Shown here one piece after another: positions 1 to 64,000 of a stretch of 64,000 bases of DNA. The position numbers and the translations under genes are program-made. The notes below the pieces were generated by a model. The model was not told where the DNA came from. It ran no database searches and saw only the letters and a list, made by a program, of their open reading frames with translations. Location of the stretch: positions 23,003 to 87,002 of the forward strand of contig CALKUP010000002.1 in assembly GCA_937996685.1 (NCBI GenBank). Direction: 5' to 3'. This DNA comes from an uncultured bacterium. GTDB taxonomy: Bacteria > Patescibacteriota > Patescibacteriia > UBA9570 > XYC2-FULL-38-9. How positions within the stretch are numbered: the stretch's first letter is position 1; every line of letters begins with the position of its first letter.

Positions 1-155
1 TCTAACAGATGATCCGGGACTTGTTGAGTGCAAGCAGGGGAAAAAGACAGTAGTACTGAAAACAGAATTTTTAAAAAAACGATAATCTATATGGCCAAAG
101 GAGAACATCGCGACCAAAAGAATAAAAACGTCAAAAAGAAAAAACAAGAGAAAAA

Positions 156-183
156 AAAGACAGCGAAGTAGCTGTCTTTTTTA
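156..183 (+). terminator. Rho-independent terminator-like hairpin (AGACAGC..GCTGTCT plus T-run)
   Basis: Inverted repeat agacagc/gctgtct (158-164/171-177) followed by TTTTTT; lies downstream of a Lys-rich reading frame that ends at 168. Confidence 0.45.
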
Positions 184-188
184 CTATA

Positions 189-740
189 TTGACATTCGGT
201 TTTTTATCGGTTATGAATAGTAGTATGAAAAATAATTACGCGTTTATTGATGGACAAAATTTATACATGGGAACTGCTCGACGCCAGATAGATCCATGGA
301 AAATTGATTTGTCACGATTCCGTATTTATTTAGATCAAAAATATCAAGTAAAAAAGGCATTTTATTTTTTAGGGTTTTTAGAAGAATCTCAAGAATCCTT
401 ATATGAGGCGATTCAAGCCGCAGGGTTTATTTTGGTATTTCGCGAGCACACTTCCTTAATGCTAGGTAAGAAAAAAGGGAATGTTGATTCGGATTTGATT
501 TTGCACATCATGAAAAAACTGTACTATAAAGAGTCTTTTGATAAAGTCATTTTGGTTTCTGGTGATGGTGACTATAAACAGCTGGTGGACTTTTTGATTT
601 CTGAAGAAAAACTTGAAAAAGTATTGTTTCCTGACGGACAAAGAGCCTCTTCTTTATATAAAAAATTGGGAGCCCCAGCATTTGCTGCCTTGGATGTGCC
701 AGATGTGAGAAAAAAGATAGAAATGAAAAAGGCTCCTTAG
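189..740 (+). CDS. NYN/LabA-like (PIN-fold) domain protein
   Basis: N-terminal AFIDGQNLY and VSGDGDY motifs are typical of NYN/LabA-like PIN-fold proteins. The true start may be one of the internal Met codons (213/225). Confidence 0.55.
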   Translation: MTFGFLSVMNSSMKNNYAFIDGQNLYMGTARRQIDPWKIDLSRFRIYLDQKYQVKKAFYFLGFLEESQESLYEAIQAAGFILVFREHTSLMLGKKKGNVDSDLILHIMKKLYYKESFDKVILVSGDGDYKQLVDFLISEEKLEKVLFPDGQRASSLYKKLGAPAFAALDVPDVRKKIEMKKAP

Positions 741-833
741 GCAGTTAGCCGTTCGGAACCTTCTTCGTCGTAATGGGGATACTATAGCACAATCATGAAA
801 AAAATCAAGAGCTATTGATATCCAGGCTCTTTT

Positions 834-2294
834 TTACAACAACGTACTTAAATCAAGGGTTTGAGTAATTTTCAGTTGATCAACAAATTCCTGATCATGA
901 CAGACAACAACAATCGCGCCTTCATAGTTGTTTAAGGCTTCAGCGATTACTGGGAGATGACGGAAGTTGATGTGATTGGTTGGCTCGTCCAAAATAAGTA
1001 GGCCTGGTTCTTGCAAAACAAATCGTGCGTAACTGAGCAAGGCTTTTTGACCTTCTGACAGCGCGCCAATTGGTGTGTGCAGCGCATCGCCCTTTAACAA
1101 AAATTGTGCAGCAGTTTGGAATAATTCTTGTTCACCGCCACGGACTTGAATGGCTTGCAGTTCAGCAAATGCAGTGCTGTCAAAATCAAGGCCAGAAAAA
1201 TCTTGTCGATAATAGCCTTCGCGAATCCCTTCGACAATTTCCATGCCAGCCTCTGTCGCGTTCGCAAGCGCTTCCAATAAAGTTGTTTTTCCGATGCCGT
1301 TTGGTCCAGTGATGTGGAGCATGTCGCCACGACGTAATGTGATGTCGACTTTTTTCTCACGACGTTCATGGTTGACAATGATACCAACGGAGTTCAAATG
1401 GAGAATTGGATTGACCGCGTCTTCTTGGACTGGAATCGTAAATGATCGAATCGTTTTATCTTCTTGGCGAACGCTGACCATGGCCTCTTCACTTTCCTCA
1501 ATTTCATCACGCAACTTACTCGCGAGTTTACGCATTTTACCCCCTTTATTTGAAAAGAAGTTGACTTTGTCTTTGCGATCTTGAATAGTCTTTTTTAATT
1601 GCGCATTTTTTCGCTCTTCACGTTCAATTTGCGCACTAATTTCTTCGACAACGTCAAAGTAATCACCGACGTATTGTTGGGTTTTGTGAGAATAGGAATC
1701 TAGGTGAATGACGGCGTCCGTAAAAGTGTTCAAAAAAGACGCATCATGGGAAATGACAATCACCGTTTTTTCGTAGCCAAGCAAGAAAGCGATTAAGTGA
1801 TTAATGCCATCTTCATCTAAATTATTTGTTGGCTCGTCTAATAGCAGGATGTCTGGGTTTTGCACTAATGCATAGGCAAGCAAGAGACGGGCTTGTTGAC
1901 CGCCGGACAGTTTTCCGACAAGCCAGTCGAGTGGGAGATTGAGGTTGACTGCTTCAAAAACTTTTGCGATCCGTCGATCAAGATCATAAATCGTTTCACC
2001 TTCAAATGCGCGGGCGAAAAAATCAGAAATTGAAAGCTCGAGGCAGTCTCGCGGTACAACTTGCAGGGCAATGCCGATGCTTGCACCGTCATCAATATGC
2101 ATCACTCCGGATTCTGGCTTGAGCTCGCCAGTCATTAATTTGAAAATGGTACTCTTTCCAGCTCCATTTTGCCCCATGATCGTGACTTTGCTGTTTTTGC
2201 GAACACTAAAGCTGGCTTCATCGAGGATGACCTTTTTTTCACCGTATTTATAGGTGACGTTGTTGAATCGGATGGCGATGGCGTTGTTAGACAT
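834..2294 (-). CDS. ABC-F family ATPase (two tandem ABC domains, no membrane domain)
   Basis: Two Walker A motifs (GQNGAGKST; GPNGIGKTT), ABC signature LSGGQQARLLLA, Walker B LLLDEPTN present twice, and no TM segments. Confidence 0.8.
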   Translation of the reverse strand: MSNNAIAIRFNNVTYKYGEKKVILDEASFSVRKNSKVTIMGQNGAGKSTIFKLMTGELKPESGVMHIDDGASIGIALQVVPRDCLELSISDFFARAFEGETIYDLDRRIAKVFEAVNLNLPLDWLVGKLSGGQQARLLLAYALVQNPDILLLDEPTNNLDEDGINHLIAFLLGYEKTVIVISHDASFLNTFTDAVIHLDSYSHKTQQYVGDYFDVVEEISAQIEREERKNAQLKKTIQDRKDKVNFFSNKGGKMRKLASKLRDEIEESEEAMVSVRQEDKTIRSFTIPVQEDAVNPILHLNSVGIIVNHERREKKVDITLRRGDMLHITGPNGIGKTTLLEALANATEAGMEIVEGIREGYYRQDFSGLDFDSTAFAELQAIQVRGGEQELFQTAAQFLLKGDALHTPIGALSEGQKALLSYARFVLQEPGLLILDEPTNHINFRHLPVIAEALNNYEGAIVVVCHDQEFVDQLKITQTLDLSTLL

Positions 2295-2484
2295 GAAAAA
2301 AAATTAATGCGGAATAAAAACTGCCCATGCATACAAGCGAAATACAGGCAGAGAACTGACGTATCATACTGATTTTTTAGGAAAGAGTCAATGTTCTGTG
2401 TGCTTCATAAAACAAACATACAAAAATAGTGTATACTCTATGGTAGGTACGTTAAATAAAAAAATAAGTAACATATGAGGAGTT

Positions 2485-3267
2485 ATGTCAAAAAAAATAC
2501 CAGAGTCTAAAAAGTTTACAAATTTACGTCCTTGGAATATTACGATGTTTTTCTTGCATGCGATTCAAGCGGGTCTCATGTTCGTGCTCAGTAGTGATTT
2601 TTCATTACCGCTGACAACATTGTTTGTGGAATTCGATCCAAAGACAATGATGTTGGGGCAAAACCTCGCAGAACTTGGCATGGTCCGCGTCGGGCCGCTG
2701 GTTGCAGGTTTTCTGGCGTTGTCTGCGCTGGCGCATTTATTGGTTTCATTGCCAGGAATTTTTCAGTGGTATGTTCGCAATCTCAAAAAAGGAGCGAACT
2801 ATGCGCGTTGGATTGAGTACTCTCTCAGTTCTTCATTGATGATCGTTGTTATTGCGATGCTGACTGGAATGTATGACGCAATTAGTTTGGCGCTCATGTT
2901 CTCACTCAACGCGATGATGATTTTGTTTGGTTGGATGATGGAACTCCATAATCAATCAACAAAGAAAACAGATTGGACATCCTACATTTTTGGATGTATT
3001 GCTGGAATTGTCCCATGGATTGCGATTGCGTGTTATCTCGCATTTGCAGGCGAAGGGGATTTCAAAGCGCCAACATTCGTGTATTGGTTATTCTTCTCAA
3101 TGTTCGTGTTCTTTAACACTTTTGCAGTCAACATGATCTTGCAATACAAAAAGGTTGGTAAATGGAGTGATTACACATATGGTGAAAAAATGTACATTAT
3201 CTTAAGTCTGCTTGCGAAAACAGCACTTGCGTGGCAAGTCTGGGCCGGAACACTGCGCCCTGTATAA
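2485..3267 (+). CDS. Heliorhodopsin (7-TM retinal protein, inverted topology family)
   Basis: Strong block similarity to heliorhodopsin 48C12 as I recall it: RWIEYSLSSSLMIVVIA, ILFGWMMEL, FGCIAGIVPWIAI, KWSDYTYGEKMYIILSLLAKTALAWQVWAGTL. The TM7 lysine in the SLLAK context (the retinal Schiff-base site) is present. AGGAG Shine-Dalgarno 5 nt upstream of the ATG. Confidence 0.85.
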   Translation: MSKKIPESKKFTNLRPWNITMFFLHAIQAGLMFVLSSDFSLPLTTLFVEFDPKTMMLGQNLAELGMVRVGPLVAGFLALSALAHLLVSLPGIFQWYVRNLKKGANYARWIEYSLSSSLMIVVIAMLTGMYDAISLALMFSLNAMMILFGWMMELHNQSTKKTDWTSYIFGCIAGIVPWIAIACYLAFAGEGDFKAPTFVYWLFFSMFVFFNTFAVNMILQYKKVGKWSDYTYGEKMYIILSLLAKTALAWQVWAGTLRPV

Positions 3268-3293
3268 AAAAAGTCACATACAACCACGGAATG

Positions 3294-3322
3294 AAAAAGG
3301 CGCGTTTTGCGCTTTTTTCTAT
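3294..3322 (+). terminator. Rho-independent terminator after the heliorhodopsin gene
   Basis: AAAAAGGCGCG tttt GCGCTTTTTT stem-loop followed by a T-run. Confidence 0.5.
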
Positions 3323-3351
3323 ACGAAACAGCAGAAGTGTAGTACAGTGAT

Positions 3352-5172
3352 TTGACGATATTACGTATGAAAAAGAATACATCTACTCCAACAAAAACCG
3401 CAGACACAGCCCTTGCAAAGGATGAGGCTGAATCAAAAGATGCGCCAAATACACCGCCAGAAAAAAAGCAATCAAGCGTGTTTGTTTTATTGGCACCATA
3501 TAAAAAACAGCTGTCATTGCTTGTCGTAGTCGCCTTGGCGATTAATGCATTAGCACTTGTGTTGCCAAAAATTGTATCACACGCGATTGATGATTTTGGG
3601 CGTGGGCAGTTTGATTCACAGCAAGCAAGTATTTTGTTTTTATCGGTTGTGACGACGATTTTCGCGTTAACCTATATTCAAAGTATTTTGCAAACACTTG
3701 CGTCCGAGCGCGTTGGCCGTGATTTGCGTGACCAGCTCTCAGCAAAAATTTCAGAGCAAACCTATGCAACCATTCAAGAGTTAACACCAGCTAAGCTCCT
3801 GACAAACTTAACCTCTGATATTGATTCAATCAAAACATTTGTTGCGCAAGCGCTGGTATCGATGGTCGCATCTGTTGTGACGATTATTGGAGCGAGTGTA
3901 TTATTATTGTCTATTAACTGGCGACTCGCGCTGGCGGTTCTGGCAATTTTGCCAATTATTGCTGGAGTGTTTTTCTTTGTGCTTTCAAAAGTCCGAAAGT
4001 TGTTTGTCCAAACGCGTGAAGTGATTGATTGGCTCAATCGAGTGATTAATGAAAGTATTCTTGGCTCAGCATTGATTCGTGTCTTGAATTCGCAAACACT
4101 CGAGCAAACAAAATTTTTAACAGCCAATGAAAAGGCGAAAAGTTTAGGTCTTGATATTTTGCGGATGTTTGCCGCGATGATCCCGATTATCACCTTTGTT
4201 GCAAATAGCGCGACAGTCATTATTTTGGCGCTTGGTGGTCATTTTGTGATTACTGGCACAATGACACTTGGTGATTTTGCAGCCTTTAATAGTTACTTGA
4301 GTACACTCATCTTCCCAATTTTTGTGATCGGATTTATGAGTAATGTGATCGCGCAGGCGACTGCATCATACGGCCGCATTATGCTGGTATTAGAAGCGCC
4401 GCAAGCGGTTGAGACAGGCGAGCGGCAAGAAACCTTGCGCGGTGATGTTGCGTTTTCTGATGTGTCGGTGGTGTATGGTGAAAAATCGGTTGTGAAAAAT
4501 GTGTCATTTCAGGTTGCTGCTGGAACTAAGACCGCGATTATCGGCCCGACAGCTGGCGGGAAAACGCAGTTGCTCTATTTATTAACCGGATTAATTGAAC
4601 CGCAGTCAGGGGTTGTGTCTTATGATGGGCATCCGATTGCGGAGTACAACACAGCAGCGTTGCGTCGACAAGTTGGGGTTGTGTTTCAAGACAGTATCGT
4701 CTTTCAATTGCCGATCGCAGAAAATATTGCATTTGCAGACACAGTGACAGATGAGGACATGCAAAAAGCGATTGAAACAGCTGAGTTGTCTGATTTTATT
4801 GCAACGCTTCCAGATGGATTGCAAACAGAAGTCTCAGAGCGGGGAACGTCGCTCTCTGGCGGACAAAAACAACGCATGATGCTCGCTCGTGCACTGGCAC
4901 TCAATCCACGTGTATTGTTGCTTGATGACTTTACTGCCAGAGTTGATGCGCGGACAGAAAAAAAGATTCTTGAAAATATTGAAAAAAATTATCCGGACGT
5001 GACATTGATTTCCGTCACGCAAAAAATCGGCTCGATTGAAAAATATGATCAAATTGTGGTGTTGATGGAAGGCGAAGTGCTCGGCACAGGCACGCATCAA
5101 GAACTCTTGCAAACATCACCAGAATACGTGCAAATTTACGATTCCCAACAAAGTACACACGCATATGAATAA
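3352..5172 (+). CDS. ABC exporter, fused permease-ATPase (half of a heterodimeric pair)
   Basis: N-terminal 6-TM exporter domain, then Walker A GPTAGGKT, signature LSGGQKQR and Walker B LLLDD. Overlaps the next gene by 8 nt. Confidence 0.8.
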   Translation: MTILRMKKNTSTPTKTADTALAKDEAESKDAPNTPPEKKQSSVFVLLAPYKKQLSLLVVVALAINALALVLPKIVSHAIDDFGRGQFDSQQASILFLSVVTTIFALTYIQSILQTLASERVGRDLRDQLSAKISEQTYATIQELTPAKLLTNLTSDIDSIKTFVAQALVSMVASVVTIIGASVLLLSINWRLALAVLAILPIIAGVFFFVLSKVRKLFVQTREVIDWLNRVINESILGSALIRVLNSQTLEQTKFLTANEKAKSLGLDILRMFAAMIPIITFVANSATVIILALGGHFVITGTMTLGDFAAFNSYLSTLIFPIFVIGFMSNVIAQATASYGRIMLVLEAPQAVETGERQETLRGDVAFSDVSVVYGEKSVVKNVSFQVAAGTKTAIIGPTAGGKTQLLYLLTGLIEPQSGVVSYDGHPIAEYNTAALRRQVGVVFQDSIVFQLPIAENIAFADTVTDEDMQKAIETAELSDFIATLPDGLQTEVSERGTSLSGGQKQRMMLARALALNPRVLLLDDFTARVDARTEKKILENIEKNYPDVTLISVTQKIGSIEKYDQIVVLMEGEVLGTGTHQELLQTSPEYVQIYDSQQSTHAYE

Positions 5173-6940
5173 TTATCGATTAATAACAAATACAGACGAT
5201 GTTGCTGCGGGCAGTGCTTCGGCGGCGATGAAAAAAATGCGACCGTTAATGACCGGAGAAGGTCGCCAGCTCATTATTGCCGCAATTGCGATCGTGACAA
5301 ATTCAGGCCTGATGCTCGCAGGTCCTATTATTGTTGGTCGTGTTATCGACACCTATATCGTGACAAAAAACTTCACCGGTGTGTGGCAGTATTCATTGTT
5401 GTTGATCGGCATGTATCTTGTAGGACTTGTCGCAAGTTACGTTCAGACACGTGTCATGGGCGGCGTCTCTCAACGCGTGTTATTTCGATTGCGTAATAGT
5501 ATTTTTGATAAGTTGCAAGATTTACCTGTTGCATTTTTTCAACAAAATAAAGCCGGCGATTTGATTTCTCGTATTAACAATGACACAGACAAGCTTGGGC
5601 AATTTTTCTCTCAATCAATCATGCAGTTTATCGGTAATATTTTTATGATTATTGGGTCCGGAATTGCGGTGTTGTCCATTAATTGGCGTTTAGGTCTCGC
5701 GGCATTAGTGCCAGCGGCTGGGTTATTTATCATGACAAAGTTGCTTGGTCCATGGATCAAAAAACGTAACGCAATCAGTATGAAAAGTACTGGCGGGATG
5801 AGTGCCGAAATTCAAGAAAGTCTTGATCACTTTAAGGTGGTTGTTGCATTTAATCGTCGGGATTATTTTCGAAAATCATTTGCCGCTGCCAATGAAGAAA
5901 ACTATCATGCAGCAATTCGATCAGGGATTGCGAACAACACATTTACGCCAGTCTATGGATTTGCGTCTAACCTCGCGTTGTTGATTGTCTTGCTATACGG
6001 CTTTCATTTGATTACGGCTGGGATGTTTACATTCGGTTTATTGATTAGTTTTTTGACATACATCAATCGTTTTTATGACCCACTGCGACAAATGGCAGCT
6101 CTTTGGACGACGTTTCAAGTAGCGCTGGCAGGATGGGATCGCATCCATGCAATTTTAGAAATGGAAACAGATTTGGTTGTATTGCCAAGCGAAGAAGGTG
6201 TGCATGCAGAAGGTGTGCGGACTAGTCTAGTCGAGTTTCGCAACGTTCATTTTGGATACACTGATGAATCAGTGGTGTTGCAACAAGCCAATTTTGTGCT
6301 AGAAACTGGCAAGACATACGCGCTCGTCGGCCCGACAGGTGGGGGAAAAACCACAACAGCCTCATTGATGGCTCGTTTGTTTGATCCAACAGAAGGCACT
6401 ATTTTGTTGAATGGACGTGATTTACGAACCTATACAATTGAAGAGCGTTCACAGGCAATTGGATTCATTTTGCAAGAACCATTTTTGTTCAGCGGGACTG
6501 TTGGAGATAACGTTCGGTACGGCAATGAAGCCTATAGCAACATGACAAATGAAGAGCTTGTGCTTGAATTGAAAAAACAAAACTTAGACGCAGTGATTGA
6601 AAAATTTGACGAGGGTCTTGATACCGTGATTGAAAACGGGGGAGATTCAATGAGTCTTGGGCAAAAGCAGCTCATTGCATTTGTTCGAGCGTTGCTTCGT
6701 CAGCCGCAGCTGTTGATTCTTGATGAAGCAACAGCAAATATTGATACAGTGACAGAACAACTCTTAGAAGACATTTTGCGTAAGCTCCCGAAAACAACCA
6801 CTCGAGTGGTCATTGCGCATCGTTTGAACACGATCGCCGATGCAGATACTATTTTCTTCGTGAATGGCGGCACAATTACAGAAGCTGGTTCAATGGAAAA
6901 AGCCGTTGACATGCTCATGAACGGGAAACGGCAGAGTTAG
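5165..6940 (+). CDS. ABC exporter, fused permease-ATPase (partner subunit)
   Basis: TM domain plus Walker A GPTGGGKTT, signature SLGQKQL and Walker B LILDEAT. Translationally coupled to the upstream paralog. Confidence 0.8.
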   Translation: MNNYRLITNTDDVAAGSASAAMKKMRPLMTGEGRQLIIAAIAIVTNSGLMLAGPIIVGRVIDTYIVTKNFTGVWQYSLLLIGMYLVGLVASYVQTRVMGGVSQRVLFRLRNSIFDKLQDLPVAFFQQNKAGDLISRINNDTDKLGQFFSQSIMQFIGNIFMIIGSGIAVLSINWRLGLAALVPAAGLFIMTKLLGPWIKKRNAISMKSTGGMSAEIQESLDHFKVVVAFNRRDYFRKSFAAANEENYHAAIRSGIANNTFTPVYGFASNLALLIVLLYGFHLITAGMFTFGLLISFLTYINRFYDPLRQMAALWTTFQVALAGWDRIHAILEMETDLVVLPSEEGVHAEGVRTSLVEFRNVHFGYTDESVVLQQANFVLETGKTYALVGPTGGGKTTTASLMARLFDPTEGTILLNGRDLRTYTIEERSQAIGFILQEPFLFSGTVGDNVRYGNEAYSNMTNEELVLELKKQNLDAVIEKFDEGLDTVIENGGDSMSLGQKQLIAFVRALLRQPQLLILDEATANIDTVTEQLLEDILRKLPKTTTRVVIAHRLNTIADADTIFFVNGGTITEAGSMEKAVDMLMNGKRQS

Positions 6941-6972
6941 GGATTGTAAGCTGGTGATCATCCATATGGCGT

Positions 6973-8346
6973 TTGTTTTGTTTGTGTGAGTTGGGGTTTT
7001 TGGATATACTGATTGTCATGCGACAACCACAAAAAATCTTGAATATCATGCATATCGCTGATGCGCTCGTATTTGTGCTTGTTGGGTTTGCGATATTGCT
7101 ATGGGCGCTGGGAGTTGCAGATAATGATGTTTTTGCAACAACTCAAACAACCTTAACCGCTATCGGGCAAATACTCGGACTTTCTGGCATTGTCTTGTTC
7201 GCATTGAATTTGATTATTAGTGCGCGGTTTTTGTGGCTCGAGGCACTGTTCGGTGGCTTGAATCGGCTTTATATTCAACACAGTCGGTATGGGCAGTGGG
7301 CTTTTATTGCATTGCTGTTTCATCCGTTGACGTTGGTGTTTCAATATAGTGCCGGCTCATTTGTTCTCGCGATCAAGTTTTTATTGCCGAGCGATAATGT
7401 AGCGCTAACATTCGGCATTATCGGTTTGTATTCAATGATTGCCTTGATTGTGCTCACGCTTTACATTCGGCCGCAATATCATCTATGGAAGTTGTTGCAT
7501 AAATTATTTGGGGTTGCATTCTTTTTTGGCGGGCTGCATGTTTTATTGATTCCAAGTACACTCAGTCAATACGCCCCATTAAAAATCTACATTCTCACAA
7601 TTGTTGTACTTGGGTTATCTGCGTATGTGTACCGGAGTGTACTCGCGCAGTTTTTGGTGAAGCAATACCGCTACACGGTATTAAGTGTCACACCGTTGAA
7701 TGAGATGATTACGCGTGTGCTGTTGAAGCCGGTCGCTGCGCCGATGCAGTACCGGGCAGGACAGTTTTTGTTTATCCGTTTTATTGACCATGACATTTCT
7801 ACTGAAGCGCATCCATTTAGTATTGTGTCAGAGCCTGGTGCAGAATTTTTAGAAATCGCTGTAAAAAACAGTGGCGATTATACAGCGAGAATGAGTCAGT
7901 TGTCTTCAGGCTCCGAGGCGCTGCTTGAAGGTCCGTTTGGATATTTTTTCGTTTTAGATGGCGCTGTGCAAAAACAGGTTTGGATCGCCGGCGGTATTGG
8001 TATTACACCGTTTATTGGCCGAGTGCGATTGATGATGCACGCAGGACTTGCTGAAGGTGAGTCTGTTGATTTGTATTATTGCGTGCGCAATGAAGCAGAG
8101 GCAGTCTACCTCAACGAACTACGCGCTCTTGAACAGATGTATCCAGAACAATTTCGCGTAATTATATTCGCTTCCGAAACAGAAGGTCGTATTTCTGCAG
8201 AAACAATCGCACAGCGTTCCGGTGATCTATCTGAGGCTGATATTTTTGTGTGCGCACCGCCTGTTATGATTCAGTCATTGAAAAAACAATTTCGAGCAAT
8301 AGGTGTTTCAAAAAGCGCAATTCACTCCGAAGAATTTTCTTTATAA
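6973..8346 (+). CDS. Ferric reductase / NADPH-oxidase-like transmembrane flavocytochrome (NOX/FRE family)
   Basis: N-terminal multi-TM domain with spaced His pairs (HSRYGQWAFIALLFH ... GGLHVLL), then the FAD-binding HPFSI motif and the NAD-binding GGIGITPF motif. Architecture resembles bacterial SpNOX-type enzymes. The start may be an internal Met (7018/7051). Confidence 0.7.
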   Translation: MFCLCELGFLDILIVMRQPQKILNIMHIADALVFVLVGFAILLWALGVADNDVFATTQTTLTAIGQILGLSGIVLFALNLIISARFLWLEALFGGLNRLYIQHSRYGQWAFIALLFHPLTLVFQYSAGSFVLAIKFLLPSDNVALTFGIIGLYSMIALIVLTLYIRPQYHLWKLLHKLFGVAFFFGGLHVLLIPSTLSQYAPLKIYILTIVVLGLSAYVYRSVLAQFLVKQYRYTVLSVTPLNEMITRVLLKPVAAPMQYRAGQFLFIRFIDHDISTEAHPFSIVSEPGAEFLEIAVKNSGDYTARMSQLSSGSEALLEGPFGYFFVLDGAVQKQVWIAGGIGITPFIGRVRLMMHAGLAEGESVDLYYCVRNEAEAVYLNELRALEQMYPEQFRVIIFASETEGRISAETIAQRSGDLSEADIFVCAPPVMIQSLKKQFRAIGVSKSAIHSEEFSL

Positions 8347-8349
8347 GAT

Positions 8350-8709
8350 ATGAAGTACATTACTCTCACAGCGATTATTCTGTTCGTCCTCACAGTTGGC
8401 ACCGTTGGATTGCTGAGCCTCTTGTTTCCAAATGCAACGTATGCGCCAGGGTCTTCAATAAATGGTAATCAAGCAGCACAATCAGTTTTTTCAGCTGCTG
8501 AGGTTGCGCAACATTCAACAACAACGGATTGTTATTTGATTGTGAAAGGTACCGTCTATGACGTCACGTCGTATATCGGGGGTCATCCAGGAGGCGCAGG
8601 AGAAATCACGAGTCGTTGCGGCGGAGAAGTGACGAGTATCTTTACGTCTATTCATTCAAACGCTGCCTGGAACCTCCTTGGGAAATACGCTATCGGAACA
8701 GTGCAGTAA
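8350..8709 (+). CDS. Secreted/membrane-anchored cytochrome b5-like heme-binding domain protein
   Basis: N-terminal hydrophobic signal/anchor. The b5 signature HPGG has a second axial His 24 residues later in an HS context (SIHSNA). The start is 4 nt after the NOX-like gene stop, so they likely form an operon. Confidence 0.65.
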   Translation: MKYITLTAIILFVLTVGTVGLLSLLFPNATYAPGSSINGNQAAQSVFSAAEVAQHSTTTDCYLIVKGTVYDVTSYIGGHPGGAGEITSRCGGEVTSIFTSIHSNAAWNLLGKYAIGTVQ

Positions 8710-8749
8710 TCGAGATATTCACAGAAGGTGAATAGAAAAAATATTCGAA

Positions 8750-8781
8750 AAACCTCCTATATCGTGGAGGTTTATTTTTTT
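8750..8781 (+). terminator. Rho-independent terminator
   Basis: AAACCTCC tatatcgt GGAGGTTT followed by TTTTTTT. Confidence 0.6.
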
Positions 8782-8783
8782 GA

Positions 8784-8799
8784 CCACTAGATGTAGTGG
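8784..8799. promoter_or_regulatory. NrdR-box-like palindrome, copy 1 (ccaCTAgATgTAGtgg)
   Basis: Matches the NrdR box consensus acaCwAtATaTwGtgt at most positions. An identical 16-mer ACTAGATGTAGTGGTT recurs 118 bp downstream. Lies upstream of the ribonucleotide reductase gene. Confidence 0.5.
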
Positions 8800-8901
8800 T
8801 TGTCCGCACCTCATCCACCTATTATCCACATTTTCGGTACATTGAATCTATGCTAGAATAAGGGTCAATCTAAGTCCCGCAGAATCGTGCACAGATTCTT
8901 C

Positions 8902-8917
8902 CAACTAGATGTAGTGG
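8902..8917. promoter_or_regulatory. NrdR-box-like palindrome, copy 2
   Basis: The same 16-mer core as copy 1, about 40 bp upstream of the RNR start codon, likely overlapping the promoter. Confidence 0.5.
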
Positions 8918-8958
8918 TTATAAACTAAAATGAATACAATAGAGCTTCTTTAACGCCT

Positions 8959-11250
8959 ATGGCAAAAAAAACCCCAACAAAAAAACTGACAGCTGGTGAG
9001 CTAAAAGAAATCACACAAATTCGTAAACGTGATTACACGTTGCAAAAATTCGACTTAGCACGAATTGAAAAAGCGATCACAAAAGCATTGCAAAGTACAA
9101 AAGAAGGTGGTGCTGCAGAAGCAAAACAAATTGCAACCGATGTGTTTCGTAAATTGCTCCAATCAAAAAAAGAATTCGCTGGTTTTTTGCCAACTGTCGA
9201 AGGTGTGCAAGATTTAGTAGAGCGTCAATTGATCTTGGGAGATTTTAATGAAACAGCAAAATCATATATTGCGTTTCGTGATGCGCGTGCGCTTGAGCGT
9301 GCAAAAGAAAATGCTGTGCCAAAGCATGTTGCAAAACTTGCGAAAGACAGTAAAAAATATTTCCGTAATTCATTGGGTGAGTTCGTGTACTATCGAACAT
9401 ATTCACGTTGGATTGAAGCAGAAAAACGTCGTGAAACATGGATTGAAACAGTTGAACGATATATTTCTTTCATGCAAGAAAATGTTGGAGACGCGCTCAC
9501 TGCTCGTGAATACAACGAAATTCGTCAAATGATTTTGACACACAGTGCAATGCCATCAATGCGTTTGATGCAATTCGCTGGAGAGCCAGCTCGCAAAACA
9601 AACGTCTGTGCCTATAATTGTTCATTTATCGCTCCAGAACGACTCGAAGATTTTGCAGAAATCATGTACATCTCAATGTGTGGAACCGGTGTTGGTTTTT
9701 CAGTAGAAGATAAGTTTGTGCAAAAATTGCCACAAATTGAATTTCAAAAAGGCAACAAAGCGAAAGTGCACGTTGTTGGTGACAGTAAAGAAGGTTGGGC
9801 TGATGCGCTGACAATCGGTTTGAAAGCGTGGTTCTCTGGAGAAGATGTGACATTTGATTACAGTCGAATTCGTCCAGCTGGTGCTCGTTTGAAAACAATG
9901 GGTGGAAAAAGTTCAGGACCTGAGCCACTCAAACAATTGATGCAATTTGCACGTGAAAAAATCATGGCACGCCAAGGTCGTCGTCTGACTGACATCGATG
10001 TACATGACATTGTCTGTAAGATCGGTGAAATCGTGGTTGCTGGCGGTGTGCGTCGCAGTGCGCTGATTTCATTGTCTGACCTTGATTCAGAAACATTGCG
10101 TGATGCAAAGACAGGTCAATTCTGGAACACAGAACCACAACGCAGTATGGCGAACAACTCTGCGGTATACGAACATAAACCGTCTGTAACAGAGTTCATG
10201 GAAGAATGGATGGCGCTTGTGAAATCAGGCTCTGGTGAGCGTGGTATTTTCAACCGAGCTGGTTTATTGAAAACATTGCCAGAACGTCGTTTGGAATTGT
10301 TGAACAATGACGTGTCTCGAATGGGAACAAACCCATGTGGTGAAATTCTGTTGCAATCAAAACAATTCTGTAATTTAACAGAAGTGATCGCGCGTGCGGA
10401 AGACACAGAAAAAACATTGATTCAAAAAGCGCGTATCGCGGCAATTCTTGGAACATTCCAATCATCACTCACAAATTTCCCATATCTCTCAAAAGAGTGG
10501 AAAGAAAATTGTGAAACAGAACGCTTACTTGGTGTGTCTGTCACTGGTCAATGGGATTGCAAAATTTCTCGAGATCCAAAAGTATTAGAAAAAATCAAGA
10601 AAGAGGCAATTCGTGTGAACCGTATCTATGCAAAAAAATTCGGTATCCCAGCATCTTCTTGTATCACAACTGTGAAACCATCTGGTACCGTGTCACAAAC
10701 TGTTGATTGTGCGTCTGGTATGCATCCACGTTTCGCTCCATATTACATCCGTCGTGTGCGTATCGCGTCATCTGATTCACTCTTCAAAATGTTGCGTGAC
10801 CAAGGTGTCCCATACAAACCAGAAGTTGGTCAATCAATGGAATCTGCAAGTACCTATGTATTTGAGTTCCCAGTAAAATCACCAAAAGGATCTATTTGCA
10901 ACGATGATTTATCAGCGTTAGAGCAATTAGAGCATTGGAAAGTGGTGAAAACAAGTTACACAGAACATAATCCATCTGTAACAATTTATATCGGTGATGA
11001 TGAATGGCTCACTGTAGCAAATTGGCTCTATGAAAATTGGGATATTGTCGGCGGCCTATCATTCTTGCCACGACAAAACCATGTCTACCAGCTTGCTCCA
11101 TATGAAGCGATTGATGAGAAGACATACAAAGAACTTCATGATTATATGAAGAACATCGATTTCTCAAAGATCGTTGAATATGAAAAAACAGATGAAGTTG
11201 ATGTGAAAAAAGAACTTGCATGTGCAGGTGGCGTGTGTGAAATCATCTAA
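8959..11250 (+). CDS. nrdJ: Ribonucleotide reductase, class II (adenosylcobalamin-dependent, NrdJ-like) with N-terminal ATP-cone
   Basis: ATP-cone at the N-terminus. Active-site NPCGEI motif, which is class II-type (class I has NLCxEI). C-terminal redox Cys pair CAGGVCEII. No nrdB/nrdF partner gene adjacent. Confidence 0.7.
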   Translation: MAKKTPTKKLTAGELKEITQIRKRDYTLQKFDLARIEKAITKALQSTKEGGAAEAKQIATDVFRKLLQSKKEFAGFLPTVEGVQDLVERQLILGDFNETAKSYIAFRDARALERAKENAVPKHVAKLAKDSKKYFRNSLGEFVYYRTYSRWIEAEKRRETWIETVERYISFMQENVGDALTAREYNEIRQMILTHSAMPSMRLMQFAGEPARKTNVCAYNCSFIAPERLEDFAEIMYISMCGTGVGFSVEDKFVQKLPQIEFQKGNKAKVHVVGDSKEGWADALTIGLKAWFSGEDVTFDYSRIRPAGARLKTMGGKSSGPEPLKQLMQFAREKIMARQGRRLTDIDVHDIVCKIGEIVVAGGVRRSALISLSDLDSETLRDAKTGQFWNTEPQRSMANNSAVYEHKPSVTEFMEEWMALVKSGSGERGIFNRAGLLKTLPERRLELLNNDVSRMGTNPCGEILLQSKQFCNLTEVIARAEDTEKTLIQKARIAAILGTFQSSLTNFPYLSKEWKENCETERLLGVSVTGQWDCKISRDPKVLEKIKKEAIRVNRIYAKKFGIPASSCITTVKPSGTVSQTVDCASGMHPRFAPYYIRRVRIASSDSLFKMLRDQGVPYKPEVGQSMESASTYVFEFPVKSPKGSICNDDLSALEQLEHWKVVKTSYTEHNPSVTIYIGDDEWLTVANWLYENWDIVGGLSFLPRQNHVYQLAPYEAIDEKTYKELHDYMKNIDFSKIVEYEKTDEVDVKKELACAGGVCEII

Positions 11251-11277
11251 TTCATCAATAGACTCGATGCCTAGAAC

Positions 11278-11303
11278 GGCCCGCTTCGTGCGGGCTTTTC
11301 TAA
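11278..11303 (+). terminator. Rho-independent terminator after the RNR gene
   Basis: GGCCCGC ttcgt GCGGGC followed by TTTTCT. Confidence 0.55.
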
Positions 11304-11346
11304 TCTTGCGCTCTGATATTTTATATAAATGTGATACAGTACAATA

Positions 11347-12594
11347 ATGAAAAAACAACTATCCATTTTCCCACAATTTTTTACAGTCTTTCTTGATCTA
11401 CTTGGCATTGGAATTATCATTCCAATTCTCGCTCCATTACTCCTGAATCCAAATGAAACGCTGCTTGATGCAGCAACGAGTATGGATACTCGGGCGATTA
11501 TTTTAGGATTTTTAATTGCGTCATATCCACTCGCGCAATTTTTTGGCGCCCCTGTGCTCGGCGCGCTTGCTGACCAGCGTGGACGTAAGAGAGTGTTACT
11601 CATTGCTCTAACCGGAACACTCCTTGGATATCTCTTGTTTGCGTACGGTATTGTGACGCATCAATTATGGATTTTATTTGCCAGTCGGATTCTCGATGGC
11701 TTTACTGGTGGAAATATTGCGATTGTCCAATCATCCATTGCTGATGTGTCGACAGAAAAAACCCGATCACGCAATTTTGGTCTTGTCGGGATGGCATTCG
11801 GTCTCGGGTTTATTCTCGGGCCCTATATCGGAGGGAAGCTCGCGGATCCGACAATTGTTTCGTGGTTTAATTCCGCAACGCCGTTTTTCTTTGCAGCATT
11901 GATGACCGCATTGAATATGGTATTGGTGGTGTTCCGTTTCCCGGAAACACATACTGTTGCCGGTGCTGCTCGTGTCAGCATCTTGACGGGTGTGAAGAAT
12001 TTGAAAAAAGCTTTCACAACACCAAATCTGCGTGTGTTATTTATTGTCGTATTTTTGATCACAATTGGATTTTCCTTCTTCACTCAGTTTTTCTCCGTGT
12101 ATTTGATTAACAAATTTCAGTTCACCCAATCAGATATCGGTGATTACTTTGCGTGGATTGGATTGTGCGTTGCTATTGTGCAAGGTGCGCTCATTCGACC
12201 GGTGTCTGCAAAGTTTAACCCAGAAACGATTTTGTCAGTGTCGCTTATTGGATTGTCTGCAGCGCTTGCATTACAACTCTTGCCAACAGAAGCAATCTGG
12301 CTCTATGCGATTACTCCGCTTATCGCGCTCACAAACGGTTTTTCAATGCCAAGTTATACCAGTTTAATTTCAACAAGCGTGAGTCCAAAAGAGCAAGGTG
12401 AAATTTTAGGGATTAACCAATCGATCCAATCATTGGGTCAAGCAATTCCGCCAATTCTCGCAGGCTTTTTAATCACTGTGAATCAGTATTTGCCGATTAT
12501 CACAGCATCTGTCGTGATGTTTATTGCGTGGTTTGTCTTTATGGCGTTTTATAAAGGTCGGCATCCACGAGTCCAGCAACACGAAGTAGCCTAG
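11347..12594 (+). CDS. MFS transporter (drug/H+ antiporter-like)
   Basis: About 12 TM segments and the MFS motif A GALADQRGRKRVLL. Confidence 0.7.
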   Translation: MKKQLSIFPQFFTVFLDLLGIGIIIPILAPLLLNPNETLLDAATSMDTRAIILGFLIASYPLAQFFGAPVLGALADQRGRKRVLLIALTGTLLGYLLFAYGIVTHQLWILFASRILDGFTGGNIAIVQSSIADVSTEKTRSRNFGLVGMAFGLGFILGPYIGGKLADPTIVSWFNSATPFFFAALMTALNMVLVVFRFPETHTVAGAARVSILTGVKNLKKAFTTPNLRVLFIVVFLITIGFSFFTQFFSVYLINKFQFTQSDIGDYFAWIGLCVAIVQGALIRPVSAKFNPETILSVSLIGLSAALALQLLPTEAIWLYAITPLIALTNGFSMPSYTSLISTSVSPKEQGEILGINQSIQSLGQAIPPILAGFLITVNQYLPIITASVVMFIAWFVFMAFYKGRHPRVQQHEVA

Positions 12595-12600
12595 GCCTGT

Positions 12601-13284
12601 ATGAATCCCTGGGAGTTAGAATATCAAGATCCAAAGTTGCTGACTGGGCAATTCGCGCCGCAGTCATTTGTCTTGCGTGCGTTAAAGGTGTTGAAAAAGC
12701 AGTATGGATTTCGCCCAAGCGATAAAGAAATGGTTGATCTCGGTTGTGGTATTGGTCGGAATACAATCTATCTTGCAGAAAAGGGCGCGACTATTTCAGG
12801 GTTTGATATTTCTCGCACAGCTATTCGTGCAGCAAAATCTGTTGCGCGAGAGCGTGGATTTGGTGATATGACGCTGCAAGTCCAAGATTTTAATGAGCGA
12901 GCGCGGATTCGAGCCGAAGACGCAGCTGTTGATTTAACACTGTGCATCATGATGTTTCATTTGCTAAATGCAGCAGCGCGACCGGCCCTGGCTTCTGAGA
13001 TTGCTCGGGCGACAAAGCCGGGTGGTTTTCTTGTATTGCGAACACTTGCAAAAGAAGGTGATAAAAACGCCAAACAACTATTGCAAGATTTTCCAACGAA
13101 TGAAGAAGGAACGTATAAAATGCCAGGAACAGGGTTTCATGAACACGTGTTCACAAAAGAAGAGTTGCTGAATCTGTTTCCAGGTTTTTCTGTTGTGCTA
13201 TGCAAAAAACAAACAGGTTATCAAACAGTCGGTGAGAGGCGCTATGCTCGCCAGTACTGGGAGTGTATCTTGCAACGCGCTTAG
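12601..13284 (+). CDS. Class I SAM-dependent methyltransferase
   Basis: Motif I VDLGCGIGRN; acidic residue after beta2 (GFDIS). Confidence 0.6.
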   Translation: MNPWELEYQDPKLLTGQFAPQSFVLRALKVLKKQYGFRPSDKEMVDLGCGIGRNTIYLAEKGATISGFDISRTAIRAAKSVARERGFGDMTLQVQDFNERARIRAEDAAVDLTLCIMMFHLLNAAARPALASEIARATKPGGFLVLRTLAKEGDKNAKQLLQDFPTNEEGTYKMPGTGFHEHVFTKEELLNLFPGFSVVLCKKQTGYQTVGERRYARQYWECILQRA

Positions 13285-13952
13285 CGTGTATAGAGTGAGT
13301 ACAAGGCGATAGCGGCAGCGTGTGTGACGTTGAGAGACTCAAGAGACTCGTTGTGTTCAATCACAAGAGACGTGCCAGGCATGTCCATTGTAATGCCGCG
13401 ACCTTCAGAGCCGAGAATGATTAATGGTCGAGATTCAATAGTGACTTGTTGTAACGCCTGGCTTTCTGGGCGTTTTTCAATCCGATAGATTGGTCTTTCA
13501 AGTTGTGTGATGTATTCTACCGCTTTATTGCGAGTCAGGCTGATCCACGGGACGTGAAACAGAGCCCCGGCGCTTGCTCGAACTACTTTTGAGCTGGTGA
13601 TGTCCGCTGATTCAACAGCGATGATGCTCGCGTCAAAGCCTTGAGCAAGGCGAATGATTGCACCAACATTGCCTGGGTCTTGAACACCGTCAAGAACAAT
13701 CACGGTTGATTGATTTTGAATATCATCGAGTGTCCATTCTGGAATACGCGCAACTGCGGCAATGGGTTGCGGTGTTTCTGTTGTGACAAGGACTTCAAAT
13801 TGAAAGCTGTCGTTTCCAGTAAATGTGTATTCAATATATTTTTCAGCTTCCGCAACGGGAATTTCACCTTCGACAAGCAGGAGTCCGTTTTCGCGCCGTC
13901 CTTTTTTTGTATGGAGTGATCGAATGAGTTTTTCTTGAGCCTTTGATAACAT
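13281..13952 (-). CDS. TrmH/SpoU-family RNA 2'-O-methyltransferase
   Basis: SpoU motifs LLVEGE..., VLDGVQDPGNVGAIIR and IILGSEGRGI. Confidence 0.7.
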   Translation of the reverse strand: MLSKAQEKLIRSLHTKKGRRENGLLLVEGEIPVAEAEKYIEYTFTGNDSFQFEVLVTTETPQPIAAVARIPEWTLDDIQNQSTVIVLDGVQDPGNVGAIIRLAQGFDASIIAVESADITSSKVVRASAGALFHVPWISLTRNKAVEYITQLERPIYRIEKRPESQALQQVTIESRPLIILGSEGRGITMDMPGTSLVIEHNESLESLNVTHAAAIALYSLYTR

Positions 13953-14006
13953 AGAGGGAATACTTTATAATAGAAATCTTGATTTTATCTATCTTATACT
14001 ATTTTT

Positions 14007-14519
14007 ATGAAATACACACTTTCTGTTCTGTTTGTTGGCATCCTTGTCTTCACGGGCGCGAGTTGCTCAAAAGGCGACACTGCTGCTGATGCGACAATAC
14101 CGTCACTTTCAACCACGAATACAGAGTCAGTGAATACTGCGGATAACACAAATACGCAAGAAGCAACGACGAATACAAATACAACAACGCCGGTGAATAC
14201 TGCTGTAAATACAGGAAAAACTAGTGGTGTAACAACAAACACCAGTACTGCCGGACTTGAAGAGCCTGCTTCAACTGCAACGACATACTCCGCAGCAGAC
14301 ATTGCAAAACATGCAACAGCGTCAGATTGTTGGAGCGCAATTGATGGAAAAGTCTATAATATTAGCAGTTATATCAACCAACATCCGGGTGGTCGCGTTG
14401 TGACACAAGCCTGCGGTAAAGACGGTTCACAGCTCTTTAAGACACAAGGTGGAAGAGGGCAGCATAGTAGTACAGCTCGCGCACAACTCGCAAGCTTTGA
14501 AATTGGTACGCTGAAGTAA
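14007..14519 (+). CDS. Lipoprotein with C-terminal cytochrome b5-like heme-binding domain
   Basis: Signal peptide with lipobox FTGASC. Thr/Asn-rich low-complexity linker. b5 domain with HPGG and a second His in GQHSS. Paralog of the 8350-8709 product. Confidence 0.65.
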   Translation: MKYTLSVLFVGILVFTGASCSKGDTAADATIPSLSTTNTESVNTADNTNTQEATTNTNTTTPVNTAVNTGKTSGVTTNTSTAGLEEPASTATTYSAADIAKHATASDCWSAIDGKVYNISSYINQHPGGRVVTQACGKDGSQLFKTQGGRGQHSSTARAQLASFEIGTLK

Positions 14520-14583
14520 GTCAGTTTGTCAAATCGTACTGTTGATATCTTTTTGCTGTATTTCTTGAGGTTTTTGGCATATT

Positions 14584-14592
14584 TGCTATAAT
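14584..14592 (+). promoter_or_regulatory. Extended -10 element (TGcTATAAT) upstream of the HU gene
   Basis: TGCTATAAT lies about 33-45 nt upstream of the candidate start codons, and TTGACA-like sequences occur upstream. Confidence 0.3.
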
Positions 14593-14624
14593 AGTCAGAG
14601 CTAATCAACCTAAATGTATGTCAT

Positions 14625-14909
14625 ATGCGAAAACCAATGACAAAGAGTCAATTCGTTGCTCATCTTTCTGAGCAATCAGGAATGAGTAAAAAAGAAGTTA
14701 CAGCAATGTGGGAATTGCTTGTTGACACAATCTACAAAGAAACCAAAGAAGCTGGCATGTGCACATTGCCAGGAATTGGTAAAATGGTATTGCAAAACCG
14801 TGCTGCGCGCCAAGGCCGCAACCCAGCAACTGGTGAAACAATCCAAATCCCTGCAAAAACGGTATTGAAATTCCGTGTTGCAAAACAAGCGAAAGACACA
14901 ATCTTGTAA
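14625..14909 (+). CDS. hup: HU/IHF-family nucleoid DNA-binding protein
   Basis: GRNPATGETIQIPA arm motif and overall HU length. The true start is probably the Met at 14637 (MTKSQFV...). Confidence 0.8.
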   Translation: MRKPMTKSQFVAHLSEQSGMSKKEVTAMWELLVDTIYKETKEAGMCTLPGIGKMVLQNRAARQGRNPATGETIQIPAKTVLKFRVAKQAKDTIL

Positions 14910-14926
14910 TCCCTGCAAGATCGTAT

Positions 14927-14958
14927 ATAAAAAGCTCGGTATCATCCGAGCTTTTTTA
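14927..14958. terminator. Bidirectional Rho-independent terminator between convergent genes
   Basis: AAAAAGCTCGG tatcat CCGAGCTTTTTT, with A-run and T-run on either side. Confidence 0.7.
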
Positions 14959-15025
14959 TTTGTTGTAACGGCGAAGCTGTAGGATAAAAAAATCGGATAG
15001 TGATATCCGATTTTTTCTGTAAGAA

Positions 15026-15271
15026 CTATTTCTTACGTTTTACAGCTTTACGCTTTGCTGGTTTTTTCGCTACTTTCTTTTTCGCTACTTTTTTAACCAC
15101 CTTTTTCTTCGCAGCTGGTTTTTTCGCTACTTTTTTCTTAGCGACTTTCTTCACTGCTTTTTTCACGACTTTTTTCTTCGCTACTTTTTTTACTGCTTTT
15201 TTCGCTACGACTTTCTTAGCGACTTTTTTCTTTGCAGCTGGTTTCTTTGTTGCTTTTTTCTTTGTTGCCAT
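15026..15271 (-). CDS. Lys/Ala-rich histone H1-like nucleoid protein (KKAAKK repeats)
   Basis: The start MATKKKATKK is preceded by a strong SD (AAAGGGGGTG), and the product is made of KKVAKK/KPAAKK repeats. The ORF-track start at 15376 is probably an upstream extension. The mirror + strand ORF 15000-15338 (F/A/T repeats) is an artefact. Confidence 0.6.
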   Translation of the reverse strand: MATKKKATKKPAAKKKVAKKVVAKKAVKKVAKKKVVKKAVKKVAKKKVAKKPAAKKKVVKKVAKKKVAKKPAKRKAVKRKK

Positions 15272-15433
15272 TTTTAACACCCCCTTTCTTATATTTGATA
15301 GATATAGTATACCGTGTTGCGGTACAACTAAACAATAAAAAAAATACAAAAACTGTGGAAAACTTTTTATTGACACTGCTGATACCTCATGTTAAAAGGT
15401 ATATACATCATAACATAAGGTATAAAAAGAATT

Positions 15434-15781
15434 ATGAAATTTCAACCAGAATTGATGAAAGGGGCAACAAAAAACGTTATTCTTGCAGTTCTTGCAAGAG
15501 AGGATCAACATGGGTATCAAATTATTCGAGAAATTCGTACACGCAGTGGCGAGTTACTTGAGTACGGAGAGGGAAGTGTGTATCCAGCGTTACATGCACT
15601 TGAAGCATCAAAGTTTGTAAAAAGTTATTGGGCTGTTGCAGAAAACGGACGTGAACGAAAGTATTATGCGATCACTGTCAAAGGCAAGCGACAATTAAAA
15701 AACGCTATTAAAGAATGGAAGTTGTATAGCGAGGCAGTGAATTCTGTCATGAAAGGTTTGCGTTTAAGTGCTGGTGAATAA
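15434..15781 (+). CDS. PadR-family transcriptional regulator
   Basis: PadR winged-helix motifs HGYQIIREI...GSVYPALHALE. Confidence 0.75.
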   Translation: MKFQPELMKGATKNVILAVLAREDQHGYQIIREIRTRSGELLEYGEGSVYPALHALEASKFVKSYWAVAENGRERKYYAITVKGKRQLKNAIKEWKLYSEAVNSVMKGLRLSAGE

Positions 15782-16511
15782 CACTATGTTGCCATACGAA
15801 CCAACACCAGCTGTTTTGGATGCAATTGAAGAGGTTGTGCACGGCGCGCGATTAGCAAAAAATGTTCGACAGGATGTTCGACGTGAGTTGATTGCATACG
15901 CAGAAGATCATGGCCGTGAATTGCATTTTGACGGAAAAACAGATGAAGAAATTGAACTGATTATTATGGAAAAAATTGGAGATACAAAAAAACTAGGCGG
16001 GCAGATGTATGTCGCACATCGACGATTGTATTTTGTGCCATGGATCGGCCCGTTGTTTTATGATGAGATTGTGCGTGGTGGTATTGTGACGTTCTTCATG
16101 CATGCTGCCGCTGCTATGTGCTCTGTTGTTGCTATGATGGGTATAAGTGAAGTGCTATATCGCTGGCCTTGGTTTGCAAATATACAATATGCAAATGGAA
16201 TTGCGGTACATTATTGGGAAGGTTTTTTTCGATACGCAATTGAGGCTGGGCCGTTCTTTGTTGCGGCTTTGATTCTTGGGGTTATTGTGCGGTTTCGTTT
16301 TAAATCACTTATAAAAAGCATTGATGTGATGAACGCGTCATTTATGCCGTTGTTTTTCTTCTTTCTCTATATGGTTTTACAGCAAGTCTTTTCAGAGTAT
16401 CCCGACCTCAATACAAGTATTCGCACTCTCGCTTCTTCTGTGTTCATTGCGTATATTATGCCTGCGTATCTCGGCCTTCTTATTCCAATTCGTAAATTTC
16501 GAAATATATGA
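15768..16511 (+). CDS. PadR-associated membrane protein (DUF1700-like N-terminal domain plus TM segments)
   Basis: Overlaps the padR stop. Soluble N-terminal domain followed by multiple hydrophobic helices, the usual partner of PadR-like regulators. Confidence 0.4.
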   Translation: MLVNNTMLPYEPTPAVLDAIEEVVHGARLAKNVRQDVRRELIAYAEDHGRELHFDGKTDEEIELIIMEKIGDTKKLGGQMYVAHRRLYFVPWIGPLFYDEIVRGGIVTFFMHAAAAMCSVVAMMGISEVLYRWPWFANIQYANGIAVHYWEGFFRYAIEAGPFFVAALILGVIVRFRFKSLIKSIDVMNASFMPLFFFFLYMVLQQVFSEYPDLNTSIRTLASSVFIAYIMPAYLGLLIPIRKFRNI

Positions 16512-17788
16512 CCAATCGTTTTCGTTTTTATTCTTTTTGCGCATTCGTTTTTTTGCTCTCGCTCTTGTTTGCGAGCGGACGTGCAATGTTTAATCAGTAT
16601 TTTCATCACAGTAAGGGTGCTGTAGCTCTTGCAGAATTGCCAAGTAGTGATTCAAATGCGTTGATTATTATCAATAATCACGGAGGGGGTCAAGGTCCTC
16701 AGGCTGATCCGATGAAACGCCCATCGCAAGTGATTAGAACTGACGGTACTGTTGTGTTAGATTCAGAATCACTGGGAGTAATACGTTCTCACGGGACTAT
16801 GTTGTACCCTAATTTTCAAGCAATGGAAACATGGGATAAAAAGCAATATATTCTTGCAAGTGTTCCAAAAGAAAATTATGGTAGCGAATTTCGTTGGTAT
16901 CAAGTACAAACAGATGGTTCATTGAAAGAAATCAAGCCCTCGGCACCATGTAGAGGGAATGTTCCAGTAGAGCAATCTGAAGGATTGTGGCAAAACTGCC
17001 AAAGTTTTACAAATCTTTCAGTGTCATCTGATGGTAAATTTATGAGCATGCAAGGATGGCAATATCCGCAGCCGCAGTCAAATGCTGTAACTGAAGAAGA
17101 ACAGCAATTAAGTGCTCAAAATCGTTTTATTGTGTTCTGGAATCCAGAAACAGAAGAATGGAAGCAGTTAGACATGGATGCTGTTATGAAGCGCAATAAT
17201 ATTACTGGAGAAGATGGAATAGAGTGGGACGTGAGATGGGATGGTGATGCAGCAGAGACAGCGTTTATCATTTTCTATAAAACAGTTGATGGTGAGCAAA
17301 AAAATATTGCGAAACTACGTTATAATTTGTTAGATGACTCATATCAGTCAGTAGATGTAAATCAAGAAGTGAAGTCATTATTAGATCCACATTATTACCC
17401 GAGACCACTCGCAGAGGTGGTAACAGATTATCCGGGCGCAATGACAGAGTTTGATTTGTTGTCTCCGCGTGTAAATCCACGTATGGTATTAAAAAATCCA
17501 AAGTCTAGCTATCTCTCTTTGAGTCATTCCGCGAAGCTTGTATATACACCAACGGGTGCGCAATCATCTTTAATCAAAAGAAAAGGACTCTTTAAAAGTG
17601 ACTGGACCAAGGTGTATGTTCTTGATCGCTCTGAGCATCCGAGCCGCTACCTTGTGACTATTGATGACTATATGTATATCTACGATGTTGCCTCAGAAAA
17701 ATATGCACTGCTGACTCGTTTGCCATTTGATGTGAATTTTGGGATTAATTCTGTTGATGTGTTGTTGCCAGCAAATAACGCTCAATAG
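16508..17788 (+). CDS. Secreted hypothetical protein (signal peptide)
   Basis: N-terminal hydrophobic signal sequence. Overlaps the upstream stop, so same operon. No recognisable domain. Confidence 0.45.
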   Translation: MTNRFRFYSFCAFVFLLSLLFASGRAMFNQYFHHSKGAVALAELPSSDSNALIIINNHGGGQGPQADPMKRPSQVIRTDGTVVLDSESLGVIRSHGTMLYPNFQAMETWDKKQYILASVPKENYGSEFRWYQVQTDGSLKEIKPSAPCRGNVPVEQSEGLWQNCQSFTNLSVSSDGKFMSMQGWQYPQPQSNAVTEEEQQLSAQNRFIVFWNPETEEWKQLDMDAVMKRNNITGEDGIEWDVRWDGDAAETAFIIFYKTVDGEQKNIAKLRYNLLDDSYQSVDVNQEVKSLLDPHYYPRPLAEVVTDYPGAMTEFDLLSPRVNPRMVLKNPKSSYLSLSHSAKLVYTPTGAQSSLIKRKGLFKSDWTKVYVLDRSEHPSRYLVTIDDYMYIYDVASEKYALLTRLPFDVNFGINSVDVLLPANNAQ

Positions 17789-17853
17789 TACAGTTCTTAT
17801 TGTACCTGGATAGAAGTTGACGAAACGCTGTAATCCAGGCACAATCGACAGAT

Positions 17854-18183
17854 ATGACAGATCTTCAAACGATTATGGTGTGCCAAGCGCCGGTATGCCA
17901 ACAAAAGGGAAGTAAAACGATTTTATTGCGATTGCATGAACAATATGCAGCGCATTTTCAAGATGTGTACCCAGGATTACAAATTACAGGCGGTGATTGC
18001 GGCGGCGAATGTGAAAATGGTCCAGTTGTGCGAGTGAATGATGTGGTGATCCTGAAAGAAGTTGATAAAGATCGCGCCAAAATGCTACTGGAAAGCCCTG
18101 ATGTCTTGCTTGGTGAAATCCAGCACGTACAAGAAAAAGACCAAGCAACGTTTGAGCGAATTGTGAGCGGCGAATTGTATTAA
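17854..18183 (+). CDS. Thioredoxin-like [2Fe-2S] ferredoxin (NuoE-like fold)
   Basis: Four Cys arranged C-x4-C ... C-x3-C (VCQAPVC ... GDCGGEC), typical of the Trx-like 2Fe-2S ferredoxin family. Confidence 0.5.
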   Translation: MTDLQTIMVCQAPVCQQKGSKTILLRLHEQYAAHFQDVYPGLQITGGDCGGECENGPVVRVNDVVILKEVDKDRAKMLLESPDVLLGEIQHVQEKDQATFERIVSGELY

Positions 18184-18699
18184 TTACGCGGCAAGAAAAA
18201 ATCCAACGTACCAGACAATAAAAATAATTTGAAGGGCGTATCCTTGAATTAAACGAATTGGGGTTCGAATAAGATCGTGACAAAAACCATGCACTTTTTG
18301 AAATGGCTCGATCGTTTTAATAATGCCCTCTACAATGCGACGTTTTGTTCCGTGAGAGCCAGGAAGCGTTGCGTATTTGAGTTGAGCTTGAAACGACATA
18401 AAGAGGTCGGGAAGTGCTCCACCAATCGCACCCCAGACAATCAGTTCGTTATTTGGCTGCGGCTTAAAGAGTAAGGTGAGAATCAGAATCAAGATCGTGC
18501 CGCTTGTGTCGCCGATTGCAATCCGTCGTCCGAAGGCATCTTGTGGGTTGTGTGCCAGGCGCCAAAAAATAAATTCATCGCCATGCGGGATCATGTCGAG
18601 GATAAAGTGGGAAATGACTGCAGCAAAAAAACCAAGCAAAGGGTCTTGGGTCCAATAGGCAACCACGATACCGGCTGCTGCGTGTGTTGTCAGTGTCAT
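18184..18699 (-). CDS. Membrane-bound metal-dependent hydrolase-like protein (DUF457/YdjM-like)
   Basis: Small polytopic protein with HxxxD and His-rich motifs near the N-terminus (HFILDMIPHGDE). Tentative. Confidence 0.35.
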   Translation of the reverse strand: MTLTTHAAAGIVVAYWTQDPLLGFFAAVISHFILDMIPHGDEFIFWRLAHNPQDAFGRRIAIGDTSGTILILILTLLFKPQPNNELIVWGAIGGALPDLFMSFQAQLKYATLPGSHGTKRRIVEGIIKTIEPFQKVHGFCHDLIRTPIRLIQGYALQIIFIVWYVGFFLAA

Positions 18700-18716
18700 A
18701 GTGTGTGTTTCTTTGT

Positions 18717-18789
18717 TGCGGGGGTTGGATTTGAACCAACGACCTCCTGGTTATGAGCCAGGCGAGCTGCCAGACTGCTCTACCCCGCG
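18717..18789 (-). tRNA. tRNA-Met (anticodon CAU), initiator-like
   Basis: Reverse complement gives CGCGGGGTAGAGCAGTCTGGCAGCTCGCCTGGCTCATAACCAGGAGGTCGTTGGTTCAAATCCAACCCCCGCA. CAT anticodon loop. 5'-C opposite 3'-A (a 1:72 mismatch) as in bacterial initiator tRNA. No encoded CCA. Confidence 0.8.
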
Positions 18790-18882
18790 CATCAGTTCTC
18801 AATATATTGAGCGTTGATGTGCTTTGTATAGCAGTGATGTGAAATAGACTATATCAACAAATTGGTGATTTTGCAAATCTAT

Positions 18883-18967
18883 TGGTACCGGAGGAGAGAA
18901 TCGAACTCTCATGGGTTTCCCCGCACGATCTTGAGTCGTGTGCGTCTGCCAATTCCGCCACTCCGGC
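18883..18967 (-). tRNA. tRNA-Leu (anticodon CAA), class II with long variable arm, CCA encoded
   Basis: Reverse complement GCCGGAGTGGCGGAATTGGCAGACGCACACGACTCAAGATCGTGCG...GAGAGTTCGATTCTCTCCTCCGGTACCA; anticodon loop CTCAAGA. Confidence 0.8.
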
Positions 18968-19067
18968 ATATGTTTCTGTAGCTTTAGGAATATACGAAAA
19001 AAACGACAATCTGTCAACAGACTGTGCGGTTAGGAGTATTTCTCTTTTTTTGCTATACTGTGATTCT

Positions 19068-19964
19068 ATGGCTCGAGTTATTTCTGTTGTAAACCAAAAA
19101 GGTGGTGTCGGAAAAACCACAACCTCTGTGAATGTGGCAGCGGCTTTGTCATTGCTTGATCAAACTGTTTTGTTGGTTGATATTGATTCACAAGGCAATG
19201 CAACATCCGGTCTGGGGTTTGATCCAATGACTGTTCATCCGTCTGTGTATGATGTCCTGACTGAAAACGCGAGCATCGATCAGGCGATTATCAATACGGG
19301 CATTGAACGATTAGATATTTTGCCAGCAAACGTTGATTTAGCCGGAGCGTCTGTTGAGTTGGTTTCTGCTGATCAACGCGAATATCGATTGCGTCATGCA
19401 TTAGGCTTGGTCGAGGATCGCTATGATTTCATTATTATTGATTGCCCGCCGTCATTGGGCGTATTAACAATCAACGGAATTGTGGCAGGGAATGAAATTT
19501 TAATTCCTGTCCAAGCGGAATATTATGCATTAGAAGGTCTTGGTCAATTATTGCGGACCATTGAGCTGACAAAAGAATACTTGCATCCAGATTTGAATAT
19601 TTTAGGCGCGGTGCTGACGATGTATGATCGTCGAAATAAATTATCTCAAGCAGTGTTTGAAGATATGTATAAGCATTTCCCAAATACAGTATTTCGCACA
19701 ATTATTCCTCGAACAGTTCGGCTTGCAGAAGCGCCATCATATGGAAAGCCAATCGCGTTATATGACCCGACAGGCAATGGCGCTAAAGCGTACATGAAAC
19801 TTGCGCGTGAAATGTTGATCCGAGAAGCGCACATCAATCCGCGCGAGGTGCTGCAACAAGTCGCAGAAGAAACCAATACAGAAATCCCAAAGCCAGACTT
19901 GAATTACGATGATCCAGAAGAAGTGCGCGATGCAATTTTAGAATCTGTTCAATCAACTGAGTAA
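19068..19964 (+). CDS. parA: ParA/Soj chromosome partitioning ATPase
   Basis: Deviant Walker A KGGVGKTTT at the true N-terminus MARVISVVNQKGGVGKTT. The ORF-track start at 18882 runs into the tRNA and is spurious. An extended -10 TGCTATACT lies at 19051-19059. Confidence 0.85.
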   Translation: MARVISVVNQKGGVGKTTTSVNVAAALSLLDQTVLLVDIDSQGNATSGLGFDPMTVHPSVYDVLTENASIDQAIINTGIERLDILPANVDLAGASVELVSADQREYRLRHALGLVEDRYDFIIIDCPPSLGVLTINGIVAGNEILIPVQAEYYALEGLGQLLRTIELTKEYLHPDLNILGAVLTMYDRRNKLSQAVFEDMYKHFPNTVFRTIIPRTVRLAEAPSYGKPIALYDPTGNGAKAYMKLAREMLIREAHINPREVLQQVAEETNTEIPKPDLNYDDPEEVRDAILESVQSTE

Positions 19965-19969
19965 AACGT

Positions 19970-20869
19970 ATGACACAATCCAAAGGCGGGCTGGGTCGGG
20001 GCCTGAGTTCTTTAATCCCACCAAAACAATCACCGCAAAATTTAGATGCGGTACGTCGTGCAAGTAATCCTGATTTAGAGCGAGTGGCGAATTCGTCTAT
20101 TTTAGAAGTGCCAGTTGCGTTGCTTGATACCAATGAATATCAACCGCGTACACATTTTGATGAAGGGGCGTTGCGTGAACTCGCGGATTCTATTGAGCAA
20201 CATGGTTTACTTGAGCCAGTGGTTGTGACGCGTGAAGGGGATCGTTATTCATTAATTGCGGGTGAGAGGCGTTTGCGGGCACATAAATTGTTGAATAAAA
20301 AAACGATTCCAGCGATTATTCGAACAGCATCGGAGCTTGAGCGATTACAACTTGCGTTGATTGAAAATATTCAACGTGAAGATTTGAATCCGATTGAATG
20401 TGCGATGAGTTACAAGCAATTGATGGATGAGTTTAGTATTACACAACAAGAAGCCGCGCGGCGTTTAGGTGTTGCGCGATCAACAGTTGCAAATGTTGTG
20501 CGCTATTTAGAATTACCAACTGAAGTGCAACGTGCGCTTGCGGAAAAACGGATTTCAGAAGGTCATGCAAAATTATTATTAGGACTTTCTTCAGCTGAAG
20601 AGCAAATGCAATTGTTTAAGCAATTGACGTCTGGACAAGCAATGAGTGTACGCGAATTAGAAGAAGTGGTTGGGATTAAAAAAGGTGTCAAAAAAGGCAA
20701 AGCGGTCAAAAATCACGAATTGGTTGAATTGGAAAATGAATTACAACACGCGCTTGGAACAAAAGTGCTCGTGACTTCTCGTTCAAAAGGTCGTTTTCAA
20801 ATTACTGTTGACGTCTATTCTGCTGAAGATTTGAAACGTTTACGAAAACAACTGACAACAAAGAATTAA
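19970..20869 (+). CDS. parB: ParB/Spo0J partitioning protein
   Basis: ParB box GERRLRA and the HTH region LIENIQREDLNPIE. Confidence 0.85.
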   Translation: MTQSKGGLGRGLSSLIPPKQSPQNLDAVRRASNPDLERVANSSILEVPVALLDTNEYQPRTHFDEGALRELADSIEQHGLLEPVVVTREGDRYSLIAGERRLRAHKLLNKKTIPAIIRTASELERLQLALIENIQREDLNPIECAMSYKQLMDEFSITQQEAARRLGVARSTVANVVRYLELPTEVQRALAEKRISEGHAKLLLGLSSAEEQMQLFKQLTSGQAMSVRELEEVVGIKKGVKKGKAVKNHELVELENELQHALGTKVLVTSRSKGRFQITVDVYSAEDLKRLRKQLTTKN

Positions 20870-22452
20870 TCTTCTTTGTTTCGTGAGAGCCCAATGCGGC
20901 TGAAAAAGCTGCTGTTTTTCTTGTTAATATATTGCCTGATCGATTGTCGCGCATTGGTGGTTTTGACAAACGATAACCAGCCAGCACTCGGACCTTTGCG
21001 TTGTGGGTTGGTGAGAATTTCGACAACATCACCGCTGTGAAGGGGGTCGCTCAAGCTACTCATTTGTCCGTTGATTTTCACGCCAGCACATTTGTCGCCA
21101 AGGTCTGTGTGTATTTTGTATGCAAAATCAACAGGGGATGCGTCTTCTGGTAATTCAATGACCGCGCCTTTTGGTGTGAAAACAAAAATCGTATTTTGAA
21201 ACATGTCGATTTTGAGTGTCTCAAGCAACTGATGTGTGTCTGTTGCGTCTTTTTGTAGTTCAACAACTTCCCGCATCCAGTTCATGCGTGGGTCAGTCTT
21301 TTTTGATCCTTGTTCTTTTTCTTTGTATTGCCAATGAGCAGCAATACCGAATTCTGCTTCTTGATGCATTTCTGGGGTGCGGATTTGAATCTCAGCAATT
21401 TCCGCGTACATTTCGTTGGTTGCAAATCGCGCTGGAGAAAACACCGTTGTGTGCAATGATTGATATCCGTTTGGTTTTGGTTGACTAATGTAGTCTTTAA
21501 TACGGCCTTTTAACGGTTTGCAGATTTCATGAATGATGCCAAGTGTTTCGTAACACTTGGCGATATTTGGAACAATAATGCGCACAGCAACCATGTCATA
21601 GATTTTACTGGTGTCACGATTATTTTTGATCAGCTTTTTGTAGAGGGAATACAAATGCTTACGTCTGCCGTGCATGCTGACATATTCAATTTTCCGGTCT
21701 TTGAATTCTGCTTCTAAAAATGAAACAAAGTCGCGAATAAATTCTTCTTTTTGTTTTAATTGCAGATCCATTTGCTTGGTCAGCCATTCGTATTCTTCGG
21801 GGTAAATAAATGGGAATGATAAATCTTCAATCACCCCTTTCATTTCACCCATACCAAGACGGTTGGCAATTGGTGCGTAAATTTCCAAGCTTTCTAATGC
21901 AATGCGGCGTTGTTTTTCTGGCGGAAGAGCGCTGAGGGTTTGCAGATTGTGAATACGGTCTGCGAATTTCACGACAATCACGCGAGCATCTTGTGCCATC
22001 GCCATAAACATGCGACGCAGATTTTCAACATAGCGTTCTTCACCGCGATATTTTAATTGACCAAGTTTTGTGACGCCGTTCACAAGAAAGGCGACTTCTT
22101 CACCAAATTCTGTTTCAATGCCTTCGAGTGTCACGGCTGTATCTTCTGGGACATCATGCAAAAGACCTGCGATAATGGTTGTTTCGTCCATTTTGAGTTG
22201 CGCCAGATAAAACGCTGTCGCAATTGGATGATGAATATAGGATTCGCCGGATTTTCGTTTCTGGTCGCCATGGGCTGCGGTTGCAAAATCAAATGCATGG
22301 CGAATACGAGTGTCGTCTATTTCCGGATGATGTTTTTTTCCTGCGGCAATAATATCGTCAACCCCAATGTTTGGGTTGTAGGTAAAGACAATTTCATCAT
22401 CGACGAATGGAGTCATGCTGTGTACTCTATACCTGCTGATATGATTTTGCAA
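20866..22452 (-). CDS. rel: (p)ppGpp synthetase/hydrolase, RelA/SpoT family (short form, HD-SYNTH-TGS)
   Basis: HD motif HDVPEDT, synthetase domain, and a TGS region near the C-terminus. Only 528 aa, so it appears to lack the C-terminal ACT/RRM regulatory domain. Confidence 0.8.
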   Translation of the reverse strand: MQNHISRYRVHSMTPFVDDEIVFTYNPNIGVDDIIAAGKKHHPEIDDTRIRHAFDFATAAHGDQKRKSGESYIHHPIATAFYLAQLKMDETTIIAGLLHDVPEDTAVTLEGIETEFGEEVAFLVNGVTKLGQLKYRGEERYVENLRRMFMAMAQDARVIVVKFADRIHNLQTLSALPPEKQRRIALESLEIYAPIANRLGMGEMKGVIEDLSFPFIYPEEYEWLTKQMDLQLKQKEEFIRDFVSFLEAEFKDRKIEYVSMHGRRKHLYSLYKKLIKNNRDTSKIYDMVAVRIIVPNIAKCYETLGIIHEICKPLKGRIKDYISQPKPNGYQSLHTTVFSPARFATNEMYAEIAEIQIRTPEMHQEAEFGIAAHWQYKEKEQGSKKTDPRMNWMREVVELQKDATDTHQLLETLKIDMFQNTIFVFTPKGAVIELPEDASPVDFAYKIHTDLGDKCAGVKINGQMSSLSDPLHSGDVVEILTNPQRKGPSAGWLSFVKTTNARQSIRQYINKKNSSFFSRIGLSRNKED

Positions 22453-22490
22453 GATAGAGAAGGTCTAATATTTGCGAATTTGCGGCGCCA

Positions 22491-24785
22491 TTACACCATT
22501 TCTTCTTGTTCCTTGCTGAATTTACAGGTTTTTTCGCTACATCGGATCGTGTTTTTTGCACCGAAGACCAAGAGGGCGCCACAGTCTGGACAGCTTTCAC
22601 CAGTCGGTTTGCTCCAATAGGCGTTCTCGCATTTTGGATATTGATTACATGCGTAAAAGGTTTTACCGCGCTTACTGCGTTTCTCAATAATTTCACCTTC
22701 TTCACATTTTGGGCATTTGACGCCAGTCTTTTTTTCAATGGAAACAATGCTTTTGCATTCCGGGTAGCCGCTACACGCGAGAAATTCTCCAAAGCGACCA
22801 CGTTTTTTGACCATCGGTTTGCCGCAAAGCTCACAGGTCACATCAATTTTTTCTTCTGGTGCTGCTTTGCCGTTTTCGCCAAGTGGTTTTGTTGTTTTAC
22901 AATCCGGATAGCCAGTACATGCTAAGAATTTTCCAAAGCGTCCCATTTTCACTTCCATTGGTTTTCCGCATTTATCACACACTTCGTCAGTTTTTTCTTG
23001 AACGATATCTTCTTTTGTGATTTCTGAATCTTTTTCCACAAGTAATTTTTTAAATGGTTGGTAAAAGTCACGAATGAGTGGTTCCCATTCTTGTGTGCCA
23101 TCGGCAACGTTATCAAGTCCTTGTTCCATGTTCGCTGTAAAGTCGTAGTCGACAATATTTGGAAAATGTTCAACTAGTAAATCGTTGACTAAAAATCCAA
23201 TTTCTTCAGGGATCAGTTTGCGTTCTTCTTTGCGAACGTAGCCACGCGCTTGCACTGTCGCGAGTGTCGGAGCGTATGTGGATGGTCGGCCAATGCCTTT
23301 TTCTTCCAATGCTTTGACAATCGCAGCTTCAGTGTATCGCGCTGGTGGTTCAGTGAAATGTTGAACGGGTGTAATAGAGTTCGCGGTAATAACGTCGCCT
23401 TCTTTCATTTCTGGCAACAAGCGTTCGTTGCTTTTATCGGGATATAATTTGAGCCACCCATCAAAAACGAGTTGTGAGCCAGTGGATCGAAATGTGTATT
23501 CACCCGTTGTGATATCCGCTGTTGTCGCAAGCATTTGCGCCGGCGCCATTTGTGAGCCAACAGCACGAGACCAAATCAGCGTATACATTTTCAATTGTTG
23601 TGGACTTAAAAATGGAGCGACGATTTCAGGAGACAGAGCGGCATCAGTTGGACGAATTGCTTCGTGGGCTTCTTGTGCGCCTTTCGCAGTTGTGGTGTAG
23701 GTTGTGCGTTTTGCGTACTCAGTACCAAACGTTGCGGTGATGTATGCGCCGGCTTCATCTAAAAATGTATCAGATAAGTTGAGTGAATCTGTACGCATGT
23801 ATGTGATTAAACCAGTAGAGACTTTATCGATTTCAACACCTTCATAGAGTTGTTGGGCAAGCATCATGGTTTGTTTTGCCGAATACCCTAAACGATTATT
23901 GGCTTCTTGTTGCAATGTTGATGTTTTAAACGGAGCACTCGCTGCACGTTTGCGATCTTTTTGTTCCAGAGAAGAAACGGTGTACGTGCCATTCTCGAGT
24001 GCTTGCATAATCGCGTCAGCGTTTGCGGCGTCTTTGATTTCCAGTTTGTCGAGCTTTTTGCCATTAATGGTGTTGAGCGCACCTTCAAATTCAATGCCGC
24101 CTTTTTCAAACAACGCATCGATGGTCCAATATTCTTCCGCATTAAAAGCTTGAATCTCACGTTCACGTTCAACGATCATGCGCACAACAACAGATTGCAC
24201 GCGGCCAGCAGATAATCCGCGATACATTTTGCGCCAGAGAAACGGGGAGAGTTCGTACCCGACGAGTCGATCAACAATACGACGGGCTTGTTGCGCATCA
24301 ACCGTGTGCATGTTGATGTCACGTGGATTTTCGAGTGCGTGCAAAATTGCCTTTTTCGTAATTTCATGAAAGGCAATACGATGTACTGGAGTGTCTTTTT
24401 TTGGCGCTAAGATTTCTAATAAATGCCACGCGATAGCTTCTCCTTCACGGTCTTCGTCGGATGCGAGATAGATTTCTGATGCTGATTTCGCGAGTTTTTT
24501 TAATTCAGAAACACGTTTTTTCGCTTTCGTTGGAACGATATATTTTGGTTCAAAATTGTGTTCCACATCAATCCCGAGGCGACTTTTTGGTAAATCACGG
24601 ACGTGACCGAATGAGCTTTCGACAATGTAGTCTCGACCTAAAAAGCGAGAAATAGTTTTTGCTTTGGTTGGAGACTCAACGATCACCAGTTTTTTGCCAG
24701 TGCCTTTTGGTTTTTTGGTGACTTTCTTGCGCGCTGGTTTTTTTGCAGGTGATTTTTCAGCTGCAGATGTTGGTATTTTTTCCAT
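22491..24785 (-). CDS. topA: DNA topoisomerase I
   Basis: TOPRIM start LVIVESPTKAKTI, type IA core, and four C-terminal Zn-ribbon CxxC...CxxC repeats. Lys-rich N-terminal tail. Confidence 0.85.
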   Translation of the reverse strand: MEKIPTSAAEKSPAKKPARKKVTKKPKGTGKKLVIVESPTKAKTISRFLGRDYIVESSFGHVRDLPKSRLGIDVEHNFEPKYIVPTKAKKRVSELKKLAKSASEIYLASDEDREGEAIAWHLLEILAPKKDTPVHRIAFHEITKKAILHALENPRDINMHTVDAQQARRIVDRLVGYELSPFLWRKMYRGLSAGRVQSVVVRMIVEREREIQAFNAEEYWTIDALFEKGGIEFEGALNTINGKKLDKLEIKDAANADAIMQALENGTYTVSSLEQKDRKRAASAPFKTSTLQQEANNRLGYSAKQTMMLAQQLYEGVEIDKVSTGLITYMRTDSLNLSDTFLDEAGAYITATFGTEYAKRTTYTTTAKGAQEAHEAIRPTDAALSPEIVAPFLSPQQLKMYTLIWSRAVGSQMAPAQMLATTADITTGEYTFRSTGSQLVFDGWLKLYPDKSNERLLPEMKEGDVITANSITPVQHFTEPPARYTEAAIVKALEEKGIGRPSTYAPTLATVQARGYVRKEERKLIPEEIGFLVNDLLVEHFPNIVDYDFTANMEQGLDNVADGTQEWEPLIRDFYQPFKKLLVEKDSEITKEDIVQEKTDEVCDKCGKPMEVKMGRFGKFLACTGYPDCKTTKPLGENGKAAPEEKIDVTCELCGKPMVKKRGRFGEFLACSGYPECKSIVSIEKKTGVKCPKCEEGEIIEKRSKRGKTFYACNQYPKCENAYWSKPTGESCPDCGALLVFGAKNTIRCSEKTCKFSKEQEEMV

Positions 24786-24821
24786 AATGCGGTTAGTTAT
24801 AACAACGGATTTATTGTATTG

Positions 24822-26192
24822 TCAAGAAATAAGGGGTTTTTTTGCGAAGACTTGAGGAAAAGAAGTTCTGCTCGACAGGATGTCATCTTCCGAAATCCAG
24901 TGTTGTCGCAGAATGCCCGCAAGGTACAGCGAGCCAATAATAATCAGTGTTGCGTTGTCTGCTTTTGCGGCAGCAAGAGCGTGCGTGAGTGCATCATGTG
25001 GATCTGCTTCAACGATAACGTCTGAACAAATGCCATTGGCGATTGTCGTGTCTGAAAGTTCTTGTGGGTCACATGCGCCAAAGCCTTGTAATTGAAAGCT
25101 GGTGAAATAGATGCGGTCCGCGTGTGAAAATGCGGAGAGAATTGCTGCGGCGTCTTTTCCTGCCTTTAAAGCAACGAGATAATACTGCTTTGTGTTTTTT
25201 GTGATTGCTGGCGCGGTTTCAAAAAAGGCGGCAATTTTTTGCGGTGAATGTGCGCCATCGAGTATCACAAGCGGATCATCTTGCATGATTTCAATACGGG
25301 CTGGGAGCCTCGTTTCGTGTACGCCGGTTGAAATTGCAGTGTCGATTTCCGTTGCGCCAAGTGCATTCGCAGCTCCGATGTGTCGCACGACAGCGGCGGC
25401 GAGTGCGGCATTGCGTTGTTGGTGAGCACCGGGCATGGTTGTTGCAAACGGATACAGGGGATCGTTCGTTTCGTCTGTTATATATGTAATGTCGATTCCG
25501 TGATCAGCTGCTTGCGTGTTAAATACGCTCATGACTTCTGGAGTTTGGGCTGCAGAAAATGTTGGCGCAGGCTGTTTCATGATGCCGGCTTTGTGCCACG
25601 CGATCGCTTCGATGGTGTTTCCGAGAATGTCAGTGTGATCAAGGCCAATGGGAGTTAAGACTGTCGCTGCAATATTTTGACACGCGTTACTGTAATCAAA
25701 ACGACCGCCGCAACCGGTTTCTACAACAATGTAATCGAGATCTTGATCCGCAAGGTAGCACATCGCAATGGCAAAAAAGAGTTCGCCATAAGACGGTTTC
25801 AGCTCTGGTGTGTCGTTTGCAATAGCGCGCATGACCGCGAGCACTCGCTCGCTATAGATCACGAAATTATCTGGACTTATCAAGAGTCCGTCTGGTCCAT
25901 GAATATTTTCAATGGATGTTGTGACAAATGGGGACTGAAAGAGTCCAGTGCGAAAACCGGCCGCGCGAAGACTGTTGTGTATCATGGTGCTGACAGAGCC
26001 TTTTCCGGAGGTGCCGGCGATATGAATGACGGGAACACGGTTTTGTGGATCGCCAAGTGCTTGCATGAGGTGGCTCGTGCGATCAAGAAAAAACTGATCA
26101 TCACGTTTGATTTGTGACTTCATATAATCAACCGGGCTGCCAATTGCCTCGGTTTCGAATCTGGTGCGGGCTGTGTGGTAGTTTTCAAACAT
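24822..26192 (-). CDS. folC: Folylpolyglutamate synthase / dihydrofolate synthase (Mur ligase family)
   Basis: P-loop IHIAGTSGKGS typical of FolC, and Mur ligase middle and C-terminal domains. Confidence 0.7.
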   Translation of the reverse strand: MFENYHTARTRFETEAIGSPVDYMKSQIKRDDQFFLDRTSHLMQALGDPQNRVPVIHIAGTSGKGSVSTMIHNSLRAAGFRTGLFQSPFVTTSIENIHGPDGLLISPDNFVIYSERVLAVMRAIANDTPELKPSYGELFFAIAMCYLADQDLDYIVVETGCGGRFDYSNACQNIAATVLTPIGLDHTDILGNTIEAIAWHKAGIMKQPAPTFSAAQTPEVMSVFNTQAADHGIDITYITDETNDPLYPFATTMPGAHQQRNAALAAAVVRHIGAANALGATEIDTAISTGVHETRLPARIEIMQDDPLVILDGAHSPQKIAAFFETAPAITKNTKQYYLVALKAGKDAAAILSAFSHADRIYFTSFQLQGFGACDPQELSDTTIANGICSDVIVEADPHDALTHALAAAKADNATLIIIGSLYLAGILRQHWISEDDILSSRTSFPQVFAKKPLIS

Positions 26193-26235
26193 ACTCTATA
26201 TATAATGTAGCTGTCTTGAAAAGTCCAATAGATTG

Positions 26236-27363
26236 TTATGTTTTTTGAAATCGACCATCTGGGAGCATCCGGATTGCGCCGGCGATCTCTAATTGGCTGA
26301 TTTCAAGAAACAGGGCGTCAGATTCATAGAATGTGCGTTCTGCGATCTCTTCAATAGACAAGGTGTGCGCGTTGTCGATGAATATAGCAAGGATAGGGTG
26401 GTGTGCCATGGGGGTAGCAGAGAGTGCGGGTGTGTGGATATCGGAGTCTCCACCAAAGCGTTCATTGAGGTAGACAATAAATTGTGAGAGTGAAGAAATA
26501 GGCGGTGTGCCAAATTCAATCAGTTGGTTTGTTCCAGCGGATTGTGTTGAGTAAATGCTACCAGGAACAGCAAAGACGTCGCGGTTTTCTTCTGCGCCAA
26601 GCCTTGCGGTAATCAGTGATCCGGATTTTTCCGCAGCTTCAATAATAAGAATGGTTTGGGATAGCCCGGCGATAATCCGATTGCGCAGCGGGAACCATTC
26701 TGGTCGCACACGGCTATTCGGTGGATATTCCGAAATGATCAAGCCGTCGTGTTCAATAATTGATTCGCCGAGCTGTGTGTTGCGCGGTGGAGTAATGTGC
26801 GTGATGGGAGAGCCGAGCACGGCAATGGTTGGTAGCGTTTCTTTCAGCGCAGCACGATGTGCAATCGCATCAATGCCGAGCGCGAGTCCGGATACAATCA
26901 CGCTGTTGAACGGGCGCATGGTTGCAATGAGGTCGTTTGCTGCTGTTTCGCCGTAGGTTGTCGGTTTGCGTGTCCCGACGACTGCAATGCGAACGGTACT
27001 GTGTAAGAGCTCTGTGTTCCCACGACAATACAATAACACCGGCGGTTCATGGATGGTCCGAAGTGTGTCGGGATACGCCGAGTCAGCCGGGCAGAGTGTT
27101 GTGATTCGGCTGGCTGCAAAGTCAGAAAGGATGCGCTTGCTGTCTTCTATTGAAATGCTCGTTTGTTGTTGAAGTAGTCGGTTGATGCGTTTTGTTGTTG
27201 CTTTTGAGACGCGTTGATAGTCCCGACGCTTCATTGTCCAAAGTATTTCTGGGTCTGGATTTTTTTGATAGAGCCGCGATAAAAATGGCAAGTCATCGAT
27301 ATGCATTTGTTGCAAGGCATGCAGCTGCGCATGAGTGGAAATAGTACACATAAAAAAACACAT
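26236..27363 (-). CDS. dprA: DNA processing protein DprA/Smf
   Basis: Rossmann-fold DprA motifs VSGLALGIDAIAHRAAL and the C-terminal domain. The start may be an internal Met. Confidence 0.75.
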   Translation of the reverse strand: MCFFMCTISTHAQLHALQQMHIDDLPFLSRLYQKNPDPEILWTMKRRDYQRVSKATTKRINRLLQQQTSISIEDSKRILSDFAASRITTLCPADSAYPDTLRTIHEPPVLLYCRGNTELLHSTVRIAVVGTRKPTTYGETAANDLIATMRPFNSVIVSGLALGIDAIAHRAALKETLPTIAVLGSPITHITPPRNTQLGESIIEHDGLIISEYPPNSRVRPEWFPLRNRIIAGLSQTILIIEAAEKSGSLITARLGAEENRDVFAVPGSIYSTQSAGTNQLIEFGTPPISSLSQFIVYLNERFGGDSDIHTPALSATPMAHHPILAIFIDNAHTLSIEEIAERTFYESDALFLEISQLEIAGAIRMLPDGRFQKT

Positions 27364-27461
27364 GTGGTTACAAGTGCGTGGTGTGCATTCTATTGTGATG
27401 TGTCACAAAAAATATATCACAGGTTCATATTCTTGCCTAATACGACTGCATTTTATACACT

Positions 27462-28007
27462 GTGCATATGACAGCACAACAAACACCAACAACAATGAAA
27501 GAACTCGCGCAGTATTGTATGCGCTGCGGCAGTGACCGACTATCTATCCCAGCTGATAATCAATTGGAATGTTTGCAATGTGGCTTTGAATGGTATTGGA
27601 ATGCGGTGTGTGCAACGGCAGTGATTGTACGAAACAGCGATGGTGAGATTTTATTAGTGAAACGAGCGAAAGATCCAGCAAAGGGGACATGGGACTTGCC
27701 GGGTGGGTTTGCAAATTTTGGAGAAAGTTTTGAAGATGCAGCCCGTCGCGAAATTCAAGAAGAGCTCGGGATTGCATTGTCTCATTTTGAGTATCTTAGT
27801 TCATTTCCAAATGTGTATGCGTATAAAGATGTCCGTTATCAGACAATTGACGTTGTGTTGATTGCAGACATCGGTGATGTGGTGATTGATTTAGAAAGGG
27901 ATGAGTTGTTAGATTTTCATTGGATGCGCCCCTTGGATATTGATGTTGAGTCGGTTGGTTTGTCGTCTATCCAACACGCAATTCGTTTTTATCAAAAACA
28001 GCTATGA
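27462..28007 (+). CDS. NUDIX hydrolase with N-terminal zinc ribbon (NudC-like)
   Basis: CxxC...CxxC zinc ribbon (CMRCG...CLQCG), then the Nudix box GGFANFGESFEDAARREIQEELG. Confidence 0.7.
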   Translation: MHMTAQQTPTTMKELAQYCMRCGSDRLSIPADNQLECLQCGFEWYWNAVCATAVIVRNSDGEILLVKRAKDPAKGTWDLPGGFANFGESFEDAARREIQEELGIALSHFEYLSSFPNVYAYKDVRYQTIDVVLIADIGDVVIDLERDELLDFHWMRPLDIDVESVGLSSIQHAIRFYQKQL

Positions 28008-28960
28008 GTCTTGAAAGAGAAAAGCGCGGGCGGCGTCCAGAGTCATTTGATGCTGAAGCTCACGCGCCGCAACAAGAGGTTGTTGATATTTCAGCAGCTC
28101 GAGATGCATTGGTGATTATTGATAGAATTGCCAGCGCTATTAATAGATACAATACCTTGGCAAAGGATGAGTATATAGATGCGCTATACGCAAATGCAAT
28201 TTTGAATGATATACATGAAGGAATAGATGACGCGCAGATTCTTGTGAATACGTTTGCGCCTGAGGCAATATTGCGCAATCTAGAGTGCGGGCAAGCAGCG
28301 CGACGACTGTTTCATATTATTGATGTGATGGAGCCAGAATTTTTGGCATATTTTTCAACACAGTGGGAGCAGGCAGATGCGGATGATGACGGTGAGGTGG
28401 TGTTGGATAACTCGGTTTATGCATATTTAAATAGAGATGAAAAGCGACTGCTGCGTGAATTACGTCCATCAGAAGACACGCAAGATCGAGCTCGGGATTT
28501 ATATATTGAATTTGCCAAAGCGCAACAACCTGGTCAGTCAAATGGCGATCTCCCGGTGTTGCCAGTGCATCTTGCGCAATACAGTGCAGAATTAATGGCT
28601 GATATGGAGACTGTCCCTGTTGATCGCGCGTCTATCGGCATTGAATTGCAGAAAATTCTCGAATCAATTATTGACTTTGATGCAGTGCCAGGCCGACTTG
28701 AGGTGTTGCAAAAAGTGCTGCAAGGATTGTGTATGTATGCTGCTCGTATGCAAGCTTATACGGGTGACACAAAGATAACCCGTGGCGTGCAGGAAGATAT
28801 TCAGCGTATTTGTGATGCGTATATCAAAGCGTATACAAAAAATCGACATGAAGGGCTCACATATAAGTACACAGAAATACAACGCTATTTGCCACAAATG
28901 ATTGAGACGATGGCGTTTTACTTACAATCTCATTCTGGGCGATTTCCGATTGAGGAATAA
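28004..28960 (+). CDS. Hypothetical acidic protein
   Basis: Start overlaps the Nudix stop (ATGA). No recognisable motifs. Confidence 0.4.
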   Translation: MSLEREKRGRRPESFDAEAHAPQQEVVDISAARDALVIIDRIASAINRYNTLAKDEYIDALYANAILNDIHEGIDDAQILVNTFAPEAILRNLECGQAARRLFHIIDVMEPEFLAYFSTQWEQADADDDGEVVLDNSVYAYLNRDEKRLLRELRPSEDTQDRARDLYIEFAKAQQPGQSNGDLPVLPVHLAQYSAELMADMETVPVDRASIGIELQKILESIIDFDAVPGRLEVLQKVLQGLCMYAARMQAYTGDTKITRGVQEDIQRICDAYIKAYTKNRHEGLTYKYTEIQRYLPQMIETMAFYLQSHSGRFPIEE

Positions 28961-28998
28961 GTTGCGACACAGTATAAATTCAGGCATACTACACGTAT

Positions 28999-29814
28999 AT
29001 GACACGAGAAGAATTACAACAGTATTATCCGGACACATATCGATTTTTTACTGAGATGCCAGACACGCATCCATTTTGGATGGATATTGCTGCGGTTGAA
29101 TTTGCTCGTGTGAAAGCCGGGCGCACACTGCTTGCAGATCTTGAGCAAGTGTTTGCAGCGCTATCTGAAGTAGACGGACATCACATTTTCGTGGATCGCA
29201 TTGCGAACGTTGATTCACATCAAGAATTAATGGAGCTCCTGACAAAGCTCTATGTTGCATATTTATATCGTGAGCATGGAGCAGAATTGGTTCATGGAAC
29301 AACGCATGGTTTTGATATTGAAGTAACGATCGCGGATCAGTTGCTTGCATTGGGAGTTGTGTCGTTTCATTCATTTGATTCATTGACGGATCAATTTGCG
29401 CGAGTGGTGCATGATGAAATTGTGCATTTACAGGATCGGGCAGAGATTCATGCGCGGGCAGCTGTTGAAAGTGATGAGGAATTGCCAGTTCGTGATGCGG
29501 CAGTTGTTGCGAGCGAGCGCGCACAGACACCAGAAGAATTCATGACTGAATTAGAAGGTTACAGTAAAACATTGAGTGATAACACAAAAGCGCATCATCA
29601 CATTGTTGCATCTGTGACACCGCAGGCATTGCTGCCAAACCAAGCGCAATTGTCTCAATATATTTCTGAATCACACGCTGATTTAGCAAAACGGTTTCCG
29701 ATGATTGCTGGTGTATTGCTCGTTGATCCGCGTCCAGGTGTTGAAAAGGCGACATTTTTACCGTTCCATACTGGTGGTGAATATTTGCAAGAGTTGTTAG
29801 ACAAGACGACGTAA
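28999..29814 (+). CDS. Hypothetical protein
   Basis: Long ORF, same strand as the neighbouring genes, and its stop overlaps the queG start. No recognisable motifs. Confidence 0.4.
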   Translation: MTREELQQYYPDTYRFFTEMPDTHPFWMDIAAVEFARVKAGRTLLADLEQVFAALSEVDGHHIFVDRIANVDSHQELMELLTKLYVAYLYREHGAELVHGTTHGFDIEVTIADQLLALGVVSFHSFDSLTDQFARVVHDEIVHLQDRAEIHARAAVESDEELPVRDAAVVASERAQTPEEFMTELEGYSKTLSDNTKAHHHIVASVTPQALLPNQAQLSQYISESHADLAKRFPMIAGVLLVDPRPGVEKATFLPFHTGGEYLQELLDKTT

Positions 29815-30911
29815 TGATTCAACATCGAACGATTGAGCAAGAGCAGGTTCGTGCATTGCGACAGATTGTGCGTGCGCACGGCTTTCAATTATTTGGTGCG
29901 CTGCCAATTGGGGAGAGTGATACATTTTCACATCTTGTTGAGTGGGTGGACGATGGAATGCACGCGGATATGGATTGGATGGCGCGACCAGATGCATTGG
30001 AAAAGCGCGCGCAGCCGAGTGCCATTTTGCCGGGCGCGCAATCAGTGATGACGCTCGCATTTGCGTATACGCCAGAGCCGATTCCGGATGCATTATTGAA
30101 TGATCCGTCGCGCGGCATTATCGCGCGATATGCCTTGTATGATGATTATCATGATGTTGTAAAAAAGAAGTTGATTCAGATTGGGAGAGAGGTGAGTGCA
30201 TGGTGTCGTGATAATGGATATGGAGAGAGTGATTGGAAGGCGTATGTTGATACAGGTCCGTTTTTAGAACGCGAATGGGCACAGCGCGCAGGGCTTGGGT
30301 TTATCGGGCGGAATGCAAATTTGATTAATGTGACACTTGGTTCGTATTTATTTTTGTCTGAAATATTGTTTACTGCGAAGTTGCCTGTCATGGAGCAAAA
30401 ACAACAAGGATCGTGTGCGCGATGTACGAATTGTGTTGGCAGTTGTCCAACGGGAGCGATCGTGAAAGATAAAACGATTGATGCGCGTAAATGTATTTCG
30501 TATCAGACAATTGAACAAAAGGGGAGTATTCCGGAATGGATTCGACCGTTAATGGGAAACCGCATATACGGGTGTGATATTTGTCAGGAAGTGTGTCCGT
30601 GGAATAAAAGCCCACAAGCAGTCAGGCATGCGGATTTTCAGGTGCGTGAAGATTTGGTCGCGCCAAAATTTGAGACGCTGTTATTTTTTGATGATGAAGG
30701 GTTTCGTGAAAAATTTCGCAAGTCGCCGATCAAGCGCGCAAAGCGGGAAGGGCTGATGCGTAATGTGGCAATTGGGCTTGGGAATTGGGCGGCGAGAAAT
30801 GACCGGGATGATGCAGTAGAAGCTGTGCGATTATTGGAAATCATGAAACGGAATGAATCGTCCGCATTAGTGCAAGAGCATATTGATTGGGGGCTCGCGC
30901 AAGTGAAGTAG
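29814..30911 (+). CDS. queG: Epoxyqueuosine reductase QueG (tRNA queuosine biosynthesis)
   Basis: Two 4Fe-4S motifs CARCTNCVGSCP and CDICQEVCPWN, plus a C-terminal HEAT-like region. Length typical for QueG. Confidence 0.7.
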   Translation: MIQHRTIEQEQVRALRQIVRAHGFQLFGALPIGESDTFSHLVEWVDDGMHADMDWMARPDALEKRAQPSAILPGAQSVMTLAFAYTPEPIPDALLNDPSRGIIARYALYDDYHDVVKKKLIQIGREVSAWCRDNGYGESDWKAYVDTGPFLEREWAQRAGLGFIGRNANLINVTLGSYLFLSEILFTAKLPVMEQKQQGSCARCTNCVGSCPTGAIVKDKTIDARKCISYQTIEQKGSIPEWIRPLMGNRIYGCDICQEVCPWNKSPQAVRHADFQVREDLVAPKFETLLFFDDEGFREKFRKSPIKRAKREGLMRNVAIGLGNWAARNDRDDAVEAVRLLEIMKRNESSALVQEHIDWGLAQVK

Positions 30912-31433
30912 CAGAAAGTGTTTGCAAAAATATATATTTTTCGGTAGGCTCATCAATGTCCGCTGAGAATCTTTCTTGGTGACTTCACCGTGAGGCGACA
31001 AATGGCTCATCAGGATTCTTCTGGAAACAGAGTCTTCCGAAAGGTTTGGCTTCCTCCTTCAAAGCTATGGCTGACAAGGCGGCTTCAGGGACTCCCTTTT
31101 TCAGCGGAAGACGCTCGGATTGTGGAGCAAGTACGCGCCGCTCGCACTGCGGAGATTCTCCGCACTGACCCGCATCAATTGATCACGGATATGTATCGCG
31201 GCGACGTACATGTAAGCAGCGGCACCTATTTTGAGCACAACGACCCTCAACGCGGGCGTCGGTGAAATAGGTAGCGTTGTCTCATGACGGGAGAGTCGCG
31301 CAGATTGGGTTCGGGACGGTTGTGCTTTGCGCATGATCGTTCCACGTTTTTCATAGCACAGACAAGTTTCTTGTGTGTTGTGAAAAGTGAATAGATTGTG
31401 GTAGAATAGGGGTCTAAAAAATAGCCTATTTTT

Positions 31434-32207
31434 ATGGAAAAACAATATATCAAACGATTATTTCTTGCATCAGTGTTGACACTGAGCGCTGTGGTGTTTA
31501 CTCCAGCAACAACCTATGCGTCTGAGGGTGAAACGAACAACGAAGTCGAAACGGAAACAGAAGTCGAGACCGAAGTTGAAATTGATGACGATGGAATTGA
31601 CAATGACCACGACGGAAAAACAGATGAAGTGAATACAGGGGTACATCCAGGACATGAGTCTGACGATGTTGATGATGATCAACAATTTGAAGATAGTGTG
31701 TCGACATTTGAAGGAGCGGCAAAAGGCAAGTTGAAAATCAAATTCAAAGACGGGAGTCGATTTGAGCATCGCATTTTTAACAACGCGACTGCAGAAAAAG
31801 ATACAGTTGTTGCGCAAGTGAAAGGTGCTGGGGCATTGCTCGCGGTTCGTGGCAACGGCCGAACAATTGCAGCAGTGAATCCATATACAGGGAAAAAGTT
31901 AGACACAGAAAAATTAGCACTCGCTCGAACATTCGGCACACACAGTTTGAAGCAATATGATTTTTTGAAAGATGGATCGACTGAAGCTGTGGTTATTTCT
32001 CGCAATAATAAAAATGTGACACATATCACAGTGTTGCGTTTTAGTGAAAAAACGAACACATTAAAAGTTGTGAGTCGAAAAACAGTGTTAGACACTGCGG
32101 CGTCTCCAAAGCGAACAACATTTTCAAAAGACACAATCACATTAAAAAATAGTAAAGGCAAAACACTCAAAACTATTGTTGTGAACAGCGATTCAACGCT
32201 TCGATAA
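31434..32207 (+). CDS. Secreted acidic hypothetical protein
   Basis: Signal peptide, then an acidic ETEVETEVE/DDD-rich stretch. Confidence 0.4.
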   Translation: MEKQYIKRLFLASVLTLSAVVFTPATTYASEGETNNEVETETEVETEVEIDDDGIDNDHDGKTDEVNTGVHPGHESDDVDDDQQFEDSVSTFEGAAKGKLKIKFKDGSRFEHRIFNNATAEKDTVVAQVKGAGALLAVRGNGRTIAAVNPYTGKKLDTEKLALARTFGTHSLKQYDFLKDGSTEAVVISRNNKNVTHITVLRFSEKTNTLKVVSRKTVLDTAASPKRTTFSKDTITLKNSKGKTLKTIVVNSDSTLR

Positions 32208-32221
32208 CAGAAAGGAGAATA

Positions 32222-32255
32222 AAAAACCGTACAAGACCTGTGCGGTTTTTTTAGT
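32222..32255 (+). terminator. Rho-independent terminator
   Basis: AACCGTACA agacc TGTGCGGTT (G-U wobble allowed) followed by TTTTTTT. Confidence 0.6.
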
Positions 32256-32342
32256 TGCGTTTTTTGGTGTTTTTTGGTACAACAGTGCCGCGTCATGCTC
32301 ATTGAAAAACCTTCACAAACCCTTCGGGGTGGGAGCTACATC

Positions 32343-33347
32343 ATGGGATCGTTCCTCAAAAAGAGTGTGTGGATGCTCTTCGCATCCGCGGTGTTCATCC
32401 TTGTCCTGTGCGGACTGATCGCGCTGTCCCTTGTCTTTTCCGGACTGATCGGGCTGACGATCGTGATGAGCGGATCGCCGGAGTCCCTGAACTGGCTTCA
32501 GAAGCCCTGGCACGACTACATCGCGTTCTTTCGCGCCCGTCTTGGGCAGACGAGTGAGATCATCGATGAAGTTACCGGATCTCGTTTGTTCAACAAACAG
32601 CTGTCAACGATCATCGCAGCACTACATGGAACAGTCGAGAACTTCTTCGACATTCCGCACGCGCTATACAGACTCCCTGGGCCATGGGGCTTTGTCTTCA
32701 AGGCTGAATTGGACGTCTGGTATCTCAGTTGGATGATGTGGCCGATGAAAAAAATCGGCGGGGTCCTCTTCTTGAGTCGCGAAAATCGTGAGCTTGCCAA
32801 GAAGGCGCTCGGTAGCGTTCAAGTGCGACTCGGCTCTTTTCTCATCTTCATTGATGGGCATAAAGCGCGCGAGAGTTCGTTCCATGCTGCCTTGCGTGTG
32901 ATCAGCAAGCTTGTACAAAAAGACTTGCTTGATCGACAGACGTTGGTGTACTGGGATTTGCTGCTGCATACACCGCGCGTTGAAGGATTGCTTGCGCTCA
33001 TAAACGCAAATCTGAACAGCAATCACGTGTTCATGTTCGCGACATTCCGCAGTCCCCGCAAAAAATCGAACATGTTCCTGGACTTGTGGCGCATGACCAC
33101 GGAGCCGTTTCACGTTGTGACGTGGATGATTCCGTATGATCCGCGAGACTTGGGTTGGTCCGCAGATCAAAGCTTCGACAAAGAATGCTTTGGTGCGCAG
33201 TTGATCATGTTCGTCTTGCAGACCGCGTTTCCACGGCTGAAACGGGCAGGGGTTGAAACGGCCTACGAAATGGGCTATCGGGCGCCGCCCGACATTGTGA
33301 AGGCGTACCCCGACCTGTTTGACGAAACGGGATTGCCTCGCGCATAG
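32343..33347 (+). CDS. Hypothetical membrane-anchored protein encoded in a GC-rich segment
   Basis: Likely start MGSFLKK at 32343 (the ORF track begins at 32274). N-terminal TM helix. GC content visibly above its surroundings. Confidence 0.4.
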   Translation: MGSFLKKSVWMLFASAVFILVLCGLIALSLVFSGLIGLTIVMSGSPESLNWLQKPWHDYIAFFRARLGQTSEIIDEVTGSRLFNKQLSTIIAALHGTVENFFDIPHALYRLPGPWGFVFKAELDVWYLSWMMWPMKKIGGVLFLSRENRELAKKALGSVQVRLGSFLIFIDGHKARESSFHAALRVISKLVQKDLLDRQTLVYWDLLLHTPRVEGLLALINANLNSNHVFMFATFRSPRKKSNMFLDLWRMTTEPFHVVTWMIPYDPRDLGWSADQSFDKECFGAQLIMFVLQTAFPRLKRAGVETAYEMGYRAPPDIVKAYPDLFDETGLPRA

Positions 33348-33377
33348 AGCGCGTCTTCCTGACAGCGTCAACAGAGT

Positions 33378-33410
33378 GCCACGTCGTCATCTTGTAGAAG
33401 ATGACGTGGC
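33378..33410. terminator. Perfect 16-bp stem-loop between convergent genes (probable bidirectional terminator)
   Basis: GCCACGTCGTCATCTT gtag AAGATGACGTGGC. Confidence 0.45.
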
Positions 33411-33435
33411 TCGTAATTCAAAGAGAATACACTAT

Positions 33436-36400
33436 TTATTCCTTTTGATTTGCGTGTGGAGAGCACAATCGAACAGTTTCTTGCAATGTTTTCATCCAGT
33501 TGTCTCCAAGATATGTTGTGAGCGCACGTGCCTTGAATGCAAGATTGCCTCGTTCGTATATGCGTTCCCATGCATCCGGAAGATCAGGCAAGGCTTCATT
33601 TGAAGAGAGTGTAATACGTGGACTGCTCAAGCGATTAACATCGTTCGGGTAATCAGTTGTAATAGCAATCAGCGTTGACTTGCTGGCGATAATTTTTAAT
33701 AAGACAATTTCCAATAAGCCAGCAACATCTGGGTGAAGACTCGTTCCTTCCCATAAGCGTTCTTGTTTCATGAGCTCTGCTTGAATATCAGACAACTCAT
33801 CTTCGTCTCGGGCATTACTCACTTCTTGATACAAACGAATGCGTTGTTCAATTTCTGGAACACACTCTTCGGGAATGCGTCCTTCTAGTGGAACGTCAAT
33901 TGCAACTTCGCGAATCGTTGCTGTTTCTTTGCCTTGTAATTGCGCAACTGCAGAATGGAGCAGCCGAACATAGAGGTGGAGGCCAATTTTACTGGTGTGG
34001 CCATGCTGCGCTTTCCCGAGCATATTGCCGACACCGCGGATTTCCATATCACGCATCGCGAGCTCAAAGCCGTCACCGAGTCCACTCGCAGATTGCAGCG
34101 CCAGAAATCGAGAGCGCACATCGCCATCAAGTTGTTTTTCTTTGTAGAAAAAATAGGCGTATCCTTGTTCTTTTGAACGTCCAACGCGGCCTTTTAATTG
34201 ATAGAGTTCTGATAATCCAAAACGGCTGGCGTCTTCGACAATCATGGTGTTGGCGCTCGCGATATCCAGACCATTTTCAACAATGCTACTGGCGAGCAAA
34301 ACATCGAGTTGTTTTGTATCAAACGCGTGCATCACATCAGCGAGTTCTTTTGGTTTGAGTTGACCATGCGCAACGCCGATTCGAACAGCGTCTCCGAGGA
34401 GTGCTTGGAGTTCAATGCGTCGGCGTTCAATGCTTTGTACGCGATTATAAACATAATAGACTTCGCCGCCGCGTGCCATTTCTCGTTCAACAGCGCTGAT
34501 AATGGTTGCGTTATCTTGCGGAACAATGCTGAGTTCAACAGCGCGTCGCAGTTTTGGTGGTGTGAGAATTGTGCTGATTTCTCGGATTCCAGAAAGGGAT
34601 AAGTGGAGTGTTCGGGGAATTGGAGTGGCGGTCATCGTGAGCACATGAGCTTGCGCTCGCATTGCGGTTAAGGCTTCTTTTGCGCGCACACCAAAGCGTT
34701 GCTCTTCGTCAATGACAATGAGTCCAAGTTTTTTAAATCCAATGTCCGCACTGAACAATCGATGTGTGCCGATCACGACATCGACTTTGCCTGAATGCAG
34801 TCCTTTGATGACATCGTGTTGTTCGGCTTTGGTTTGAAAACGAGAGAGGCTCGCGACATTCACGCCGAGGCTGCTCAAGCGCTCTGCAAATGTATCCGCA
34901 TGTTGTTGACACAAAATAGTTGTTGGCGCGACAACAGCAACTTGATAGCCATTGAGTACAGCGCGAAAGCTTGCTCGCAATGCAACTTCCGTTTTCCCAA
35001 ACCCGACATCGCCGCACAGCAGACGATCCATTGGCTTGTCTTGTTGCATGTCGTGAAAAATTTGCTCTAACGCATCGTTTTGATCAACGGTGAGGTCATA
35101 CGGACACGCGTCATCTAATCGTTGTTCTTGCGGGTCAGCGACAATGTGATGTCCGGTTGCTGATTCACGTCGTGCATAAATATCAAGCAGTTCTTGCGCG
35201 ATGCGCGCGACATCTTCTGATGCTGTTTTGAGGGCGGTGTTCCATGAAGCGCCGGAGAGCGTGTTCAGTTCTGGTTGTTCTTCGCCGATGTATTTATCAA
35301 GTCGATCAGCCAGCTCAACCGGAACATAGACTTTGTCACGTCCAGCATATTCCAATACAAAATAATCACGCATCATGCCGTTGATTTCTTGATTCGTCAT
35401 GCCGGCAAACCGCGCAACACCATGATGAATATGCACAACGTAATCACCAACGGACAATTGTTGCATGAGCGCGCGTTGCAATTTCTTGCTCGCTTTTTTT
35501 TGTTTTTTTGCCGATAGTCCGATATTGCCGTCAGTGAGACACAAAAGCGGTGAGTCGGCGTCATCGTACATAAAACCGCTATCGATGCCATCAATTTCAA
35601 CAATATTTTTTTCGCTGAATGAGGCTTCGTCGGTTTGAATAAATTGCTGGAGCGCTGCTGTGTCTTGTGTGAACAATATCAGTGATTTGGTGCTGTCGAT
35701 ATCAGCGAGTAATTCATCACGACGGAGATGATATGATTTTGGTAAGCGATACGGCGGATTGACGACGCTGCCATTTTTTTCTTCTGGAACAGCGAGTCTG
35801 CTTGCGCGAATGAGTATGTTTTCAGTCAGGCTATTTTCTGGTAAATCAGTATCGAACAACAACACAGCGACATGCGGCGGGATGTAATCAAAAAATGTAC
35901 TGCGTCCTTTGCTGTTTCGTGGTGCAATTTTGAGTGGCAAAGAAAAAGGCGTTGACTGTCCGTTATGATCAACTGTCGCAATGCTCTCAACAGAGTCGCC
36001 AAAAAAAGACAGGCGATAGAGTTGATCGATGTGAATATCAAGAATGTCGCCGCGAACAGCAAACGTTTCGGCACGTGTTGCGGTTGTGTCACGCTCGAAA
36101 CCGCTGTCGACAATTTTTTCAATCAAGGTTTGCAGTGAGAGTGTGTCATCAATTTGCACATGAATCGTTTGTCGGTTGAGAGTTGCGGGAGCTGGAAGGA
36201 GTGCGTGTTCAATCGTTTTTTGATCTGCAACAACAATGTCATATTGTGAGAGATGTGGCAGGGTTTGAATTTCACCATTCCATTCAAGAATCGTTGGATG
36301 GCTACGTTCTGGGTAAAAATGCGGCAACAGTCGAGCAATGATATGTCGCTCTGATGGGTGCGCGGTAATGACAAATAACCCGTTTTGGAACAGGGTAGGG

Positions 36401-36477
36401 GTGGCTTTGATGTAATGCGCGAGACTCGCGGCATTTGGAATCGTACCGATTGATTGTGGAAAAAGAGGATGTTTCAT
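33436..36477 (-). CDS. mfd: Transcription-repair coupling factor Mfd
   Basis: Superfamily 2 helicase motifs (GDVGFGKTEVA, DEEQRFGV), an RNAP-interacting domain and a TRCF C-terminal domain; 1013 aa. Confidence 0.8.
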   Translation of the reverse strand: MKHPLFPQSIGTIPNAASLAHYIKATPTLFQNGLFVITAHPSERHIIARLLPHFYPERSHPTILEWNGEIQTLPHLSQYDIVVADQKTIEHALLPAPATLNRQTIHVQIDDTLSLQTLIEKIVDSGFERDTTATRAETFAVRGDILDIHIDQLYRLSFFGDSVESIATVDHNGQSTPFSLPLKIAPRNSKGRSTFFDYIPPHVAVLLFDTDLPENSLTENILIRASRLAVPEEKNGSVVNPPYRLPKSYHLRRDELLADIDSTKSLILFTQDTAALQQFIQTDEASFSEKNIVEIDGIDSGFMYDDADSPLLCLTDGNIGLSAKKQKKASKKLQRALMQQLSVGDYVVHIHHGVARFAGMTNQEINGMMRDYFVLEYAGRDKVYVPVELADRLDKYIGEEQPELNTLSGASWNTALKTASEDVARIAQELLDIYARRESATGHHIVADPQEQRLDDACPYDLTVDQNDALEQIFHDMQQDKPMDRLLCGDVGFGKTEVALRASFRAVLNGYQVAVVAPTTILCQQHADTFAERLSSLGVNVASLSRFQTKAEQHDVIKGLHSGKVDVVIGTHRLFSADIGFKKLGLIVIDEEQRFGVRAKEALTAMRAQAHVLTMTATPIPRTLHLSLSGIREISTILTPPKLRRAVELSIVPQDNATIISAVEREMARGGEVYYVYNRVQSIERRRIELQALLGDAVRIGVAHGQLKPKELADVMHAFDTKQLDVLLASSIVENGLDIASANTMIVEDASRFGLSELYQLKGRVGRSKEQGYAYFFYKEKQLDGDVRSRFLALQSASGLGDGFELAMRDMEIRGVGNMLGKAQHGHTSKIGLHLYVRLLHSAVAQLQGKETATIREVAIDVPLEGRIPEECVPEIEQRIRLYQEVSNARDEDELSDIQAELMKQERLWEGTSLHPDVAGLLEIVLLKIIASKSTLIAITTDYPNDVNRLSSPRITLSSNEALPDLPDAWERIYERGNLAFKARALTTYLGDNWMKTLQETVRLCSPHANQKE

Positions 36478-36571
36478 TCAAAGAGTAGCTTCTTTATATA
36501 TGAAGTTCTAGAGAAAGGCAATCTATTCGCACTTTACGCGCCGCTCTATTTTTTATATCGTACACATATCT

Positions 36572-37309
36572 ATGAAGGATGCGACCATTACATTTGCAGG
36601 TCATTGTACAATCGGAGAGCATGTGACTCCTGTGCAACAACAAACGATTCATGATGCGCTTCAACGGGGCACTGATCTTGGTATTGTTGTAAATGATATT
36701 GACTTAAAGCGTCGTCTTCAATTTTATCAAATCGGTGGCAAAGAGATGGTGATTCGGCATTATGGGAATCGAAAAAAATGCGGAACAACAAAAACATTGT
36801 GCGAGCTGCCAGATTTTAAAAAAATTCCAGAATTGATTGATTGGGGTTTTTATGATGATGCTGTAGAAGTGCTCCGTACAGCAACAGATGATATTGATAC
36901 AACACTACGAACGCAGGTTGTCCCGCGGGCAATTGCAAAACAACTCACAGCGTATGCATTATCATTATCTGATGTGCGGGTCTATACAGAGCGGTCGTTG
37001 CGGAATGACGCACGTCGACATTTGCGCTCTTCAGTGAAACCGGAGCGGTCATGGAGGCCACAGCTAGAAGTCGTTGGTGCGCTTGATAATGTTCAAGCGG
37101 CGATGACAGGAACACCAGTGTGTGGAGCAATTCTTCTTTCATTATATGAGCAGCTTGCGCAGGCGGGATATCGTCATTGTGTGCAATTATATGCTGAAGG
37201 CGATCGAGGTCCGTTAGAAAATGCTAGCGGGCTATATAATAAGCTGCGTGTAGCGTTTCCGAGTGATTCGCGGTGGGCATTAGATATTGAGACAGCGTAT
37301 TATGTGTAA
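36572..37309 (+). CDS. Hypothetical protein
   Basis: Long ORF in an otherwise uncovered interval. No recognisable motifs. Confidence 0.35.
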   Translation: MKDATITFAGHCTIGEHVTPVQQQTIHDALQRGTDLGIVVNDIDLKRRLQFYQIGGKEMVIRHYGNRKKCGTTKTLCELPDFKKIPELIDWGFYDDAVEVLRTATDDIDTTLRTQVVPRAIAKQLTAYALSLSDVRVYTERSLRNDARRHLRSSVKPERSWRPQLEVVGALDNVQAAMTGTPVCGAILLSLYEQLAQAGYRHCVQLYAEGDRGPLENASGLYNKLRVAFPSDSRWALDIETAYYV

Positions 37310-37369
37310 GGAATTGCAGGTGATGCGCGAAGGCTTGTGCTGTATTTTTTATATAGAAGTGGTTTTGTA

Positions 37370-37450
37370 ATAAAAAAAGTGCCGCTGGAAACAGATGCAG
37401 AGTGAACGCATGGGAGCATTCGACTCGTTGTCTGTTTCAAACGGCGGCGG
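37370..37450 (-). terminator. Rho-independent terminator downstream of metK (minus strand)
   Basis: Long imperfect inverted repeat GCCGC..GAAACAGA / TCTGTTTC..GCGGC, followed on the minus strand by an 8-nt T-run. Confidence 0.5.
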
Positions 37451-37479
37451 TGAGGCAGGTGGCTCTCACCCGGCTGTGA

Positions 37480-38640
37480 TCAGTCGAGGACCAATTTCAG
37501 GGCTTCGGCCTGGTCGGTCTCTTCCCAGGTGAACCCGGGGCGGCCAAAGTGACCGTGCGACGCCGTCGCGCGGTAGATCGGACGCTTGAGCCGCAGATGA
37601 TCGACCAGCGCGGCGGGCTTGAGCGGGAAGATCTCACGCACAGCGGCGGTCAGCTTCTCGTCCGAGACGTTGCCGGTGCCGAAGGTGTTGACCATGACGC
37701 TGACAGGCTCGGCGACGCCGATGGCGTAGGCGACCTGGACAAGCGCGCGGCTGGCGTACCCAGCGGCCACGATGTTCTTCGCGACGTAGCGCATCATGTA
37801 CGCAGCGGAACGGTCCACCTTGGACGGATCCTTGCCAGAGAAGGCGCCGCCGCCGTGGCTGCCGTGACCGCCGTAGGTGTCGACGATGATCTTGCGGCCA
37901 GTCAGGCCCGCGTCACCCATCGGACCGCCGATGACGAAGCGACCGGTCGGGTTGATGAAGTAGCGGGTGTTGCTGTCGAGCAGGTGCGCCGGGATCGTGG
38001 ATTCAATGACGTACTTGATGATGCTTTCACGCAGGTCATCGCTCGTCACATCGTCGCTGTGCTGCGAGGAGACGACGACGCTGTCGACGCGCGCGACCTT
38101 GCCGTCGCGGTACTCGATGGTGACCTGGGTCTTGCCATCGGGCCGGAGGAAGGGGAGCGTGCCGTCGCGGCGGACAGCGCTGAGCTTCTCGCTGAGGCGG
38201 TGCGAGTAGTAGATGCTCGCGGGCATGAGCGTGTCGGTCTCGTCGATCGCATAGCCGAACATCATGCCCTGATCGCCAGCACCTTGCTCGCTGTAGAGAC
38301 CTTCGCCTTCGTTGACGCCCTGAGCGATGTCCGGCGACTGCTGCTCCACTGCGACCAAGATGGCGCAGGTGTTGCCGTCGAAGCCGGTGCCGGTGTGCGT
38401 GTAGCCGATGTCGCGGACGACCTCGCGGACGATGGTCGGGTAGTCGACCCTGGAAGTTGCGGTGATCTCGCCAGCGACCAGCACGAAGCCGGTCTTGACC
38501 GCGGTTTCGCACGCAACGCGCGCGTTCGGGTCACCAGCAAGGTGAGCGTCGAGGATGGCGTCGGAAATGTTGTCGCAGAGCTTGTCCGGATGTCCTTCGG
38601 TGACGGACTCGGACGTGAACAGGTAGTTCTGGAGTGCCAT
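37480..38640 (-). CDS. metK: S-adenosylmethionine synthetase
   Basis: MetK motifs [13 protein letters not shown] and [19 protein letters not shown]. Probable true start [11 protein letters not shown] at 38640, with SD AGGAATAAAGG upstream. The coding sequence is about 65% GC, unlike its surroundings. Opposite-strand ORFs 37549-38664 and 38036-38512 are high-GC artefacts. Confidence 0.85.
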
Positions 38641-38821
38641 GTGGCCTTTATTCCTCTGATGTAAAGACAAAAAACGCAGTTGGTTTGCGTCCTCCGTCGA
38701 TTGTGAACTTCCGGTCTAAATCGCTGTAGATGACAGATGTCATCGTTTCAGCTGCCAACAACTTGGATCGGATGCCACCAGTGTAGCAAGTTCTTTTCAG
38801 AAGTCAATAATGACTGTATTG

Positions 38822-39142
38822 CTATGATTCCAACGGAAAGCCAGCCGTGCTCCACGCGCTTGTTCCGCCTTTGACATTCACGACATGTTTCATTCCAGTG
38901 CGGACACAAAAGGCCGTCGCAAGCATACTCCGTGAGCCAGATGCGCAGACAATATAGACCGGTGTTTCTGATTCAAATTCTTGTACACGCGCTTGAATTT
39001 CATTTGATGGAATATTTGTTGCGCGTGGAATATGCCCTTCGGCAAATTCTTCAGGCGAGCGCACATCGATAATCCGAATCGCTGGATCTGCTGTGTGAAG
39101 GTCATGTAACTCTTGGATGGTAATGGTGTTGATGCCGAACAT
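38822..39142 (-). CDS. Single-domain rhodanese-like sulfurtransferase
   Basis: Rhodanese fold with the active-site Cys in CASGSRS. Confidence 0.65.
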   Translation of the reverse strand: MFGINTITIQELHDLHTADPAIRIIDVRSPEEFAEGHIPRATNIPSNEIQARVQEFESETPVYIVCASGSRSMLATAFCVRTGMKHVVNVKGGTSAWSTAGFPLES

Positions 39143-39389
39143 AGTTTCTCTAAATAATGCTGTATTTTATGCGCTAGAGTATAGCATAGATGATGTTCTT
39201 TCTGTAACACTCCTTGACAAACCGGCAGTGGCATGTTATTCATAATCGATTCTTTCTTCTGGTTTTATGCGTGGTGGACTGCGCATGTGAGCTATCTATA
39301 GATCCTATCAGGGAGCTCGAGCTATTGAAGAGGGAAACAGGAGTTTTTGAAAGATCGAATGATCTAAAACTCTCTCAATAGTTTAACCA

Positions 39390-40778
39390 GTGAGACAATA
39401 TATAATGACAAACGAAGAAACAACTTTCGCTGATCTTGGTGTGCACCCAGCGATTACGGCAATTTTAGACCGTAAAGAAATTACAAAACCGACACCAATT
39501 CAAGCTCAAAGTATCCCAGCGTTATTGCAACGTCAGGATGTGCTCGGAATTGCACAAACCGGAACCGGAAAAACACTCGCGTTTTTATTGCCAGTGTTGC
39601 AATTGATGTTGACACAAGAGCCAGATAAACGAAAACGCTTTGAACAAGTGTTGATTATGGTGCCAACACGTGAGCTTGCGTATCAAGTCAAAGAAACCAT
39701 GATGTGGTTTGAAAAAGAGTTCCGTATTTTTTCAACTGTGATCGTTGGTGGTGAAAGTATCGGCAAGCAAATTAAAGAAGTGAAGCGTGGTGTGCAAGTC
39801 TTAATTGCAACTCCAGGTCGCATGATCGATCATTTGCAGCAAGGAACGATTAAATTACGTAATACAAATACCGTGATTTTGGATGAAGCAGATCGCATGT
39901 TCGATATGGGTTTTGCCCCACAAATCGCTCGTGTGTTTGAATATTTGCCAAGTGCAGAAGAGCGACACACATTGCTGTTTTCAGCGACAATGCCAGATTC
40001 AGTGGTTCGTTTGATTCGTGAGCAAATGAAAGAGCCTGTGCGAATTGAAGTATCTGTTCAAGGTTCAACCAATGCTGATGTATCACAAGAAATTGTTGTA
40101 TTAGACAATGCGCATCGTCAAGACGCGTTATTGGAATTACTCAACGGAACAGATGATGCAGCGTTAGTGTTTTCACGAACGAAGCATCAAGCGAAGAAAT
40201 TGCGCCAATTTTTGAAAGATAAAGGCTTTAAAGCGGAAGAATTACACGGAAATTTGTCTCAAGCGCAACGAAAACGAGCAATTGAGGCTGTTCAAAAGAA
40301 ACGGTCTCGCATCTTGGTTGCGACAGACGTTGCTGGTCGTGGAATCGATATTCCCCACATCGGACTTGTAATTAATTACGAATTGCCTGATAATCCAGAG
40401 GATTACGTGCATCGTATCGGACGGACTGGCCGGGCAGGAAGAACTGGACGCGCCGTCTCATTCGTTCTCACTGATCAACAAGATCTCTTACAACAAGTTC
40501 AACGTTTGATTAACGATCAAATTGCACAAACACATTTGGAAACTGTTCCAACTGCGCAACTGCAACAAGGTCGTGGTCGTTCAGGCGGCGGCGGATATCG
40601 CGGTAACAATCGTGGTAGTCGTCCGTTCCGATCAGGCGCTAGTCGTGCGCGTTCTGGAAGTCGTCCATCATTTTCAAGTGGTGGTAGTCGCTCCGGAGGT
40701 TCACGTTCAGGCGGCGGTCGACGTTCATTTTCATCAGGCGGCGGAAATCGTTCACGAGCTCCACGTCGCGATGCATAA
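39390..40778 (+). CDS. DEAD-box ATP-dependent RNA helicase with Gly/Arg/Ser-rich C-terminal tail
   Basis: Q-motif/PTPIQ, Walker A GTGKT, DEAD, SAT, HRIGRTGR, and a C-terminal RGG/SGG repeat tail. Confidence 0.85.
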   Translation: MRQYIMTNEETTFADLGVHPAITAILDRKEITKPTPIQAQSIPALLQRQDVLGIAQTGTGKTLAFLLPVLQLMLTQEPDKRKRFEQVLIMVPTRELAYQVKETMMWFEKEFRIFSTVIVGGESIGKQIKEVKRGVQVLIATPGRMIDHLQQGTIKLRNTNTVILDEADRMFDMGFAPQIARVFEYLPSAEERHTLLFSATMPDSVVRLIREQMKEPVRIEVSVQGSTNADVSQEIVVLDNAHRQDALLELLNGTDDAALVFSRTKHQAKKLRQFLKDKGFKAEELHGNLSQAQRKRAIEAVQKKRSRILVATDVAGRGIDIPHIGLVINYELPDNPEDYVHRIGRTGRAGRTGRAVSFVLTDQQDLLQQVQRLINDQIAQTHLETVPTAQLQQGRGRSGGGGYRGNNRGSRPFRSGASRARSGSRPSFSSGGSRSGGSRSGGGRRSFSSGGGNRSRAPRRDA

Positions 40779-40824
40779 TGCATGAAGTAAGAGAAGGTAT
40801 TTATTAAGTTAGTATTCTATTTTT

Positions 40825-41076
40825 ATGGCAAAAAATCTTTTTGTCGGAGGCATCGCCTTCAGTTCAACAGACGAATCGTTGCAAGCAGCGTTCGAACAAG
40901 CAGGAACAGTGGTTTCAGCGAAAATTATTATGGATCGTGATACAGGTCGCTCCCGCGGGTTCGGTTTTGTTGAAATGGGTTCAGAAGAAGAAGCACAAGC
41001 TGCTATCCAAATGTGGGATGGTCAAGAAATTGACGGCCGCGCTGTTGCAGTCAAAGAAGCTCAACCTCGACAATAG
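40825..41076 (+). CDS. RRM-type RNA-binding protein
   Basis: RNP-2 LFVGGI and RNP-1 RGFGFVEM. Confidence 0.75.
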   Translation: MAKNLFVGGIAFSSTDESLQAAFEQAGTVVSAKIIMDRDTGRSRGFGFVEMGSEEEAQAAIQMWDGQEIDGRAVAVKEAQPRQ

Positions 41077-41091
41077 TTTTTCGAAGTCAAA

Positions 41092-41140
41092 AAAACACCG
41101 TATTCTGAGTCTTCCTTCAGATGCGGTGTTTTTGTTTTGC
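41092..41140 (+). terminator. Rho-independent terminator
   Basis: AACACCG ... CGGTGTT followed by TTTTGTTTTG. Confidence 0.5.
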
Positions 41141-41227
41141 GTAAATGTGTGCAACAGTATGTTGTTGACTTTTCTTCTGAAATTCTTTATATAGATTGTC
41201 CAACTTGCTTTTCATCTGGAGGACGAG

Positions 41228-41422
41228 ATGGCTCAAGACAAGTGCCCTGTGTGCAAGAAGGTGCACAAAGGCAAGCTGCCGAAGGGTTGTGCAAGAATAA
41301 TCAATGCGGTTCGTCATAGTCGACACCCGCAAGATGAGGAGGGGACCTGCAAATTTCCGGGCCCTAATTCAGGGAGGGGTTCACGCCCGGCGGGCCACTC
41401 AAAGCCCGGTGAGAAAAAGTAA
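41228..41422 (+). CDS. Small Cys-containing (zinc-ribbon-like) hypothetical protein in a GC-rich patch
   Basis: GGAGGA Shine-Dalgarno 6 nt upstream of the ATG. Product has CPVC...C...C and is basic. Family not recognised. Confidence 0.3.
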   Translation: MAQDKCPVCKKVHKGKLPKGCARIINAVRHSRHPQDEEGTCKFPGPNSGRGSRPAGHSKPGEKK

Positions 41423-41943
41423 TTTTCGCACAAGCGGGGAGCTGCATAAAGCGTGGTGCGGAGCGGAGTGTGAAACCTGTTCTGTGCCGCGTCGTTTTTT
41501 TATAGTATAGACAGCGATTGTGTATATGTCGCGAATACGGCTTGACGACTGTTCAGGCATCTGGTAAATACGTTGTTTTGTCGCAAGGTGCGGCACTAGC
41601 ATATTCGAGTGACTCGCATTGCCCAATCGGGCGAAGGAGGGAGCTTGATCGGTTTCGAGCGCATGGGTCGTTGCTGGAAGACGGGCGTCGCTCAGGCGGA
41701 GGACGCCAAGAAGGCGAAGAAGCCGGAGCCGCGCAAGCCGCGGTACGTCCGGCGCGGAGCTGGTCGCGGGGTGCGGCTGTAGTAGCCCGCCAGTAGCTCT
41801 TTTTATGGGGTGGCAGAATTATTCTTTTGCCACGCCCCTTGTCCTGAGTAGAACATCTATGCTGATGTTCAGTTGAGAGCAAGGAAAAAGCTGTGTTCTG
41901 TAATAGTGTCAGCAATAATCTTGTGGTACACTATGTTCTATCT

Positions 41944-42537
41944 ATGAAACAGTTTGCCGAAAAAGATGCGCTCTATATTCGTTCACTAACGCAGTGGCAT
42001 CAATGGTTGCAGAAACATCACACACAAAAAACCGGTGTGTGGGTGCTGCATGACACAAAAGAAGCGCGCACAATGACATACGAGCAAATGCGAGACGAAG
42101 CGTTGTGTTTTGGGTGGATCGATAGCGCTGTTCGTAAATCAACTGCTCCGAATAAGAGCCTGCTGTACATGAGTCCTCGAAAGCCAAAAAGTAATTGGTC
42201 AAAGGTGAATAAGGCAGTGGTTGCGCAGCTGATCAAAGAAAAGCGGATGCAGCCTTCAGGTCTTGCAATGGTGAAACTCGCCAAGCGCACGGGCACATGG
42301 ACAGCGCTTGATGATGTAGAAAAAGGTGTTGTCCCAAAAGATTTAGCAGCGGCATTCACAAAAGCAGGTCCAAAAGCTGCGGCGTATTTTGCGGCATTCC
42401 CACCGAGCATTAAAAGAGGAATACTTGAATGGATTCAGTCAGCAAAAAAAGCTGAAACACGAGCAGACCGCATTACAAAAACAGCAACGCTCGCGGCAAA
42501 AAACCAACGAGCGAATCAATACGAAAAAAAGTTATAG
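41944..42537 (+). CDS. YdeI/OmdA-family protein (DUF1801-like)
   Basis: C-terminal LEWIQSAKKAETRADRI-type motif. The likely start is MKQFAEK at 41944 rather than 41893. Confidence 0.45.
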   Translation: MKQFAEKDALYIRSLTQWHQWLQKHHTQKTGVWVLHDTKEARTMTYEQMRDEALCFGWIDSAVRKSTAPNKSLLYMSPRKPKSNWSKVNKAVVAQLIKEKRMQPSGLAMVKLAKRTGTWTALDDVEKGVVPKDLAAAFTKAGPKAAAYFAAFPPSIKRGILEWIQSAKKAETRADRITKTATLAAKNQRANQYEKKL

Positions 42538-42978
42538 CTTTTTTGATTCTTTTTGGATTCCAGACATTGCCATATAGAGCAGTAATCCTAGAGGGCCAGA
42601 CATCAGTGTAAAAAATAAGGCGATGCGCAATTTCAATATGCTTTTATTGTGCTTGATAGTATCGAGCCACAAAAATCGACCAACAAACAAATCCCACACA
42701 AGAATATGCAGCCACACCAGCGTGATGCCAAAATCATTACTCAAGAGCGCGATGATGCTGTCTAATTGAGGATTAGAAACCGCCGGGAGAATGTCTCCAA
42801 AGGCTGGAAGAATAAGAACGGTGTAAATCACGGCAAGCGGAATAAATTGCCAATACCCGCGATTGAGCTTGTGTGTTAGATTGCTGTGCGGCGCGATAAT
42901 CATCGTCAGCCAAAAAGGTAAGACAATGATGTTGATGATTTGAAAAATGAGTGTGTAATTCATGGTGTGTTTTATCAT
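42532..42978 (-). CDS. Small polytopic membrane protein (ABA4-like/DUF4281-like)
   Basis: Hydrophobic ~148-aa product starting MIKHTMNYT. The 90-aa N-terminal extension in the ORF track looks non-coding. Confidence 0.4.
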   Translation of the reverse strand: MIKHTMNYTLIFQIINIIVLPFWLTMIIAPHSNLTHKLNRGYWQFIPLAVIYTVLILPAFGDILPAVSNPQLDSIIALLSNDFGITLVWLHILVWDLFVGRFLWLDTIKHNKSILKLRIALFFTLMSGPLGLLLYMAMSGIQKESKKL

Positions 42979-43086
42979 TTCTATTACTGACATTGTCGCA
43001 CAGGAGAGCGTTGTCTCGCAAGCGCTACTTGCATGATTCGTGTCCTTTCGATAGGGTGAGTGTCCAACTGACATGCGGAGGATGTA

Positions 43087-43374
43087 ATGTCTTGGTTGAA
43101 CAACGCAGGGCTTTTGCGGATTGCGGCGACGCACCCGGCAGCGGTTTCGGCAGCTCTCGGATTTATCCGTGGACTGCAAGAGGCGCGGAAGTTGCCTCCA
43201 ATAGCGGTTAAACAGATCGCTGACAATGCTGATGCTCTCGCTGAACTTGGCCTGCACCCGAGCTATAGCGTCTCGGACTTGCTCCGAGTCGTTCGCTGGC
43301 TTGTGTACATTGCAGATAAGCCGGATTCACTCAGAGATTTCCTGCAAACAATGCGGGCGGACCTGGGTGAATGA
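43087..43374 (+). CDS. Hypothetical protein (GC-rich gene)
   Basis: GGAGGA SD 5 nt upstream of the ATG. Its stop overlaps the start of the next gene. Confidence 0.4.
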   Translation: MSWLNNAGLLRIAATHPAAVSAALGFIRGLQEARKLPPIAVKQIADNADALAELGLHPSYSVSDLLRVVRWLVYIADKPDSLRDFLQTMRADLGE

Positions 43375-43718
43375 TTTTCTATTTGAATTGTGATATCTAT
43401 GGTATGCTGTATCACATGATTACAACATATCTTTTTTACATCATCTTTTTCCTCGGCGGCATTGGTGTTGCAATGCTCCAGAGACGTATTATGCGCAACA
43501 TGAAAATTCGCGCGAAGCAACCACTGAGCGCAGGACACAAAAATATCGATCTCAAAGGTCGAATATTGCGTGGTTCAATTGCACTGGCGTGTGTTGTCTA
43601 CGGCATCTGGTTTGATAGCAACATCGCAATGCTTGGTGCTGGATACGCAGCGTACGAAACTGTCGCAACCTGGTGCGGATTTTATGCGCTGATCGGCCGA
43701 AATACCTGCCCGTTGTAG
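43371..43718 (+). CDS. DUF2892-like small inner-membrane protein
   Basis: Two TM helices and a C-terminal G...TC-P-L motif typical of the YgaP-like DUF2892 family. The start may be an internal Met. Confidence 0.4.
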   Translation: MIFYLNCDIYGMLYHMITTYLFYIIFFLGGIGVAMLQRRIMRNMKIRAKQPLSAGHKNIDLKGRILRGSIALACVVYGIWFDSNIAMLGAGYAAYETVATWCGFYALIGRNTCPL

Positions 43719-43836
43719 GATTTCTATTTTGCCTGATGTTGTTGACAATATCAGGTTTTTTATAGTATAGTTTCAAGCGAAATACCGCGCTTTGTAAGCG
43801 GTTTTTATATTGTATTTAATTTCTATCCGTATTTTT

Positions 43837-45618
43837 ATGTCCGCTATTCGTAATGTCGCTATTATCGCCCACGTCGACCATGGAAAAACCACTCTTGTCG
43901 ATGCGTTGCTTACACAATCTCAATCACTCAACCACAAAGAATCAGAACATACAGAATTATTGATGGACAGTAATGATCTTGAACGTGAACGCGGAATTAC
44001 GATTTTCAGTAAAAATGCAGCATTGCAATGGAAAGATACAAAGGTCAATATCATTGATACTCCTGGCCATGCGGACTTTGGTGGAGAAGTAGAACGTGTA
44101 TTGTCGATGGCGGACGGAGCGTTGCTCTTGGTTGATGCGCAAGAAGGGCCGATGCCACAAACCCGTTTTGTATTGAAAAAAGCCCTCGCGATGAAACAGC
44201 GGATTATTGTGATTGTGAACAAAGTTGATAAGCCAGATGCAAATCCACAAGAAGCAGTGAATCGCACATTTGATTTGTTTGTTGAGCTTGGAGCGGATGA
44301 CGCGACATTGGATTTCCCAATTGTGTATGCTTCAGCGATTCAAGGAAAAGCCGGACTCGAAGAAGATATCAATTCAATGACAGACATCACTCCAATTTTG
44401 GATGCGATTTTGGAATATATTCCAGAGCCACAAGGTGATCCAGAAGCGCCGTTGCAAGTGCGTATTACATCGATTACTGCTGATCCATTTAAAGGTCGTA
44501 TTAGTACTGGACGTATCCACAATGGAAAAATCACTGCAGCGCAACCATTGATGCATATCGCGCGTGACGGAAAGCAAACACAAGTCAAAGTAACGTCGTT
44601 GATGGCGGCGCAAGGTCTTGGAAAAGTAGATATTACAGAAGCAGTTGCTGGTGACATTGTGTCGATTGCCGGAATTGCTGATGCAGCAATTGGTGATACA
44701 CTCGCAGATGTTGCAAACCCTGTTGCGCTTCCAGTTGTCGCAATTGATGAGCCGACAGTGCGGATGACATTCATGGTCAACACATCTCCATTCGCAGGAA
44801 CAGAAGGGGAATTTTCAACCAGTCGCCAAATTGAACAACGTTTGATGAAAGAGCTTGAAACAGACATGGCGCTGCGTGTTGTTGCTGACGGTTCTGGTCA
44901 ATGGCTTGTGTCTGGTCGTGGTGAATTGCATCTCGCAATTTTGATTGAACGGTTGCGTCGTGAAGGATTTGAATTTCAAGTGAGTAATCCAACAGTTATT
45001 ACAAAAGAAGTTGATGGCAAAACACATGTGCCGTTTGACCGTGTCACCATCGAAACACCAGATGAATTTTCTGGTGCAATTATTCAAAAGCTCGGTTCAC
45101 GTCGTGGACAAATGCAAGAAATGCGTACCGTGAAAGGTATTACATTTGTAGAATATGTAATCCCAACTCGTGGTTTGTTCGGATATCGCAGTCATTTACT
45201 GACAGATACAAAGGGTCTCGGGATTATGAATTCTTCATTCGAAGGCTATTTCTTGGATCCAGGCGATTGGGTTGAACGTGAAACCGGTTCATTGGTTGCG
45301 CATGAGCAAGGTGATACAACATTATATGGTCTTACTCGCTCACAAGATCGTGGTATCTTGTTTGTTGAGCCTGGAATGAAGGTGTATCGTGGTCAAGTTG
45401 TTGGAACCAACGCTCGTCAAGGCGATTTGGTTGTCCATGTCTGTCGTAAAAAAGAATTAACCAACATGCGATCAAGTGGTGATGGCGTTGCCGAAAACTT
45501 CCGTGTTCCAAAAAAGATGGATCTTGAAGCCGCGCTTGAATACATTACGGATGACGAATTGGTAGAAATTACACCGGAAAATATCCGTATTCGAAAGAAA
45601 AATTTGAACGTGAAATAA
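43837..45618 (+). CDS. typA: Translational GTPase TypA/BipA
   Basis: G1 motif AIIAHVDHGKTTL, DTPGH, NKVD, and EF-G-like domains. The true start is MSAIRNVAII (the ORF track starts 27 nt earlier). Confidence 0.85.
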   Translation: MSAIRNVAIIAHVDHGKTTLVDALLTQSQSLNHKESEHTELLMDSNDLERERGITIFSKNAALQWKDTKVNIIDTPGHADFGGEVERVLSMADGALLLVDAQEGPMPQTRFVLKKALAMKQRIIVIVNKVDKPDANPQEAVNRTFDLFVELGADDATLDFPIVYASAIQGKAGLEEDINSMTDITPILDAILEYIPEPQGDPEAPLQVRITSITADPFKGRISTGRIHNGKITAAQPLMHIARDGKQTQVKVTSLMAAQGLGKVDITEAVAGDIVSIAGIADAAIGDTLADVANPVALPVVAIDEPTVRMTFMVNTSPFAGTEGEFSTSRQIEQRLMKELETDMALRVVADGSGQWLVSGRGELHLAILIERLRREGFEFQVSNPTVITKEVDGKTHVPFDRVTIETPDEFSGAIIQKLGSRRGQMQEMRTVKGITFVEYVIPTRGLFGYRSHLLTDTKGLGIMNSSFEGYFLDPGDWVERETGSLVAHEQGDTTLYGLTRSQDRGILFVEPGMKVYRGQVVGTNARQGDLVVHVCRKKELTNMRSSGDGVAENFRVPKKMDLEAALEYITDDELVEITPENIRIRKKNLNVK

Positions 45619-45797
45619 AGAGTGCTTGCATTCGGCGATGTTTTTTAGTATATATAGATAGTCTAACATCGCCTTGTGTATTCACGAGCTGCTGCATGAA
45701 ATGGTCACGCCCTTAATTGCGTGCATGCAACCAGCGATGACCGAATATATCATTACAACCGGCCAAGACGCTGGTTTATTTTTTTTACAAAAAAATT

Positions 45798-48440
45798 ATG
45801 CATAATGCACACACACAATCGTCAGATGTCATTTTACAAGAATATTCCGTCGATCAACACGTAGGCCTTGATGCTGAGCGCGTTCTCAGTTCCCGAGAAA
45901 CATCTGGGATGAACAAGCTTCCGGAAGGGAAAAAAGTTCGGTGGTATCACCGTTTTGCGAAACAGTTTTTAGATATCTTTGTTGGCATTCTTGTGCTTGC
46001 GGCTGTCGTTGCGTATATTGCAGGCGATTTGAAAGATGCGATTATTATCGCGGTGATTATTTTGTTGAATGCGACGTTTGGTTTTTTGCAAGAACAAAAA
46101 GCAGAGCAAGCAATAGCGGCGTTGCAAGCGTTGTCGCAAGATAATGCGACGGTCTTGCGAGGCGGGGAAGTGCAGCGCGTGCCGGTTGTTGACGTGGTGG
46201 TGGGAGATATTTTATTGCTAGAATCTGGTGATACCATCGCTGCTGACGCTCGCGTAGTACAAGCAACGCAACTTCGTGTTATCGAATCAGCATTGACAGG
46301 TGAGTCACAAGCAGTGAGCAAGCAAGCAGATGCAATTATTGCACTTGATGCGCCGCTCGGAGATCGTTTGAATATGCTCTATAAAGATACGAGTATTGCC
46401 GATGGTCGCGCAACAGCAATTGTTGTGGCAGTTGGGAAGGATACAGAAGTTGGAAAAATTTCAACATTATTGCAACAAACAACAGACAAAAAAACCCCAC
46501 TCGAACAAGAGTTACATCGCATTGGTACATGGCTAACCGGATTTGCAGTTCTGTCTGCCGGTGTGATTTTTGCAAGTCTTGTATTTGGGAGCGGTGGAAG
46601 CATAGAGTCAGCTGCACTTACCGCAATTTCATTGGCAGTGGCGGTTGTGCCAGAAGGTATTCCAGCGGTTGTGACAACTGTTCTCGCGATTTCCGTTGCG
46701 CGTTTGGCAAAGAACAATGCCATTATTCGAAAGATGTCCGCAGTTGAAACATTGGGAGCGGTGTCGGCTATTTTGACTGACAAAACAGGAACGCTGACAA
46801 AAAATGAAATGACGGTTGTTGGGGTAATGACGCCGAAGGATCGTTATCGTTTTGCGGAAGGCGTCGTGACTTCTGCCGCAAATGATTCAGGGAAAGCACG
46901 CGCAGTGACAAGTGAAGTGTTAGATCAATTATTTCTTGGGATGATCTTGTGTAATAATGCGTCGTTGCAAGAAGATGGTCAGCATATTGGCGATCCAACA
47001 GAAACCTGTTTATTAGTTGCGGCGCAACAACATGGCCTTTCATTGGTTGAAAAAAATACACAGTATCCGCGCGTTGCAGAATTGCCATTTAATTCAGATA
47101 CAAAACGCATGATTGTGGCGGTAACAGATCAGGAGACAGGAGACTTATTGTGTTTTGCAAAAGGTGCGCATGAGTCAATTGCGTTGCTCTGTTCGGATGT
47201 GACGAAAGAGCAAGAAGCTTGGATTGAAGAAGAAGCGGCGACTGGTCGTCGAGTGCTTTCGTATGCGATGGCGCGTATTCCAAAAGCAATGCACGCAACA
47301 ACAGAAATTGAAATGCTGCTCACAGATGTGAAATATTCATATCTTGGTGCGACTATTGCTGTTGATCCATTGCGTGACGAAGTTGTCGTCGCAGTTGATG
47401 AGGCGCGTCGTGCAGGGATTCGCAGTGTCATGATTACCGGAGACCATCGTTTGATTGCAACAACAATTGGAAAGCAGTTGGGTATTATTCAAAATGAAAC
47501 GCAAGTACGAGACGGTGCGCAACTGGTTGGCTTGTCTCATGAAGAATTAAAAGATTTACTTGAAACAGTTTCGGTATTTTCGCGTGTGTCGCCAGAGCAA
47601 AAATTACAGATTGTGAAAGCGATGGAAGCTCGTGGAAATATTGTCGCAGTGACTGGCGATGGGGTGAATGATGCGCCGGCGATGAAAACAGCAAACATCG
47701 GTGTTGCAATGGGGATTACTGGGACAGATGTTACAAAGCAAGTTGCTGATATGGTATTGAAAGATGATAATTACGCGACAATTGTTGAGGCAGTGCGACA
47801 AGGGCGTGGCATCTTCCAAAACTTCATCAGTTTCTTGCGTTATCAAATTTCTTGTAATGTGTCCGGTGTGATCACGGTATTCACGATTGTGATTGCGGGT
47901 TTTCCCGCGCCGTTATTGCCAATTCATATTTTGTTGTTGAACCTTGCGTCGGAAACCGGCCCATCGATTGCACTTGGTCTTGAAAAAGCCCCAAATGACA
48001 CAATGAAAAACCCGCCGCGTGTTGCCAATGAGCCGTTGCTATCACGTGCGCGTTTGATTGGGATTGCATGGGAAGCGGTTGTCATGGGTGTTGTTGCCAT
48101 TGCGGTTTATCTGCTCACCGAATCGCGTGGATACGGCATTGCAACAACCGCAACATTGACGACAGCGTTCTTGTCTCGATTGTGGCATGCGTGGAGCAGT
48201 CGTGTGCACGAAGAGTCCGTGTTTTCTCGAAGTCTATTTACTAACAAAACGCTGCTCTGGGTTGTGCTTGTAACGCTTGTTTCGTACGCTGGTATTTTTG
48301 CAATTCCAGCAGTGCGCTCTGTGTTAAAAATGACAGTATTACCAATGGACGTTCTTGCTCTCGCTGTTGGTTTATCATTTGTTTCAATTATCTGTATCGA
48401 AGTCGGGAAGGCAGGACTGCGTGTGGTGTTGAAACGGTAG
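45798..48440 (+). CDS. P-type cation-transporting ATPase (type II, Ca2+/Mg2+-like)
   Basis: Phosphorylation motif DKTGTLT, hinge TGDGVNDAPAMK, and 10 predicted TM segments. Confidence 0.8.
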   Translation: MHNAHTQSSDVILQEYSVDQHVGLDAERVLSSRETSGMNKLPEGKKVRWYHRFAKQFLDIFVGILVLAAVVAYIAGDLKDAIIIAVIILLNATFGFLQEQKAEQAIAALQALSQDNATVLRGGEVQRVPVVDVVVGDILLLESGDTIAADARVVQATQLRVIESALTGESQAVSKQADAIIALDAPLGDRLNMLYKDTSIADGRATAIVVAVGKDTEVGKISTLLQQTTDKKTPLEQELHRIGTWLTGFAVLSAGVIFASLVFGSGGSIESAALTAISLAVAVVPEGIPAVVTTVLAISVARLAKNNAIIRKMSAVETLGAVSAILTDKTGTLTKNEMTVVGVMTPKDRYRFAEGVVTSAANDSGKARAVTSEVLDQLFLGMILCNNASLQEDGQHIGDPTETCLLVAAQQHGLSLVEKNTQYPRVAELPFNSDTKRMIVAVTDQETGDLLCFAKGAHESIALLCSDVTKEQEAWIEEEAATGRRVLSYAMARIPKAMHATTEIEMLLTDVKYSYLGATIAVDPLRDEVVVAVDEARRAGIRSVMITGDHRLIATTIGKQLGIIQNETQVRDGAQLVGLSHEELKDLLETVSVFSRVSPEQKLQIVKAMEARGNIVAVTGDGVNDAPAMKTANIGVAMGITGTDVTKQVADMVLKDDNYATIVEAVRQGRGIFQNFISFLRYQISCNVSGVITVFTIVIAGFPAPLLPIHILLLNLASETGPSIALGLEKAPNDTMKNPPRVANEPLLSRARLIGIAWEAVVMGVVAIAVYLLTESRGYGIATTATLTTAFLSRLWHAWSSRVHEESVFSRSLFTNKTLLWVVLVTLVSYAGIFAIPAVRSVLKMTVLPMDVLALAVGLSFVSIICIEVGKAGLRVVLKR

Positions 48441-48600
48441 AGGTATACTATTTTGCAAAATAGACTCGTTTGTTGTAGTCTTTTGATAAGTGGTTTTTAT
48501 CGCAGTCTCTTCAACCACCCGACGCGTTTACACCCGCGCAATAATCGGGAATGAGTTTGCTCCACGGATGGGAATTGTCTAATCAATTTCACTTATATAT

Positions 48601-48771
48601 ATGTCTCATCACAAAGATGACTACGACTATAATGAAATGATGAAGCATTGGAGAAGTTGGGGTTCCTGGTTTTCCTGGGGATCACCAATTGGTTTGAGTC
48701 TTGGCTTTGCTGTGACTCTACTAGCCATCGGCGGCTTTCTCATGATGTTGAATCAAATCAACTTGATATAG
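48601..48771 (+). CDS. Small Trp-rich membrane peptide (56 aa)
   Basis: ATG ... TAG open frame MSHHKDDYDYNEMMKHWRSWGSWFSWGSPIGLSLGFAVTLLAIGGFLMML... with one TM helix. Immediately followed by a strong terminator. Confidence 0.3.
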   Translation: MSHHKDDYDYNEMMKHWRSWGSWFSWGSPIGLSLGFAVTLLAIGGFLMMLNQINLI

Positions 48772-48777
48772 TCTCAA

Positions 48778-48810
48778 TAAAAATCCCGCTGACATGAGCG
48801 GGTTTTTTAT
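48778..48810. terminator. Bidirectional Rho-independent terminator
   Basis: AAAAATCCCGCT gacatg AGCGGGTTTTTT. Confidence 0.7.
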
Positions 48811-50310
48811 TTATGCGGTTTGTTGCGCGGTGTACGAATTGTTATTCGCGGGTGTGTCGTTGGTTGATTCCACGACCGTTATTTTGTGTTCTATTTTTGA
48901 AACCAGAAGTCCAATACGATAGCGGATTTCAAGCAGTTGCGATCGCAATGCTTCACTGACGTTTAATGACATTAAGATCGTGCATTGTTGATCAATGTTT
49001 TTCAGATTATCGCGTGCAGGATTGAGTGATCTGACAGAGTCTGCTGCAAAATCGTCAGTAACGTATTCACCGGCTGTGCGTAGCATGCGTAAGTCCATAT
49101 AATCAAGGAGCTCGGTAAATGTTGCTTCAAATGCCGCAATGGACGTTGGCGCGATGGTGTTCATGAGGTCCATTTTATAAATAAATTGGGGAGTCAGGCT
49201 TTCAAAATCTGTTGGAAATAATGACGGCAATCCATTGATTCGACGCTCAACCGCATTGTTTCGCAAGTTACGCATTGCTTGCGCGATGTTTCTGGTTTGC
49301 TCTTTCCAGATATCTGTTGTTGCGGCTTCAATTGCGGGAATAATGAAACTTTCTGCGCCTGTTGTCGTGGCTGCTTCGTCTTCATATCCTTCTTCGTCGT
49401 CTGATGCAGAATTTTCTGGATTCCGTTTTTTCCAATCTGCAAATTCATCAGCACGTTCAGTGAGCTGCGCGAGTAAATCAAGCGCGGCAATAACGGTTGC
49501 TAATTGACCTGGAGAAATATCAACACCGCCTTGCGTGAAGCGCTCTCCGGTGTTTAGTAGATTTTCAATGCCAGAGAATAAATCGCTCAAAGACATTGTG
49601 CCGAGTTCTTTAAGGAGTGGTTGTAATACATCGAGTAAGTTCGCAACGTCTTCGTGATTTGTTCCATCTACATCAAGTATAAAGTCGGTAAAGCGTTTTA
49701 AATCCGCTGCTTGATCAAGTGTTGATCGTGTTTCTGGTTCTGCAAATTCGATGTCAGGATTTCGATTGTCTGTTGGAGTTCGTATTTCACTCTCAGTAGA
49801 GGTGGCGTCTTTTGTTTCTGTGTTCGTAGTTTCGATGGGTGCTTGCTGTCGCGTTGTTTGTTTTTCTGCGACGGGCAAGGTTTTTTGCCAGGCTTGAAAT
49901 GGAACTTTATCAATCCGTGCTTGTTCGATTAAATCAAGTCCCGCATGCACAATATTGCGATAGTCAACTCCGATGGTCATCCCTGCATATTCAAATGGTT
50001 TGTCGTTGTCGAGTGATTCTGCGATATTCGCAAGCAGTTCAAAAATACCAGCATTGCCAGCTTCTTGGATCATCGGCGCGCATTCTGTCAAAAGTTTCAG
50101 TAACTCTTGATATTCTCGCATGGAAAACAAATCATCTTCTCCTTCCATTGTTTCTGCTCGATATTCGATATACTGCTTTAACGTTTTTGCGCCTTCTGGG
50201 GCAGGGAGTAGACCCGCTTCTTTTTCGGATTCAACAGTATGGATTGCTTGTGGGTGTTCTGGTGATTGAGACATACATGAGTAATGGTTATGACAAAATT
50301 GCCGTTGCAA
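48811..50310 (-). CDS. Hypothetical acidic protein
   Basis: Long ORF (499 aa), highly acidic, no recognisable motif. Confidence 0.4.
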   Translation of the reverse strand: MQRQFCHNHYSCMSQSPEHPQAIHTVESEKEAGLLPAPEGAKTLKQYIEYRAETMEGEDDLFSMREYQELLKLLTECAPMIQEAGNAGIFELLANIAESLDNDKPFEYAGMTIGVDYRNIVHAGLDLIEQARIDKVPFQAWQKTLPVAEKQTTRQQAPIETTNTETKDATSTESEIRTPTDNRNPDIEFAEPETRSTLDQAADLKRFTDFILDVDGTNHEDVANLLDVLQPLLKELGTMSLSDLFSGIENLLNTGERFTQGGVDISPGQLATVIAALDLLAQLTERADEFADWKKRNPENSASDDEEGYEDEAATTTGAESFIIPAIEAATTDIWKEQTRNIAQAMRNLRNNAVERRINGLPSLFPTDFESLTPQFIYKMDLMNTIAPTSIAAFEATFTELLDYMDLRMLRTAGEYVTDDFAADSVRSLNPARDNLKNIDQQCTILMSLNVSEALRSQLLEIRYRIGLLVSKIEHKITVVESTNDTPANNNSYTAQQTA

Positions 50311-51253
50311 TCAAAAAATAAATGATGATACTAATCACTTCTTGAATAATTGTGGCGACTGGTCCACTGCCGCTGGCTGGGTCTTGCTTGAACCAATGAA
50401 ATACGTACGGAATAAACAAGCCGGTTGAAATGCATGAAATGATTGAAATCAGAAGTGTCAGGCCAATGACCATCGCAATTTGCATGTCACGAAATAATGC
50501 GACTGTGCCGAGGGCGACCAACGCAGAAATAATAACGCCGATCATTGTGACGATTGAGAGTTGGCGGAGCGTGTAGCGCAGGGTTGGTTTTTGAAAGATT
50601 GCCAAATCGCGAATGACATAGGCTTCGACTTGTGTGCCAACAGCATCGGACATATAGACAACGAGTGGGATAAATGCGGCAAGCAAGACATTTTTTTCTA
50701 ATGTTGCTTCAAATTGGTTGATGATCATTGTTGCTCCAAGGCCACCAACTAAACCAAATAATAACCATGGCAGACGATGCTTCAAAGAGCGTCGCAGTGG
50801 AATTGTTAAAATATCATCATATTGCGGATCAGTGGTATGAATTCCGGAACGTTGAAAAATACGATGATTGAGCTCCGCGTATGTATGCGCCAAAATGTCA
50901 CGGCTGCGCAGCACGCCAAGAAACACACCAGCTTCATCAATCAGCGGTAGGTCGTGGAGCCTGTGTTCTAGCGCCATGTGACTGGCTTGTGTCATTGTCG
51001 CGTCTTTATCAACAGCGACAACGTCAGTGATCATGATGGATTCAAGCGTCGTTTGGGCTGGATGTTGAAAGACTGCTTCAAGGCTGACGATGCCCGTCAG
51101 AACATGCGTGTTGTTAATAACAAAAATAGTATCAATTGGATTCCAACCGTGCTCACTGGACAGGGCGGTGATCACAGTATCGCACGTTGCGCCTTCTTCA
51201 AAGACAGGGACTTGGACGTGAAGATATTCAATGGCATTTTTTTTGTTGTTCAT
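50288..51253 (-). CDS. mgtE: MgtE-family Mg2+ transporter (CBS pair plus MgtE TM domain, no MgtE_N)
   Basis: A CBS pair, then an RLPWLL...GG...FE..LEK....LAAFIPL region matching the MgtE membrane domain. Confidence 0.7.
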   Translation of the reverse strand: MNNKKNAIEYLHVQVPVFEEGATCDTVITALSSEHGWNPIDTIFVINNTHVLTGIVSLEAVFQHPAQTTLESIMITDVVAVDKDATMTQASHMALEHRLHDLPLIDEAGVFLGVLRSRDILAHTYAELNHRIFQRSGIHTTDPQYDDILTIPLRRSLKHRLPWLLFGLVGGLGATMIINQFEATLEKNVLLAAFIPLVVYMSDAVGTQVEAYVIRDLAIFQKPTLRYTLRQLSIVTMIGVIISALVALGTVALFRDMQIAMVIGLTLLISIISCISTGLFIPYVFHWFKQDPASGSGPVATIIQEVISIIIYFLIATAILS

Positions 51254-51306
51254 ATCAGTATACTATCAAATCTCTCAAGCTTTCGCCATGTTTTTGCAGA
51301 TGATGG

Positions 51307-51900
51307 ATGTCCTGGTATACTGTTCCCATGATATATTCAGGTTTTTTCATGCCGGCTTGGGGAGTGTTTGCGCTGGCGGTTCTGGCGCTGCTTTTGGGGA
51401 ATCCGGTTGTAGCAATTGTCTGCATCTATCTTGCGGCCTGGACGTTTGCGCTGGTGACGCGTAATACAGCATTGCAATATCAACTGTGCATTGGTTCGGC
51501 TATTTCATTGGCCTGGATGTCTGTGGGGCATAATCAATATGGATACGCAGAGCATTCCGTCGCATTATTTGGCATTACGATTTTTCCAGTGTTTGCGGTT
51601 CCGTCTGCGTTGATGGGTTTTTATCTGATTTATGAAACAGTGCATACAATGATCCCGAAGAGCACACCTGTGATTGATTGGTCACTGGTTATTTTTCTCG
51701 ATCTGTTTTTAGTCGTTGGAATGGAATATATCGGGTATCATTTTTTTCAAATCCACAATCTCGCAACCAGTCAGTATTCTGGCTTTACGTGGTGTAATTG
51801 TTTTCACGCGCCGTGGTGGATGCAGTTGGCGTACTTTAGTTTCCCTGTGATATTTTTTGCTGCTTTTCGGTTTTTGGAAAAACGCTTCTTACGTAAATAA
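51307..51900 (+). CDS. Hypothetical polytopic membrane protein
   Basis: Multiple hydrophobic helices; no motif recognised. Confidence 0.35.
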   Translation: MSWYTVPMIYSGFFMPAWGVFALAVLALLLGNPVVAIVCIYLAAWTFALVTRNTALQYQLCIGSAISLAWMSVGHNQYGYAEHSVALFGITIFPVFAVPSALMGFYLIYETVHTMIPKSTPVIDWSLVIFLDLFLVVGMEYIGYHFFQIHNLATSQYSGFTWCNCFHAPWWMQLAYFSFPVIFFAAFRFLEKRFLRK

Positions 51901-51926
51901 AAATAGCTGCGCGGCGCAGCTATTTT
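51898..51926. terminator. Bidirectional terminator (perfect palindrome)
   Basis: AAAATAGCTGCGC G GCGCAGCTATTTT between convergent genes. Confidence 0.6.
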
Positions 51927-51949
51927 ACGCATATAGCAGGGAAGTGTAA

Positions 51950-52378
51950 TTACATCCACAGTCCAATAACGCCCGCCATTGCAGCGAGTGTCACAACTTG
52001 GCAGGCAGCTTGAATGCCGATTTGCTTCCACAGAATTTCACGGCTCACACCAGACCACATCACCGCGCCGATGAGAGTTGGGAAGACAACGCCGACAAGG
52101 ATCCACGCAACAGCTTCATAGGAGCTTCCACCAGCGCGTTGTGCAATAACCATAAGATGGGCAAGGACATACGCTTCAATGAATGTGATGACGAGTTGAA
52201 TAATATAGAGCGGGCCAGCCTCTTGTGCTGCGGCCTTTTTTTCGGCATCAGAGCGCTTGTTAAATCCAGTGACAATCATCCACTGTTTTTGAAAGAGCAC
52301 GCTGTACCACAACGCGCCGATAATATATGCCACAACTGTTGCGGCGATGACTGAGAGAAGGCTTACTTGGATATCCAT
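51950..52378 (-). CDS. Small membrane protein (DUF1761-like)
   Basis: Four predicted helices. An ALWYS motif near the N-terminus as in DUF1761. Confidence 0.35.
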   Translation of the reverse strand: MDIQVSLLSVIAATVVAYIIGALWYSVLFQKQWMIVTGFNKRSDAEKKAAAQEAGPLYIIQLVITFIEAYVLAHLMVIAQRAGGSSYEAVAWILVGVVFPTLIGAVMWSGVSREILWKQIGIQAACQVVTLAAMAGVIGLWM

Positions 52379-52472
52379 AGATATAATGGTTACGAATAAT
52401 TATAGTGAGTGTAAATCGTGTCGATAGTTTTGTCTACAATATTCAATCAAGACCTATGGCGCGCACGTTCCA

Positions 52473-53723
52473 ATGTATTTTAGCAGACGCATATCAAGGC
52501 GTAGTATTGCAGTTGGGCATTCTCCGGATAACGGTTTTATTTTTTTGCTATTGAATGCTAGTATTAGCTCTATGACAAAACGAGATCGTGGATTTTTTGA
52601 AAACCGGCGCGAGGCACGTTTTCGTGTTGCAATAGAGAGTGAGGCTGAAAAACAGCGTTTTCATGACCCGCATCCGCGTCCAGAATTTTCATCTGATCGA
52701 GAAATTACTAATGAAGTTTTAGGAAGATATATACGATTTGCGCAGCGCTTAGGACAAATGGAAGATTGGTTACGGCGTCAATCCTTAGATCTATTGTCCA
52801 ATGATCGCATCATCGACATGATTCGTGAGTTGGATATTCCAGCAGGTGAAGGCAATGCTCGCGAACAAATTTTAGAATTTTGTCAGTGGTGGAATGAAGC
52901 TGCTAACCGAGCACTGAAGAAAGAGGGTGATGTCATGACACAAGAGGAGCTGATTGGCGACAAGTCTGTTGATGCTGAGGTATTAGCCGCCCGCTTTTTT
53001 CAACGGTACTTTCATGAGCAACCCGTGGGACGAGTTGAATATGAACGGAAAGGTTTTTTTCTTGTGTTGTACGTAAACGACAAGGCAGATTTTCAAAAAA
53101 CTCTTCAGAAGTCGGAAAGTGGTGACACGGTCGGATTTTTTAAAGCACAGACGTGGGTCGCTGAAGTTCATCCGTTGCTCGATATAAACGAGTATCATGT
53201 TATGTATCAAGAAGAGAATGTTCCATTAATCGTCGTGCGTGCGGAGAAAGGAGCTCCAGAGGCAGAATTTACCTTTGAGCATGAATTACAACACGCGCTT
53301 AATTTTAGTGTGTTTAGGATTCCAAAAAATTACCAACGAGCCAGTGATGTCCATTCATCTCAAGAGGTAAGACGCTTGGTTATTACAGATGAGGTGATTT
53401 CTCATATTCGTAGCGGCGATCCTGAACATTTCCTTGAGCTATATACAGAAGCAGTATATAAAAGGGTATTAGAAAGTTGCGTTTCAGAAACAGATGGCAA
53501 TCCAATAAAAGGAAGTCGAGAAGATTGGTTACGTACACTTGATGACATTAGTACTGCAATGAAAGAATTACGTGGAATACTCGAACCGCGCCATCTCTAT
53601 ACTACGAGAGAGTACCGCTTGGTGGCATATATGCTTACTCAATTTCCCATTGAGCGTTTTGCTGAAGTCATTAGAAAATTTGGCAAGCGCATGGCCGACA
53701 CATTTGGCGAGCATCCTCAATAG
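52473..53723 (+). CDS. Hypothetical protein with HExxH motif (possible metalloprotease-like)
   Basis: FEHELQHALN contains an HExxH motif. The start is probably an internal Met (MTKRDRG...). Tentative. Confidence 0.35.
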   Translation: MYFSRRISRRSIAVGHSPDNGFIFLLLNASISSMTKRDRGFFENRREARFRVAIESEAEKQRFHDPHPRPEFSSDREITNEVLGRYIRFAQRLGQMEDWLRRQSLDLLSNDRIIDMIRELDIPAGEGNAREQILEFCQWWNEAANRALKKEGDVMTQEELIGDKSVDAEVLAARFFQRYFHEQPVGRVEYERKGFFLVLYVNDKADFQKTLQKSESGDTVGFFKAQTWVAEVHPLLDINEYHVMYQEENVPLIVVRAEKGAPEAEFTFEHELQHALNFSVFRIPKNYQRASDVHSSQEVRRLVITDEVISHIRSGDPEHFLELYTEAVYKRVLESCVSETDGNPIKGSREDWLRTLDDISTAMKELRGILEPRHLYTTREYRLVAYMLTQFPIERFAEVIRKFGKRMADTFGEHPQ

Positions 53724-53898
53724 GAATAGACCGTATTTTTTGTATTCCTAATATACCAAATAATCTATGGTTGTATTTTTTTGCTAACCCAGCGTTCCAG
53801 CTTCAAACATAAAAATCCCTTGTTGATGAATGCGCGACTTGGCAAATTCTAGGCACTTAATAAAAAAAGCCGTCAACAATGTGACGACCTTTCTTGTA

Positions 53899-53930
53899 TG
53901 CGGGAGCAAGTGGACGAGTTCAGAACTCTT
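53899..53930. repeat. Degenerate copy of the tRNA-Asp 3' end (candidate distal att site of the island)
   Basis: TGCGGGAGC is a 9/9 match to the tRNA-Asp 3' region (63838-63846 on the + strand), then GACGAG...AACTC partial matches after a 5-nt insertion. Imperfect, so tentative. Confidence 0.3.
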
Positions 53931-54003
53931 AATTGGGTCAAGATCCAAAAGGATTATGACCGCTTGTTTATCCAGTTGCCCGCGTTAGCGAAAGTATAGC
54001 GGA

Positions 54004-55497
54004 TTATAGTTTTTTGAGAAACTGGTAAATCTCGACCATCGCCCATGTGTCCATTTTACAATAGGCGAGTAGATCTTGTGCAATTTGCTGCTTTTCCTCC
54101 TCGTCGATCGATTTTGTCATCATTCGCTCCCAACGCTCGCTGGCTTGGTCACCTTTACGGATGTTCAATTCTTTGTAGGTCAGACTTGGAATAAGGACTG
54201 GGAGTATATTTTTAATACTTGATTTGCCTTTGAAATCAGGATCGACGTAAAGGTTGTTTGTGAAAATTGTTTCAAGGTCAAACATGGTTTCGTTCATTTC
54301 CTCAAAGAATCGTACGTGTTCAGGATGTAGTTGCGCCAGCTTTCGGTTTTGCTTTTTTTCATAAGCCGCGTGCCATGAAACGGCAGTACCTTTTTCCGAC
54401 ATATCTGCAACAAGTTGCTCAACTAAGGGTTTTGTTACTTCAGATTGTTTTTCTGTGATAAGGAACTCCGTATGCTCGACTGATCCGTCTTCATGTAAAA
54501 TGTGGAGAGAGTATTGAAACGGAACATGCTCATATGGCCCAAAACCATCAAAAAGGGGAATAGCTGCAATAAAGCCTTCATAGTCCAAGAAGTAGAGGGG
54601 AAATTGAAGTTCATTGAACATTTCTCGAATTGCCAAGCCATCAACAAAAGGCCTCTTCTGAATGTATGAAGAGATTTGGAGCTGTTGTCGGTCATTGAGT
54701 TTTTCTTCAATGACTTCTTCGAGCGTAAATCTTCCTTCATCGACCCAGTTCATCAGTTTCTTTTTGCTGTTTCCAATGCGATAGAGGTCGTGGATTGAGT
54801 ATTCAGGAACGACGGGGTTTGAATAGGCAAAGCTTGAACAATGAGCACTACGACCCTTGTATACACAATCACAACCGCTTTGTTCGTCCATTGCGAGCCA
54901 AATTTTCATTTCTTCCATTTCTCCCAAAACCTCAACTTCTACGTCTCGGATTTCATTGCTTATGTCTTCTGTAATAAACAGTTGATCATAATCAAGCTCG
55001 CCGTGCTTTCGGTATTCAGAGTTGAGATGTATGACTCCTGTTTTGACAACTCTTGCGCCACATTTTTGAATGACTTGCTTCTGAAAAGCCAAGTCTCTTA
55101 CATGATTACCAACGCCTGTTTTCTTTACTTCATTTGTTGCTTTGACTTCATAGAGCTCCCATCCGTTCAATCTGTTATCCCAAACTAAAACATCTGCACG
55201 AATAAAGAAGTTTTCAAATACGAATGTCCCTTGAAAAATTACCCTTGCCTTATCCGCAATAAGAAGGTTTGTATCTTCTATTGCTGTTGAACCGTGCGTG
55301 CTCACGAGAACACCATCAGGAAAGAGTTTGCGAGCAGCTTCGTCGGCGGCGTTTCCTTCTTCGATGATTTTCTTCTCAAAGTCAGATAGCTCAAAATCCT
55401 CAAAGAGTTCAGGTTTGTATTTTTTGAGCCACAGGTTTTTTCGGCAAAAACTGTACTCAAGGTAGTCGGTTTTTGTGATTTGCATAAGCTTAGCCAA
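54004..55497 (-). CDS. DUF2779-like two-domain nuclease (Cas4/RecB-like PD-(D/E)xK domain with Cys cluster plus C-terminal DEDDy-type exonuclease-like domain)
   Basis: N-terminal D...ELYEVKAT (PD-ExK-like) with Cys at SFCRK and a downstream CDCVYKGRSAHC cluster (Cas4-like C-x2-C-x5-C). The C-terminal region has YFLDYE (Exo I-like DxE) and YCKMD (Exo III YxxxD-like). Confidence 0.45.
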   Translation of the reverse strand: MAKLMQITKTDYLEYSFCRKNLWLKKYKPELFEDFELSDFEKKIIEEGNAADEAARKLFPDGVLVSTHGSTAIEDTNLLIADKARVIFQGTFVFENFFIRADVLVWDNRLNGWELYEVKATNEVKKTGVGNHVRDLAFQKQVIQKCGARVVKTGVIHLNSEYRKHGELDYDQLFITEDISNEIRDVEVEVLGEMEEMKIWLAMDEQSGCDCVYKGRSAHCSSFAYSNPVVPEYSIHDLYRIGNSKKKLMNWVDEGRFTLEEVIEEKLNDRQQLQISSYIQKRPFVDGLAIREMFNELQFPLYFLDYEGFIAAIPLFDGFGPYEHVPFQYSLHILHEDGSVEHTEFLITEKQSEVTKPLVEQLVADMSEKGTAVSWHAAYEKKQNRKLAQLHPEHVRFFEEMNETMFDLETIFTNNLYVDPDFKGKSSIKNILPVLIPSLTYKELNIRKGDQASERWERMMTKSIDEEEKQQIAQDLLAYCKMDTWAMVEIYQFLKKL

Positions 55498-55538
55498 GCA
55501 TACTTGAAAATGATTGTAAACTAAAGTAAAGTCTCGGC

Positions 55539-56711
55539 ATGTTTATTAAAGACCCCGAAAAACATTTGTCAGATCAGGCTTTTTTCAGCTATATCAAGTT
55601 TTTTGACTATGTCGTTTTGAAAAAAGATATTGATAATTATGACGATGATGGAGCATTTAGTATGCGTGATGTCAGCTTAGGTGGTGAGGATCAGGCAATG
55701 GTTTTTAACCGTATCTTGGACGGGGCAATAGCTGTACAGGCATCAGTGATTGCCAAGAAAGGTTATCGTTTTGATGATCAGATGAAGGAAACAAAGGAGG
55801 GGCTAAATGAGAAAGGTACAGATAGTGAAAAAAAGCGTATCTCAAAACTGATCGCATCCATAGAACGTGGAAAGGCTATAACAATCCAAGATGCGGCTGC
55901 ATTGTCATGGTTTTGGTTTGAAGTATACGATAGCATTCGTTTTACTCCTGAGTTGTGCAAAGTAAGCCCTGAAGTCAAAGACAATTTACAATCTGCTATT
56001 GAAGGTTACTTAGATGATTTCATCAATGATAAACTTTCAATTTCAAAAAAGAATTATTATCGGTTTGAGCGTCAAAAAGCCATTTTGATTAAACTGATAG
56101 AAGAAGATAATAAAATTGCAAAGTATGGCAATAATTTTATCATTCGCGAAAAAATAGGCCGTGATGGCTCACTTGAGCGAGCGCCTGATTTTTGCATTGT
56201 TCAAACGGTTTACGCTTTGCAGAAATTAGGATATTTGAAAGTCATGAACGTCTGGGAGGAAAGACAATATAAAGACAATGCCTATGACGATTTGGTTCCC
56301 TTTGTGAACGTCAACATTCTGCTTGATGAAATGTTTATTGAGGAAATCAATAATAGCTATAAGAAAGGAAACCCAAAAAACGTATTTGAAAAATTTGATG
56401 AAAAGCGTGGGGTCTTATTTTTTGCAGGGAAGGAAATTACCATTTCAAAGAAAGGGAAAGAAACGGATGCGATTTTATTGATAAAGACACTCCTTAAAAA
56501 AGAACCGCAAACGTGGAAGTACAACGATGAAATTTTAGAAGATTGGGGATATACGGAAGATGACATGGAAAGGCTTCCGAAGAACAAGGTATATTTTGCT
56601 GCTCAAAAAGCAAATCAGGCGATTGCTTTGGTGGCTCAAATTGATGATTTTATTGAATGTAATACGACAAAAGCGCGTATAAACCCGAAATACATAAAAG
56701 TTGATGGATAA
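55539..56711 (+). CDS. Hypothetical protein (island cargo, unknown function)
   Basis: 390-aa ORF, AT-rich codon usage like the rest of the island. No recognisable motifs. Confidence 0.4.
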   Translation: MFIKDPEKHLSDQAFFSYIKFFDYVVLKKDIDNYDDDGAFSMRDVSLGGEDQAMVFNRILDGAIAVQASVIAKKGYRFDDQMKETKEGLNEKGTDSEKKRISKLIASIERGKAITIQDAAALSWFWFEVYDSIRFTPELCKVSPEVKDNLQSAIEGYLDDFINDKLSISKKNYYRFERQKAILIKLIEEDNKIAKYGNNFIIREKIGRDGSLERAPDFCIVQTVYALQKLGYLKVMNVWEERQYKDNAYDDLVPFVNVNILLDEMFIEEINNSYKKGNPKNVFEKFDEKRGVLFFAGKEITISKKGKETDAILLIKTLLKKEPQTWKYNDEILEDWGYTEDDMERLPKNKVYFAAQKANQAIALVAQIDDFIECNTTKARINPKYIKVDG

Positions 56712-56932
56712 TTGATCAATTTTCGGCAACATTTACAAATACCCTTTCATTTAGTCTGAGGCTACAACCTCAGATTTTATGATTAGCAAACAAGAAGCCA
56801 AAATCAATCAGCTGCAAGATGCGGGCCATGAAATGGTCGATCAGGGCACGCTTTTTGAGTTTTTTGCATTGCTTCTCAAAGTCGATCAGAGGGTGAATCC
56901 ACATCTGTATAATCAACTTAAACAAGAAAATA

Positions 56933-58060
56933 ATGATTGATACAATTATCTTAATCATCCCAAGAGACAAGTTTATCTTTCTCGACCTTTCGAATGAAGG
57001 GGTGTCGAATTGGCATCTACAAAGCCACACCGACGCATACATGAAGTACATAAAAAATCCGAAGGTGCTCGCTAAGCGCACAGGCAAGTATTACCCACGC
57101 CTCACTGAGTATGTTCGCAAGTATGGTAACGATCGAAGTGTCAAAATTGAACTCTCGCTCCCAAAATTGATCTTTCTCAATAATCTTGATGAGCTGGAAG
57201 ACAAGGATTTCGATAGAGTTGTAGAAACACTACAGAGTCGTTTGAAGGAAATGGGAGTAGTAGTTGAACGTAAAGACATTGAAGTAGCAAAGGTCGGCAG
57301 CGTTCATTTTTCTAAAAACATTTTACTGCAAGATGGGTACACGTCGAACTATGTGATTTCTGAAATCGGCAAAATCGATTTACGAAAAACCTTTGACTTC
57401 GCCCGTGCGCGGTACATCAATGACGGTCAAAGTCTTTGTGCGCATACCACTTCACATGAGTTTGTTGTTTACGATAAAATCGCTGATCTACATAAAGGTC
57501 AAAAACGAGCGATTGATAAAGATCAAACTTCATTTCAACTCAGTTTATTCAAAGCCGAGAAAAAAGTATCGTACGAAGTCGTGCGTTTTGAAATTCGTTT
57601 GGCAAAGAAGCAAAAAATGAACAGCGTGCTCACAAAAATTGGTTATGAAAAAGACCCGATATTCAAAGATGTATTTAGTAGCGACCTGAGCATGAAAGTT
57701 GTGAGCCTGTATTGGGAGGGTGTTGTACAGACTAGAAATATCGGTCTATTTGCCACAGAAATGAGCAACAAGGAAAAATTGAGAAAAATTTACAAGCATT
57801 TTCCGAACATCAAACCTGCGCGTGCAATTTACCTTGTTGGCTTATTGAATCTTGCGCGAGAGCAGTACGGAATGGGAGAGTTACGTTCGATAGTAAGCGC
57901 AAAAAGTGGAGACAGAACGTGGTATCGAATAATGTCAGATTTTCGGAGTGTATCGGAGTTGATCGCACTACAAGATATTCGAGGCTGGGTGGGGCAAGTT
58001 AATTCTGCATTCACAAAATACAGACCACTTCGCCTGCAATTGCTAAGTAAAGAAAAGTAA
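56933..58060 (+). CDS. Hypothetical protein (island cargo, unknown function)
   Basis: 375-aa ORF. No catalytic motif identified (I looked for HUH/Rep motifs and found none). Confidence 0.4.
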   Translation: MIDTIILIIPRDKFIFLDLSNEGVSNWHLQSHTDAYMKYIKNPKVLAKRTGKYYPRLTEYVRKYGNDRSVKIELSLPKLIFLNNLDELEDKDFDRVVETLQSRLKEMGVVVERKDIEVAKVGSVHFSKNILLQDGYTSNYVISEIGKIDLRKTFDFARARYINDGQSLCAHTTSHEFVVYDKIADLHKGQKRAIDKDQTSFQLSLFKAEKKVSYEVVRFEIRLAKKQKMNSVLTKIGYEKDPIFKDVFSSDLSMKVVSLYWEGVVQTRNIGLFATEMSNKEKLRKIYKHFPNIKPARAIYLVGLLNLAREQYGMGELRSIVSAKSGDRTWYRIMSDFRSVSELIALQDIRGWVGQVNSAFTKYRPLRLQLLSKEK

Positions 58061-58069
58061 AGTATAATT

Positions 58070-58837
58070 TTGACTATGGTAAATACATTCAAAGGCGTGG
58101 CTTACGAGATTTTGAAAGAGGTGGGTAAGCCCCTTCACGCAGATGAGATTACGAAAATCGCTCTCGAGCGAGGGTGGTTAAACACAGCAGGAAAAACACC
58201 AGCGGCAACGATGAACGCTCAGCTTGTCGTTGATGTAAATAAAAATGGTGAAAAGTCTCTTTTTGTGAAGACTGGACCGAGTACATTTGCTCTCAATTCA
58301 GAAGTTCGATTAGCAAAGAAAACTAGCCTTACAGAAGAGCAGGAAGAAAAGGAGTATGCGGTTTCCAGTACCTTAATGTCGGTTCAAAAGGGAAACATCG
58401 TTGAGGCGCGTGTATCAGAATTAGTGTTATTATATGGAGCGAACTTGTCATGTTATCGGCCACTGACTGATGACGAAGGAATTGATCTGATTGTAAAAGA
58501 AAAAGGGAGTCTCAAATCCATTTACATTCAGATTAAAAGCAACTTTAGTGATGATTTTGGAAAACCGTTTGTGGCAACAGTTCGGAACAAGAGTGTAGTC
58601 GATAATTATGCTATGGCGTATGTGTTCTGTTTATTTGATACTGGAAAAGCTGATGTTCACGATTATATTTGGTTTGTGCCCGCCCCTGATTTTATTCGCA
58701 TGGCAGGTAAAGACAAGAATGATTTACTTGGTTTTGTGTCTGGCAAACAGAAGAAGAGTAGCAACAAGTGGGATGCTTTTATGATTGATAAAAGAGATTT
58801 AGCGAATAGAGTTATGGAGCAATTAAAACGCATATGA
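58070..58837 (+). CDS. HARE-HTH domain fused to a PD-(D/E)xK restriction-endonuclease-like domain
   Basis: N-terminal A.EIL..G.PL...EI......G........P.AT....L motif with ...FALN (HARE-HTH). C-terminal D-EGIDLIV-KEK PD-(D/E)xK core (Mrr-like). Confidence 0.5.
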   Translation: MTMVNTFKGVAYEILKEVGKPLHADEITKIALERGWLNTAGKTPAATMNAQLVVDVNKNGEKSLFVKTGPSTFALNSEVRLAKKTSLTEEQEEKEYAVSSTLMSVQKGNIVEARVSELVLLYGANLSCYRPLTDDEGIDLIVKEKGSLKSIYIQIKSNFSDDFGKPFVATVRNKSVVDNYAMAYVFCLFDTGKADVHDYIWFVPAPDFIRMAGKDKNDLLGFVSGKQKKSSNKWDAFMIDKRDLANRVMEQLKRI

Positions 58838-59010
58838 CAACAAAAGATTTTTACACCGCACAAGAACTCGCCGAAAAGTTGGAGGTAAATATCATGACGA
58901 TTTACCGATACATAAAGGCTGGAAGGCTTAGTGCTTACAAGATAGGGAAGGAGTTCCGAATAGCAAAAAAAGACTTTGATACATTTTTGAAAAAAGCAAG
59001 CACAAAGTGA
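58834..59010 (+). CDS. Excisionase/MerR-like HTH DNA-binding protein (58 aa)
   Basis: ATG overlaps the upstream stop (ATGA). TIYRYIKAGRLSAYKIGKEFRI matches the HTH_17/Xis-type helix-turn-helix. Too short to appear in the ORF track. Confidence 0.5.
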   Translation: MTTKDFYTAQELAEKLEVNIMTIYRYIKAGRLSAYKIGKEFRIAKKDFDTFLKKASTK

Positions 59011-59014
59011 ACGT

Positions 59015-60940
59015 ATGACAACAACACAACAAATTCTCAATAAAATTTTCAAAAACCCCGAGCAGGACCTTTTGATGTTTGATGACTTGTCCAAGATAGA
59101 CATCTACGAAAAAGATGAAGGAAAGTTCTACATCAAGGCTATTTCAAAAATGGATGAAGAGAAAAAAGTTTATGATGCTAAAACTGGAAAAGGCGCTCCT
59201 GAAGAAATTGTTCGACAGCTGTATCTTGTAAAACTCACAAAGCATTACAAGTACCCCAAAGACCTTATTGAGCTTGAAAAGCACGTCAACTTTGGACGTG
59301 AAATAAAGCGTGCAGACATTGTTGTGTACCGACCAGATGGCATTACACCTAAAATCATCATTGAAGTAAAAGCTCCTAATCAAGAGAATGATGTACAGCA
59401 ATTGAAGTCATATCTAAATGCTGAAGGCGCGCCTGTGGGTGTTGCGGTAAACGGCAAAACTCGCCTCATTCTTTATCGTCCATACCCGAAAGATTTTGAT
59501 GACACATTGGATGACATTCCAGCTTCAGATGAAGAGGTTGAAGACGTGCTTGCAAAACGAAAGACCCTGAACGACTTGAGAGAAGATGACCTCAAGGAAA
59601 CTATCAAAACTCTTGAAGAGCTTGTGCTTGCAAACTCAGGACACGATAGCTTTGAAGAAATCTTCAAGATCATATACGCCAAGCTTTTTGATGAAAAAGA
59701 AGCATTAAGCCGTCCAAATCAAGAGCTTCACTTCAGAAAAAGTCCGACAGGAAAACCCGAAGAAACAAAACGCATCATTGACGAACTTTTTGAAGAAGCA
59801 AAAGCAGAATGGTCTGATGTGTTTGAGCGTACTGATAGGATAAAGCTCAGTCCTGAGCATCTTTCTGTGTGTGTCGGGGAACTTCAAGATGTTCGATTGT
59901 TCGGGGCAAACCTGCGCATTATTGATGAAGCATTTGAGTATCTCTTGCCAGATGTTGCTAAAGGCAAGAAAGGTCAATACTTTACACCGCGCGTTGTCAT
60001 CGATATGTGTGTTCAGATGATGAACCCGCAAAAAAAAGAATACGTTATTGATACTGCTTGTGGGAGCGCTGGTTTTTTGGTGCATGCCATGCAGTATGTT
60101 TGGAAAAATTTACCCACTCTTGAAGCACGGAAAGAATATGCAAGTAGATATTTGTGGGGTGTAGATTTTGACGAGAAATCAACAAAAATTAGCCGCGCAA
60201 TTATGTTGATTGCGGGAGATGGCAAGAGTCATATTTTCAAGTCATCTTCATTAGATACCCGAGAGTGGCCTGAGCGTTTCAAAAGTGAATTACAAGATTT
60301 GAATCTTGTACAGGAGTTTGATGACTATGAGCAAAATCGAGAGAATCGAGCTACATTACAACACCTCGAATTTGATGTGCTTCTCGCTAATCCGCCATTC
60401 GCAGGCGAAATTAAAGAGAAGCATCTCTTGACTCAGTATGTTCTTGGTAAAAACAATAAAGGCAAGCTTCAAAATAAGGTAGAGCGACACTTGCTCTTCA
60501 TTGAACGCAACCTTGAGTTTGTAAAAGCAGGTGGTCGTTTAGCGGTTGTGTTGCCACAAGGCATCTTTAACAACACAAGCCAAGAGTATGTTCGCAAACA
60601 CATAATGCGGAAAGCGCGCATTCTTGCGGTTGTAGGGCTGCATGGAAACTCTTTTAAGCCTCACACAGGAACAAAGACATCAATCATCTTCTTGCAGAAG
60701 TGGGCAGATGAGGAGCTTGATGCAAGCGGTAGTCCGAAGGTTGCTGACTATCCGATTTTCTTTGCTACTCAAAAGCAATCGTTCAAAAATAACAGTGGCG
60801 ATTACATCTTTGAGAAAGACAAGGGCGGTCAAATTGTTAAAGACGACAACGGTAATCCTAAATATCTAAGTGACCTTGATGAAATCGCTGAAGCGTTTGT
60901 GGCTTGGGGCAAAGAGCAAGGTCTTAGCTTTCTGAAATAA
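59015..60940 (+). CDS. hsdM: Type I restriction-modification N6-adenine DNA methyltransferase subunit with N-terminal HsdR_N-like (PD-(D/E)xK-like) extension
   Basis: Motif IV NPPF (LANPPFAG), motif I region DTACGSAGFL, and the HsdM helical domain. The N-terminal ~170 aa contain D-IVVY...IIIEVK resembling the HsdR N-terminal nuclease-like domain. Confidence 0.7.
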   Translation: MTTTQQILNKIFKNPEQDLLMFDDLSKIDIYEKDEGKFYIKAISKMDEEKKVYDAKTGKGAPEEIVRQLYLVKLTKHYKYPKDLIELEKHVNFGREIKRADIVVYRPDGITPKIIIEVKAPNQENDVQQLKSYLNAEGAPVGVAVNGKTRLILYRPYPKDFDDTLDDIPASDEEVEDVLAKRKTLNDLREDDLKETIKTLEELVLANSGHDSFEEIFKIIYAKLFDEKEALSRPNQELHFRKSPTGKPEETKRIIDELFEEAKAEWSDVFERTDRIKLSPEHLSVCVGELQDVRLFGANLRIIDEAFEYLLPDVAKGKKGQYFTPRVVIDMCVQMMNPQKKEYVIDTACGSAGFLVHAMQYVWKNLPTLEARKEYASRYLWGVDFDEKSTKISRAIMLIAGDGKSHIFKSSSLDTREWPERFKSELQDLNLVQEFDDYEQNRENRATLQHLEFDVLLANPPFAGEIKEKHLLTQYVLGKNNKGKLQNKVERHLLFIERNLEFVKAGGRLAVVLPQGIFNNTSQEYVRKHIMRKARILAVVGLHGNSFKPHTGTKTSIIFLQKWADEELDASGSPKVADYPIFFATQKQSFKNNSGDYIFEKDKGGQIVKDDNGNPKYLSDLDEIAEAFVAWGKEQGLSFLK

Positions 60941-60942
60941 CT

Positions 60943-62358
60943 ATGTCTTGGCAAACCATTGTAAAAGAAAATAAGCTCGCAGTAGCAGAAATACCTTTTG
61001 ATGAGGTATTGAATATCAATCGGCTTGATGCTGAGTATTTTGACCCTTTTTACCTTGAGCAAGACAGTGTACTCAATGGTAAAAATCTTGTTCCAATCAC
61101 GCAGTATATTGATATTTCAGACGGAAATCACTTGTCTATTACGGAACATTTTGTTGAAGAGGGAGGTGTTCCTTATTTTCGAGGACAAGACGTAAACAAC
61201 ATATTCCTCAACTCAGCGAGCCCGATGAGGATATCAGAAGAAATCTACAAAAAGGGTTGGATGAAGAGATCTCATTTTAAGGCTAATGATATTCTGCTTT
61301 CCATTGTAGGTACTATAGGCGGCTTATCCTTTGTCCCTGACGATATGGGTGAAGCATCAGGTAGTTGCAAAATAGCAATACTCAGACCAAAAGACACATC
61401 CTTTTCAAAGATTGTCATGGTCTTTCTGCTTGGAAAGTATGGTCAGTATCAACTAAAGAGAATGACCCGTGGTGCAGTGCAAATGGGTATCATTCTTGAA
61501 GATATACCTAAAATTAAAATCCCTAATTTTTCAGAAACAATTGCTTCAGAAGTAAGTCACTTGATTTCAAATGTATTTGAAAGCGAGACTCTGTCACGAA
61601 AACGTTACGAGGAAGCAGAGCAGATGCTTCTTAAAGAAATTAACCTTGAAGGCTACAAAGGAACTGAAGAAGCTGTATCGGTTCGAAACTTCAGTGAAGC
61701 ATTGTCTCATAATCGTTTTGATGCAGAGTATTGGCAGCCTGACTATGATGTCATTCTTGATACGCTCTCATCATATAAAAAAGGTGTCAGCACTATAGGT
61801 GATGAGTTCAAACAACTCAAAAACAATTTCAAGAAGGACAAGGAAAAAGAATACAGCTATATTGAGATTGGCGATGTTAATGTATCGACGGGTGAAGTGG
61901 ATAGAAACATAATCATCGGTGCTGAGTTGCCTGCAAACGCCAAAATCAAGCTTGGTAAGCGACAACTCATCACTTCAAAGGTCAGGCCAAATAGAGGTGC
62001 AACAGCTATACTTGATGATCACGAGGGTTATATCGGAAGTGGTGCATTTACCGTATTGACCGAGCAAGAAAACATCAATCTTGAAACGCTAATGGTGTTC
62101 CTGAAAATGCGACCTATCCGAGAGTTGCTTCTACGATACAACACGGGAACTTCATATCCCGTTATCACTGATGCTGATGTACTGAAGTTGCCAATACCTT
62201 TGATTGATAAAGTGGTTCAGAAGAAAATCAGCGAACTTGTAAGTGAGTCCGCTAAAGAGCGACAGGAAGCAAAGGCTTTACTCGAAAAGGCAAAGCGAGC
62301 TGTAGAAATCTTTGTTGAAAAGGATGAACAAAGCGCATTAAAATATCTTCAAGCATGA
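60943..62358 (+). CDS. hsdS: Type I restriction-modification specificity subunit (two target-recognition domains)
   Basis: Two TRD halves separated by conserved coiled-coil repeats. Immediately follows hsdM. Confidence 0.7.
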   Translation: MSWQTIVKENKLAVAEIPFDEVLNINRLDAEYFDPFYLEQDSVLNGKNLVPITQYIDISDGNHLSITEHFVEEGGVPYFRGQDVNNIFLNSASPMRISEEIYKKGWMKRSHFKANDILLSIVGTIGGLSFVPDDMGEASGSCKIAILRPKDTSFSKIVMVFLLGKYGQYQLKRMTRGAVQMGIILEDIPKIKIPNFSETIASEVSHLISNVFESETLSRKRYEEAEQMLLKEINLEGYKGTEEAVSVRNFSEALSHNRFDAEYWQPDYDVILDTLSSYKKGVSTIGDEFKQLKNNFKKDKEKEYSYIEIGDVNVSTGEVDRNIIIGAELPANAKIKLGKRQLITSKVRPNRGATAILDDHEGYIGSGAFTVLTEQENINLETLMVFLKMRPIRELLLRYNTGTSYPVITDADVLKLPIPLIDKVVQKKISELVSESAKERQEAKALLEKAKRAVEIFVEKDEQSALKYLQA

Positions 62359-63878
62359 AAGCAGTCATCCTAGCTCGAGTATCAACGGAAGAACAACGAG
62401 AAGCTGGAAACTCTTTGCCTGCACAGATTGCCCGTATCGAAAATTATTGCGATAAGAAAAACTTCATTGTAGTTGAGACTTTTAGTTTTGATGAAAGTGC
62501 ATATAAAACAAAGCGAGACGAGTTTGATCGTATTCTTGAATATCTCAAAAATACCAATGAAAAAATTGCGGTCTGTTTCGATAAAGTAGATCGTCTGTCA
62601 CGCAATCAATTTGATAAACGTGTTTCGTTGCTTTATGAAAAAGCGGTTGCAGGAGACATTGAATTGCATTTTATTTCAGATGGTCAGGTTATCAATGATC
62701 AAATGTCTGCTGTTGAGAAGTTTCAGTTTGGAATGAGTCTCGGTTTAGCAAAGTATTATTCAGACGCTATTTCTGACAATGTAAAACGTGCATATGAGCA
62801 AAAACGTCGAAAAGGTGAATGGATAGGCAAAGCTCCCATTGGCTATAAAAATGCTGTTGATCTAAAAGGAAATAAAACAATTGAAATTGATGTCATAGTC
62901 GCGCACTTACTTGCAAAAGTATTTGAGTTATATAGCACAGGTAATTATTCGTATGAGTCGATTATTGATGAGCTCACAAAGCAAGGATTAAAAACTCAAG
63001 GAGGTAAGCGAATGACCAAGAGTGTAATTGAGAAGATTATAAAGAATCCGTTTTATTGTGGCATCGCTAGTTCACCGACTCACGGACAGTATCCGCACAA
63101 GTATGAACAGTTGATTACAAAGGAGCTGTTTGATCGCTGTCAGGAGATCCGTTTGAAGAAGCGAAAATTTCCAAATAAAGAGAAATCGGAGAAGTATGTA
63201 TTTAAGGGATTGTTGCGCTGTCAAAATTGCGGCTGTGCCATAACGCCAGAAAAGAAAACGAAACCAAGTGGTAAAACCTACACCTATTATTCTTGCACGA
63301 ATGCGAAGAAGATATGCAAACGTGTGTATGTTTCCGAAACCGAGCTTCTAAGGCCCGTAGAAGCGATTTTAGAGCGTTTTGAGCGTATTCCTGTAGCCAC
63401 GCAAGATAAGATTGTTGAATCGCTCCGTAAGTCTTCTGAGGCAGAGGTTGAATTTCATAAGGCTCAAGTGCTACGCATCCGACAAGATCAAGATATGTAC
63501 ACACAGCGGAAAGATGCCTTGCTCGATCTTTTGCTTGATAAGAGTATTACCAAGGAACAGTATGACAAAAAATTGCAGGAATACAGCGACAAGCTGCAAT
63601 TGCTCAACATTGAATACGAAGAACATACAAAAGCGGACTGTGATTACCAAACCACAATAGCCACAGTGTTTTCTTTAGCTCGACGTGCAAAACAAATCTT
63701 TTATAGTTCTGAAATCAATGAGCAACGTGCGTTTATTCGATACTTACTTCAGAACCCGACTGTAAATGAAAAGAAGCTACATTTTACAGTAGCTTCTCCA
63801 TACAATTCTCTCCTCGAACTATCTGATAGTCCTTTTGTGCGGGAGCGACGAGACTCGAACTCGCGACCTCTGCCGTGA
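62355..63878 (+). CDS. Large serine recombinase (resolvase/invertase catalytic domain plus recombinase domain plus zinc ribbon)
   Basis: N-terminal AVILARVSTEEQ with catalytic Ser. A central recombinase domain. A Cys cluster CQNCGC...C. The 3' end runs about 39 nt into tRNA-Asp. Confidence 0.75.
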   Translation: MKAVILARVSTEEQREAGNSLPAQIARIENYCDKKNFIVVETFSFDESAYKTKRDEFDRILEYLKNTNEKIAVCFDKVDRLSRNQFDKRVSLLYEKAVAGDIELHFISDGQVINDQMSAVEKFQFGMSLGLAKYYSDAISDNVKRAYEQKRRKGEWIGKAPIGYKNAVDLKGNKTIEIDVIVAHLLAKVFELYSTGNYSYESIIDELTKQGLKTQGGKRMTKSVIEKIIKNPFYCGIASSPTHGQYPHKYEQLITKELFDRCQEIRLKKRKFPNKEKSEKYVFKGLLRCQNCGCAITPEKKTKPSGKTYTYYSCTNAKKICKRVYVSETELLRPVEAILERFERIPVATQDKIVESLRKSSEAEVEFHKAQVLRIRQDQDMYTQRKDALLDLLLDKSITKEQYDKKLQEYSDKLQLLNIEYEEHTKADCDYQTTIATVFSLARRAKQIFYSSEINEQRAFIRYLLQNPTVNEKKLHFTVASPYNSLLELSDSPFVRERRDSNSRPLP

Positions 63879-63913
63879 CAGGGCAGCGCTCTAACCAGCT
63901 GAGCTACGCCCCC
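63840..63913 (-). tRNA. tRNA-Asp (anticodon GUC)
   Basis: Reverse complement GGGGGCGTAGCTCAGCTGGTTAGAGCGCTGCCCTGTCACGGCAGAGGTCGCGAGTTCGAGTCTCGTCGCTCCCG; anticodon loop CTGTCAC. Confidence 0.8.
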
Positions 63914-64000
63914 GTATTGATTGCAATATACGATGAATTGCTCACGCAGTATATAAGAAAAAGAAAAATCTGTCCAGAGGGGCCTTGTTTCGGCGGTTTT

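Follow-up and report, generated by a model that had tools for sequence, protein, structure and literature searches.

Introduction

Most heliorhodopsins (HeRs) have no known physiological output, though the family is abundant, so that any well-defined locus may serve as a test case. HeR outputs have been characterized in three cases, namely glutamine synthetase, photolyase, and an ABC exporter. The window in this study is a stretch of 64,000 nucleotides, and it contains a compact and intact HeR gene of a genome-reduced Patescibacterium beside a TM287/288-like heterodimeric exporter. HeR together with a heterodimeric exporter is the same pairing as in the sole membrane-partner system characterized so far, OcHeR-OmrDE. 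The question raised by this locus is whether the gene encodes a functional heliorhodopsin and whether the exporter next to it is the partner.

The HeR family is already published, as are its occurrence in this phylum, the lack of a retinal pathway, and the proposal that retinal is scavenged; the gene is otherwise nothing new in kind. The position of HeR beside an exporter pair is a lineage-specific arrangement and a weak hint of function. The useful outcome is a negative result. Across 165 related loci no conserved HeR neighbor was found and the cytoplasmic loops were nearly constant, which argues, for this clade, against reading HeR function from gene adjacency. The model favored here, which is considered probable as a whole, is that of a functional retinal-binding, non-transporting, loop-signaling heliorhodopsin with scavenged retinal and a partner encoded elsewhere.

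Identification of the HeR gene

The open reading frame and strand assigned to HeR in the first-pass annotation were recovered exactly, and all four 48C12-like blocks listed there (RWIEYSLSSS, ILFGW, FGCIAGIVPWI, and KWSDYTYGEKMYIILSLLAKTALAWQ) were present in the translation. The protein matched the whole profile of the Pfam family PF18761 Heliorhodopsin (positions 1-242 of 242) with 326.9 bits, where the cutoff is 26.7, and the NCBIfam equivalog NF038020 "heliorhodopsin HeR" with 334 bits against a cutoff of 100. In a phmmer search of the PDB, TaHeR (6is6) was matched with an E-value of 2.5e-73 and 48C12 (6su3) with one of 3.9e-61. These family matches are far above chance level. Heliorhodopsin was the sole Pfam family matched at E <= 0.01, and the Bac_rhodopsin profile gave no match at that threshold. 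A type-1 microbial rhodopsin was rejected, as the TM7 motif is SxxxK and not DxxxK, Bac_rhodopsin was not matched, and the structural TM score to type-1 rhodopsins was at most 0.65 with 11-16% identity.

Conserved chromophore site, fold, and topology

The Schiff-base lysine is K245 (codon AAA, 3217..3219) within the motif SLLAK (S241-L-L-A-K245). The homology of this TM7 lysine was checked by alignment; K245 pairs with K238 of TaHeR and K241 of 48C12, and S241 pairs with S234 and S237, respectively. Lysine occupied this position in all 120 homologs compared. The counterion is E111 (codon 2815..2817), aligned with E107 of 48C12 and E108 of TaHeR. For the histidine pair, H25 aligns with H23, and H84 with H80/H82 (48C12/TaHeR). 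E111, H25, and H84 were invariant among the homologs. Altogether K245, E111, H25, H84, S80, S241, N105, R108, W109, Y112, E153, Y230, E234, and W250 align with named residues of both 48C12 and TaHeR, and the 120 closest homologs show little or no variation at the chromophore-site residues.

The AF2 model (pLDDT 88.9, pTM 0.84) contains seven long helices and a beta-hairpin in ECL1 (strands 40-51 and 56-68). Foldseek comparison of the model gave TM scores of 0.90/0.94 to TaHeR 6is6 and 0.86 to 48C12 6su3. With TM and loop boundaries taken from homology, 15 Lys and Arg residues were counted on the N-terminus and ICL1-3 versus 4 on ECL1-3 and the C-terminus. This positive-inside pattern points to the inverted topology, with a predicted cytoplasmic N-terminus.

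The selection on the gene was measured against its closest relative, the locus L001. The dN/dS was 0.039 with a dS of 0.78, and the 15 substitutions between the two proteins lie mostly in the N-terminus and ECL1. HeR is under purifying selection. Profile scores and residue alignments with the solved structures of TaHeR and 48C12 thus uphold the proposal of a heliorhodopsin with an intact retinal-binding lysine, as do the predicted fold, the topology signal, and the low dN/dS.

Comparison with characterized heliorhodopsins

TaHeR of the Thermoplasmatales archaeon SG8-52-1 (6is6/7u55) is the best solved match, with 51% identity over the structural alignment and an rmsd of 2.1 A. The Schiff-base Lys, the Glu counterion, and the His pair are alike in both proteins, and ICL2 and ICL3 are nearly the same (ELHNQ.T..T.WTS; LQYKK.GKW..Y..GEK). 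Position 217 is Met in both, whereas 48C12 has Q213. The TaHeR host is archaeal, while the host of the window HeR is a Patescibacterium. The two proteins also differ at the TM3/TM4 "SNap" positions, where TaHeR has Ala/Thr and a slow photocycle, whereas the window HeR has Ser116/Asn142 as in 48C12.

48C12 (6su3/6su4/6uh3) is the founding member of the family and came from an actinobacterial fosmid. Its residues H23, S76, H80, N101, R104, W105, E107, Y108, S112, N138, E149, Y226, E230, S237, and K241 are all conserved in the window HeR, but its ICL1 and ICL2 are markedly different. The S/N pair common to both proteins is associated with faster photocycle kinetics, and the S116/N142 pair at TM3/TM4 suggests 48C12-like kinetics for the window HeR.

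HeRs of Patescibacteria are already published (Chiriac et al. 2022, PMC9166423) and annotated by NCBI as "heliorhodopsin HeR [Patescibacteria group bacterium]"; they share the phylum, the family, and the TM7 SxxxK with the window HeR. HeRs have already been reported in the class-level neighbors ABY1/Kerfeldbacteria (PMC9166423). The commonest TM7 motifs in the published CPR HeRs are SLVAK, SLIAK, and SFVAK (PMC9166423), in place of the SLLAK found here.

Host and nearest relatives

The host is a Patescibacterium of the ABY1/Kerfeldbacteria-like type as judged from protein matches. The best named matches of TypA were in Kerfeldbacteria, Magasanikbacteria, Falkowbacteria, and Patescibacteria, and one TypA match shares a 598,550-bp contig with a HeR homolog (P0017). 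From the Patescibacteria assignment by the best matches of TypA and HeR, the host would be a monoderm. Patescibacteria have no outer membrane, and HeRs are, to our knowledge, reported absent from diderms. Recent horizontal transfer of HeR was rejected; the GC content of the gene (42.1%) is host-typical against a window mean of 43.8 +/- 4.2%, and the best matches of HeR and TypA fall in the same groups.

The exact HeR sequence had no match in a collection of 15 billion proteins, and an exact look-up of MetK likewise found no record in the assembly collection. The nearest public HeR proteins (P0001 and L001) are 93-94% identical. A metagenome scan for closer relatives gave no HeR above 78% identity, so that the near-lineage sample stays at two genomes.

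Flanking genes and transcription signals

The features around HeR are collected in Table 1. The placement of HeR between an ABC-F ATPase and an ABC exporter pair was confirmed by Pfam domains. The best NCBIfam match of the ABC-F protein was a ribosomal-protection-like ABC-F family with 311 bits, under the cutoff of 380. An ortholog with 89% identity is found at the same position in L001, where the ABC-F/HeR adjacency is retained.

Table 1 Coordinates of HeR, its flanking genes, and the nearby transcription and translation signals within the window.
Feature	Position	Strand	Remarks
ABC-F-type ATPase	834..2294	-	Double NBD without a membrane domain; oriented divergently to HeR; Pfam ABC_tran x2
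Promoter-like TTGACT-17-TATGAT	2363..2391	-	Reads toward ABC-F; consensus scan, 10/12 matches
-10-like TGTATACT	2430..2437	+	Candidate HeR promoter, inferred; ~48 nt upstream of start codon
Shine-Dalgarno-like GAGGAG	2477..2482	+	2 nt before HeR ATG, short spacing; read from sequence
Heliorhodopsin (HeR) CDS	2485..3267	+	ATG at 2485, stop ends at 3267; 260 aa
Hairpin and U-tract (AAAAAGGCGCG-UUUU-GCGCUUUUUU)	3293..3319	+	Weak candidate intrinsic terminator, possibly bidirectional; HeR/ABC pair boundary
ABC_A, type-I ABC exporter half-transporter	3367..5172	+	Degenerate NBD; Pfam ABC_membrane + ABC_tran
ABC_B, type-I ABC exporter half-transporter	5165..6940	+	Pfam ABC_membrane + ABC_tran; 8-nt overlap with ABC_A

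The mechanically called ABC_A reading frame starts from TTG 3352, and the ATG at 3367 is the likelier start. ABC_A has the Walker A motif GPTAGGKT, a Walker B motif LLLDD without the catalytic Glu, and the H-loop VTQ. Its best bacterial PDB match was TM287 (3qf4_A) with 291 bits, and it fell below every NCBIfam equivalog cutoff. ABC_B has the consensus NBD motifs GPTGGGKT, LILDE, and IAH with a degenerate signature, MSLGQ, and its best bacterial PDB match was TM288 (3qf4_B) with 317 bits. By these motifs and matches, the two proteins are classified as a heterodimeric exporter of the TM287/288-like type, in which one ATP site is degenerate and the other is consensus.

HeR had been described as monocistronic with its own SD and terminator, and this description held only in part. 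The GAGGAG is also found directly before the HeR ATG in L001, and the octamer TGTATACT is identical at the equivalent L001 position, where the remainder of the intergenic region has diverged. The conservation of both elements makes a HeR promoter and ribosome-binding site of its own plausible. Both hexamers of the opposite-strand TTGACT-17-TATGAT element are likewise conserved in the L001 intergenic region. The sigma-70 consensus scan of 2200..3500 found no promoter on the + strand, and TGTATACT was not called because it has no -35 match; this empty result makes the scan uninformative for this organism and is not evidence of absence.

The terminator is weak. The hairpin has four G-C pairs, one G-U pair, and an A/U-tract extension. 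It folds with an MFE of -17.1 kcal/mol, with a z of -1.64 and 10 of 200 shuffles folding equally well, and it was absent from the output of the consensus terminator scan. Only ~48 nt separate the hairpin from the ABC_A ATG on the same strand, and no promoter was recognized in the 99-nt gap between HeR and ABC_A. Transcription may read through from HeR into the ABC genes. An Rfam scan of the window returned only three tRNAs, with no riboswitch or leader near HeR.

Is the neighboring exporter the partner of HeR?

The adjacent TM287/288-like exporter is the only local candidate partner, and a weak one. It may be proposed that HeR activates ABC_A/ABC_B in a light-dependent manner, in the way OcHeR acts on OmrDE, by binding the TMDs through its cytoplasmic loops so that light raises the ATPase and transport efficiency. 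OcHeR of Omithinimicrobium cerasi binds OmrDE and raises kcat/Km 2.8-fold in light and 1.8-fold in the dark; drug transport is ~3-fold higher in light than in the dark, and the ICL1 arginines are essential (PMC11109279). As likened by the published description, both loci have a HeR gene beside two type-I half-transporter genes with one non-canonical ATP site (PMC11109279). The overlapping gene pair lies 99 nt downstream of HeR on the same strand behind a weak terminator, and ABC_A/ABC_B show the ATP-site asymmetry of TM287/288, TmrAB, and OmrDE. The gene order is different; in O. cerasi the ABC genes are upstream of helR in one predicted operon, while in the window HeR comes first, followed by the hairpin and the gap. 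HeR also has its own conserved promoter-like element in addition to the hairpin after its stop codon. ICL1 is positively charged in OcHeR and in the window HeR (R98, K101, K102, and R108), but it is equally basic in clade members without ABC neighbors, and its charge is thus uninformative on exporter binding.

The conservation of the neighborhood was therefore compared among related loci. The first comparison used best-HSP tblastn coverage in 80 genome loci. Because this measure could miss diverged exporters, the called ORFs were then searched with the TMD and the NBD as independent queries, and this search was extended to 85 further loci with the same outcome, giving 165 loci altogether. A type-I exporter within 8-10 kb of HeR was found only in L001, and L083 has one 7.6 kb away. 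The HeR relatives at 73-80% identity (L011, L002, L081, and L085) have no type-I exporter nearby. Unbiased clustering gave no conserved HeR neighbor in 78 loci; the largest cluster was a generic ABC ATPase of 243 aa, found in 10 of the 78 at variable positions. ABC ORFs with only an NBD numbered 19 among 1,369 ORFs, which is no enrichment. The window HeR-exporter adjacency is not conserved among HeR relatives.

The cytoplasmic loops gave the same picture. ICL1-3 are 79-86% identical to those of relatives without ABC neighbors. No lineage-specific change was found in the loops; only S228 (Lys in the relatives) and Q94 (Glu in the relatives) differ. Since the loops are alike in clade members with and without the exporter, no interface-specific change is visible.

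In favor of a partnership, the exporter pair of L001 also lies within 1.7 kb of HeR in spite of a rearranged block. The four-gene neighborhood of ABC-F, HeR, ABC_A, and ABC_B has outlasted a block swap between the two genomes, which is compatible with selection for proximity but does not prove it. In L001, however, the opposite-strand ABC-F gene sits between HeR and the pair. With an estimated one or two such pairs per ~1,000-gene genome, finding one lineage with such an adjacency out of many is close to the chance expectation. Direct activation of the exporter by HeR is accordingly regarded as unlikely, and it is similarly doubtful that in the lineage of the window and L001 HeR independently became a light-dependent modulator of a neighboring exporter with one degenerate ATP site. 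If true, the HeR-ABC regulatory pairing, known from one actinobacterium, would have arisen a second time in a phylogenetically remote lineage, here that of an ultra-small and probably host-dependent bacterium which has to scavenge retinal.

Proposed function

The loci across the clade share no neighbor and the cytoplasmic loops are highly conserved, so the partner or function of HeR is probably common to the clade and encoded away from the locus. In the favored model, HeR would be a seven-helix membrane protein with its N-terminus in the cytoplasm. All-trans retinal would be held at K245 as a protonated Schiff base that the counterion E111 and the H25/H84 cluster stabilize. Judging from characterized HeRs, light would isomerize the retinal and lead to a long-lived O-like state. 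This state would move no ions across the membrane; it may instead alter the conformation of the positively charged cytoplasmic loops and thereby modulate a partner protein. This signaling to a partner is proposed by analogy with the three characterized cases.

Retinal supply and alternative functions

The earlier observation that the window lacks retinal and carotenoid genes holds for the canonical ones; blh, crtB/I/Y, and RPE65 were unmatched among 56 ORFs of >=70 aa at E <= 1e-5. With no retinal-synthesis gene in the 64 kb of the window, the host would most likely scavenge its chromophore from others, although a pathway may lie in another part of the genome. Retinal from the environment or a host is an already published hypothesis for CPR rhodopsins and is not new here (PMC9296517). 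The CPR carriers of rhodopsins lack blh. The TaHeR source organism also has no retinal pathway, and retinal enters TaHeR quickly through an opening (PMC9296517).

The missing pathway can also be read in another way, namely that the opsin needs neither chromophore nor light and has, for instance, a structural or lipid role, or that it stays idle because retinal is rarely obtained. Judging from locus titles like "NC_groundwater", some relatives were recovered from metagenomes of groundwater, where light is absent, and a proteorhodopsin is reported to have a light-independent activity (PMC10730872). The invariance of the retinal lysine, the counterion, and the entire pocket in 120 homologs, together with a dN/dS of 0.04, is the pattern expected if chromophore binding is selected, and it makes a chromophore-free role very improbable. 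Even less credible is a light-gated or light-driven proton transporter like V2HeR3. Proton transport exists in one HeR branch (PMC12873467), and E153, Y230, and E234 of the water-filled cytoplasmic cavity are present in the window HeR. Transport is, however, limited to that one viral branch and requires the TM6 carboxylate E191, and most HeRs are non-transporting (PMC12873467). The predicted TM6 (199..218, VYWLFFSMFVFFNTFAVNMI) has no Asp or Glu, the requirement for V2HeR3 being taken from its description. The extracellular half is hydrophobic in HeR structures, and the nearest characterized relatives, TaHeR and 48C12, are non-transporting.

The remaining alternative concerns pigments other than retinal. 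HeR might be mainly a light-harvesting two-chromophore protein with a lateral fenestration through which it takes up xanthophylls of exogenous origin. From docking and structure comparison, and not from measured binding or energy transfer, a 2025 preprint suggests that 91% of HeRs have a fenestration for carotenoid binding, its key position being occupied by Asn (10.1101/2025.11.27.691015). The window HeR retains the invariant FFN211 motif of TM6. The literature describes Patescibacteria without an outer membrane, so exogenous pigments could reach HeR. One ABA4-like (PF14108) membrane protein, which might help handle carotenoids, is encoded in the window at ~42.5-43.3 kb. This family is linked to plant carotenoid metabolism. 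The gene lies 40 kb from HeR, however, and was absent near HeR in all 80 genome loci. An antenna alone would also define no output. This light-harvesting reading is thus considered quite unlikely, and the preferred reading remains a loop-signaling HeR with scavenged retinal.

The ABA4-like protein was also considered as a carotenoid link in its own right and rejected, with only three close homologs detectable (~143 aa) and none of them near HeR in any locus; with so few homologs, no co-occurrence with HeR is shown. The papers mentioning DUF4281 described no bacterial function. The ABA4-like ORF itself is 241 aa long, and its N-terminal extension is probably spurious.

Identity of the heliorhodopsin

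The heliorhodopsin gene (HeR) begins with ATG and encodes 260 amino acids. The sequence blocks quoted for it in the first-pass annotation were all found in its translation, and the heliorhodopsin call was confirmed by Pfam and NCBIfam profiles and by a phmmer search against all PDB chains. HeR covered the whole PF18761 (Heliorhodopsin) profile with 326.9 bits (gathering cutoff 26.7) and scored 334 bits against the NCBIfam equivalog NF038020, "heliorhodopsin HeR" (cutoff 100). The PDB matches were heliorhodopsins only, namely TaHeR (6is6; E 2.5e-73) and 48C12 (6su3/6uh3; E about 1e-61). These results identify the protein as a true and intact heliorhodopsin.

Patescibacteria are already known to carry this family. 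A CPR/Patescibacteria survey applying the SxxxK check covered 115 rhodopsin sequences from 86 genomes, all but 17 of them inferred heliorhodopsins; ABY1 was among the carrying classes, and oxidative-stress sensing was suggested for these proteins (PMC9166423; PMC8612252). The interpretation and the remark on retinal scavenging in the first-pass annotation coincide with published views.

Coordinates of the features discussed (window positions)
Feature	Position	Strand	Remark
ABC-F	834..2294	-	
HeR	2485..3267	+	heliorhodopsin
Hairpin	3293..3319		downstream of HeR
ABC_A	3367..5172	+	exporter half-transporter
ABC_B	5165..6940	+	exporter half-transporter
Flavoprotein	6973..8709	+	NOX/ferric-reductase-like, membrane
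Second cytochrome-b5 protein	14007..14519	+	
High-GC region	37401..38600		GC ~65%
metK	37480..38670	-	SAM synthetase
ABA4-like ORF	42532..43257	-	true gene probably about 42535..42966
TypA	43810..45618		housekeeping GTPase
HsdM-like	59015..60940		type I restriction-modification
HsdS-like	60943..62358		type I restriction-modification
Large serine recombinase	62355..63878		
tRNA	63840..63913		strand opposite to recombinase

Chromophore site, fold and topology

HeR was aligned by residue with its 120 closest database homologs and with TaHeR and 48C12-type sequences taken from PDB alignments. The retinal-binding lysine is intact, as had been claimed, and pairs with the lysines of both solved structures. 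The cytoplasmic-cavity residues N105, R108, W109, Y112, E153, Y230 and E234 are all present. Across the 120 homologs, the Schiff-base, motif, counterion, His and cavity residues are invariant or nearly so. Where the consensus reaches 90% or more, HeR deviates just four times (L202, L243, T246 and A247). The substitutions are conservative, and 48C12 and TaHeR share the alanine of A247.

Chromophore-site residues of HeR and their structural counterparts
Window HeR	48C12	TaHeR	Role
K245	K241	K238	Schiff base
S241	S237	S234	SxxxK motif (SLLAK in HeR)
E111	E107	E108	counterion
H25	H23	H23	His pair
H84	H80	H82	His pair

An AlphaFold2 model built from an alignment of 38 sequences (mean pLDDT 88.9, pTM 0.84) predicted seven long helices and the beta-hairpin in extracellular loop 1 (ECL1) that is typical of heliorhodopsins. 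In a Foldseek comparison with the PDB, the model matched TaHeR with TM 0.90/0.94 (rmsd 2.1 A) and 48C12 with TM 0.86, against TM <=0.65 and 11-16% identity for type-1 rhodopsins. The N-terminus and cytoplasmic loops ICL1-3 contain 15 Lys+Arg and the outer loops and C-terminus 4, a distribution that fits the inverted, N-in topology.

Selection and host lineage

The closest genomic relative is locus L001 (contig CAZBLE010000006.1), with 94% protein and 87% DNA identity. The comparison gave dS 0.78, dN 0.030 and dN/dS 0.039, and the 15 substitutions fall mostly in the N-terminus and ECL1. By these rates, the intact gene is under strong purifying selection.

HeR appears to be a native gene of an ABY1/Kerfeldbacteria-type Patescibacterium: its matches, those of TypA, the streamlined gene set and the GC content all point there. 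The best named matches of HeR are "heliorhodopsin HeR" of the Patescibacteria group, Kerfeldbacteria and Dojkabacteria. Independently, TypA matches Kerfeldbacteria, Magasanikbacteria, Falkowbacteria and Patescibacteria, and one TypA match shares a Kerfeldbacteria contig of 598,550 bp with a HeR homolog (P0017). The rest of the window encodes class II RNR, TopA, RelA/SpoT, ParAB, Mfd, MetK and DprA along with many proteins without a family match, and the GC of HeR (42.1%) lies inside that of the window (43.8 +/- 4.2%). Several relatives' TPA assemblies (L001, L003-L006 and others) are titled "uncultured Gammaproteobacteria"; HeR and its neighbors in these records match Patescibacteria, and the titles probably give a placeholder or an erroneous taxonomy.

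Gene neighborhood and the adjacent exporter

The described position of HeR between an upstream ABC-F gene and a downstream exporter pair holds. Pfam identified ABC_A and ABC_B each as an ABC_membrane plus ABC_tran half-transporter, and among bacterial structures their closest relatives are TM287 and TM288, respectively. By its motifs the pair is a classic heterodimer in which one ATP site is degenerate and the other matches the consensus; OmrDE and TmrAB belong to this class. No NCBIfam equivalog cutoff was reached by either protein, and thus no substrate was assigned.

Nucleotide-binding motifs of the exporter pair
Motif	ABC_A	ABC_B
Walker A	GPTAGGKT (degenerate)	GPTGGGKT (consensus)
Walker B	LLLDD (Asp for catalytic Glu)	LILDE (consensus)
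H-loop	VTQ (Gln for His)	IAH (consensus)
Signature	LSGGQ (consensus)	MSLGQ (degenerate)

The spacer between HeR and the divergent ABC-F gene is 190 nt long and AT-rich (32% GC). GAGGAG directly 5' of the HeR ATG and TGTATACT ~48 nt upstream are both kept in L001 despite an otherwise diverged spacer, as is a TTGACT-17-TATGAT site reading toward ABC-F. From these signals, HeR probably has a promoter of its own. The conserved GAGGAG makes the Shine-Dalgarno sequence ascribed to HeR plausible, whereas the ascribed terminator is a weak candidate: the hairpin (four G-C pairs, one G-U pair and A/U-tract extensions) folds with -17.1 kcal/mol and z = -1.64, is equalled by 10 of 200 shuffles, and was not listed by a consensus terminator scan. 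Only about 48 nt separate it from the ATG of ABC_A, the likely start rather than TTG 3352.

Three HeR partners have been reported, namely glutamine synthetase, photolyase and a heterodimeric MDR ABC exporter (PMC11109279; PMC12873467), and HeR might likewise regulate ABC_A/ABC_B. Separate TMD and NBD queries were run against all called ORFs of 80 loci from species-representative genomes and 85 from metagenomes and exact-match look-ups; type-I exporter half-transporters were within reach of HeR in L001 only. No exporter adjoins HeR in relatives at 73-80% HeR identity. Among these, L011 and L002 have none. In L083 an alpha/beta hydrolase adjoins HeR, with an exporter at a distance of 7.6 kb, and in L085 the neighbors are an unknown gene, a Ferric_reduct-like gene and sensor kinases. 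In L081, two tandem HeR paralogs take the exporter's place.

Even L001 is rearranged. There the order is ABC_A-ABC_B, ABC-F (opposite strand), HeR; in the window it is ABC-F (opposite strand), HeR, ABC_A-ABC_B. The two blocks are swapped with orientations kept and are still neighbors (window 834..6940, L001 4832..10783), in genomes with HeR gene identity of about 87%. In L001, HeR is followed by extra genes for a 589-aa protein without a family match and a 458-aa DAO-type FAD oxidoreductase. ICL1-3 share 79-86% identity with the loops of relatives without ABC neighbors and carry the same basic residues, with no sign of a lineage-specific interaction surface. Because the adjacency recurs in L001 only, the order differs and the loops are unchanged, regulation of the exporter by HeR is improbable. 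On present evidence, the adjacency is indistinguishable from chance plus local synteny, and the exporter is an inexpensive test case rather than a new finding.

When all genes up to four positions from HeR were clustered without bias, no conserved partner emerged. Small recurrent neighbors were DUF2177 at -1 (4 loci), pyrimidine-dimer DNA glycosylase (5), MsrA (4) and DUF1295 (4), in Patescibacteria and Chloroflexota (L058, L018, L026, L060 and others). Some echo the groups of Cho et al.; they fit light, UV and oxidative-damage themes, and none is frequent.

The paralogs of L081, a 365-kb Patescibacteria contig, lie on the same strand at 8001..8771 (P0008, 77% identity to HeR) and 11119..11889 (P0020, 74%), separated by 2.3 kb with two unknown genes.

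Proposed function and retinal supply

While the identity of HeR and its intact chromophore site are established, the steps beyond photon absorption are drawn from homology. HeR would be a retinal-binding photosensor without transport. Light would isomerise retinal at K245, and the proton would be kept within the E111/H25/H84 cluster. Net proton transport is not expected because predicted TM6 has no carboxylate; transport is known in one viral HeR branch, where a TM6 glutamate is needed (PMC12873467). The S116/N142 pair predicts kinetics like those of 48C12 and unlike those of TaHeR. A long-lived late intermediate would alter the conserved basic cytoplasmic loops, which would act on a partner. 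Since the loops are conserved across the clade and the neighbors are not, this partner or process would be common to these bacteria and encoded away from HeR.

HeR most likely depends on scavenged retinal. In CPR rhodopsin carriers blh is missing and retinal from hosts has been proposed, and an opening in TaHeR allows rapid uptake of retinal (PMC9296517). Binding of exogenous carotenoids at the HeR fenestration was proposed in a 2025 preprint (10.1101/2025.11.27.691015). A Pfam scan of the window (56 non-overlapping ORFs >=70 aa, E <= 1e-5) agreed with the reported absence of retinal or carotenoid genes there: no blh, phytoene synthase/desaturase, lycopene cyclase or RPE65 match was found. The one carotenoid-linked family is ABA4-like (PF14108/DUF4281, 114 bits), which in plants is tied to neoxanthin synthesis. 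Its only three detectable close homologs have about 143 aa each, and the first 100 residues encoded by the ORF are therefore probably non-coding. This gene is near HeR in none of the related loci and is a side observation.

Other features of the window

The metK gene (TIGR01034 equivalog, 585 bits) forms a sharp compositional island of one housekeeping gene, a candidate for recent transfer from a high-GC donor. If that donor were an actinobacterial host, the origin of retinal would also be touched. By their layout, the restriction-modification genes and the recombinase, whose end overlaps the tRNA, look like an integrated or invertible element sited at a tRNA gene.

The flavoprotein (Ferric_reduct, FAD_binding_8 and NAD_binding_1) is directly followed by a small cytochrome-b5-domain protein that has a hydrophobic segment at its N-terminus, and the second cytochrome-b5 protein is 5 kb further. 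The flavoprotein and its direct neighbor may export electrons across the membrane, which would be unusual in a fermentative Patescibacterium. This pair is kept in L001, and in L005 and L039 cytochrome-b5-like genes are found about 1 kb or less from HeR.

Follow-up and report, generated by a model that had tools for sequence, protein, structure and literature searches.

Does the metK gene of this uncultured bacterium belong to the genome that carries it and, if it does not, from which lineage and in what form did it arrive? An earlier note on this DNA had described metK as sharply GC-rich between AT-rich neighbors and had proposed that a copy from a high-GC, actinobacterial-like donor had replaced an essential gene. 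In the following, the window means the whole stretch of 64,000 nucleotides that was analyzed (GCA_937996685.1, contig CALKUP010000002.1, 23003-87002), and positions are counted from its first letter. The reading that we favor, to which we give a probability of roughly 0.88 as a whole, is that a metK segment of about 1.2 kb from a Myxococcota-related bacterium was inserted into the chromosome of a CPR bacterium. The features on which the argument draws are as follows.

37480..38640, minus strand: metK, from the open reading frame and its translation; 386 amino acids, ATG at 38640 and TGA at 37482..37480
38641..38821, minus strand: intergenic leader of metK, 181 nt long and bordered on its other side by the rhodanese gene; composition host-like, 44.2% GC
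38822..39142, minus strand: rhodanese-domain gene, partner of metK at the 5' junction; NCBIfam rhodanese, GlpE and PspE-like matches, GC3 0.439
37442..37479, minus strand: GC-rich tail of 38 nt past the metK stop, 71.8% GC vs 42.7% in the following 130 nt
37372..37446, minus strand: intrinsic-terminator-like hairpin and U-run 3' of metK, formed by inverted repeat I5 with arms at 37381-37395 and 37431-37445
36572..37309, plus strand: open reading frame of a hypothetical gene of 245 amino acids, convergent with metK and its partner at the 3' junction; GC3 0.329
33436..36477, minus strand: mfd, for a transcription-repair coupling factor, used as host marker; closest named homologs in Patescibacteria and Candidatus Kerfeldbacteria
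12601..13284, 13281..13952 and 59015..60940: SAM-dependent methyltransferases encoded in the window

Composition of metK and the limits of the GC-rich block

The ATG at 38640 was taken as the start of metK, as a 10-codon extension of the start to a TTG is probably spurious. The gene has a GC content of 64.4%, made up of 62.8% at first, 44.7% at second and 85.8% at third codon positions. By comparison, the other 45 open reading frames of the window have a mean GC of 43.7% (sd 3.4, max 53.3) and a mean GC3 of 39.4% (sd 6.6, max 66.5), which places metK at z = 6.1 for GC and z = 7.0 for GC3 and bears out the figure of about 65% given earlier. It was noted that GC1 and GC2 are only mildly elevated (z = 1.9 and 1.3), and the compositional signal is therefore one of synonymous sites.

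The limits of the GC-rich DNA were found to follow the gene closely. In sliding windows of 300 nt, GC content passed from 0.47-0.48 to 0.59-0.67 and back to 0.47-0.49 across the edges of metK. A maximum-likelihood segmentation with two boundaries, run over positions 36000..40000, placed the block at 37442..38646, with 64.8% GC inside vs 43.7% outside and a log-likelihood gain of 75.9. Its 5' edge lies no more than 6 nt from the metK start codon and its 3' edge 38 nt beyond the stop. The earlier observation of a GC step at the gene ends is confirmed; the beginning of the feature at 37370, as first proposed, is about 70 nt too far out. The flanks have a lower GC content than metK, as had been stated, but at 44-48% they are just moderately AT-rich. 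The long opposite-strand reading frames over metK that had been called spurious were also recovered: one of 371 amino acids at 37549..38664 on the plus strand and two further out-of-frame ones of 158 and 92 amino acids. These long antisense frames are by-products of the high GC content of metK.

A second GC-rich patch was observed in the window at 41250..41850, and an RNA-family search of this patch gave no credible Rfam match.

A GC-rich metK need not be foreign if selection on codon bias or biased gene conversion has raised the GC content of a native gene. As a control, 73 unrelated metK loci from metagenomes, drawn from the metagenome matches of MetK (listed relatives 57-76% identical), were compared with their own flanks. 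These control genes are indeed slightly GC-richer than their surroundings, with a mean excess of +0.030 (sd 0.034, max 0.107), which is what a native origin would have in its favor. However, the excess in the window is +0.183 and exceeds all 73 controls, and other conserved or well-expressed genes of the host have low GC3 values (TypA 0.335, TopA 0.375, Mfd 0.412). The codon usage of metK and its identity to a distant genome, given below, weigh further against a native gene, and we regard this explanation as scarcely credible.

Recipient and donor lineages

The window was found to be ordinary chromosomal DNA, carrying topA, folC, dprA, queG, mfd, typA, relA/spoT, parB, a class II ribonucleotide reductase gene and tRNAs. 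The host was assigned on the basis of one searched protein, Mfd, together with local synteny. The best named homologs of Mfd come from a 'Patescibacteria group bacterium' and a 'Candidatus Kerfeldbacteria bacterium' with 48-49% identity, whereas 'Deltaproteobacteria' Mfd proteins are merely 39-41% identical to that of the window. A scan of the genome collection with Mfd returned no sister genome, only two 'Deltaproteobacteria' MAGs at 39% identity. On a contig of a Kerfeldbacteria MAG (L087; GCA_016182555.1, 44% GC), we found the same orf-queG-mfd order as in the window, with amino acid identities of 44% for the orf, 61% for QueG and 48% for Mfd. Judged by this marker and gene order, the host appears to be a CPR/Patescibacteria bacterium with a distant relation to the named Kerfeldbacteria.

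The relatives of MetK point to a different part of the bacterial tree. The best 120 relatives are all bacterial MetKs with a length of 386 amino acids or near it. One of them, P0001, is 97% identical to the window MetK at the amino acid level and is encoded on a short contig of another assembly (L003), while P0002 and P0003 are 94% identical and are found on GC-rich contigs. The metK of contig L002, which has 67% GC throughout, shares 89.1% nucleotide and 94% amino acid identity with that of the window. This nucleotide alignment spans query positions 660-1821, of which 661-1821 are the metK coding sequence, and the DNA on both sides is unrelated. The next MetK relatives (87-82%) include sequences under the names Myxococcota, Deltaproteobacteria and Pseudomonadota, and the name 'Alphaproteobacteria' also occurs among the matches of 77-80%. 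For SdhA of L002, the best named matches belong to Myxococcota (76-78%) and Polyangiaceae (74%), and five contigs of matching size recur in both the MetK and the SdhA match lists.

The gene order pyrG-(rpoN)-hpf-metK-(orf-sdhA-sdhB)-gltA was shared by the P0002 contig, L002, L090 (GCA_006226595.1) and L091, the last three having a GC content of 66-69%. This conserved synteny in high-GC contigs indicates that metK is a native gene of that lineage, a freshwater, Myxococcota-like group of 66-69% GC. In a neighbor-joining tree of MetK, whose included sequences held no Patescibacteria MetK, the window protein and P0001 were sister to P0002 and P0003, and this group was nested in a high-GC clade that also holds a Myxococcota-named MetK. 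The same affinity was seen in codon usage. The within-amino-acid codon frequencies of metK correlate with those of the other L002 genes at r = 0.95 and with those of the 45 host open reading frames at r = -0.06, and a CAI-like index against host usage gave 0.535 for metK compared to 0.720 +/- 0.046 for host genes. A candidate that had looked donor-like was set aside: the bit score of P0004 on contig L001 seemed to be of the 94% class, but the protein, 597 amino acids long, has its MetK domains in duplicate and reaches an identity of only 63%.

These results show that metK is foreign and comes from a high-GC lineage, as the earlier note had supposed, and they place its origin in a Myxococcota-like bacterium. 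Taken together, the donor-lineage relatives, the synteny, the tree and the codon usage indicate that the transfer ran from the Myxococcota-like bacterium to the CPR bacterium, and as metK has kept the codon usage of its donor, the transfer was recent. Since dS between the metK genes of the window and L002 is 0.41, L002 is not the donor itself, nor is any other sampled sequence, and the donor is identified at the level of its lineage only. For a bacterium whose one searched host protein, Mfd, reaches no more than 49% identity to any named genome, an identity of 89% at the nucleotide level to a gene in a genome with 67% GC cannot result from vertical descent. This and the codon usage, which resembles that of a Myxococcota-like genome and shows no correlation with the host, tell against a native gene.

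The actinobacterial origin that had been suggested for the donor did not hold up. It was founded on codons rich in GCC, GGC and CGC, which are common to all high-GC bacteria. Among MetK structures, those of Mycobacterium (3rv2, 3s82 and 3tde) score 442-452 bits against the window protein, which is lower than the 513-531 bits of E. coli, Neisseria and Burkholderia and even than the 475 bits of human MAT2A. Streptomyces plasmid metK genes are 68-69% identical at the nucleotide level, compared to 89% for L002, and no actinobacterial name appears in the best 120 protein matches. An actinobacterial donor is therefore extremely improbable, and the relatives named Myxococcota, 'Deltaproteobacteria' and Polyangiaceae take its place.

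Junctions, insertion site and mode of entry

A gene whose composition changes so close to its ends may also be the product of faulty assembly, in which a metK fragment of a co-occurring GC-rich bacterium has been stitched into a CPR contig. We therefore examined which other contigs contain the junctions. L003, a contig of 1489 bp from another assembly (GCA_054403235.1), is 97.2% identical to the window at the nucleotide level over its full length. It covers the 3' end of the rhodanese gene, the AT-rich upstream leader, metK and 35 nt of the 3' tail, where it ends. At 2.8% divergence, L003 represents an independent sister strain of the recipient, and its having the same junction implies that the insertion is real and older than the split of the two strains. 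Another contig, L006, matches the window over 1557 nt with one mismatch, at a coverage of 1.8. It then changes, inside an 11-residue motif, to an unrelated MetK of the 60-64% type, and small open reading frames without relation to the window are found at its 5' end. We rejected L006 as a recombinant strain: the switch within the most conserved MetK motif, the unrelated 5' frames and the coverage of 1.8 mark it as a chimeric assembly, and it lends weak support to the 5' junction.

The 3' end of the rhodanese gene and the leader are identical in the window, L003 and L006. The 5' junction was thus encountered in both other contigs; for the 3' junction, the passage into AT-rich DNA is contained in the window's own contig only. 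An assembly error can appeal to this last point, as L003 stops just past metK and the window contig alone spans the 3' junction, and also to L006, which demonstrates that chimeric joins at metK do occur. It would, however, require two misjoins, one at each end of a single gene, and host DNA that goes on beyond both of them. The 5' junction would have to have been repeated in L006 and in a contig from another assembly that is 2.8% divergent, L003 has 35 nt of the 3' tail too, and the host and donor flanks have no homology able to mislead an assembler. For these reasons we consider an artefact very improbable. Exact-protein look-ups with Mfd, the rhodanese gene product and the 245-aa open reading frame were made to locate further strains or an unoccupied site, and none was on record.

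We sought to characterize the DNA on either side of the insert. On the 3' side, the 38-nt tail also occurs in the sister strain L003, with 1 mismatch over 35 nt, and it is unlike the 3' flanks of L002, L090 and L091, which also differ mutually. The tail is probably donor DNA that arrived together with metK. The RNA fold of positions 37360..37482 has a free energy of -45.4 kcal/mol (z = -5.8, with 0/200 shuffles equally stable) and is followed by UUUUUUU. Beyond it, the 245-aa open reading frame at 36572..37309 matched no Pfam or NCBIfam family. No meaningful flanking repeats, IS element, integrase, transposase or tRNA target were found around metK, and the neighboring open reading frames contain no mobile-element domains. 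Viruses and plasmids likewise gave no close copy of the gene, the best viral MetK being 65% identical at the amino acid level and the best plasmid match 71% at the nucleotide level.

On the 5' side, the leader at 38641..38821 is unrelated to the upstream DNA of metK in L002, L090, L091 and L007. It contains a sigma-70-like promoter candidate, TTGACT-16-TG-TACACT, at 38807..38780. The metK leader of about 135 nt folds with -48.4 kcal/mol (z = -3.3 vs shuffles), and a hairpin with a U-run lies about 40 nt ahead of the metK ATG. This hairpin may be an attenuator, or it may do no more than terminate the rhodanese gene. A promoter-like site, a structured leader of this length and a hairpin with a U-run before metK are arranged as in a transcription-attenuating riboswitch and recall the leaders of metK genes under SAM riboswitches (SAM-I/II/III/IV/V/VI). 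Unlike the known SAM riboswitches, the metK leader remained without an Rfam match up to E = 10 (searched over 37300..38900), and there are no homologous leaders for covariation. The whole window contained no SAM riboswitch family at Rfam gathering thresholds.

A further question is whether the insert displaced an older gene. The replacement proposed in the earlier note would mean that a native AT-rich metK at this same site, behind this same leader, was exchanged in situ for the donor coding sequence. The foreign DNA begins no more than 6 nt from the start codon, behind a leader of host composition that has a promoter-like site and whose 5' UTR is structured, which is the expected look of a retained pre-existing regulatory region. 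The window also encodes SAM-dependent enzymes, so a source of SAM was needed before the transfer. Against replacement, metK is absent from the vicinity of mfd in the relatives with long contigs (L087, L088 and L089), even if these are distant (Mfd 48-49%), and tblastn found the gene itself only, with no older metK remnant or second metK in the window. A crossover between an AT-rich gene and one with 86% GC3 would be expected within conserved motifs, whereas the coding sequence is donor-like from codon 2, and the leader fits no known SAM riboswitch. We hold an exchange in place to be possible but doubtful. In more general terms, the event may equally have been the replacement of a native copy or an addition at a new site, perhaps in a lineage that had no metK before.

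Under the reading that we favor, the segment 37442..38646 would comprise the complete metK and a few dozen bases of its 3' flank from a Myxococcota-related bacterium with about 66-69% GC. It would have been inserted between the rhodanese gene and the hypothetical gene, next to mfd, in an AT-rich Patescibacteria chromosome. Entry may have been by illegitimate insertion of taken-up DNA, with DprA encoded in the window. Transcription of the new gene would start from the host-composition leader with its promoter-like site and would presumably end at the strong hairpin terminator. The patchy metK differences between the two strains, which are described below, could derive from homologous recombination, after the insertion, with further alleles of the donor type.

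Strain differences, known transfers and the MetK product

We assessed how the differences between the window and L003 are distributed. Overall, 41/1489 positions differ, and 40 of them fall in the metK coding sequence, where divergence is 3.4%. Only one difference falls in the 328 flanking nt (Fisher p = 8e-4 vs the coding sequence and 3e-5 vs third positions). Within the contig the differences are strongly clustered: the first 583 nt have none, 16 fall in coding positions 291-634, coding positions 635-975 again have none, and 19 lie in the last 64 nt. For both the clustering and the longest difference-free run, 0/20,000 uniform permutations were as extreme (P < 5e-5 each). At the C-terminus of MetK, the residue combinations differ among the window, L003 and L002. 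This pattern suggests a mosaic that arose by recombination with donor-type alleles after the insertion; a fast-evolving C-terminal tail or a mixed-strain consensus in the short L003 contig are alternatives. When the differences between the window and L003 were polarised with L002 as outgroup, 18 changes were GC>AT and 8 were AT>GC, which is near the expectation from base composition and indicates no significant GC-to-AT drift toward amelioration.

A more far-reaching interpretation is that metK marks an ongoing physical association of the CPR bacterium with a Myxococcota-like partner or host, from which DNA would be captured by competence and whose alleles would repeatedly and patchily overwrite the gene. 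Such overwriting would explain why the flanks are nearly identical and yet metK has diverged by 3.4%, and dprA lies 11 kb from metK in the window. We consider this association unlikely on the present evidence. The donor lineage and the sister-strain mosaic nevertheless provide a testable lead to a possible Myxococcota-like partner. Host identification is a real bottleneck in CPR biology, and if the association were true, housekeeping genes that are mosaic and foreign in composition could serve to predict which hosts uncultured CPR bacteria have.

Horizontally acquired genes and genomic islands have classically been detected as alien by their GC content, GC3 and codon usage, in the manner of Lawrence and Ochman. 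The window metK has the sharp break in GC and GC3 and the donor codon usage of such genes. Unlike genomic islands, it is one gene of 1.2 kb with a core housekeeping product instead of an accessory function. A MetaCHIP survey of groundwater MAGs found that transfers are mostly from CPR to CPR and rather old, with a mean divergence of 23.7% and donor-recipient divergences of 3.9-34.5%; Myxococcota do not figure among the donor phyla that it lists, and it makes no mention of metK (PMC12455944). Like the CPR transfers of that survey, the present case concerns a single foreign housekeeping or metabolic gene in a streamlined chromosome, with no obvious mobile element and a co-occurring non-CPR donor, and its 11% nucleotide divergence falls within the range reported there. 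Unlike the majority of those transfers, it is cross-phylum, has retained an entirely donor-like codon usage and matches a coding sequence almost exactly in size. Our literature search found no paper linking horizontal transfer of metK with Patescibacteria. The transfer itself is of an ordinary kind, as horizontal transfer into CPR bacteria is a known phenomenon, and it changes no concept. Its main value is that it may point to a Myxococcota-like partner. It is also an unusually clean and recent cross-phylum case, in which one gene with a GC3 of 86% stands in a genome of 39% behind a leader of the recipient type.

The product of the transferred gene was then examined. The three Pfam domains of MetK were all found at full length and in order, far over their cut-offs: PF00438 at residues 5-103 (profile 1-99 of 99), PF02772 at residues 118-235 (profile 1-120 of 120) and PF02773 at residues 237-373 (profile 1-137 of 138). 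The protein aligns end to end with MetK structures of the E. coli type at 529-531 bits. Aligned to 7r2w, it has kept all catalytic and substrate-binding motifs, namely HPDK, GAGDQG and two longer motifs of 21 and 20 residues. The gene is intact and, with a dN/dS of 0.11 between the window and L002, under purifying selection. This value and the conserved residues suggest that MetK is an active S-adenosylmethionine synthetase (EC 2.5.1.6; ATP + methionine -> SAM). Its product would supply SAM to the methyltransferases of the cell, several of which are encoded in the window. SAM is a central cofactor, and its supply by a foreign gene in an organism of minimal metabolism bears on how reduced cells patch and maintain core functions. 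In its three-domain architecture and active-site motifs, the protein corresponds to the bacterial MetK of E. coli and has no unusual feature; MetK itself is ordinary, and the oddity is the genome that carries it.

Strain differences and a probable assembly artefact in metK

The 1489-bp contig L003, from a sister strain of the recipient, was aligned over its full length (1..1489) to window positions 38933..37445. It was noted that nearly all of the differences between the two fell within metK, the flanks being identical save for a single site. These differences were strongly clustered: a stretch of 583 nt had none, after which they fell in patches, 19 of them within the final 64 nt. Such a pattern points to a mosaic formed by recombination with further alleles of the donor type.

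We found that a second contig repeating the 5' junction of metK, L006 (ENA ERZ650239 NODE_13444; 2685 bp, coverage 1.8), matched window 39423..37867 with 1 mismatch and then switched to an unrelated metK 3' end inside an 11-residue protein motif. Two small unrelated ORFs were also present at its start. The contig is probably a chimeric assembly, and as an example it shows that conserved MetK motifs can seed misjoins. A further metagenome contig (L001; ENA ERZ28599224) encoded a MetK of 597 aa at 3265..5058, in which the central and C-terminal domains are duplicated. Only this duplication lifted it close to the top of the bit-score ranking, its identity being just 63%; the genome around it was 58% GC.

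The metK leader and a possible route of acquisition

The following two features were noted.

38641..38821, minus strand: metK leader, with a sigma-70-like promoter (38807..38780) and then a structured UTR of ~135 nt
26236..27363, minus strand: dprA, encoding DNA-processing protein A (match to TIGR00732 exceeding the family cut-off)

The UTR had a fold z of -3.3 and was closed by a hairpin and U-run ~40 nt upstream of the ATG. This order of promoter, structured UTR and hairpin with U-run is similar to the layout of an attenuator or riboswitch, without a match to any Rfam family even at E = 10. One possible reading of the leader is a regulatory RNA not described before; alternatively, its hairpin and U-run may be no more than the terminator of the rhodanese gene. 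The dprA gene lies 11 kb from the acquired metK, a location consistent with acquisition through natural-competence DNA uptake.

Other compositional outliers and genes in the window

32274..33347, plus strand: membrane-anchored hypothetical protein, 357 aa (GC 53%, GC3 66.5%)
39390..41076, plus strand: DEAD-box RNA helicase, then an RRM-domain RNA-binding protein (83 aa)
41228..41850: GC-rich patch without a long ORF (GC up to 60% locally)
54004..55497: RecB-like or UU173-family protein
59015..60940: DNA methyltransferase resembling MADS-system MAD2 (E = 4e-86, yet under the curated cut-off)

The hypothetical protein gene was the second compositional outlier of the window, and only one other gene resembled host codon usage less. 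No Pfam or NCBIfam family was found for it, and it may be another acquired gene. The GC-rich patch contained a small CxxC-type ORF of 64 codons (41228..41422) and beyond it only spurious-looking ORFs on both strands; no credible Rfam match was obtained for the patch. The helicase/RRM pair directly adjoins the metK locus, and the helicase carries a long, Arg/Gly/Ser-rich C-terminal tail.

The RecB-like or UU173-family gene and the methyltransferase gene belong to a cluster of low-GC genes (36-41%) at 54004..63878 that may be a defence island; two large ORFs come after the methyltransferase. It was also noted that this CPR genome carries a full-length heliorhodopsin gene (2485..3267, plus strand; Pfam PF18761, E = 9e-98), adjoined by ABC exporters.

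What the first reader, a model, noticed from the sequence alone, without database searches (positions are those of the whole stretch)
53899..63913. About 10 kb AT-rich island integrated at tRNA-Asp carrying a cluster of nuclease, methylase and unknown genes (candidate undescribed defence module)
A large serine recombinase gene terminates about 39 nt inside tRNA-Asp, the classic geometry of an element that integrated into and reconstituted a tRNA 3' end. About 10 kb away is a degenerate copy of that tRNA 3' end (TGCGGGAGC...GACGAG...AACTC). Between them every gene is defence-like or unknown: a DUF2779-like dual nuclease, two unknown proteins of 390 and 375 aa, a HARE-HTH/PD-(D/E)xK endonuclease, an Xis-like HTH, and a type I M+S pair without R. 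The composition is visibly more AT-rich than the flanking housekeeping genes. The two unknown ORFs sitting between nucleases are the best candidates for a new defence or abortive-infection activity.
Basis: partly seen in the sequence, partly recalled or inferred. Interest (0 to 1): 0.75.

Follow-up and report, generated by a model that had tools for sequence, protein, structure and literature searches.

The report
Mobile restriction-modification carrier in tRNA-Asp
The 10-kb island is a small mobile DNA element that a serine recombinase inserted into a tRNA-Asp gene of a Patescibacteria (CPR) bacterium. It belongs to a large family, for which I found no published description, that moves restriction-modification genes between these bacteria, and its two "unknown" genes are the element's own replication and DNA-binding genes, not a new defence system.

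Summary
A 9,939-bp segment lies between two copies of TGCGGGAGC (53899-53907 and 63838-63846). It has 39.7% GC against 44.5% for the rest of the window. The right copy is the 3' end of tRNA-Asp, and the 507-aa large serine recombinase ORF reads 40 nt into that tRNA.

It is a mobile element, not the proposed new defence module. A 91-95% identical relative assembles as an 8.6-kb circle in which the two window ends are joined through one core copy. Its recombinase is 527 aa, exactly as predicted by joining the window's two junctions.

Eighty Patescibacteria genome loci carry the Rep gene, and most share the order: DNA-binding protein, small ORF, Rep, HTH_17, cargo, recombinase. The recombinase ORF usually ends inside a tRNA (mostly Asn). 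The cargo slot mostly holds restriction-modification genes.

- The "375-aa unknown" is a G2P/Rep_trans-type rolling-circle initiator.
- The "390-aa unknown" is a winged-helix DNA-binding protein.
- The "degenerate tRNA copy" is attL. Its tRNA-like motif is displaced by exactly 5 bp, the known attP/attB offset of serine integrases.
- The cargo here is a HARE-HTH nuclease plus a nuclease-fused N6-methylase and S subunit (type IIB/IIG-like).

I found no paper describing this family.

The parts
53899..53907 (+). attL core TGCGGGAGC. It is a direct repeat of the tRNA-Asp 3' terminus and contains the crossover.
   Evidence: Exact 9-mer. Identity to the circular relative L087 starts at 53893. Three-way alignment.
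53908..53999 (+). P' arm of the attachment site. The motif GACGAGnnnnGAACTC at 53913-53928 lies 5 bp further from the core than in the tRNA. In the excised circle this stretch supplies the last 30 codons and the TAG stop (53997-53999) of a 527-aa recombinase.
   Evidence: Joining 62355-63846 to 53908 onward gives a 527-aa ORF. This matches P0243 (527 aa), found on circular contigs. The 5-bp offset rule is from PMC3783163.
54004..55497 (-). Accessory nuclease of 497 aa, with an N-terminal Cas4/RecB-like domain and a C-terminal DUF2779/RNase H-like domain. It is part of the element.
   Evidence: Pfam DUF2779 9.3e-36; PADLOC Cas4 7e-5; TIGR03491. It sits directly after the recombinase in circular relatives L089 and L090 at 91% nucleotide identity. 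Homologues lie in the same position in L019, L041, L047 and L054.
55539..56711 (+). 390-aa backbone protein with a C-terminal OmpR/PhoB-type winged-helix DNA-binding domain. Presumed regulator or origin-binding factor.
56779..56940 (+). 53-aa ORF overlapping the Rep start by 8 nt. A positional equivalent of about 50 aa occurs in related elements.
   Evidence: the same arrangement is seen in L001, L004, L087 and L091. No Pfam hit.
56933..58060 (+). 375-aa rolling-circle replication initiator or nickase of the G2P (Phage_CRI)/Rep_trans superfamily. It is the hallmark gene of the element family.
58070..58837 (+). 255-aa HARE-HTH plus PD-(D/E)xK nuclease, cargo in the slot between Rep and HTH_17.
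   Evidence: Pfam HARE-HTH 9e-21; weak PDDEXK_5 and Mrr_cat hits. An 80% identical homologue sits in the same slot in L052.
58834..59010 (+). 58-aa HTH_17 (excisionase/MerR-type) protein, found in most related elements just before the cargo. Candidate directionality factor or regulator.
   Evidence: Pfam HTH_17 2.8e-13. An ORF of 57-65 aa sits in this position in most related loci.
59015..60940 (+). 641-aa fusion of an HSDR_N_2 PD-(D/E)xK nuclease domain (D101...E117-x-K119 intact) with a gamma-class N6-adenine methyltransferase.
   Evidence: Pfam HSDR_N_2 5.8e-22 and N6_Mtase 5e-36. Closest solved relative is the type IIB enzyme RM.BsaXI, 7.9e-28. MAD2 model 290 bits against a cutoff of 720.
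60943..62358 (+). 471-aa specificity (S) subunit with two target-recognition domains.
   Evidence: Pfam Methylase_S; PADLOC Specificity_I 8e-24; MAD5 118 bits against a cutoff of 400.
62355..63878 (+). Large serine recombinase, 507 aa in the integrated state. The last 10 codons and the stop are read from the antisense strand of the host tRNA.
   Evidence: Pfam Resolvase, Recombinase and Zn_ribbon_recom; PHROG integrase 1.6e-75. 95% nucleotide identity to L087 up to 63846.
63838..63846 (+). attR core TGCGGGAGC, covering the discriminator base and the acceptor-stem 3' strand of tRNA-Asp.
63839..63913 (-). Intact tRNA-Asp(GTC), the integration target (attB). The B' arm motif GACGAGnnnnGAACTC lies at 63847-63862.
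   Evidence: ARAGORN, Rfam, sequence.

Best explanation
The segment 53908-63846 is an intact 9.9-kb integrative element of a Patescibacteria (CPR) genome. It belongs to a widespread family with a fixed backbone and exchangeable cargo.

Proposed mechanism:
1. The large serine recombinase recombines an attP site embedded in the 3' end of its own gene with the 3' end of tRNA-Asp (attB). The crossover falls inside the shared 9-bp core TGCGGGAGC, so the tRNA stays intact.
2. Excision regenerates a circle in which the recombinase ORF runs on into the element's other end, giving 527 aa instead of 507 aa.
3. The circle is probably copied by rolling-circle replication started by the 375-aa G2P/Rep_trans-type initiator. 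The winged-helix protein and the small HTH_17 protein probably act in regulation or directionality.
4. The element carries a restriction-modification-type cargo: a HARE-HTH nuclease, a nuclease-methylase fusion and an S subunit. This would protect the host and stabilise the element.

Shown computationally: the boundaries, the core, the circular form of a close relative, the family-wide architecture and tRNA targeting, and the fold and family assignments.

Inferred: catalysis by this recombinase, replication by Rep, the roles of the two HTH proteins, activity of the cargo, and the route of cell-to-cell transfer.
For: 1. Boundaries. Identity to the circular relative stops at 63846 and resumes at 53893. 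The alignment shows the relative's attP equals the window's right junction up to the core plus the left junction after the core.

2. Circular form. L087 and L088 are both 8657 nt, come from two sequencing runs, are exact rotations of each other, and have a 30-nt terminal overlap. L089 and L090 span the junction from recombinase to DUF2779 nuclease.

3. A prediction made beforehand. Joining the window's junctions gives a 527-aa recombinase ending ...REQVDEFRTLNWVKIQKDYDRLFIQLPALAKV. The database cluster-mate P0243 is 527 aa and ends ...REQVDEFRTLNWVRIQKDFDRLLYQLPTLAKV.

4. Family. There are 810 Rep homologues and 1151 representatives at 50% identity. Eighty genome loci come from many Patescibacteria lineages.
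- In 38 of 58 loci with a complete recombinase, the ORF ends 13-65 nt inside an opposite-strand tRNA: 33 Asn, 3 Gln, 1 Asp, 1 Leu.
- At least 4 more end in intron-bearing tRNA-Asn genes.
- In 9 loci a 16-24-nt repeat of the tRNA 3' end (some with a mismatch or a 1-nt gap) lies 5.8-14.3 kb upstream.

5. Cargo. The slot between HTH_17 and the recombinase mostly holds DNA methylases, ResIII proteins and named type II endonucleases.

6. Rep assignment. Winged-helix assignment.

7. Attachment sites. GACGAGnnnnGAACTC lies 5 bp further from the core in the P' arm than in the tRNA. This matches the shift of the zinc-ribbon-domain (ZD) binding motif between attP and attB reported for serine integrases (PMC3783163).

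8. Composition is lower in GC than everywhere else in the window.
Against: - No empty tRNA-Asp site in a sister genome could be found. The flanking 416-aa gene is an ORFan, and exact scans for attB and for attL/attP found nothing in JGI metagenomes.
- The circle is that of a relative, 91-95% identical in the backbone with different cargo, not of this copy.
- No transfer machinery, recombination directionality factor or replication origin has been identified.
- The 5-bp offset is clear only for the P'/B' arms, not for the other arms.
- The source is a metagenome-assembled genome.
Confidence: 0.85

Rival explanations
1. One reading: a defence island in which the 390- and 375-aa ORFs, lying between nucleases, encode a new defence or abortive-infection activity.
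For: Neither protein has a Pfam, PHROG or NCBIfam assignment. Both sit among nuclease and methylase genes.
Against: The 375-aa protein is the element's hallmark gene across 80 loci with unrelated cargo, and it belongs to the G2P/Rep_trans initiators. The 390-aa protein fills a backbone slot and has a transcription-factor-type winged helix. Neither hits PADLOC. The variable, defence-like genes lie elsewhere, between Rep and the recombinase.
Confidence: 0.04
2. A fossil island: an old insertion that can no longer move, with the left repeat being a decayed tRNA duplicate.
For: Only 9 bp of exact repeat, against 16-24 bp in nine other family members. The free alignment score is not significant.
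Against: All backbone ORFs are full length and keep every family-invariant residue. The 'decayed' sequence is identical in the circular relative, so it is a functional P' arm. Serine integrases need only a short core identity (PMC3783163). A 91-95% identical relative exists as a circle in four sequencing runs.
Confidence: 0.08
3. The 375-aa protein acts mainly as a relaxase. On this view the element is an integrative mobilisable element transferred as single-stranded DNA by a helper conjugation system, not a self-replicating circle.
For: From my own knowledge, Rep_trans-type proteins serve as MOBT relaxases in ICEs and IMEs of Firmicutes, and the ICEBs1 relaxase NicK does both jobs. The fold evidence cannot separate the two roles.
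Against: No coupling protein or type IV secretion gene lies in the element or in the related loci inspected. The Pfam matches are to the replication family Phage_CRI. The circle assembled as its own contig in two runs, which is compatible with, but does not prove, a replicating circle.
Confidence: 0.2
4. A prophage, inovirus-like element or phage satellite.
For: G2P-type initiators are typical of filamentous phages. The size of 8-10 kb fits. The recombinase matches PHROG integrase.
Against: No capsid, coat, morphogenesis ATPase or terminase matches were found; only the methylase, S subunit and recombinase hit PHROGs. No relative of Rep exists among 2.9 million IMG/VR viral contigs. The cargo is restriction-modification genes.
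Confidence: 0.04

Closest known systems
Actinomycete integrative and conjugative elements of the pSAM2 type (from my own knowledge)
   Same: A small element integrated in the 3' end of a tRNA gene. It has an xis-like HTH gene, a site-specific recombinase and a rolling-circle Rep, and it alternates between integrated and replicating circular states.
   Different: pSAM2 uses a tyrosine integrase with a long tRNA identity segment, a RepSA-type initiator and an FtsK-like Tra protein. This element uses a large serine recombinase with a 9-bp core and a G2P/Rep_trans-type initiator, has no transfer gene, and lives in Patescibacteria.
Integrative mobilisable elements of Firmicutes with serine recombinases and Rep_trans/MOBT relaxases (reviewed in PMC5704250, listed but not read; my own knowledge)
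   Same: A compact module of serine recombinase plus Rep_trans-superfamily nickase plus cargo.
   Different: Those elements depend on helper conjugation systems and target protein-coding or other sites. Here the target is a tRNA 3' end with attP inside the recombinase ORF, no helper system is known, and sequence similarity is only at superfamily level.
Phage large serine integrases (A118/LI, Bxb1, phiC31) and their attP/attB logic (PMC3783163)
   Same: Same three-domain recombinase. Short core identity. The ZD-type motif is displaced 5 bp between attP and attB half-sites.
   Different: This is not a phage. The target is a tRNA 3' end that must be reconstituted. attP lies within the recombinase coding sequence, so integration changes its C-terminus in this lineage.
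Staphylococcal cassette chromosome (SCC) elements
   Same: Cargo cassettes inserted at a conserved gene's 3' end by Ccr large serine recombinases. The NCBIfam CcrB model hits the window recombinase at 1.3e-24.
   Different: The score is far below the family cutoff (87 versus 900 bits). The target is rlmH, not a tRNA. The replication genes differ and the cargo is resistance genes.
Tycheposons of Prochlorococcus (bioRxiv 10.1101/2020.12.28.424599, listed but not read; my own knowledge)
   Same: Small cargo-carrying elements at tRNA genes in streamlined genomes that lack conjugation, some with replication modules.
   Different: They mostly use tyrosine recombinases, carry different hallmark genes and metabolic cargo, and occur in cyanobacteria.
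Type IIB/IIG restriction-modification enzymes (BsaXI, BcgI) and the MAD2/MAD5 pair of the MADS system
   Same: A nuclease-methylase fusion working with a separate S subunit. RM.BsaXI is the closest solved relative. The MAD2 and MAD5 models match.
   Different: The BsaXI match covers only the methylase core. The MAD2 and MAD5 scores are far below cutoff and the other MADS genes are absent. Activity and cleavage pattern are untested.

Membership tests
Integrative element mobilised by a large serine recombinase | Recombinase with Resolvase, Recombinase and zinc-ribbon domains at one end of the element | tested here: met
   Pfam 7.8e-22, 4.3e-16 and 1.8e-08; the catalytic Ser is in the motif ARVSTEEQ.
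Integrative element mobilised by a large serine recombinase | attL and attR share a core, and the sequences outside it differ as hybrid sites should | tested here: met
   9-bp core at 53899 and 63838; three-way alignment with attP of a relative; BLAST breakpoints at 63846 and 53893.
Integrative element mobilised by a large serine recombinase | An excised circular form carrying attP exists | tested here: met
   Met for a 91-95% identical relative: rotated 8657-nt contigs with 30-nt overlap, plus two junction-spanning contigs. Not observed for the window's own copy.
Integrative element mobilised by a large serine recombinase | An unoccupied attB in a related genome | tested here: inconclusive
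   No exact attB in JGI metagenomes. The flanking gene has no homologue at all, so no sister genome could be reached.
Integrative element mobilised by a large serine recombinase | The attP half-site motif lies 5 bp further from the centre than in attB | tested here: met
   GACGAGnnnnGAACTC starts 6 nt after the core in attL and 1 nt after it in the tRNA, with 12 of 16 positions matching (rule in PMC3783163). Seen on the P'/B' arms only.
G2P (Phage_CRI)/Rep_trans rolling-circle initiators (375-aa protein) | Sequence membership in PF05144 or PF02486 | tested here: inconclusive
   The window protein has no hit. In alignment A1, 1 of 27 members hits each family weakly. Among divergent members, 15 of 56 match Phage_CRI (best 1.8e-10) and one passes the curated cutoff (30.0 versus 21.7 bits). 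These are linked to the window protein at 100% hhalign probability.
G2P (Phage_CRI)/Rep_trans rolling-circle initiators (375-aa protein) | Rep_trans fold | tested here: met
G2P (Phage_CRI)/Rep_trans rolling-circle initiators (375-aa protein) | Catalytic tyrosine and a cognate nick site or origin | not testable with these tools
   Tyr180 (YDK) is invariant in both alignments but was not mapped onto the known active site. No origin was identified; a 15-nt-arm inverted repeat at 56747-56782 is only a candidate.
Known anti-phage defence systems (390- and 375-aa ORFs) | Match to a defence-system model, or co-variation with defence cargo | tested here: not met
   No PADLOC hits. Both genes are backbone and are present whatever the cargo.
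Classical type I restriction-modification | HsdM, HsdS and an HsdR helicase-nuclease | tested here: not met
   M-like and S-like proteins are present, but no SF2 helicase subunit lies in the island. Instead an HSDR_N_2 nuclease domain is fused to the methylase.
MADS (methylation-associated defence system) | MAD2 and MAD5 equivalogs plus the remaining mad genes | tested here: not met
   MAD2 scores 290 bits against a cutoff of 720, and MAD5 scores 118 against 400. No other mad genes are present.
Prophage, inovirus or satellite | Virion or packaging genes, or relatives among viral contigs | tested here: not met
   No structural PHROG hits. No Rep relative in IMG/VR.

The most novel reading that the evidence does not exclude
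These elements are a previously unrecognised, phylum-wide class of miniature mobile elements that both integrate and replicate: a serine recombinase with attP inside its own gene, plus a G2P-type Rep. On this reading they are a principal vehicle by which Patescibacteria exchange restriction-modification systems, and they spread without any conjugation genes, for example by natural transformation of the circle.

A more speculative rider applies to the window's lineage. Swapping the recombinase C-terminus on integration (30 residues in the circle, 10 read off the tRNA when integrated) could act as a state sensor for directionality. I put that rider alone at about 0.1, because about half of the related elements have identical tails in both states.
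Probability: 0.4. Interest if true: 0.7.

Novelty: new variant of a known kind. Interest (0 to 1): 0.55.

Why it matters
Few mobile elements are known in Patescibacteria, and these bacteria are very hard to manipulate genetically. From my own knowledge, they largely lack CRISPR and are thought to rely on restriction-modification for defence.

A common, compact element family with a fixed backbone and a cargo slot filled mostly with restriction-modification genes would explain how such systems move among these reduced genomes.

It would also supply ready-made parts for genetics in CPR bacteria:
- serine integrases with defined attP sites
- conserved tRNA-Asn and tRNA-Asp attB sites
- a small replicating circle that could serve as a vector backbone

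For the scan itself, the lesson is that 'unknown ORFs between nucleases' can be the element's own replication and regulation genes.

Tried and rejected
- Exact look-ups of the window's recombinase, the 416-aa flank protein and P0001 in the contig index found nothing.
- The free Smith-Waterman test of the repeat was not significant on its own, so I did not rely on it.
- Empty-site search: the attB pattern and the attL/attP pattern found no matches in JGI metagenomes. The 416-aa flank protein has no homologue among 5.8 billion proteins. The sister-genome test could therefore not be done.
- The viral-contig scan with the Rep profile found no relatives.
- A Foldseek search of the Rep model against PDB was not significant. 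A profile search of PDB sequences gave nothing. The AFDB50 library was unavailable.
- I looked for circular signatures in the other 88 loci and found none. Short contigs L091-L096 are integrated copies cut near their ends.
- The left end of L047, the other tRNA-Asp element, was not found.
- A C-terminal swap as a family-wide regulatory switch is rejected as a general feature. In L004, L020, L027 and L065 the stop codon lies inside the repeat and both states give the same protein.
- The third TGCGGGAGC at 36184 is a chance match inside a large ORF.
- Five literature searches found no description of this family.

Full report
WHAT IS IN THE SEQUENCE

ARAGORN and Rfam place an intact tRNA-Asp(GTC) at 63839-63913 on the minus strand. 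The ORF 62355-63878 (507 aa) has the three domains of a large serine recombinase. It has no stop until TGA at 63876-63878, 40 nt inside the tRNA.

The 9-mer TGCGGGAGC covers the discriminator base and the acceptor-stem 3' strand of the tRNA (63838-63846). It recurs at 53899-53907, in the intergenic gap between an ORFan gene (52473-53723) and a DUF2779 nuclease gene (54004-55497, minus strand). It occurs three times in the window against 0.40 expected; the third copy, at 36184, is a chance match inside a 1013-aa ORF.

The 9,939 bp between the two cores have 39.7% GC, against 44.5% for the rest of the window. That is lower than any of 176 equal-sized windows elsewhere.

A free local alignment of the tRNA end against the upstream 9 kb picks this same site as best hit. 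Its score (22) is no better than shuffles (mean 20.6, maximum 26). Taken alone, the repeat would not have been convincing.

WHY THE BOUNDARIES ARE NEVERTHELESS CERTAIN

The window's recombinase shares its 90%-identity cluster with a 527-aa protein, P0243. P0243 is encoded on four short contigs from four sequencing runs.
- L087 and L088 are both 8657 nt. They are exact rotations of one another and carry a 30-nt terminal overlap, which is the signature of a circle of 8627 bp.
- On L089 and L090 the recombinase gene is followed directly by the DUF2779 nuclease gene, then a 435-aa gene, a 66-aa gene and Rep.

BLASTN of the island against this circle gives 95% identity over 62355-63846 and 91% over 53893-55291, and these two matches abut on the circle. 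The three-way alignment shows that the relative's attP equals the window's right junction up to the core plus the window's left junction after the core.

Before seeing P0243, I had predicted that joining the window's two junctions would extend the recombinase ORF to 527 aa ending …REQVDEFRTLNWVKIQKDYDRLFIQLPALAKV. P0243 is 527 aa and ends …REQVDEFRTLNWVRIQKDFDRLLYQLPTLAKV.

So the crossover lies within the 9-bp core, the nuclease gene belongs to the element, and a very close relative exists as a circle.

THE FAMILY

The 375-aa protein has 810 homologues at about 55% identity and uniform length, labelled Patescibacteria wherever a label exists. A profile search finds 1151 representatives at 50% identity.

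A scan of species-representative genomes returned 80 loci. Most are labelled as Patescibacteria lineages, including Saccharibacteria, Paceibacteria, Nomurabacteria, Uhrbacteria, Gracilibacteria, Kaiserbacteria, Wolfebacteria and Magasanikbacteria.

The usual gene order is:
1. a protein of 200-550 aa
2. an ORF of about 50 aa
3. Rep
4. an optional small or medium ORF
5. an HTH_17 protein of about 58 aa
6. mostly two or three cargo genes
7. the large serine recombinase

tRNA targeting across the family:
- In 38 of 58 non-redundant loci with a complete recombinase gene, the ORF ends 13-65 nt inside an opposite-strand tRNA: 33 Asn, 3 Gln, 1 Asp, 1 Leu.
- At least four more run into tRNA-Asn genes that ARAGORN missed because a group I intron interrupts them.
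- In nine loci a 16-24-nt repeat of the tRNA 3' terminus (some with a mismatch or a 1-nt gap) lies 5.8-14.3 kb upstream, at scores well above shuffles.

Reading of the recombinase ORF into the tRNA is therefore a family trait. It arises because attP sits at the very end of the recombinase gene. The conserved protein ends at …LELxDSP, just before the tRNA boundary, and the tail length depends on where the first stop falls.

THE TWO 'UNKNOWN' PROTEINS

The 375-aa protein:
- Foldseek found nothing significant, and the window protein itself has no Pfam hit.
- Among more divergent family members, 15 of 56 match Pfam Phage_CRI (G2P N-terminal; best 1.8e-10) and 4 match Rep_trans. One member checked individually passes the curated cutoff (30.0 versus 21.7 bits).
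- These members align to the window's subfamily over the full length at 100% hhalign probability.
- Tyr180 in a YDK motif is invariant across both alignments.
- I therefore assign it, at about 0.85 confidence, to the G2P/Rep_trans superfamily of rolling-circle initiators or nickases.

The 390-aa protein:
- The slot it occupies is filled in other elements by one of two unrelated families (36 and 31 loci; hhalign probability 0.05%, printed as 0.1).

Neither protein hits any defence model. They are backbone genes, not cargo.

THE CARGO

Across 62 related loci, 128 ORFs of at least 120 aa lie between Rep and the recombinase. Of these, 124 were scanned against Pfam (the four largest were left out). 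The hits were mainly:
- N6_N4_Mtase (20), C5 DNA_methylase (17), ResIII (13), D12 methylase (10) and type III methylase (5)
- named type II endonucleases, including HindIII, HpaII, BpuJI, AlwI, HaeII, Tsp45I, HinP1I and ThaI

In the window the cargo has three parts:
- a HARE-HTH plus PD-(D/E)xK nuclease, with an 80% identical homologue in the same slot in L052
- a 641-aa protein with an N-terminal HSDR_N_2 nuclease domain (D101…E117-x-K119 intact) fused to an N6-adenine methylase
- an S subunit with two recognition domains

The closest solved relative of the methylase is the type IIB enzyme RM.BsaXI. The MAD2 and MAD5 models match far below their cutoffs, and no other MADS genes are present. 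The circular relative carries instead a single 841-aa HSDR_N_2-methylase fusion.

So nearly identical backbones carry different cargo, which shows cassette exchange.

THE ATTACHMENT SITES

The circular relative conserves it base for base, so it is the element's own P' arm.
- After the core, the tRNA reads GACGAG-ACTC-GAACTC.
- After the core, the P' arm reads AAGTG-GACGAG-TTCA-GAACTC.
- The 16-nt motif matches at 12 positions and is displaced by exactly 5 bp.

Rutherford et al. (PMC3783163) showed that the motif bound by the recombinase's zinc-ribbon domain (ZD) is shifted 5 bp toward the centre in attB relative to attP. The window's sites fit that rule on this pair of arms. The other pair shows no clear pattern.

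Only 9 bp of identity are needed because the tRNA-derived part replaced on integration is just the last few nucleotides.

MECHANISM AND RIVALS

Most likely (0.85), this is an intact integrative element that cycles between a tRNA-Asp-integrated state and a circle, with a restriction-modification cargo. The recombinase, Rep and HTH roles are inferred from homology.

Whether the Rep protein mainly replicates the circle or acts as a relaxase for transfer is open; I give about 0.2 to the relaxase-only reading. No transfer genes are present.

The other readings are unlikely:
- a new defence activity in the two ORFs (0.04)
- a dead remnant (0.08)
- a prophage or satellite (0.04); only the methylase, S subunit and recombinase hit PHROGs, and no Rep relative exists in IMG/VR

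The C-terminal swap of the recombinase (527 versus 507 aa) is real in this lineage. It is not a family-wide feature, because in about half of the tested elements the stop lies inside the repeat.

COMPARISON AND NOVELTY

In kind, this resembles the following:
- tRNA-integrating, rolling-circle-replicating elements such as pSAM2-type AICEs
- serine-recombinase IMEs with Rep_trans-type nickases
- SCC cassettes
- tycheposons

It differs in the combination of features: a serine recombinase with attP inside its own ORF, tRNA 3'-end targeting, a G2P-type Rep, a cargo slot that mostly holds restriction-modification genes, no transfer genes, and restriction to Patescibacteria.

Five full-text searches found no description of it. 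That is absence from the searched library, not proof of novelty. I rate it a new variant of a known kind.

LIMITS

- No empty site could be found.
- The circle is that of a relative, not of this copy.
- All functions are inferred.
- The source is a metagenome-assembled genome.

Noticed in passing
L045 15853-16069 (-), L058 14043-14323 (-), L025 14605-14921 (-), L044 6464-6734 (-): The tRNA-Asn genes targeted by these elements carry a group I intron (Rfam RF00028, 55-90 bits). It begins after GATTA in the anticodon region, which is why ARAGORN missed them. L012, L054 and L073 show the same sequence pattern by eye.
   Followed up: partly
L012 11118-11675, L034 11106-11630, L040 6974-7447, L052 11114-11605, L048 6288-7058: Directly after Rep, some elements encode a protein of about 150-250 aa that resembles only residues 115-265 of the large serine recombinase. 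It is a stand-alone 'Recombinase' domain without the catalytic domain, and could be a partner or directionality factor.
   Followed up: no
Slot upstream of Rep in 71 loci; window 55539-56711: Two unrelated protein families occupy this slot (36 and 31 loci; hhalign probability 0.05%, printed as 0.1). Lengths vary from 200 to 549 aa. Only family A, the window's family, was modelled.
   Followed up: partly
window 52473-53723: The 416-aa gene flanking the element on the host side has no homologue other than itself among 5.8 billion proteins. It has no Pfam, PHROG, NCBIfam or PADLOC hit, and its GC (42.3%) is slightly below the window mean.
   Followed up: partly
L021 and L023 (MNVN01 contigs); L016 and L052 (JBBQRF01 contigs): Two separate copies of the element family occur in one genome assembly, in a Nomurabacteria MAG and in a Paceibacteria MAG.
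   Followed up: no
L026, L038, L041, L059, L062, L064, L085: Some contigs carrying the element are labelled Pacearchaeota, Kapaibacterium, Neomarinimicrobiota, Gammaproteobacteria (including a 1.34-Mb contig) or Coxiellaceae. This could be mislabelling or mis-binning of Patescibacteria, or real spread beyond the phylum.
   Followed up: no
L001, L016, L023, L042, L044: Several long assembly contigs end within a few hundred bases to about 1.5 kb of the element's backbone start. The elements may be repeated or polymorphic in the sampled populations and may break assemblies.
   Followed up: no
window 56747-56782: An inverted repeat with 15-nt arms and a 6-nt loop lies just upstream of the small ORF and Rep, where nucleotide identity to the circular relative resumes (56752). 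It could be a terminator of the 390-aa gene or a candidate replication origin hairpin.
   Followed up: no
L012 7981-8106 (-): Rfam LOOT RNA match (69 bits) about 2 kb upstream of Rep, next to the start of the upstream gene (8182-9708).
   Followed up: no
L004 7057-9013; L047 6900-8871: The region between attL and the backbone also carries variable genes on the opposite strand: Peptidase_S51 and DUF3800 in L004, and the DUF2779 nuclease in the window, L019, L041, L047 and L054. The elements therefore have a second cargo bay.
   Followed up: partly
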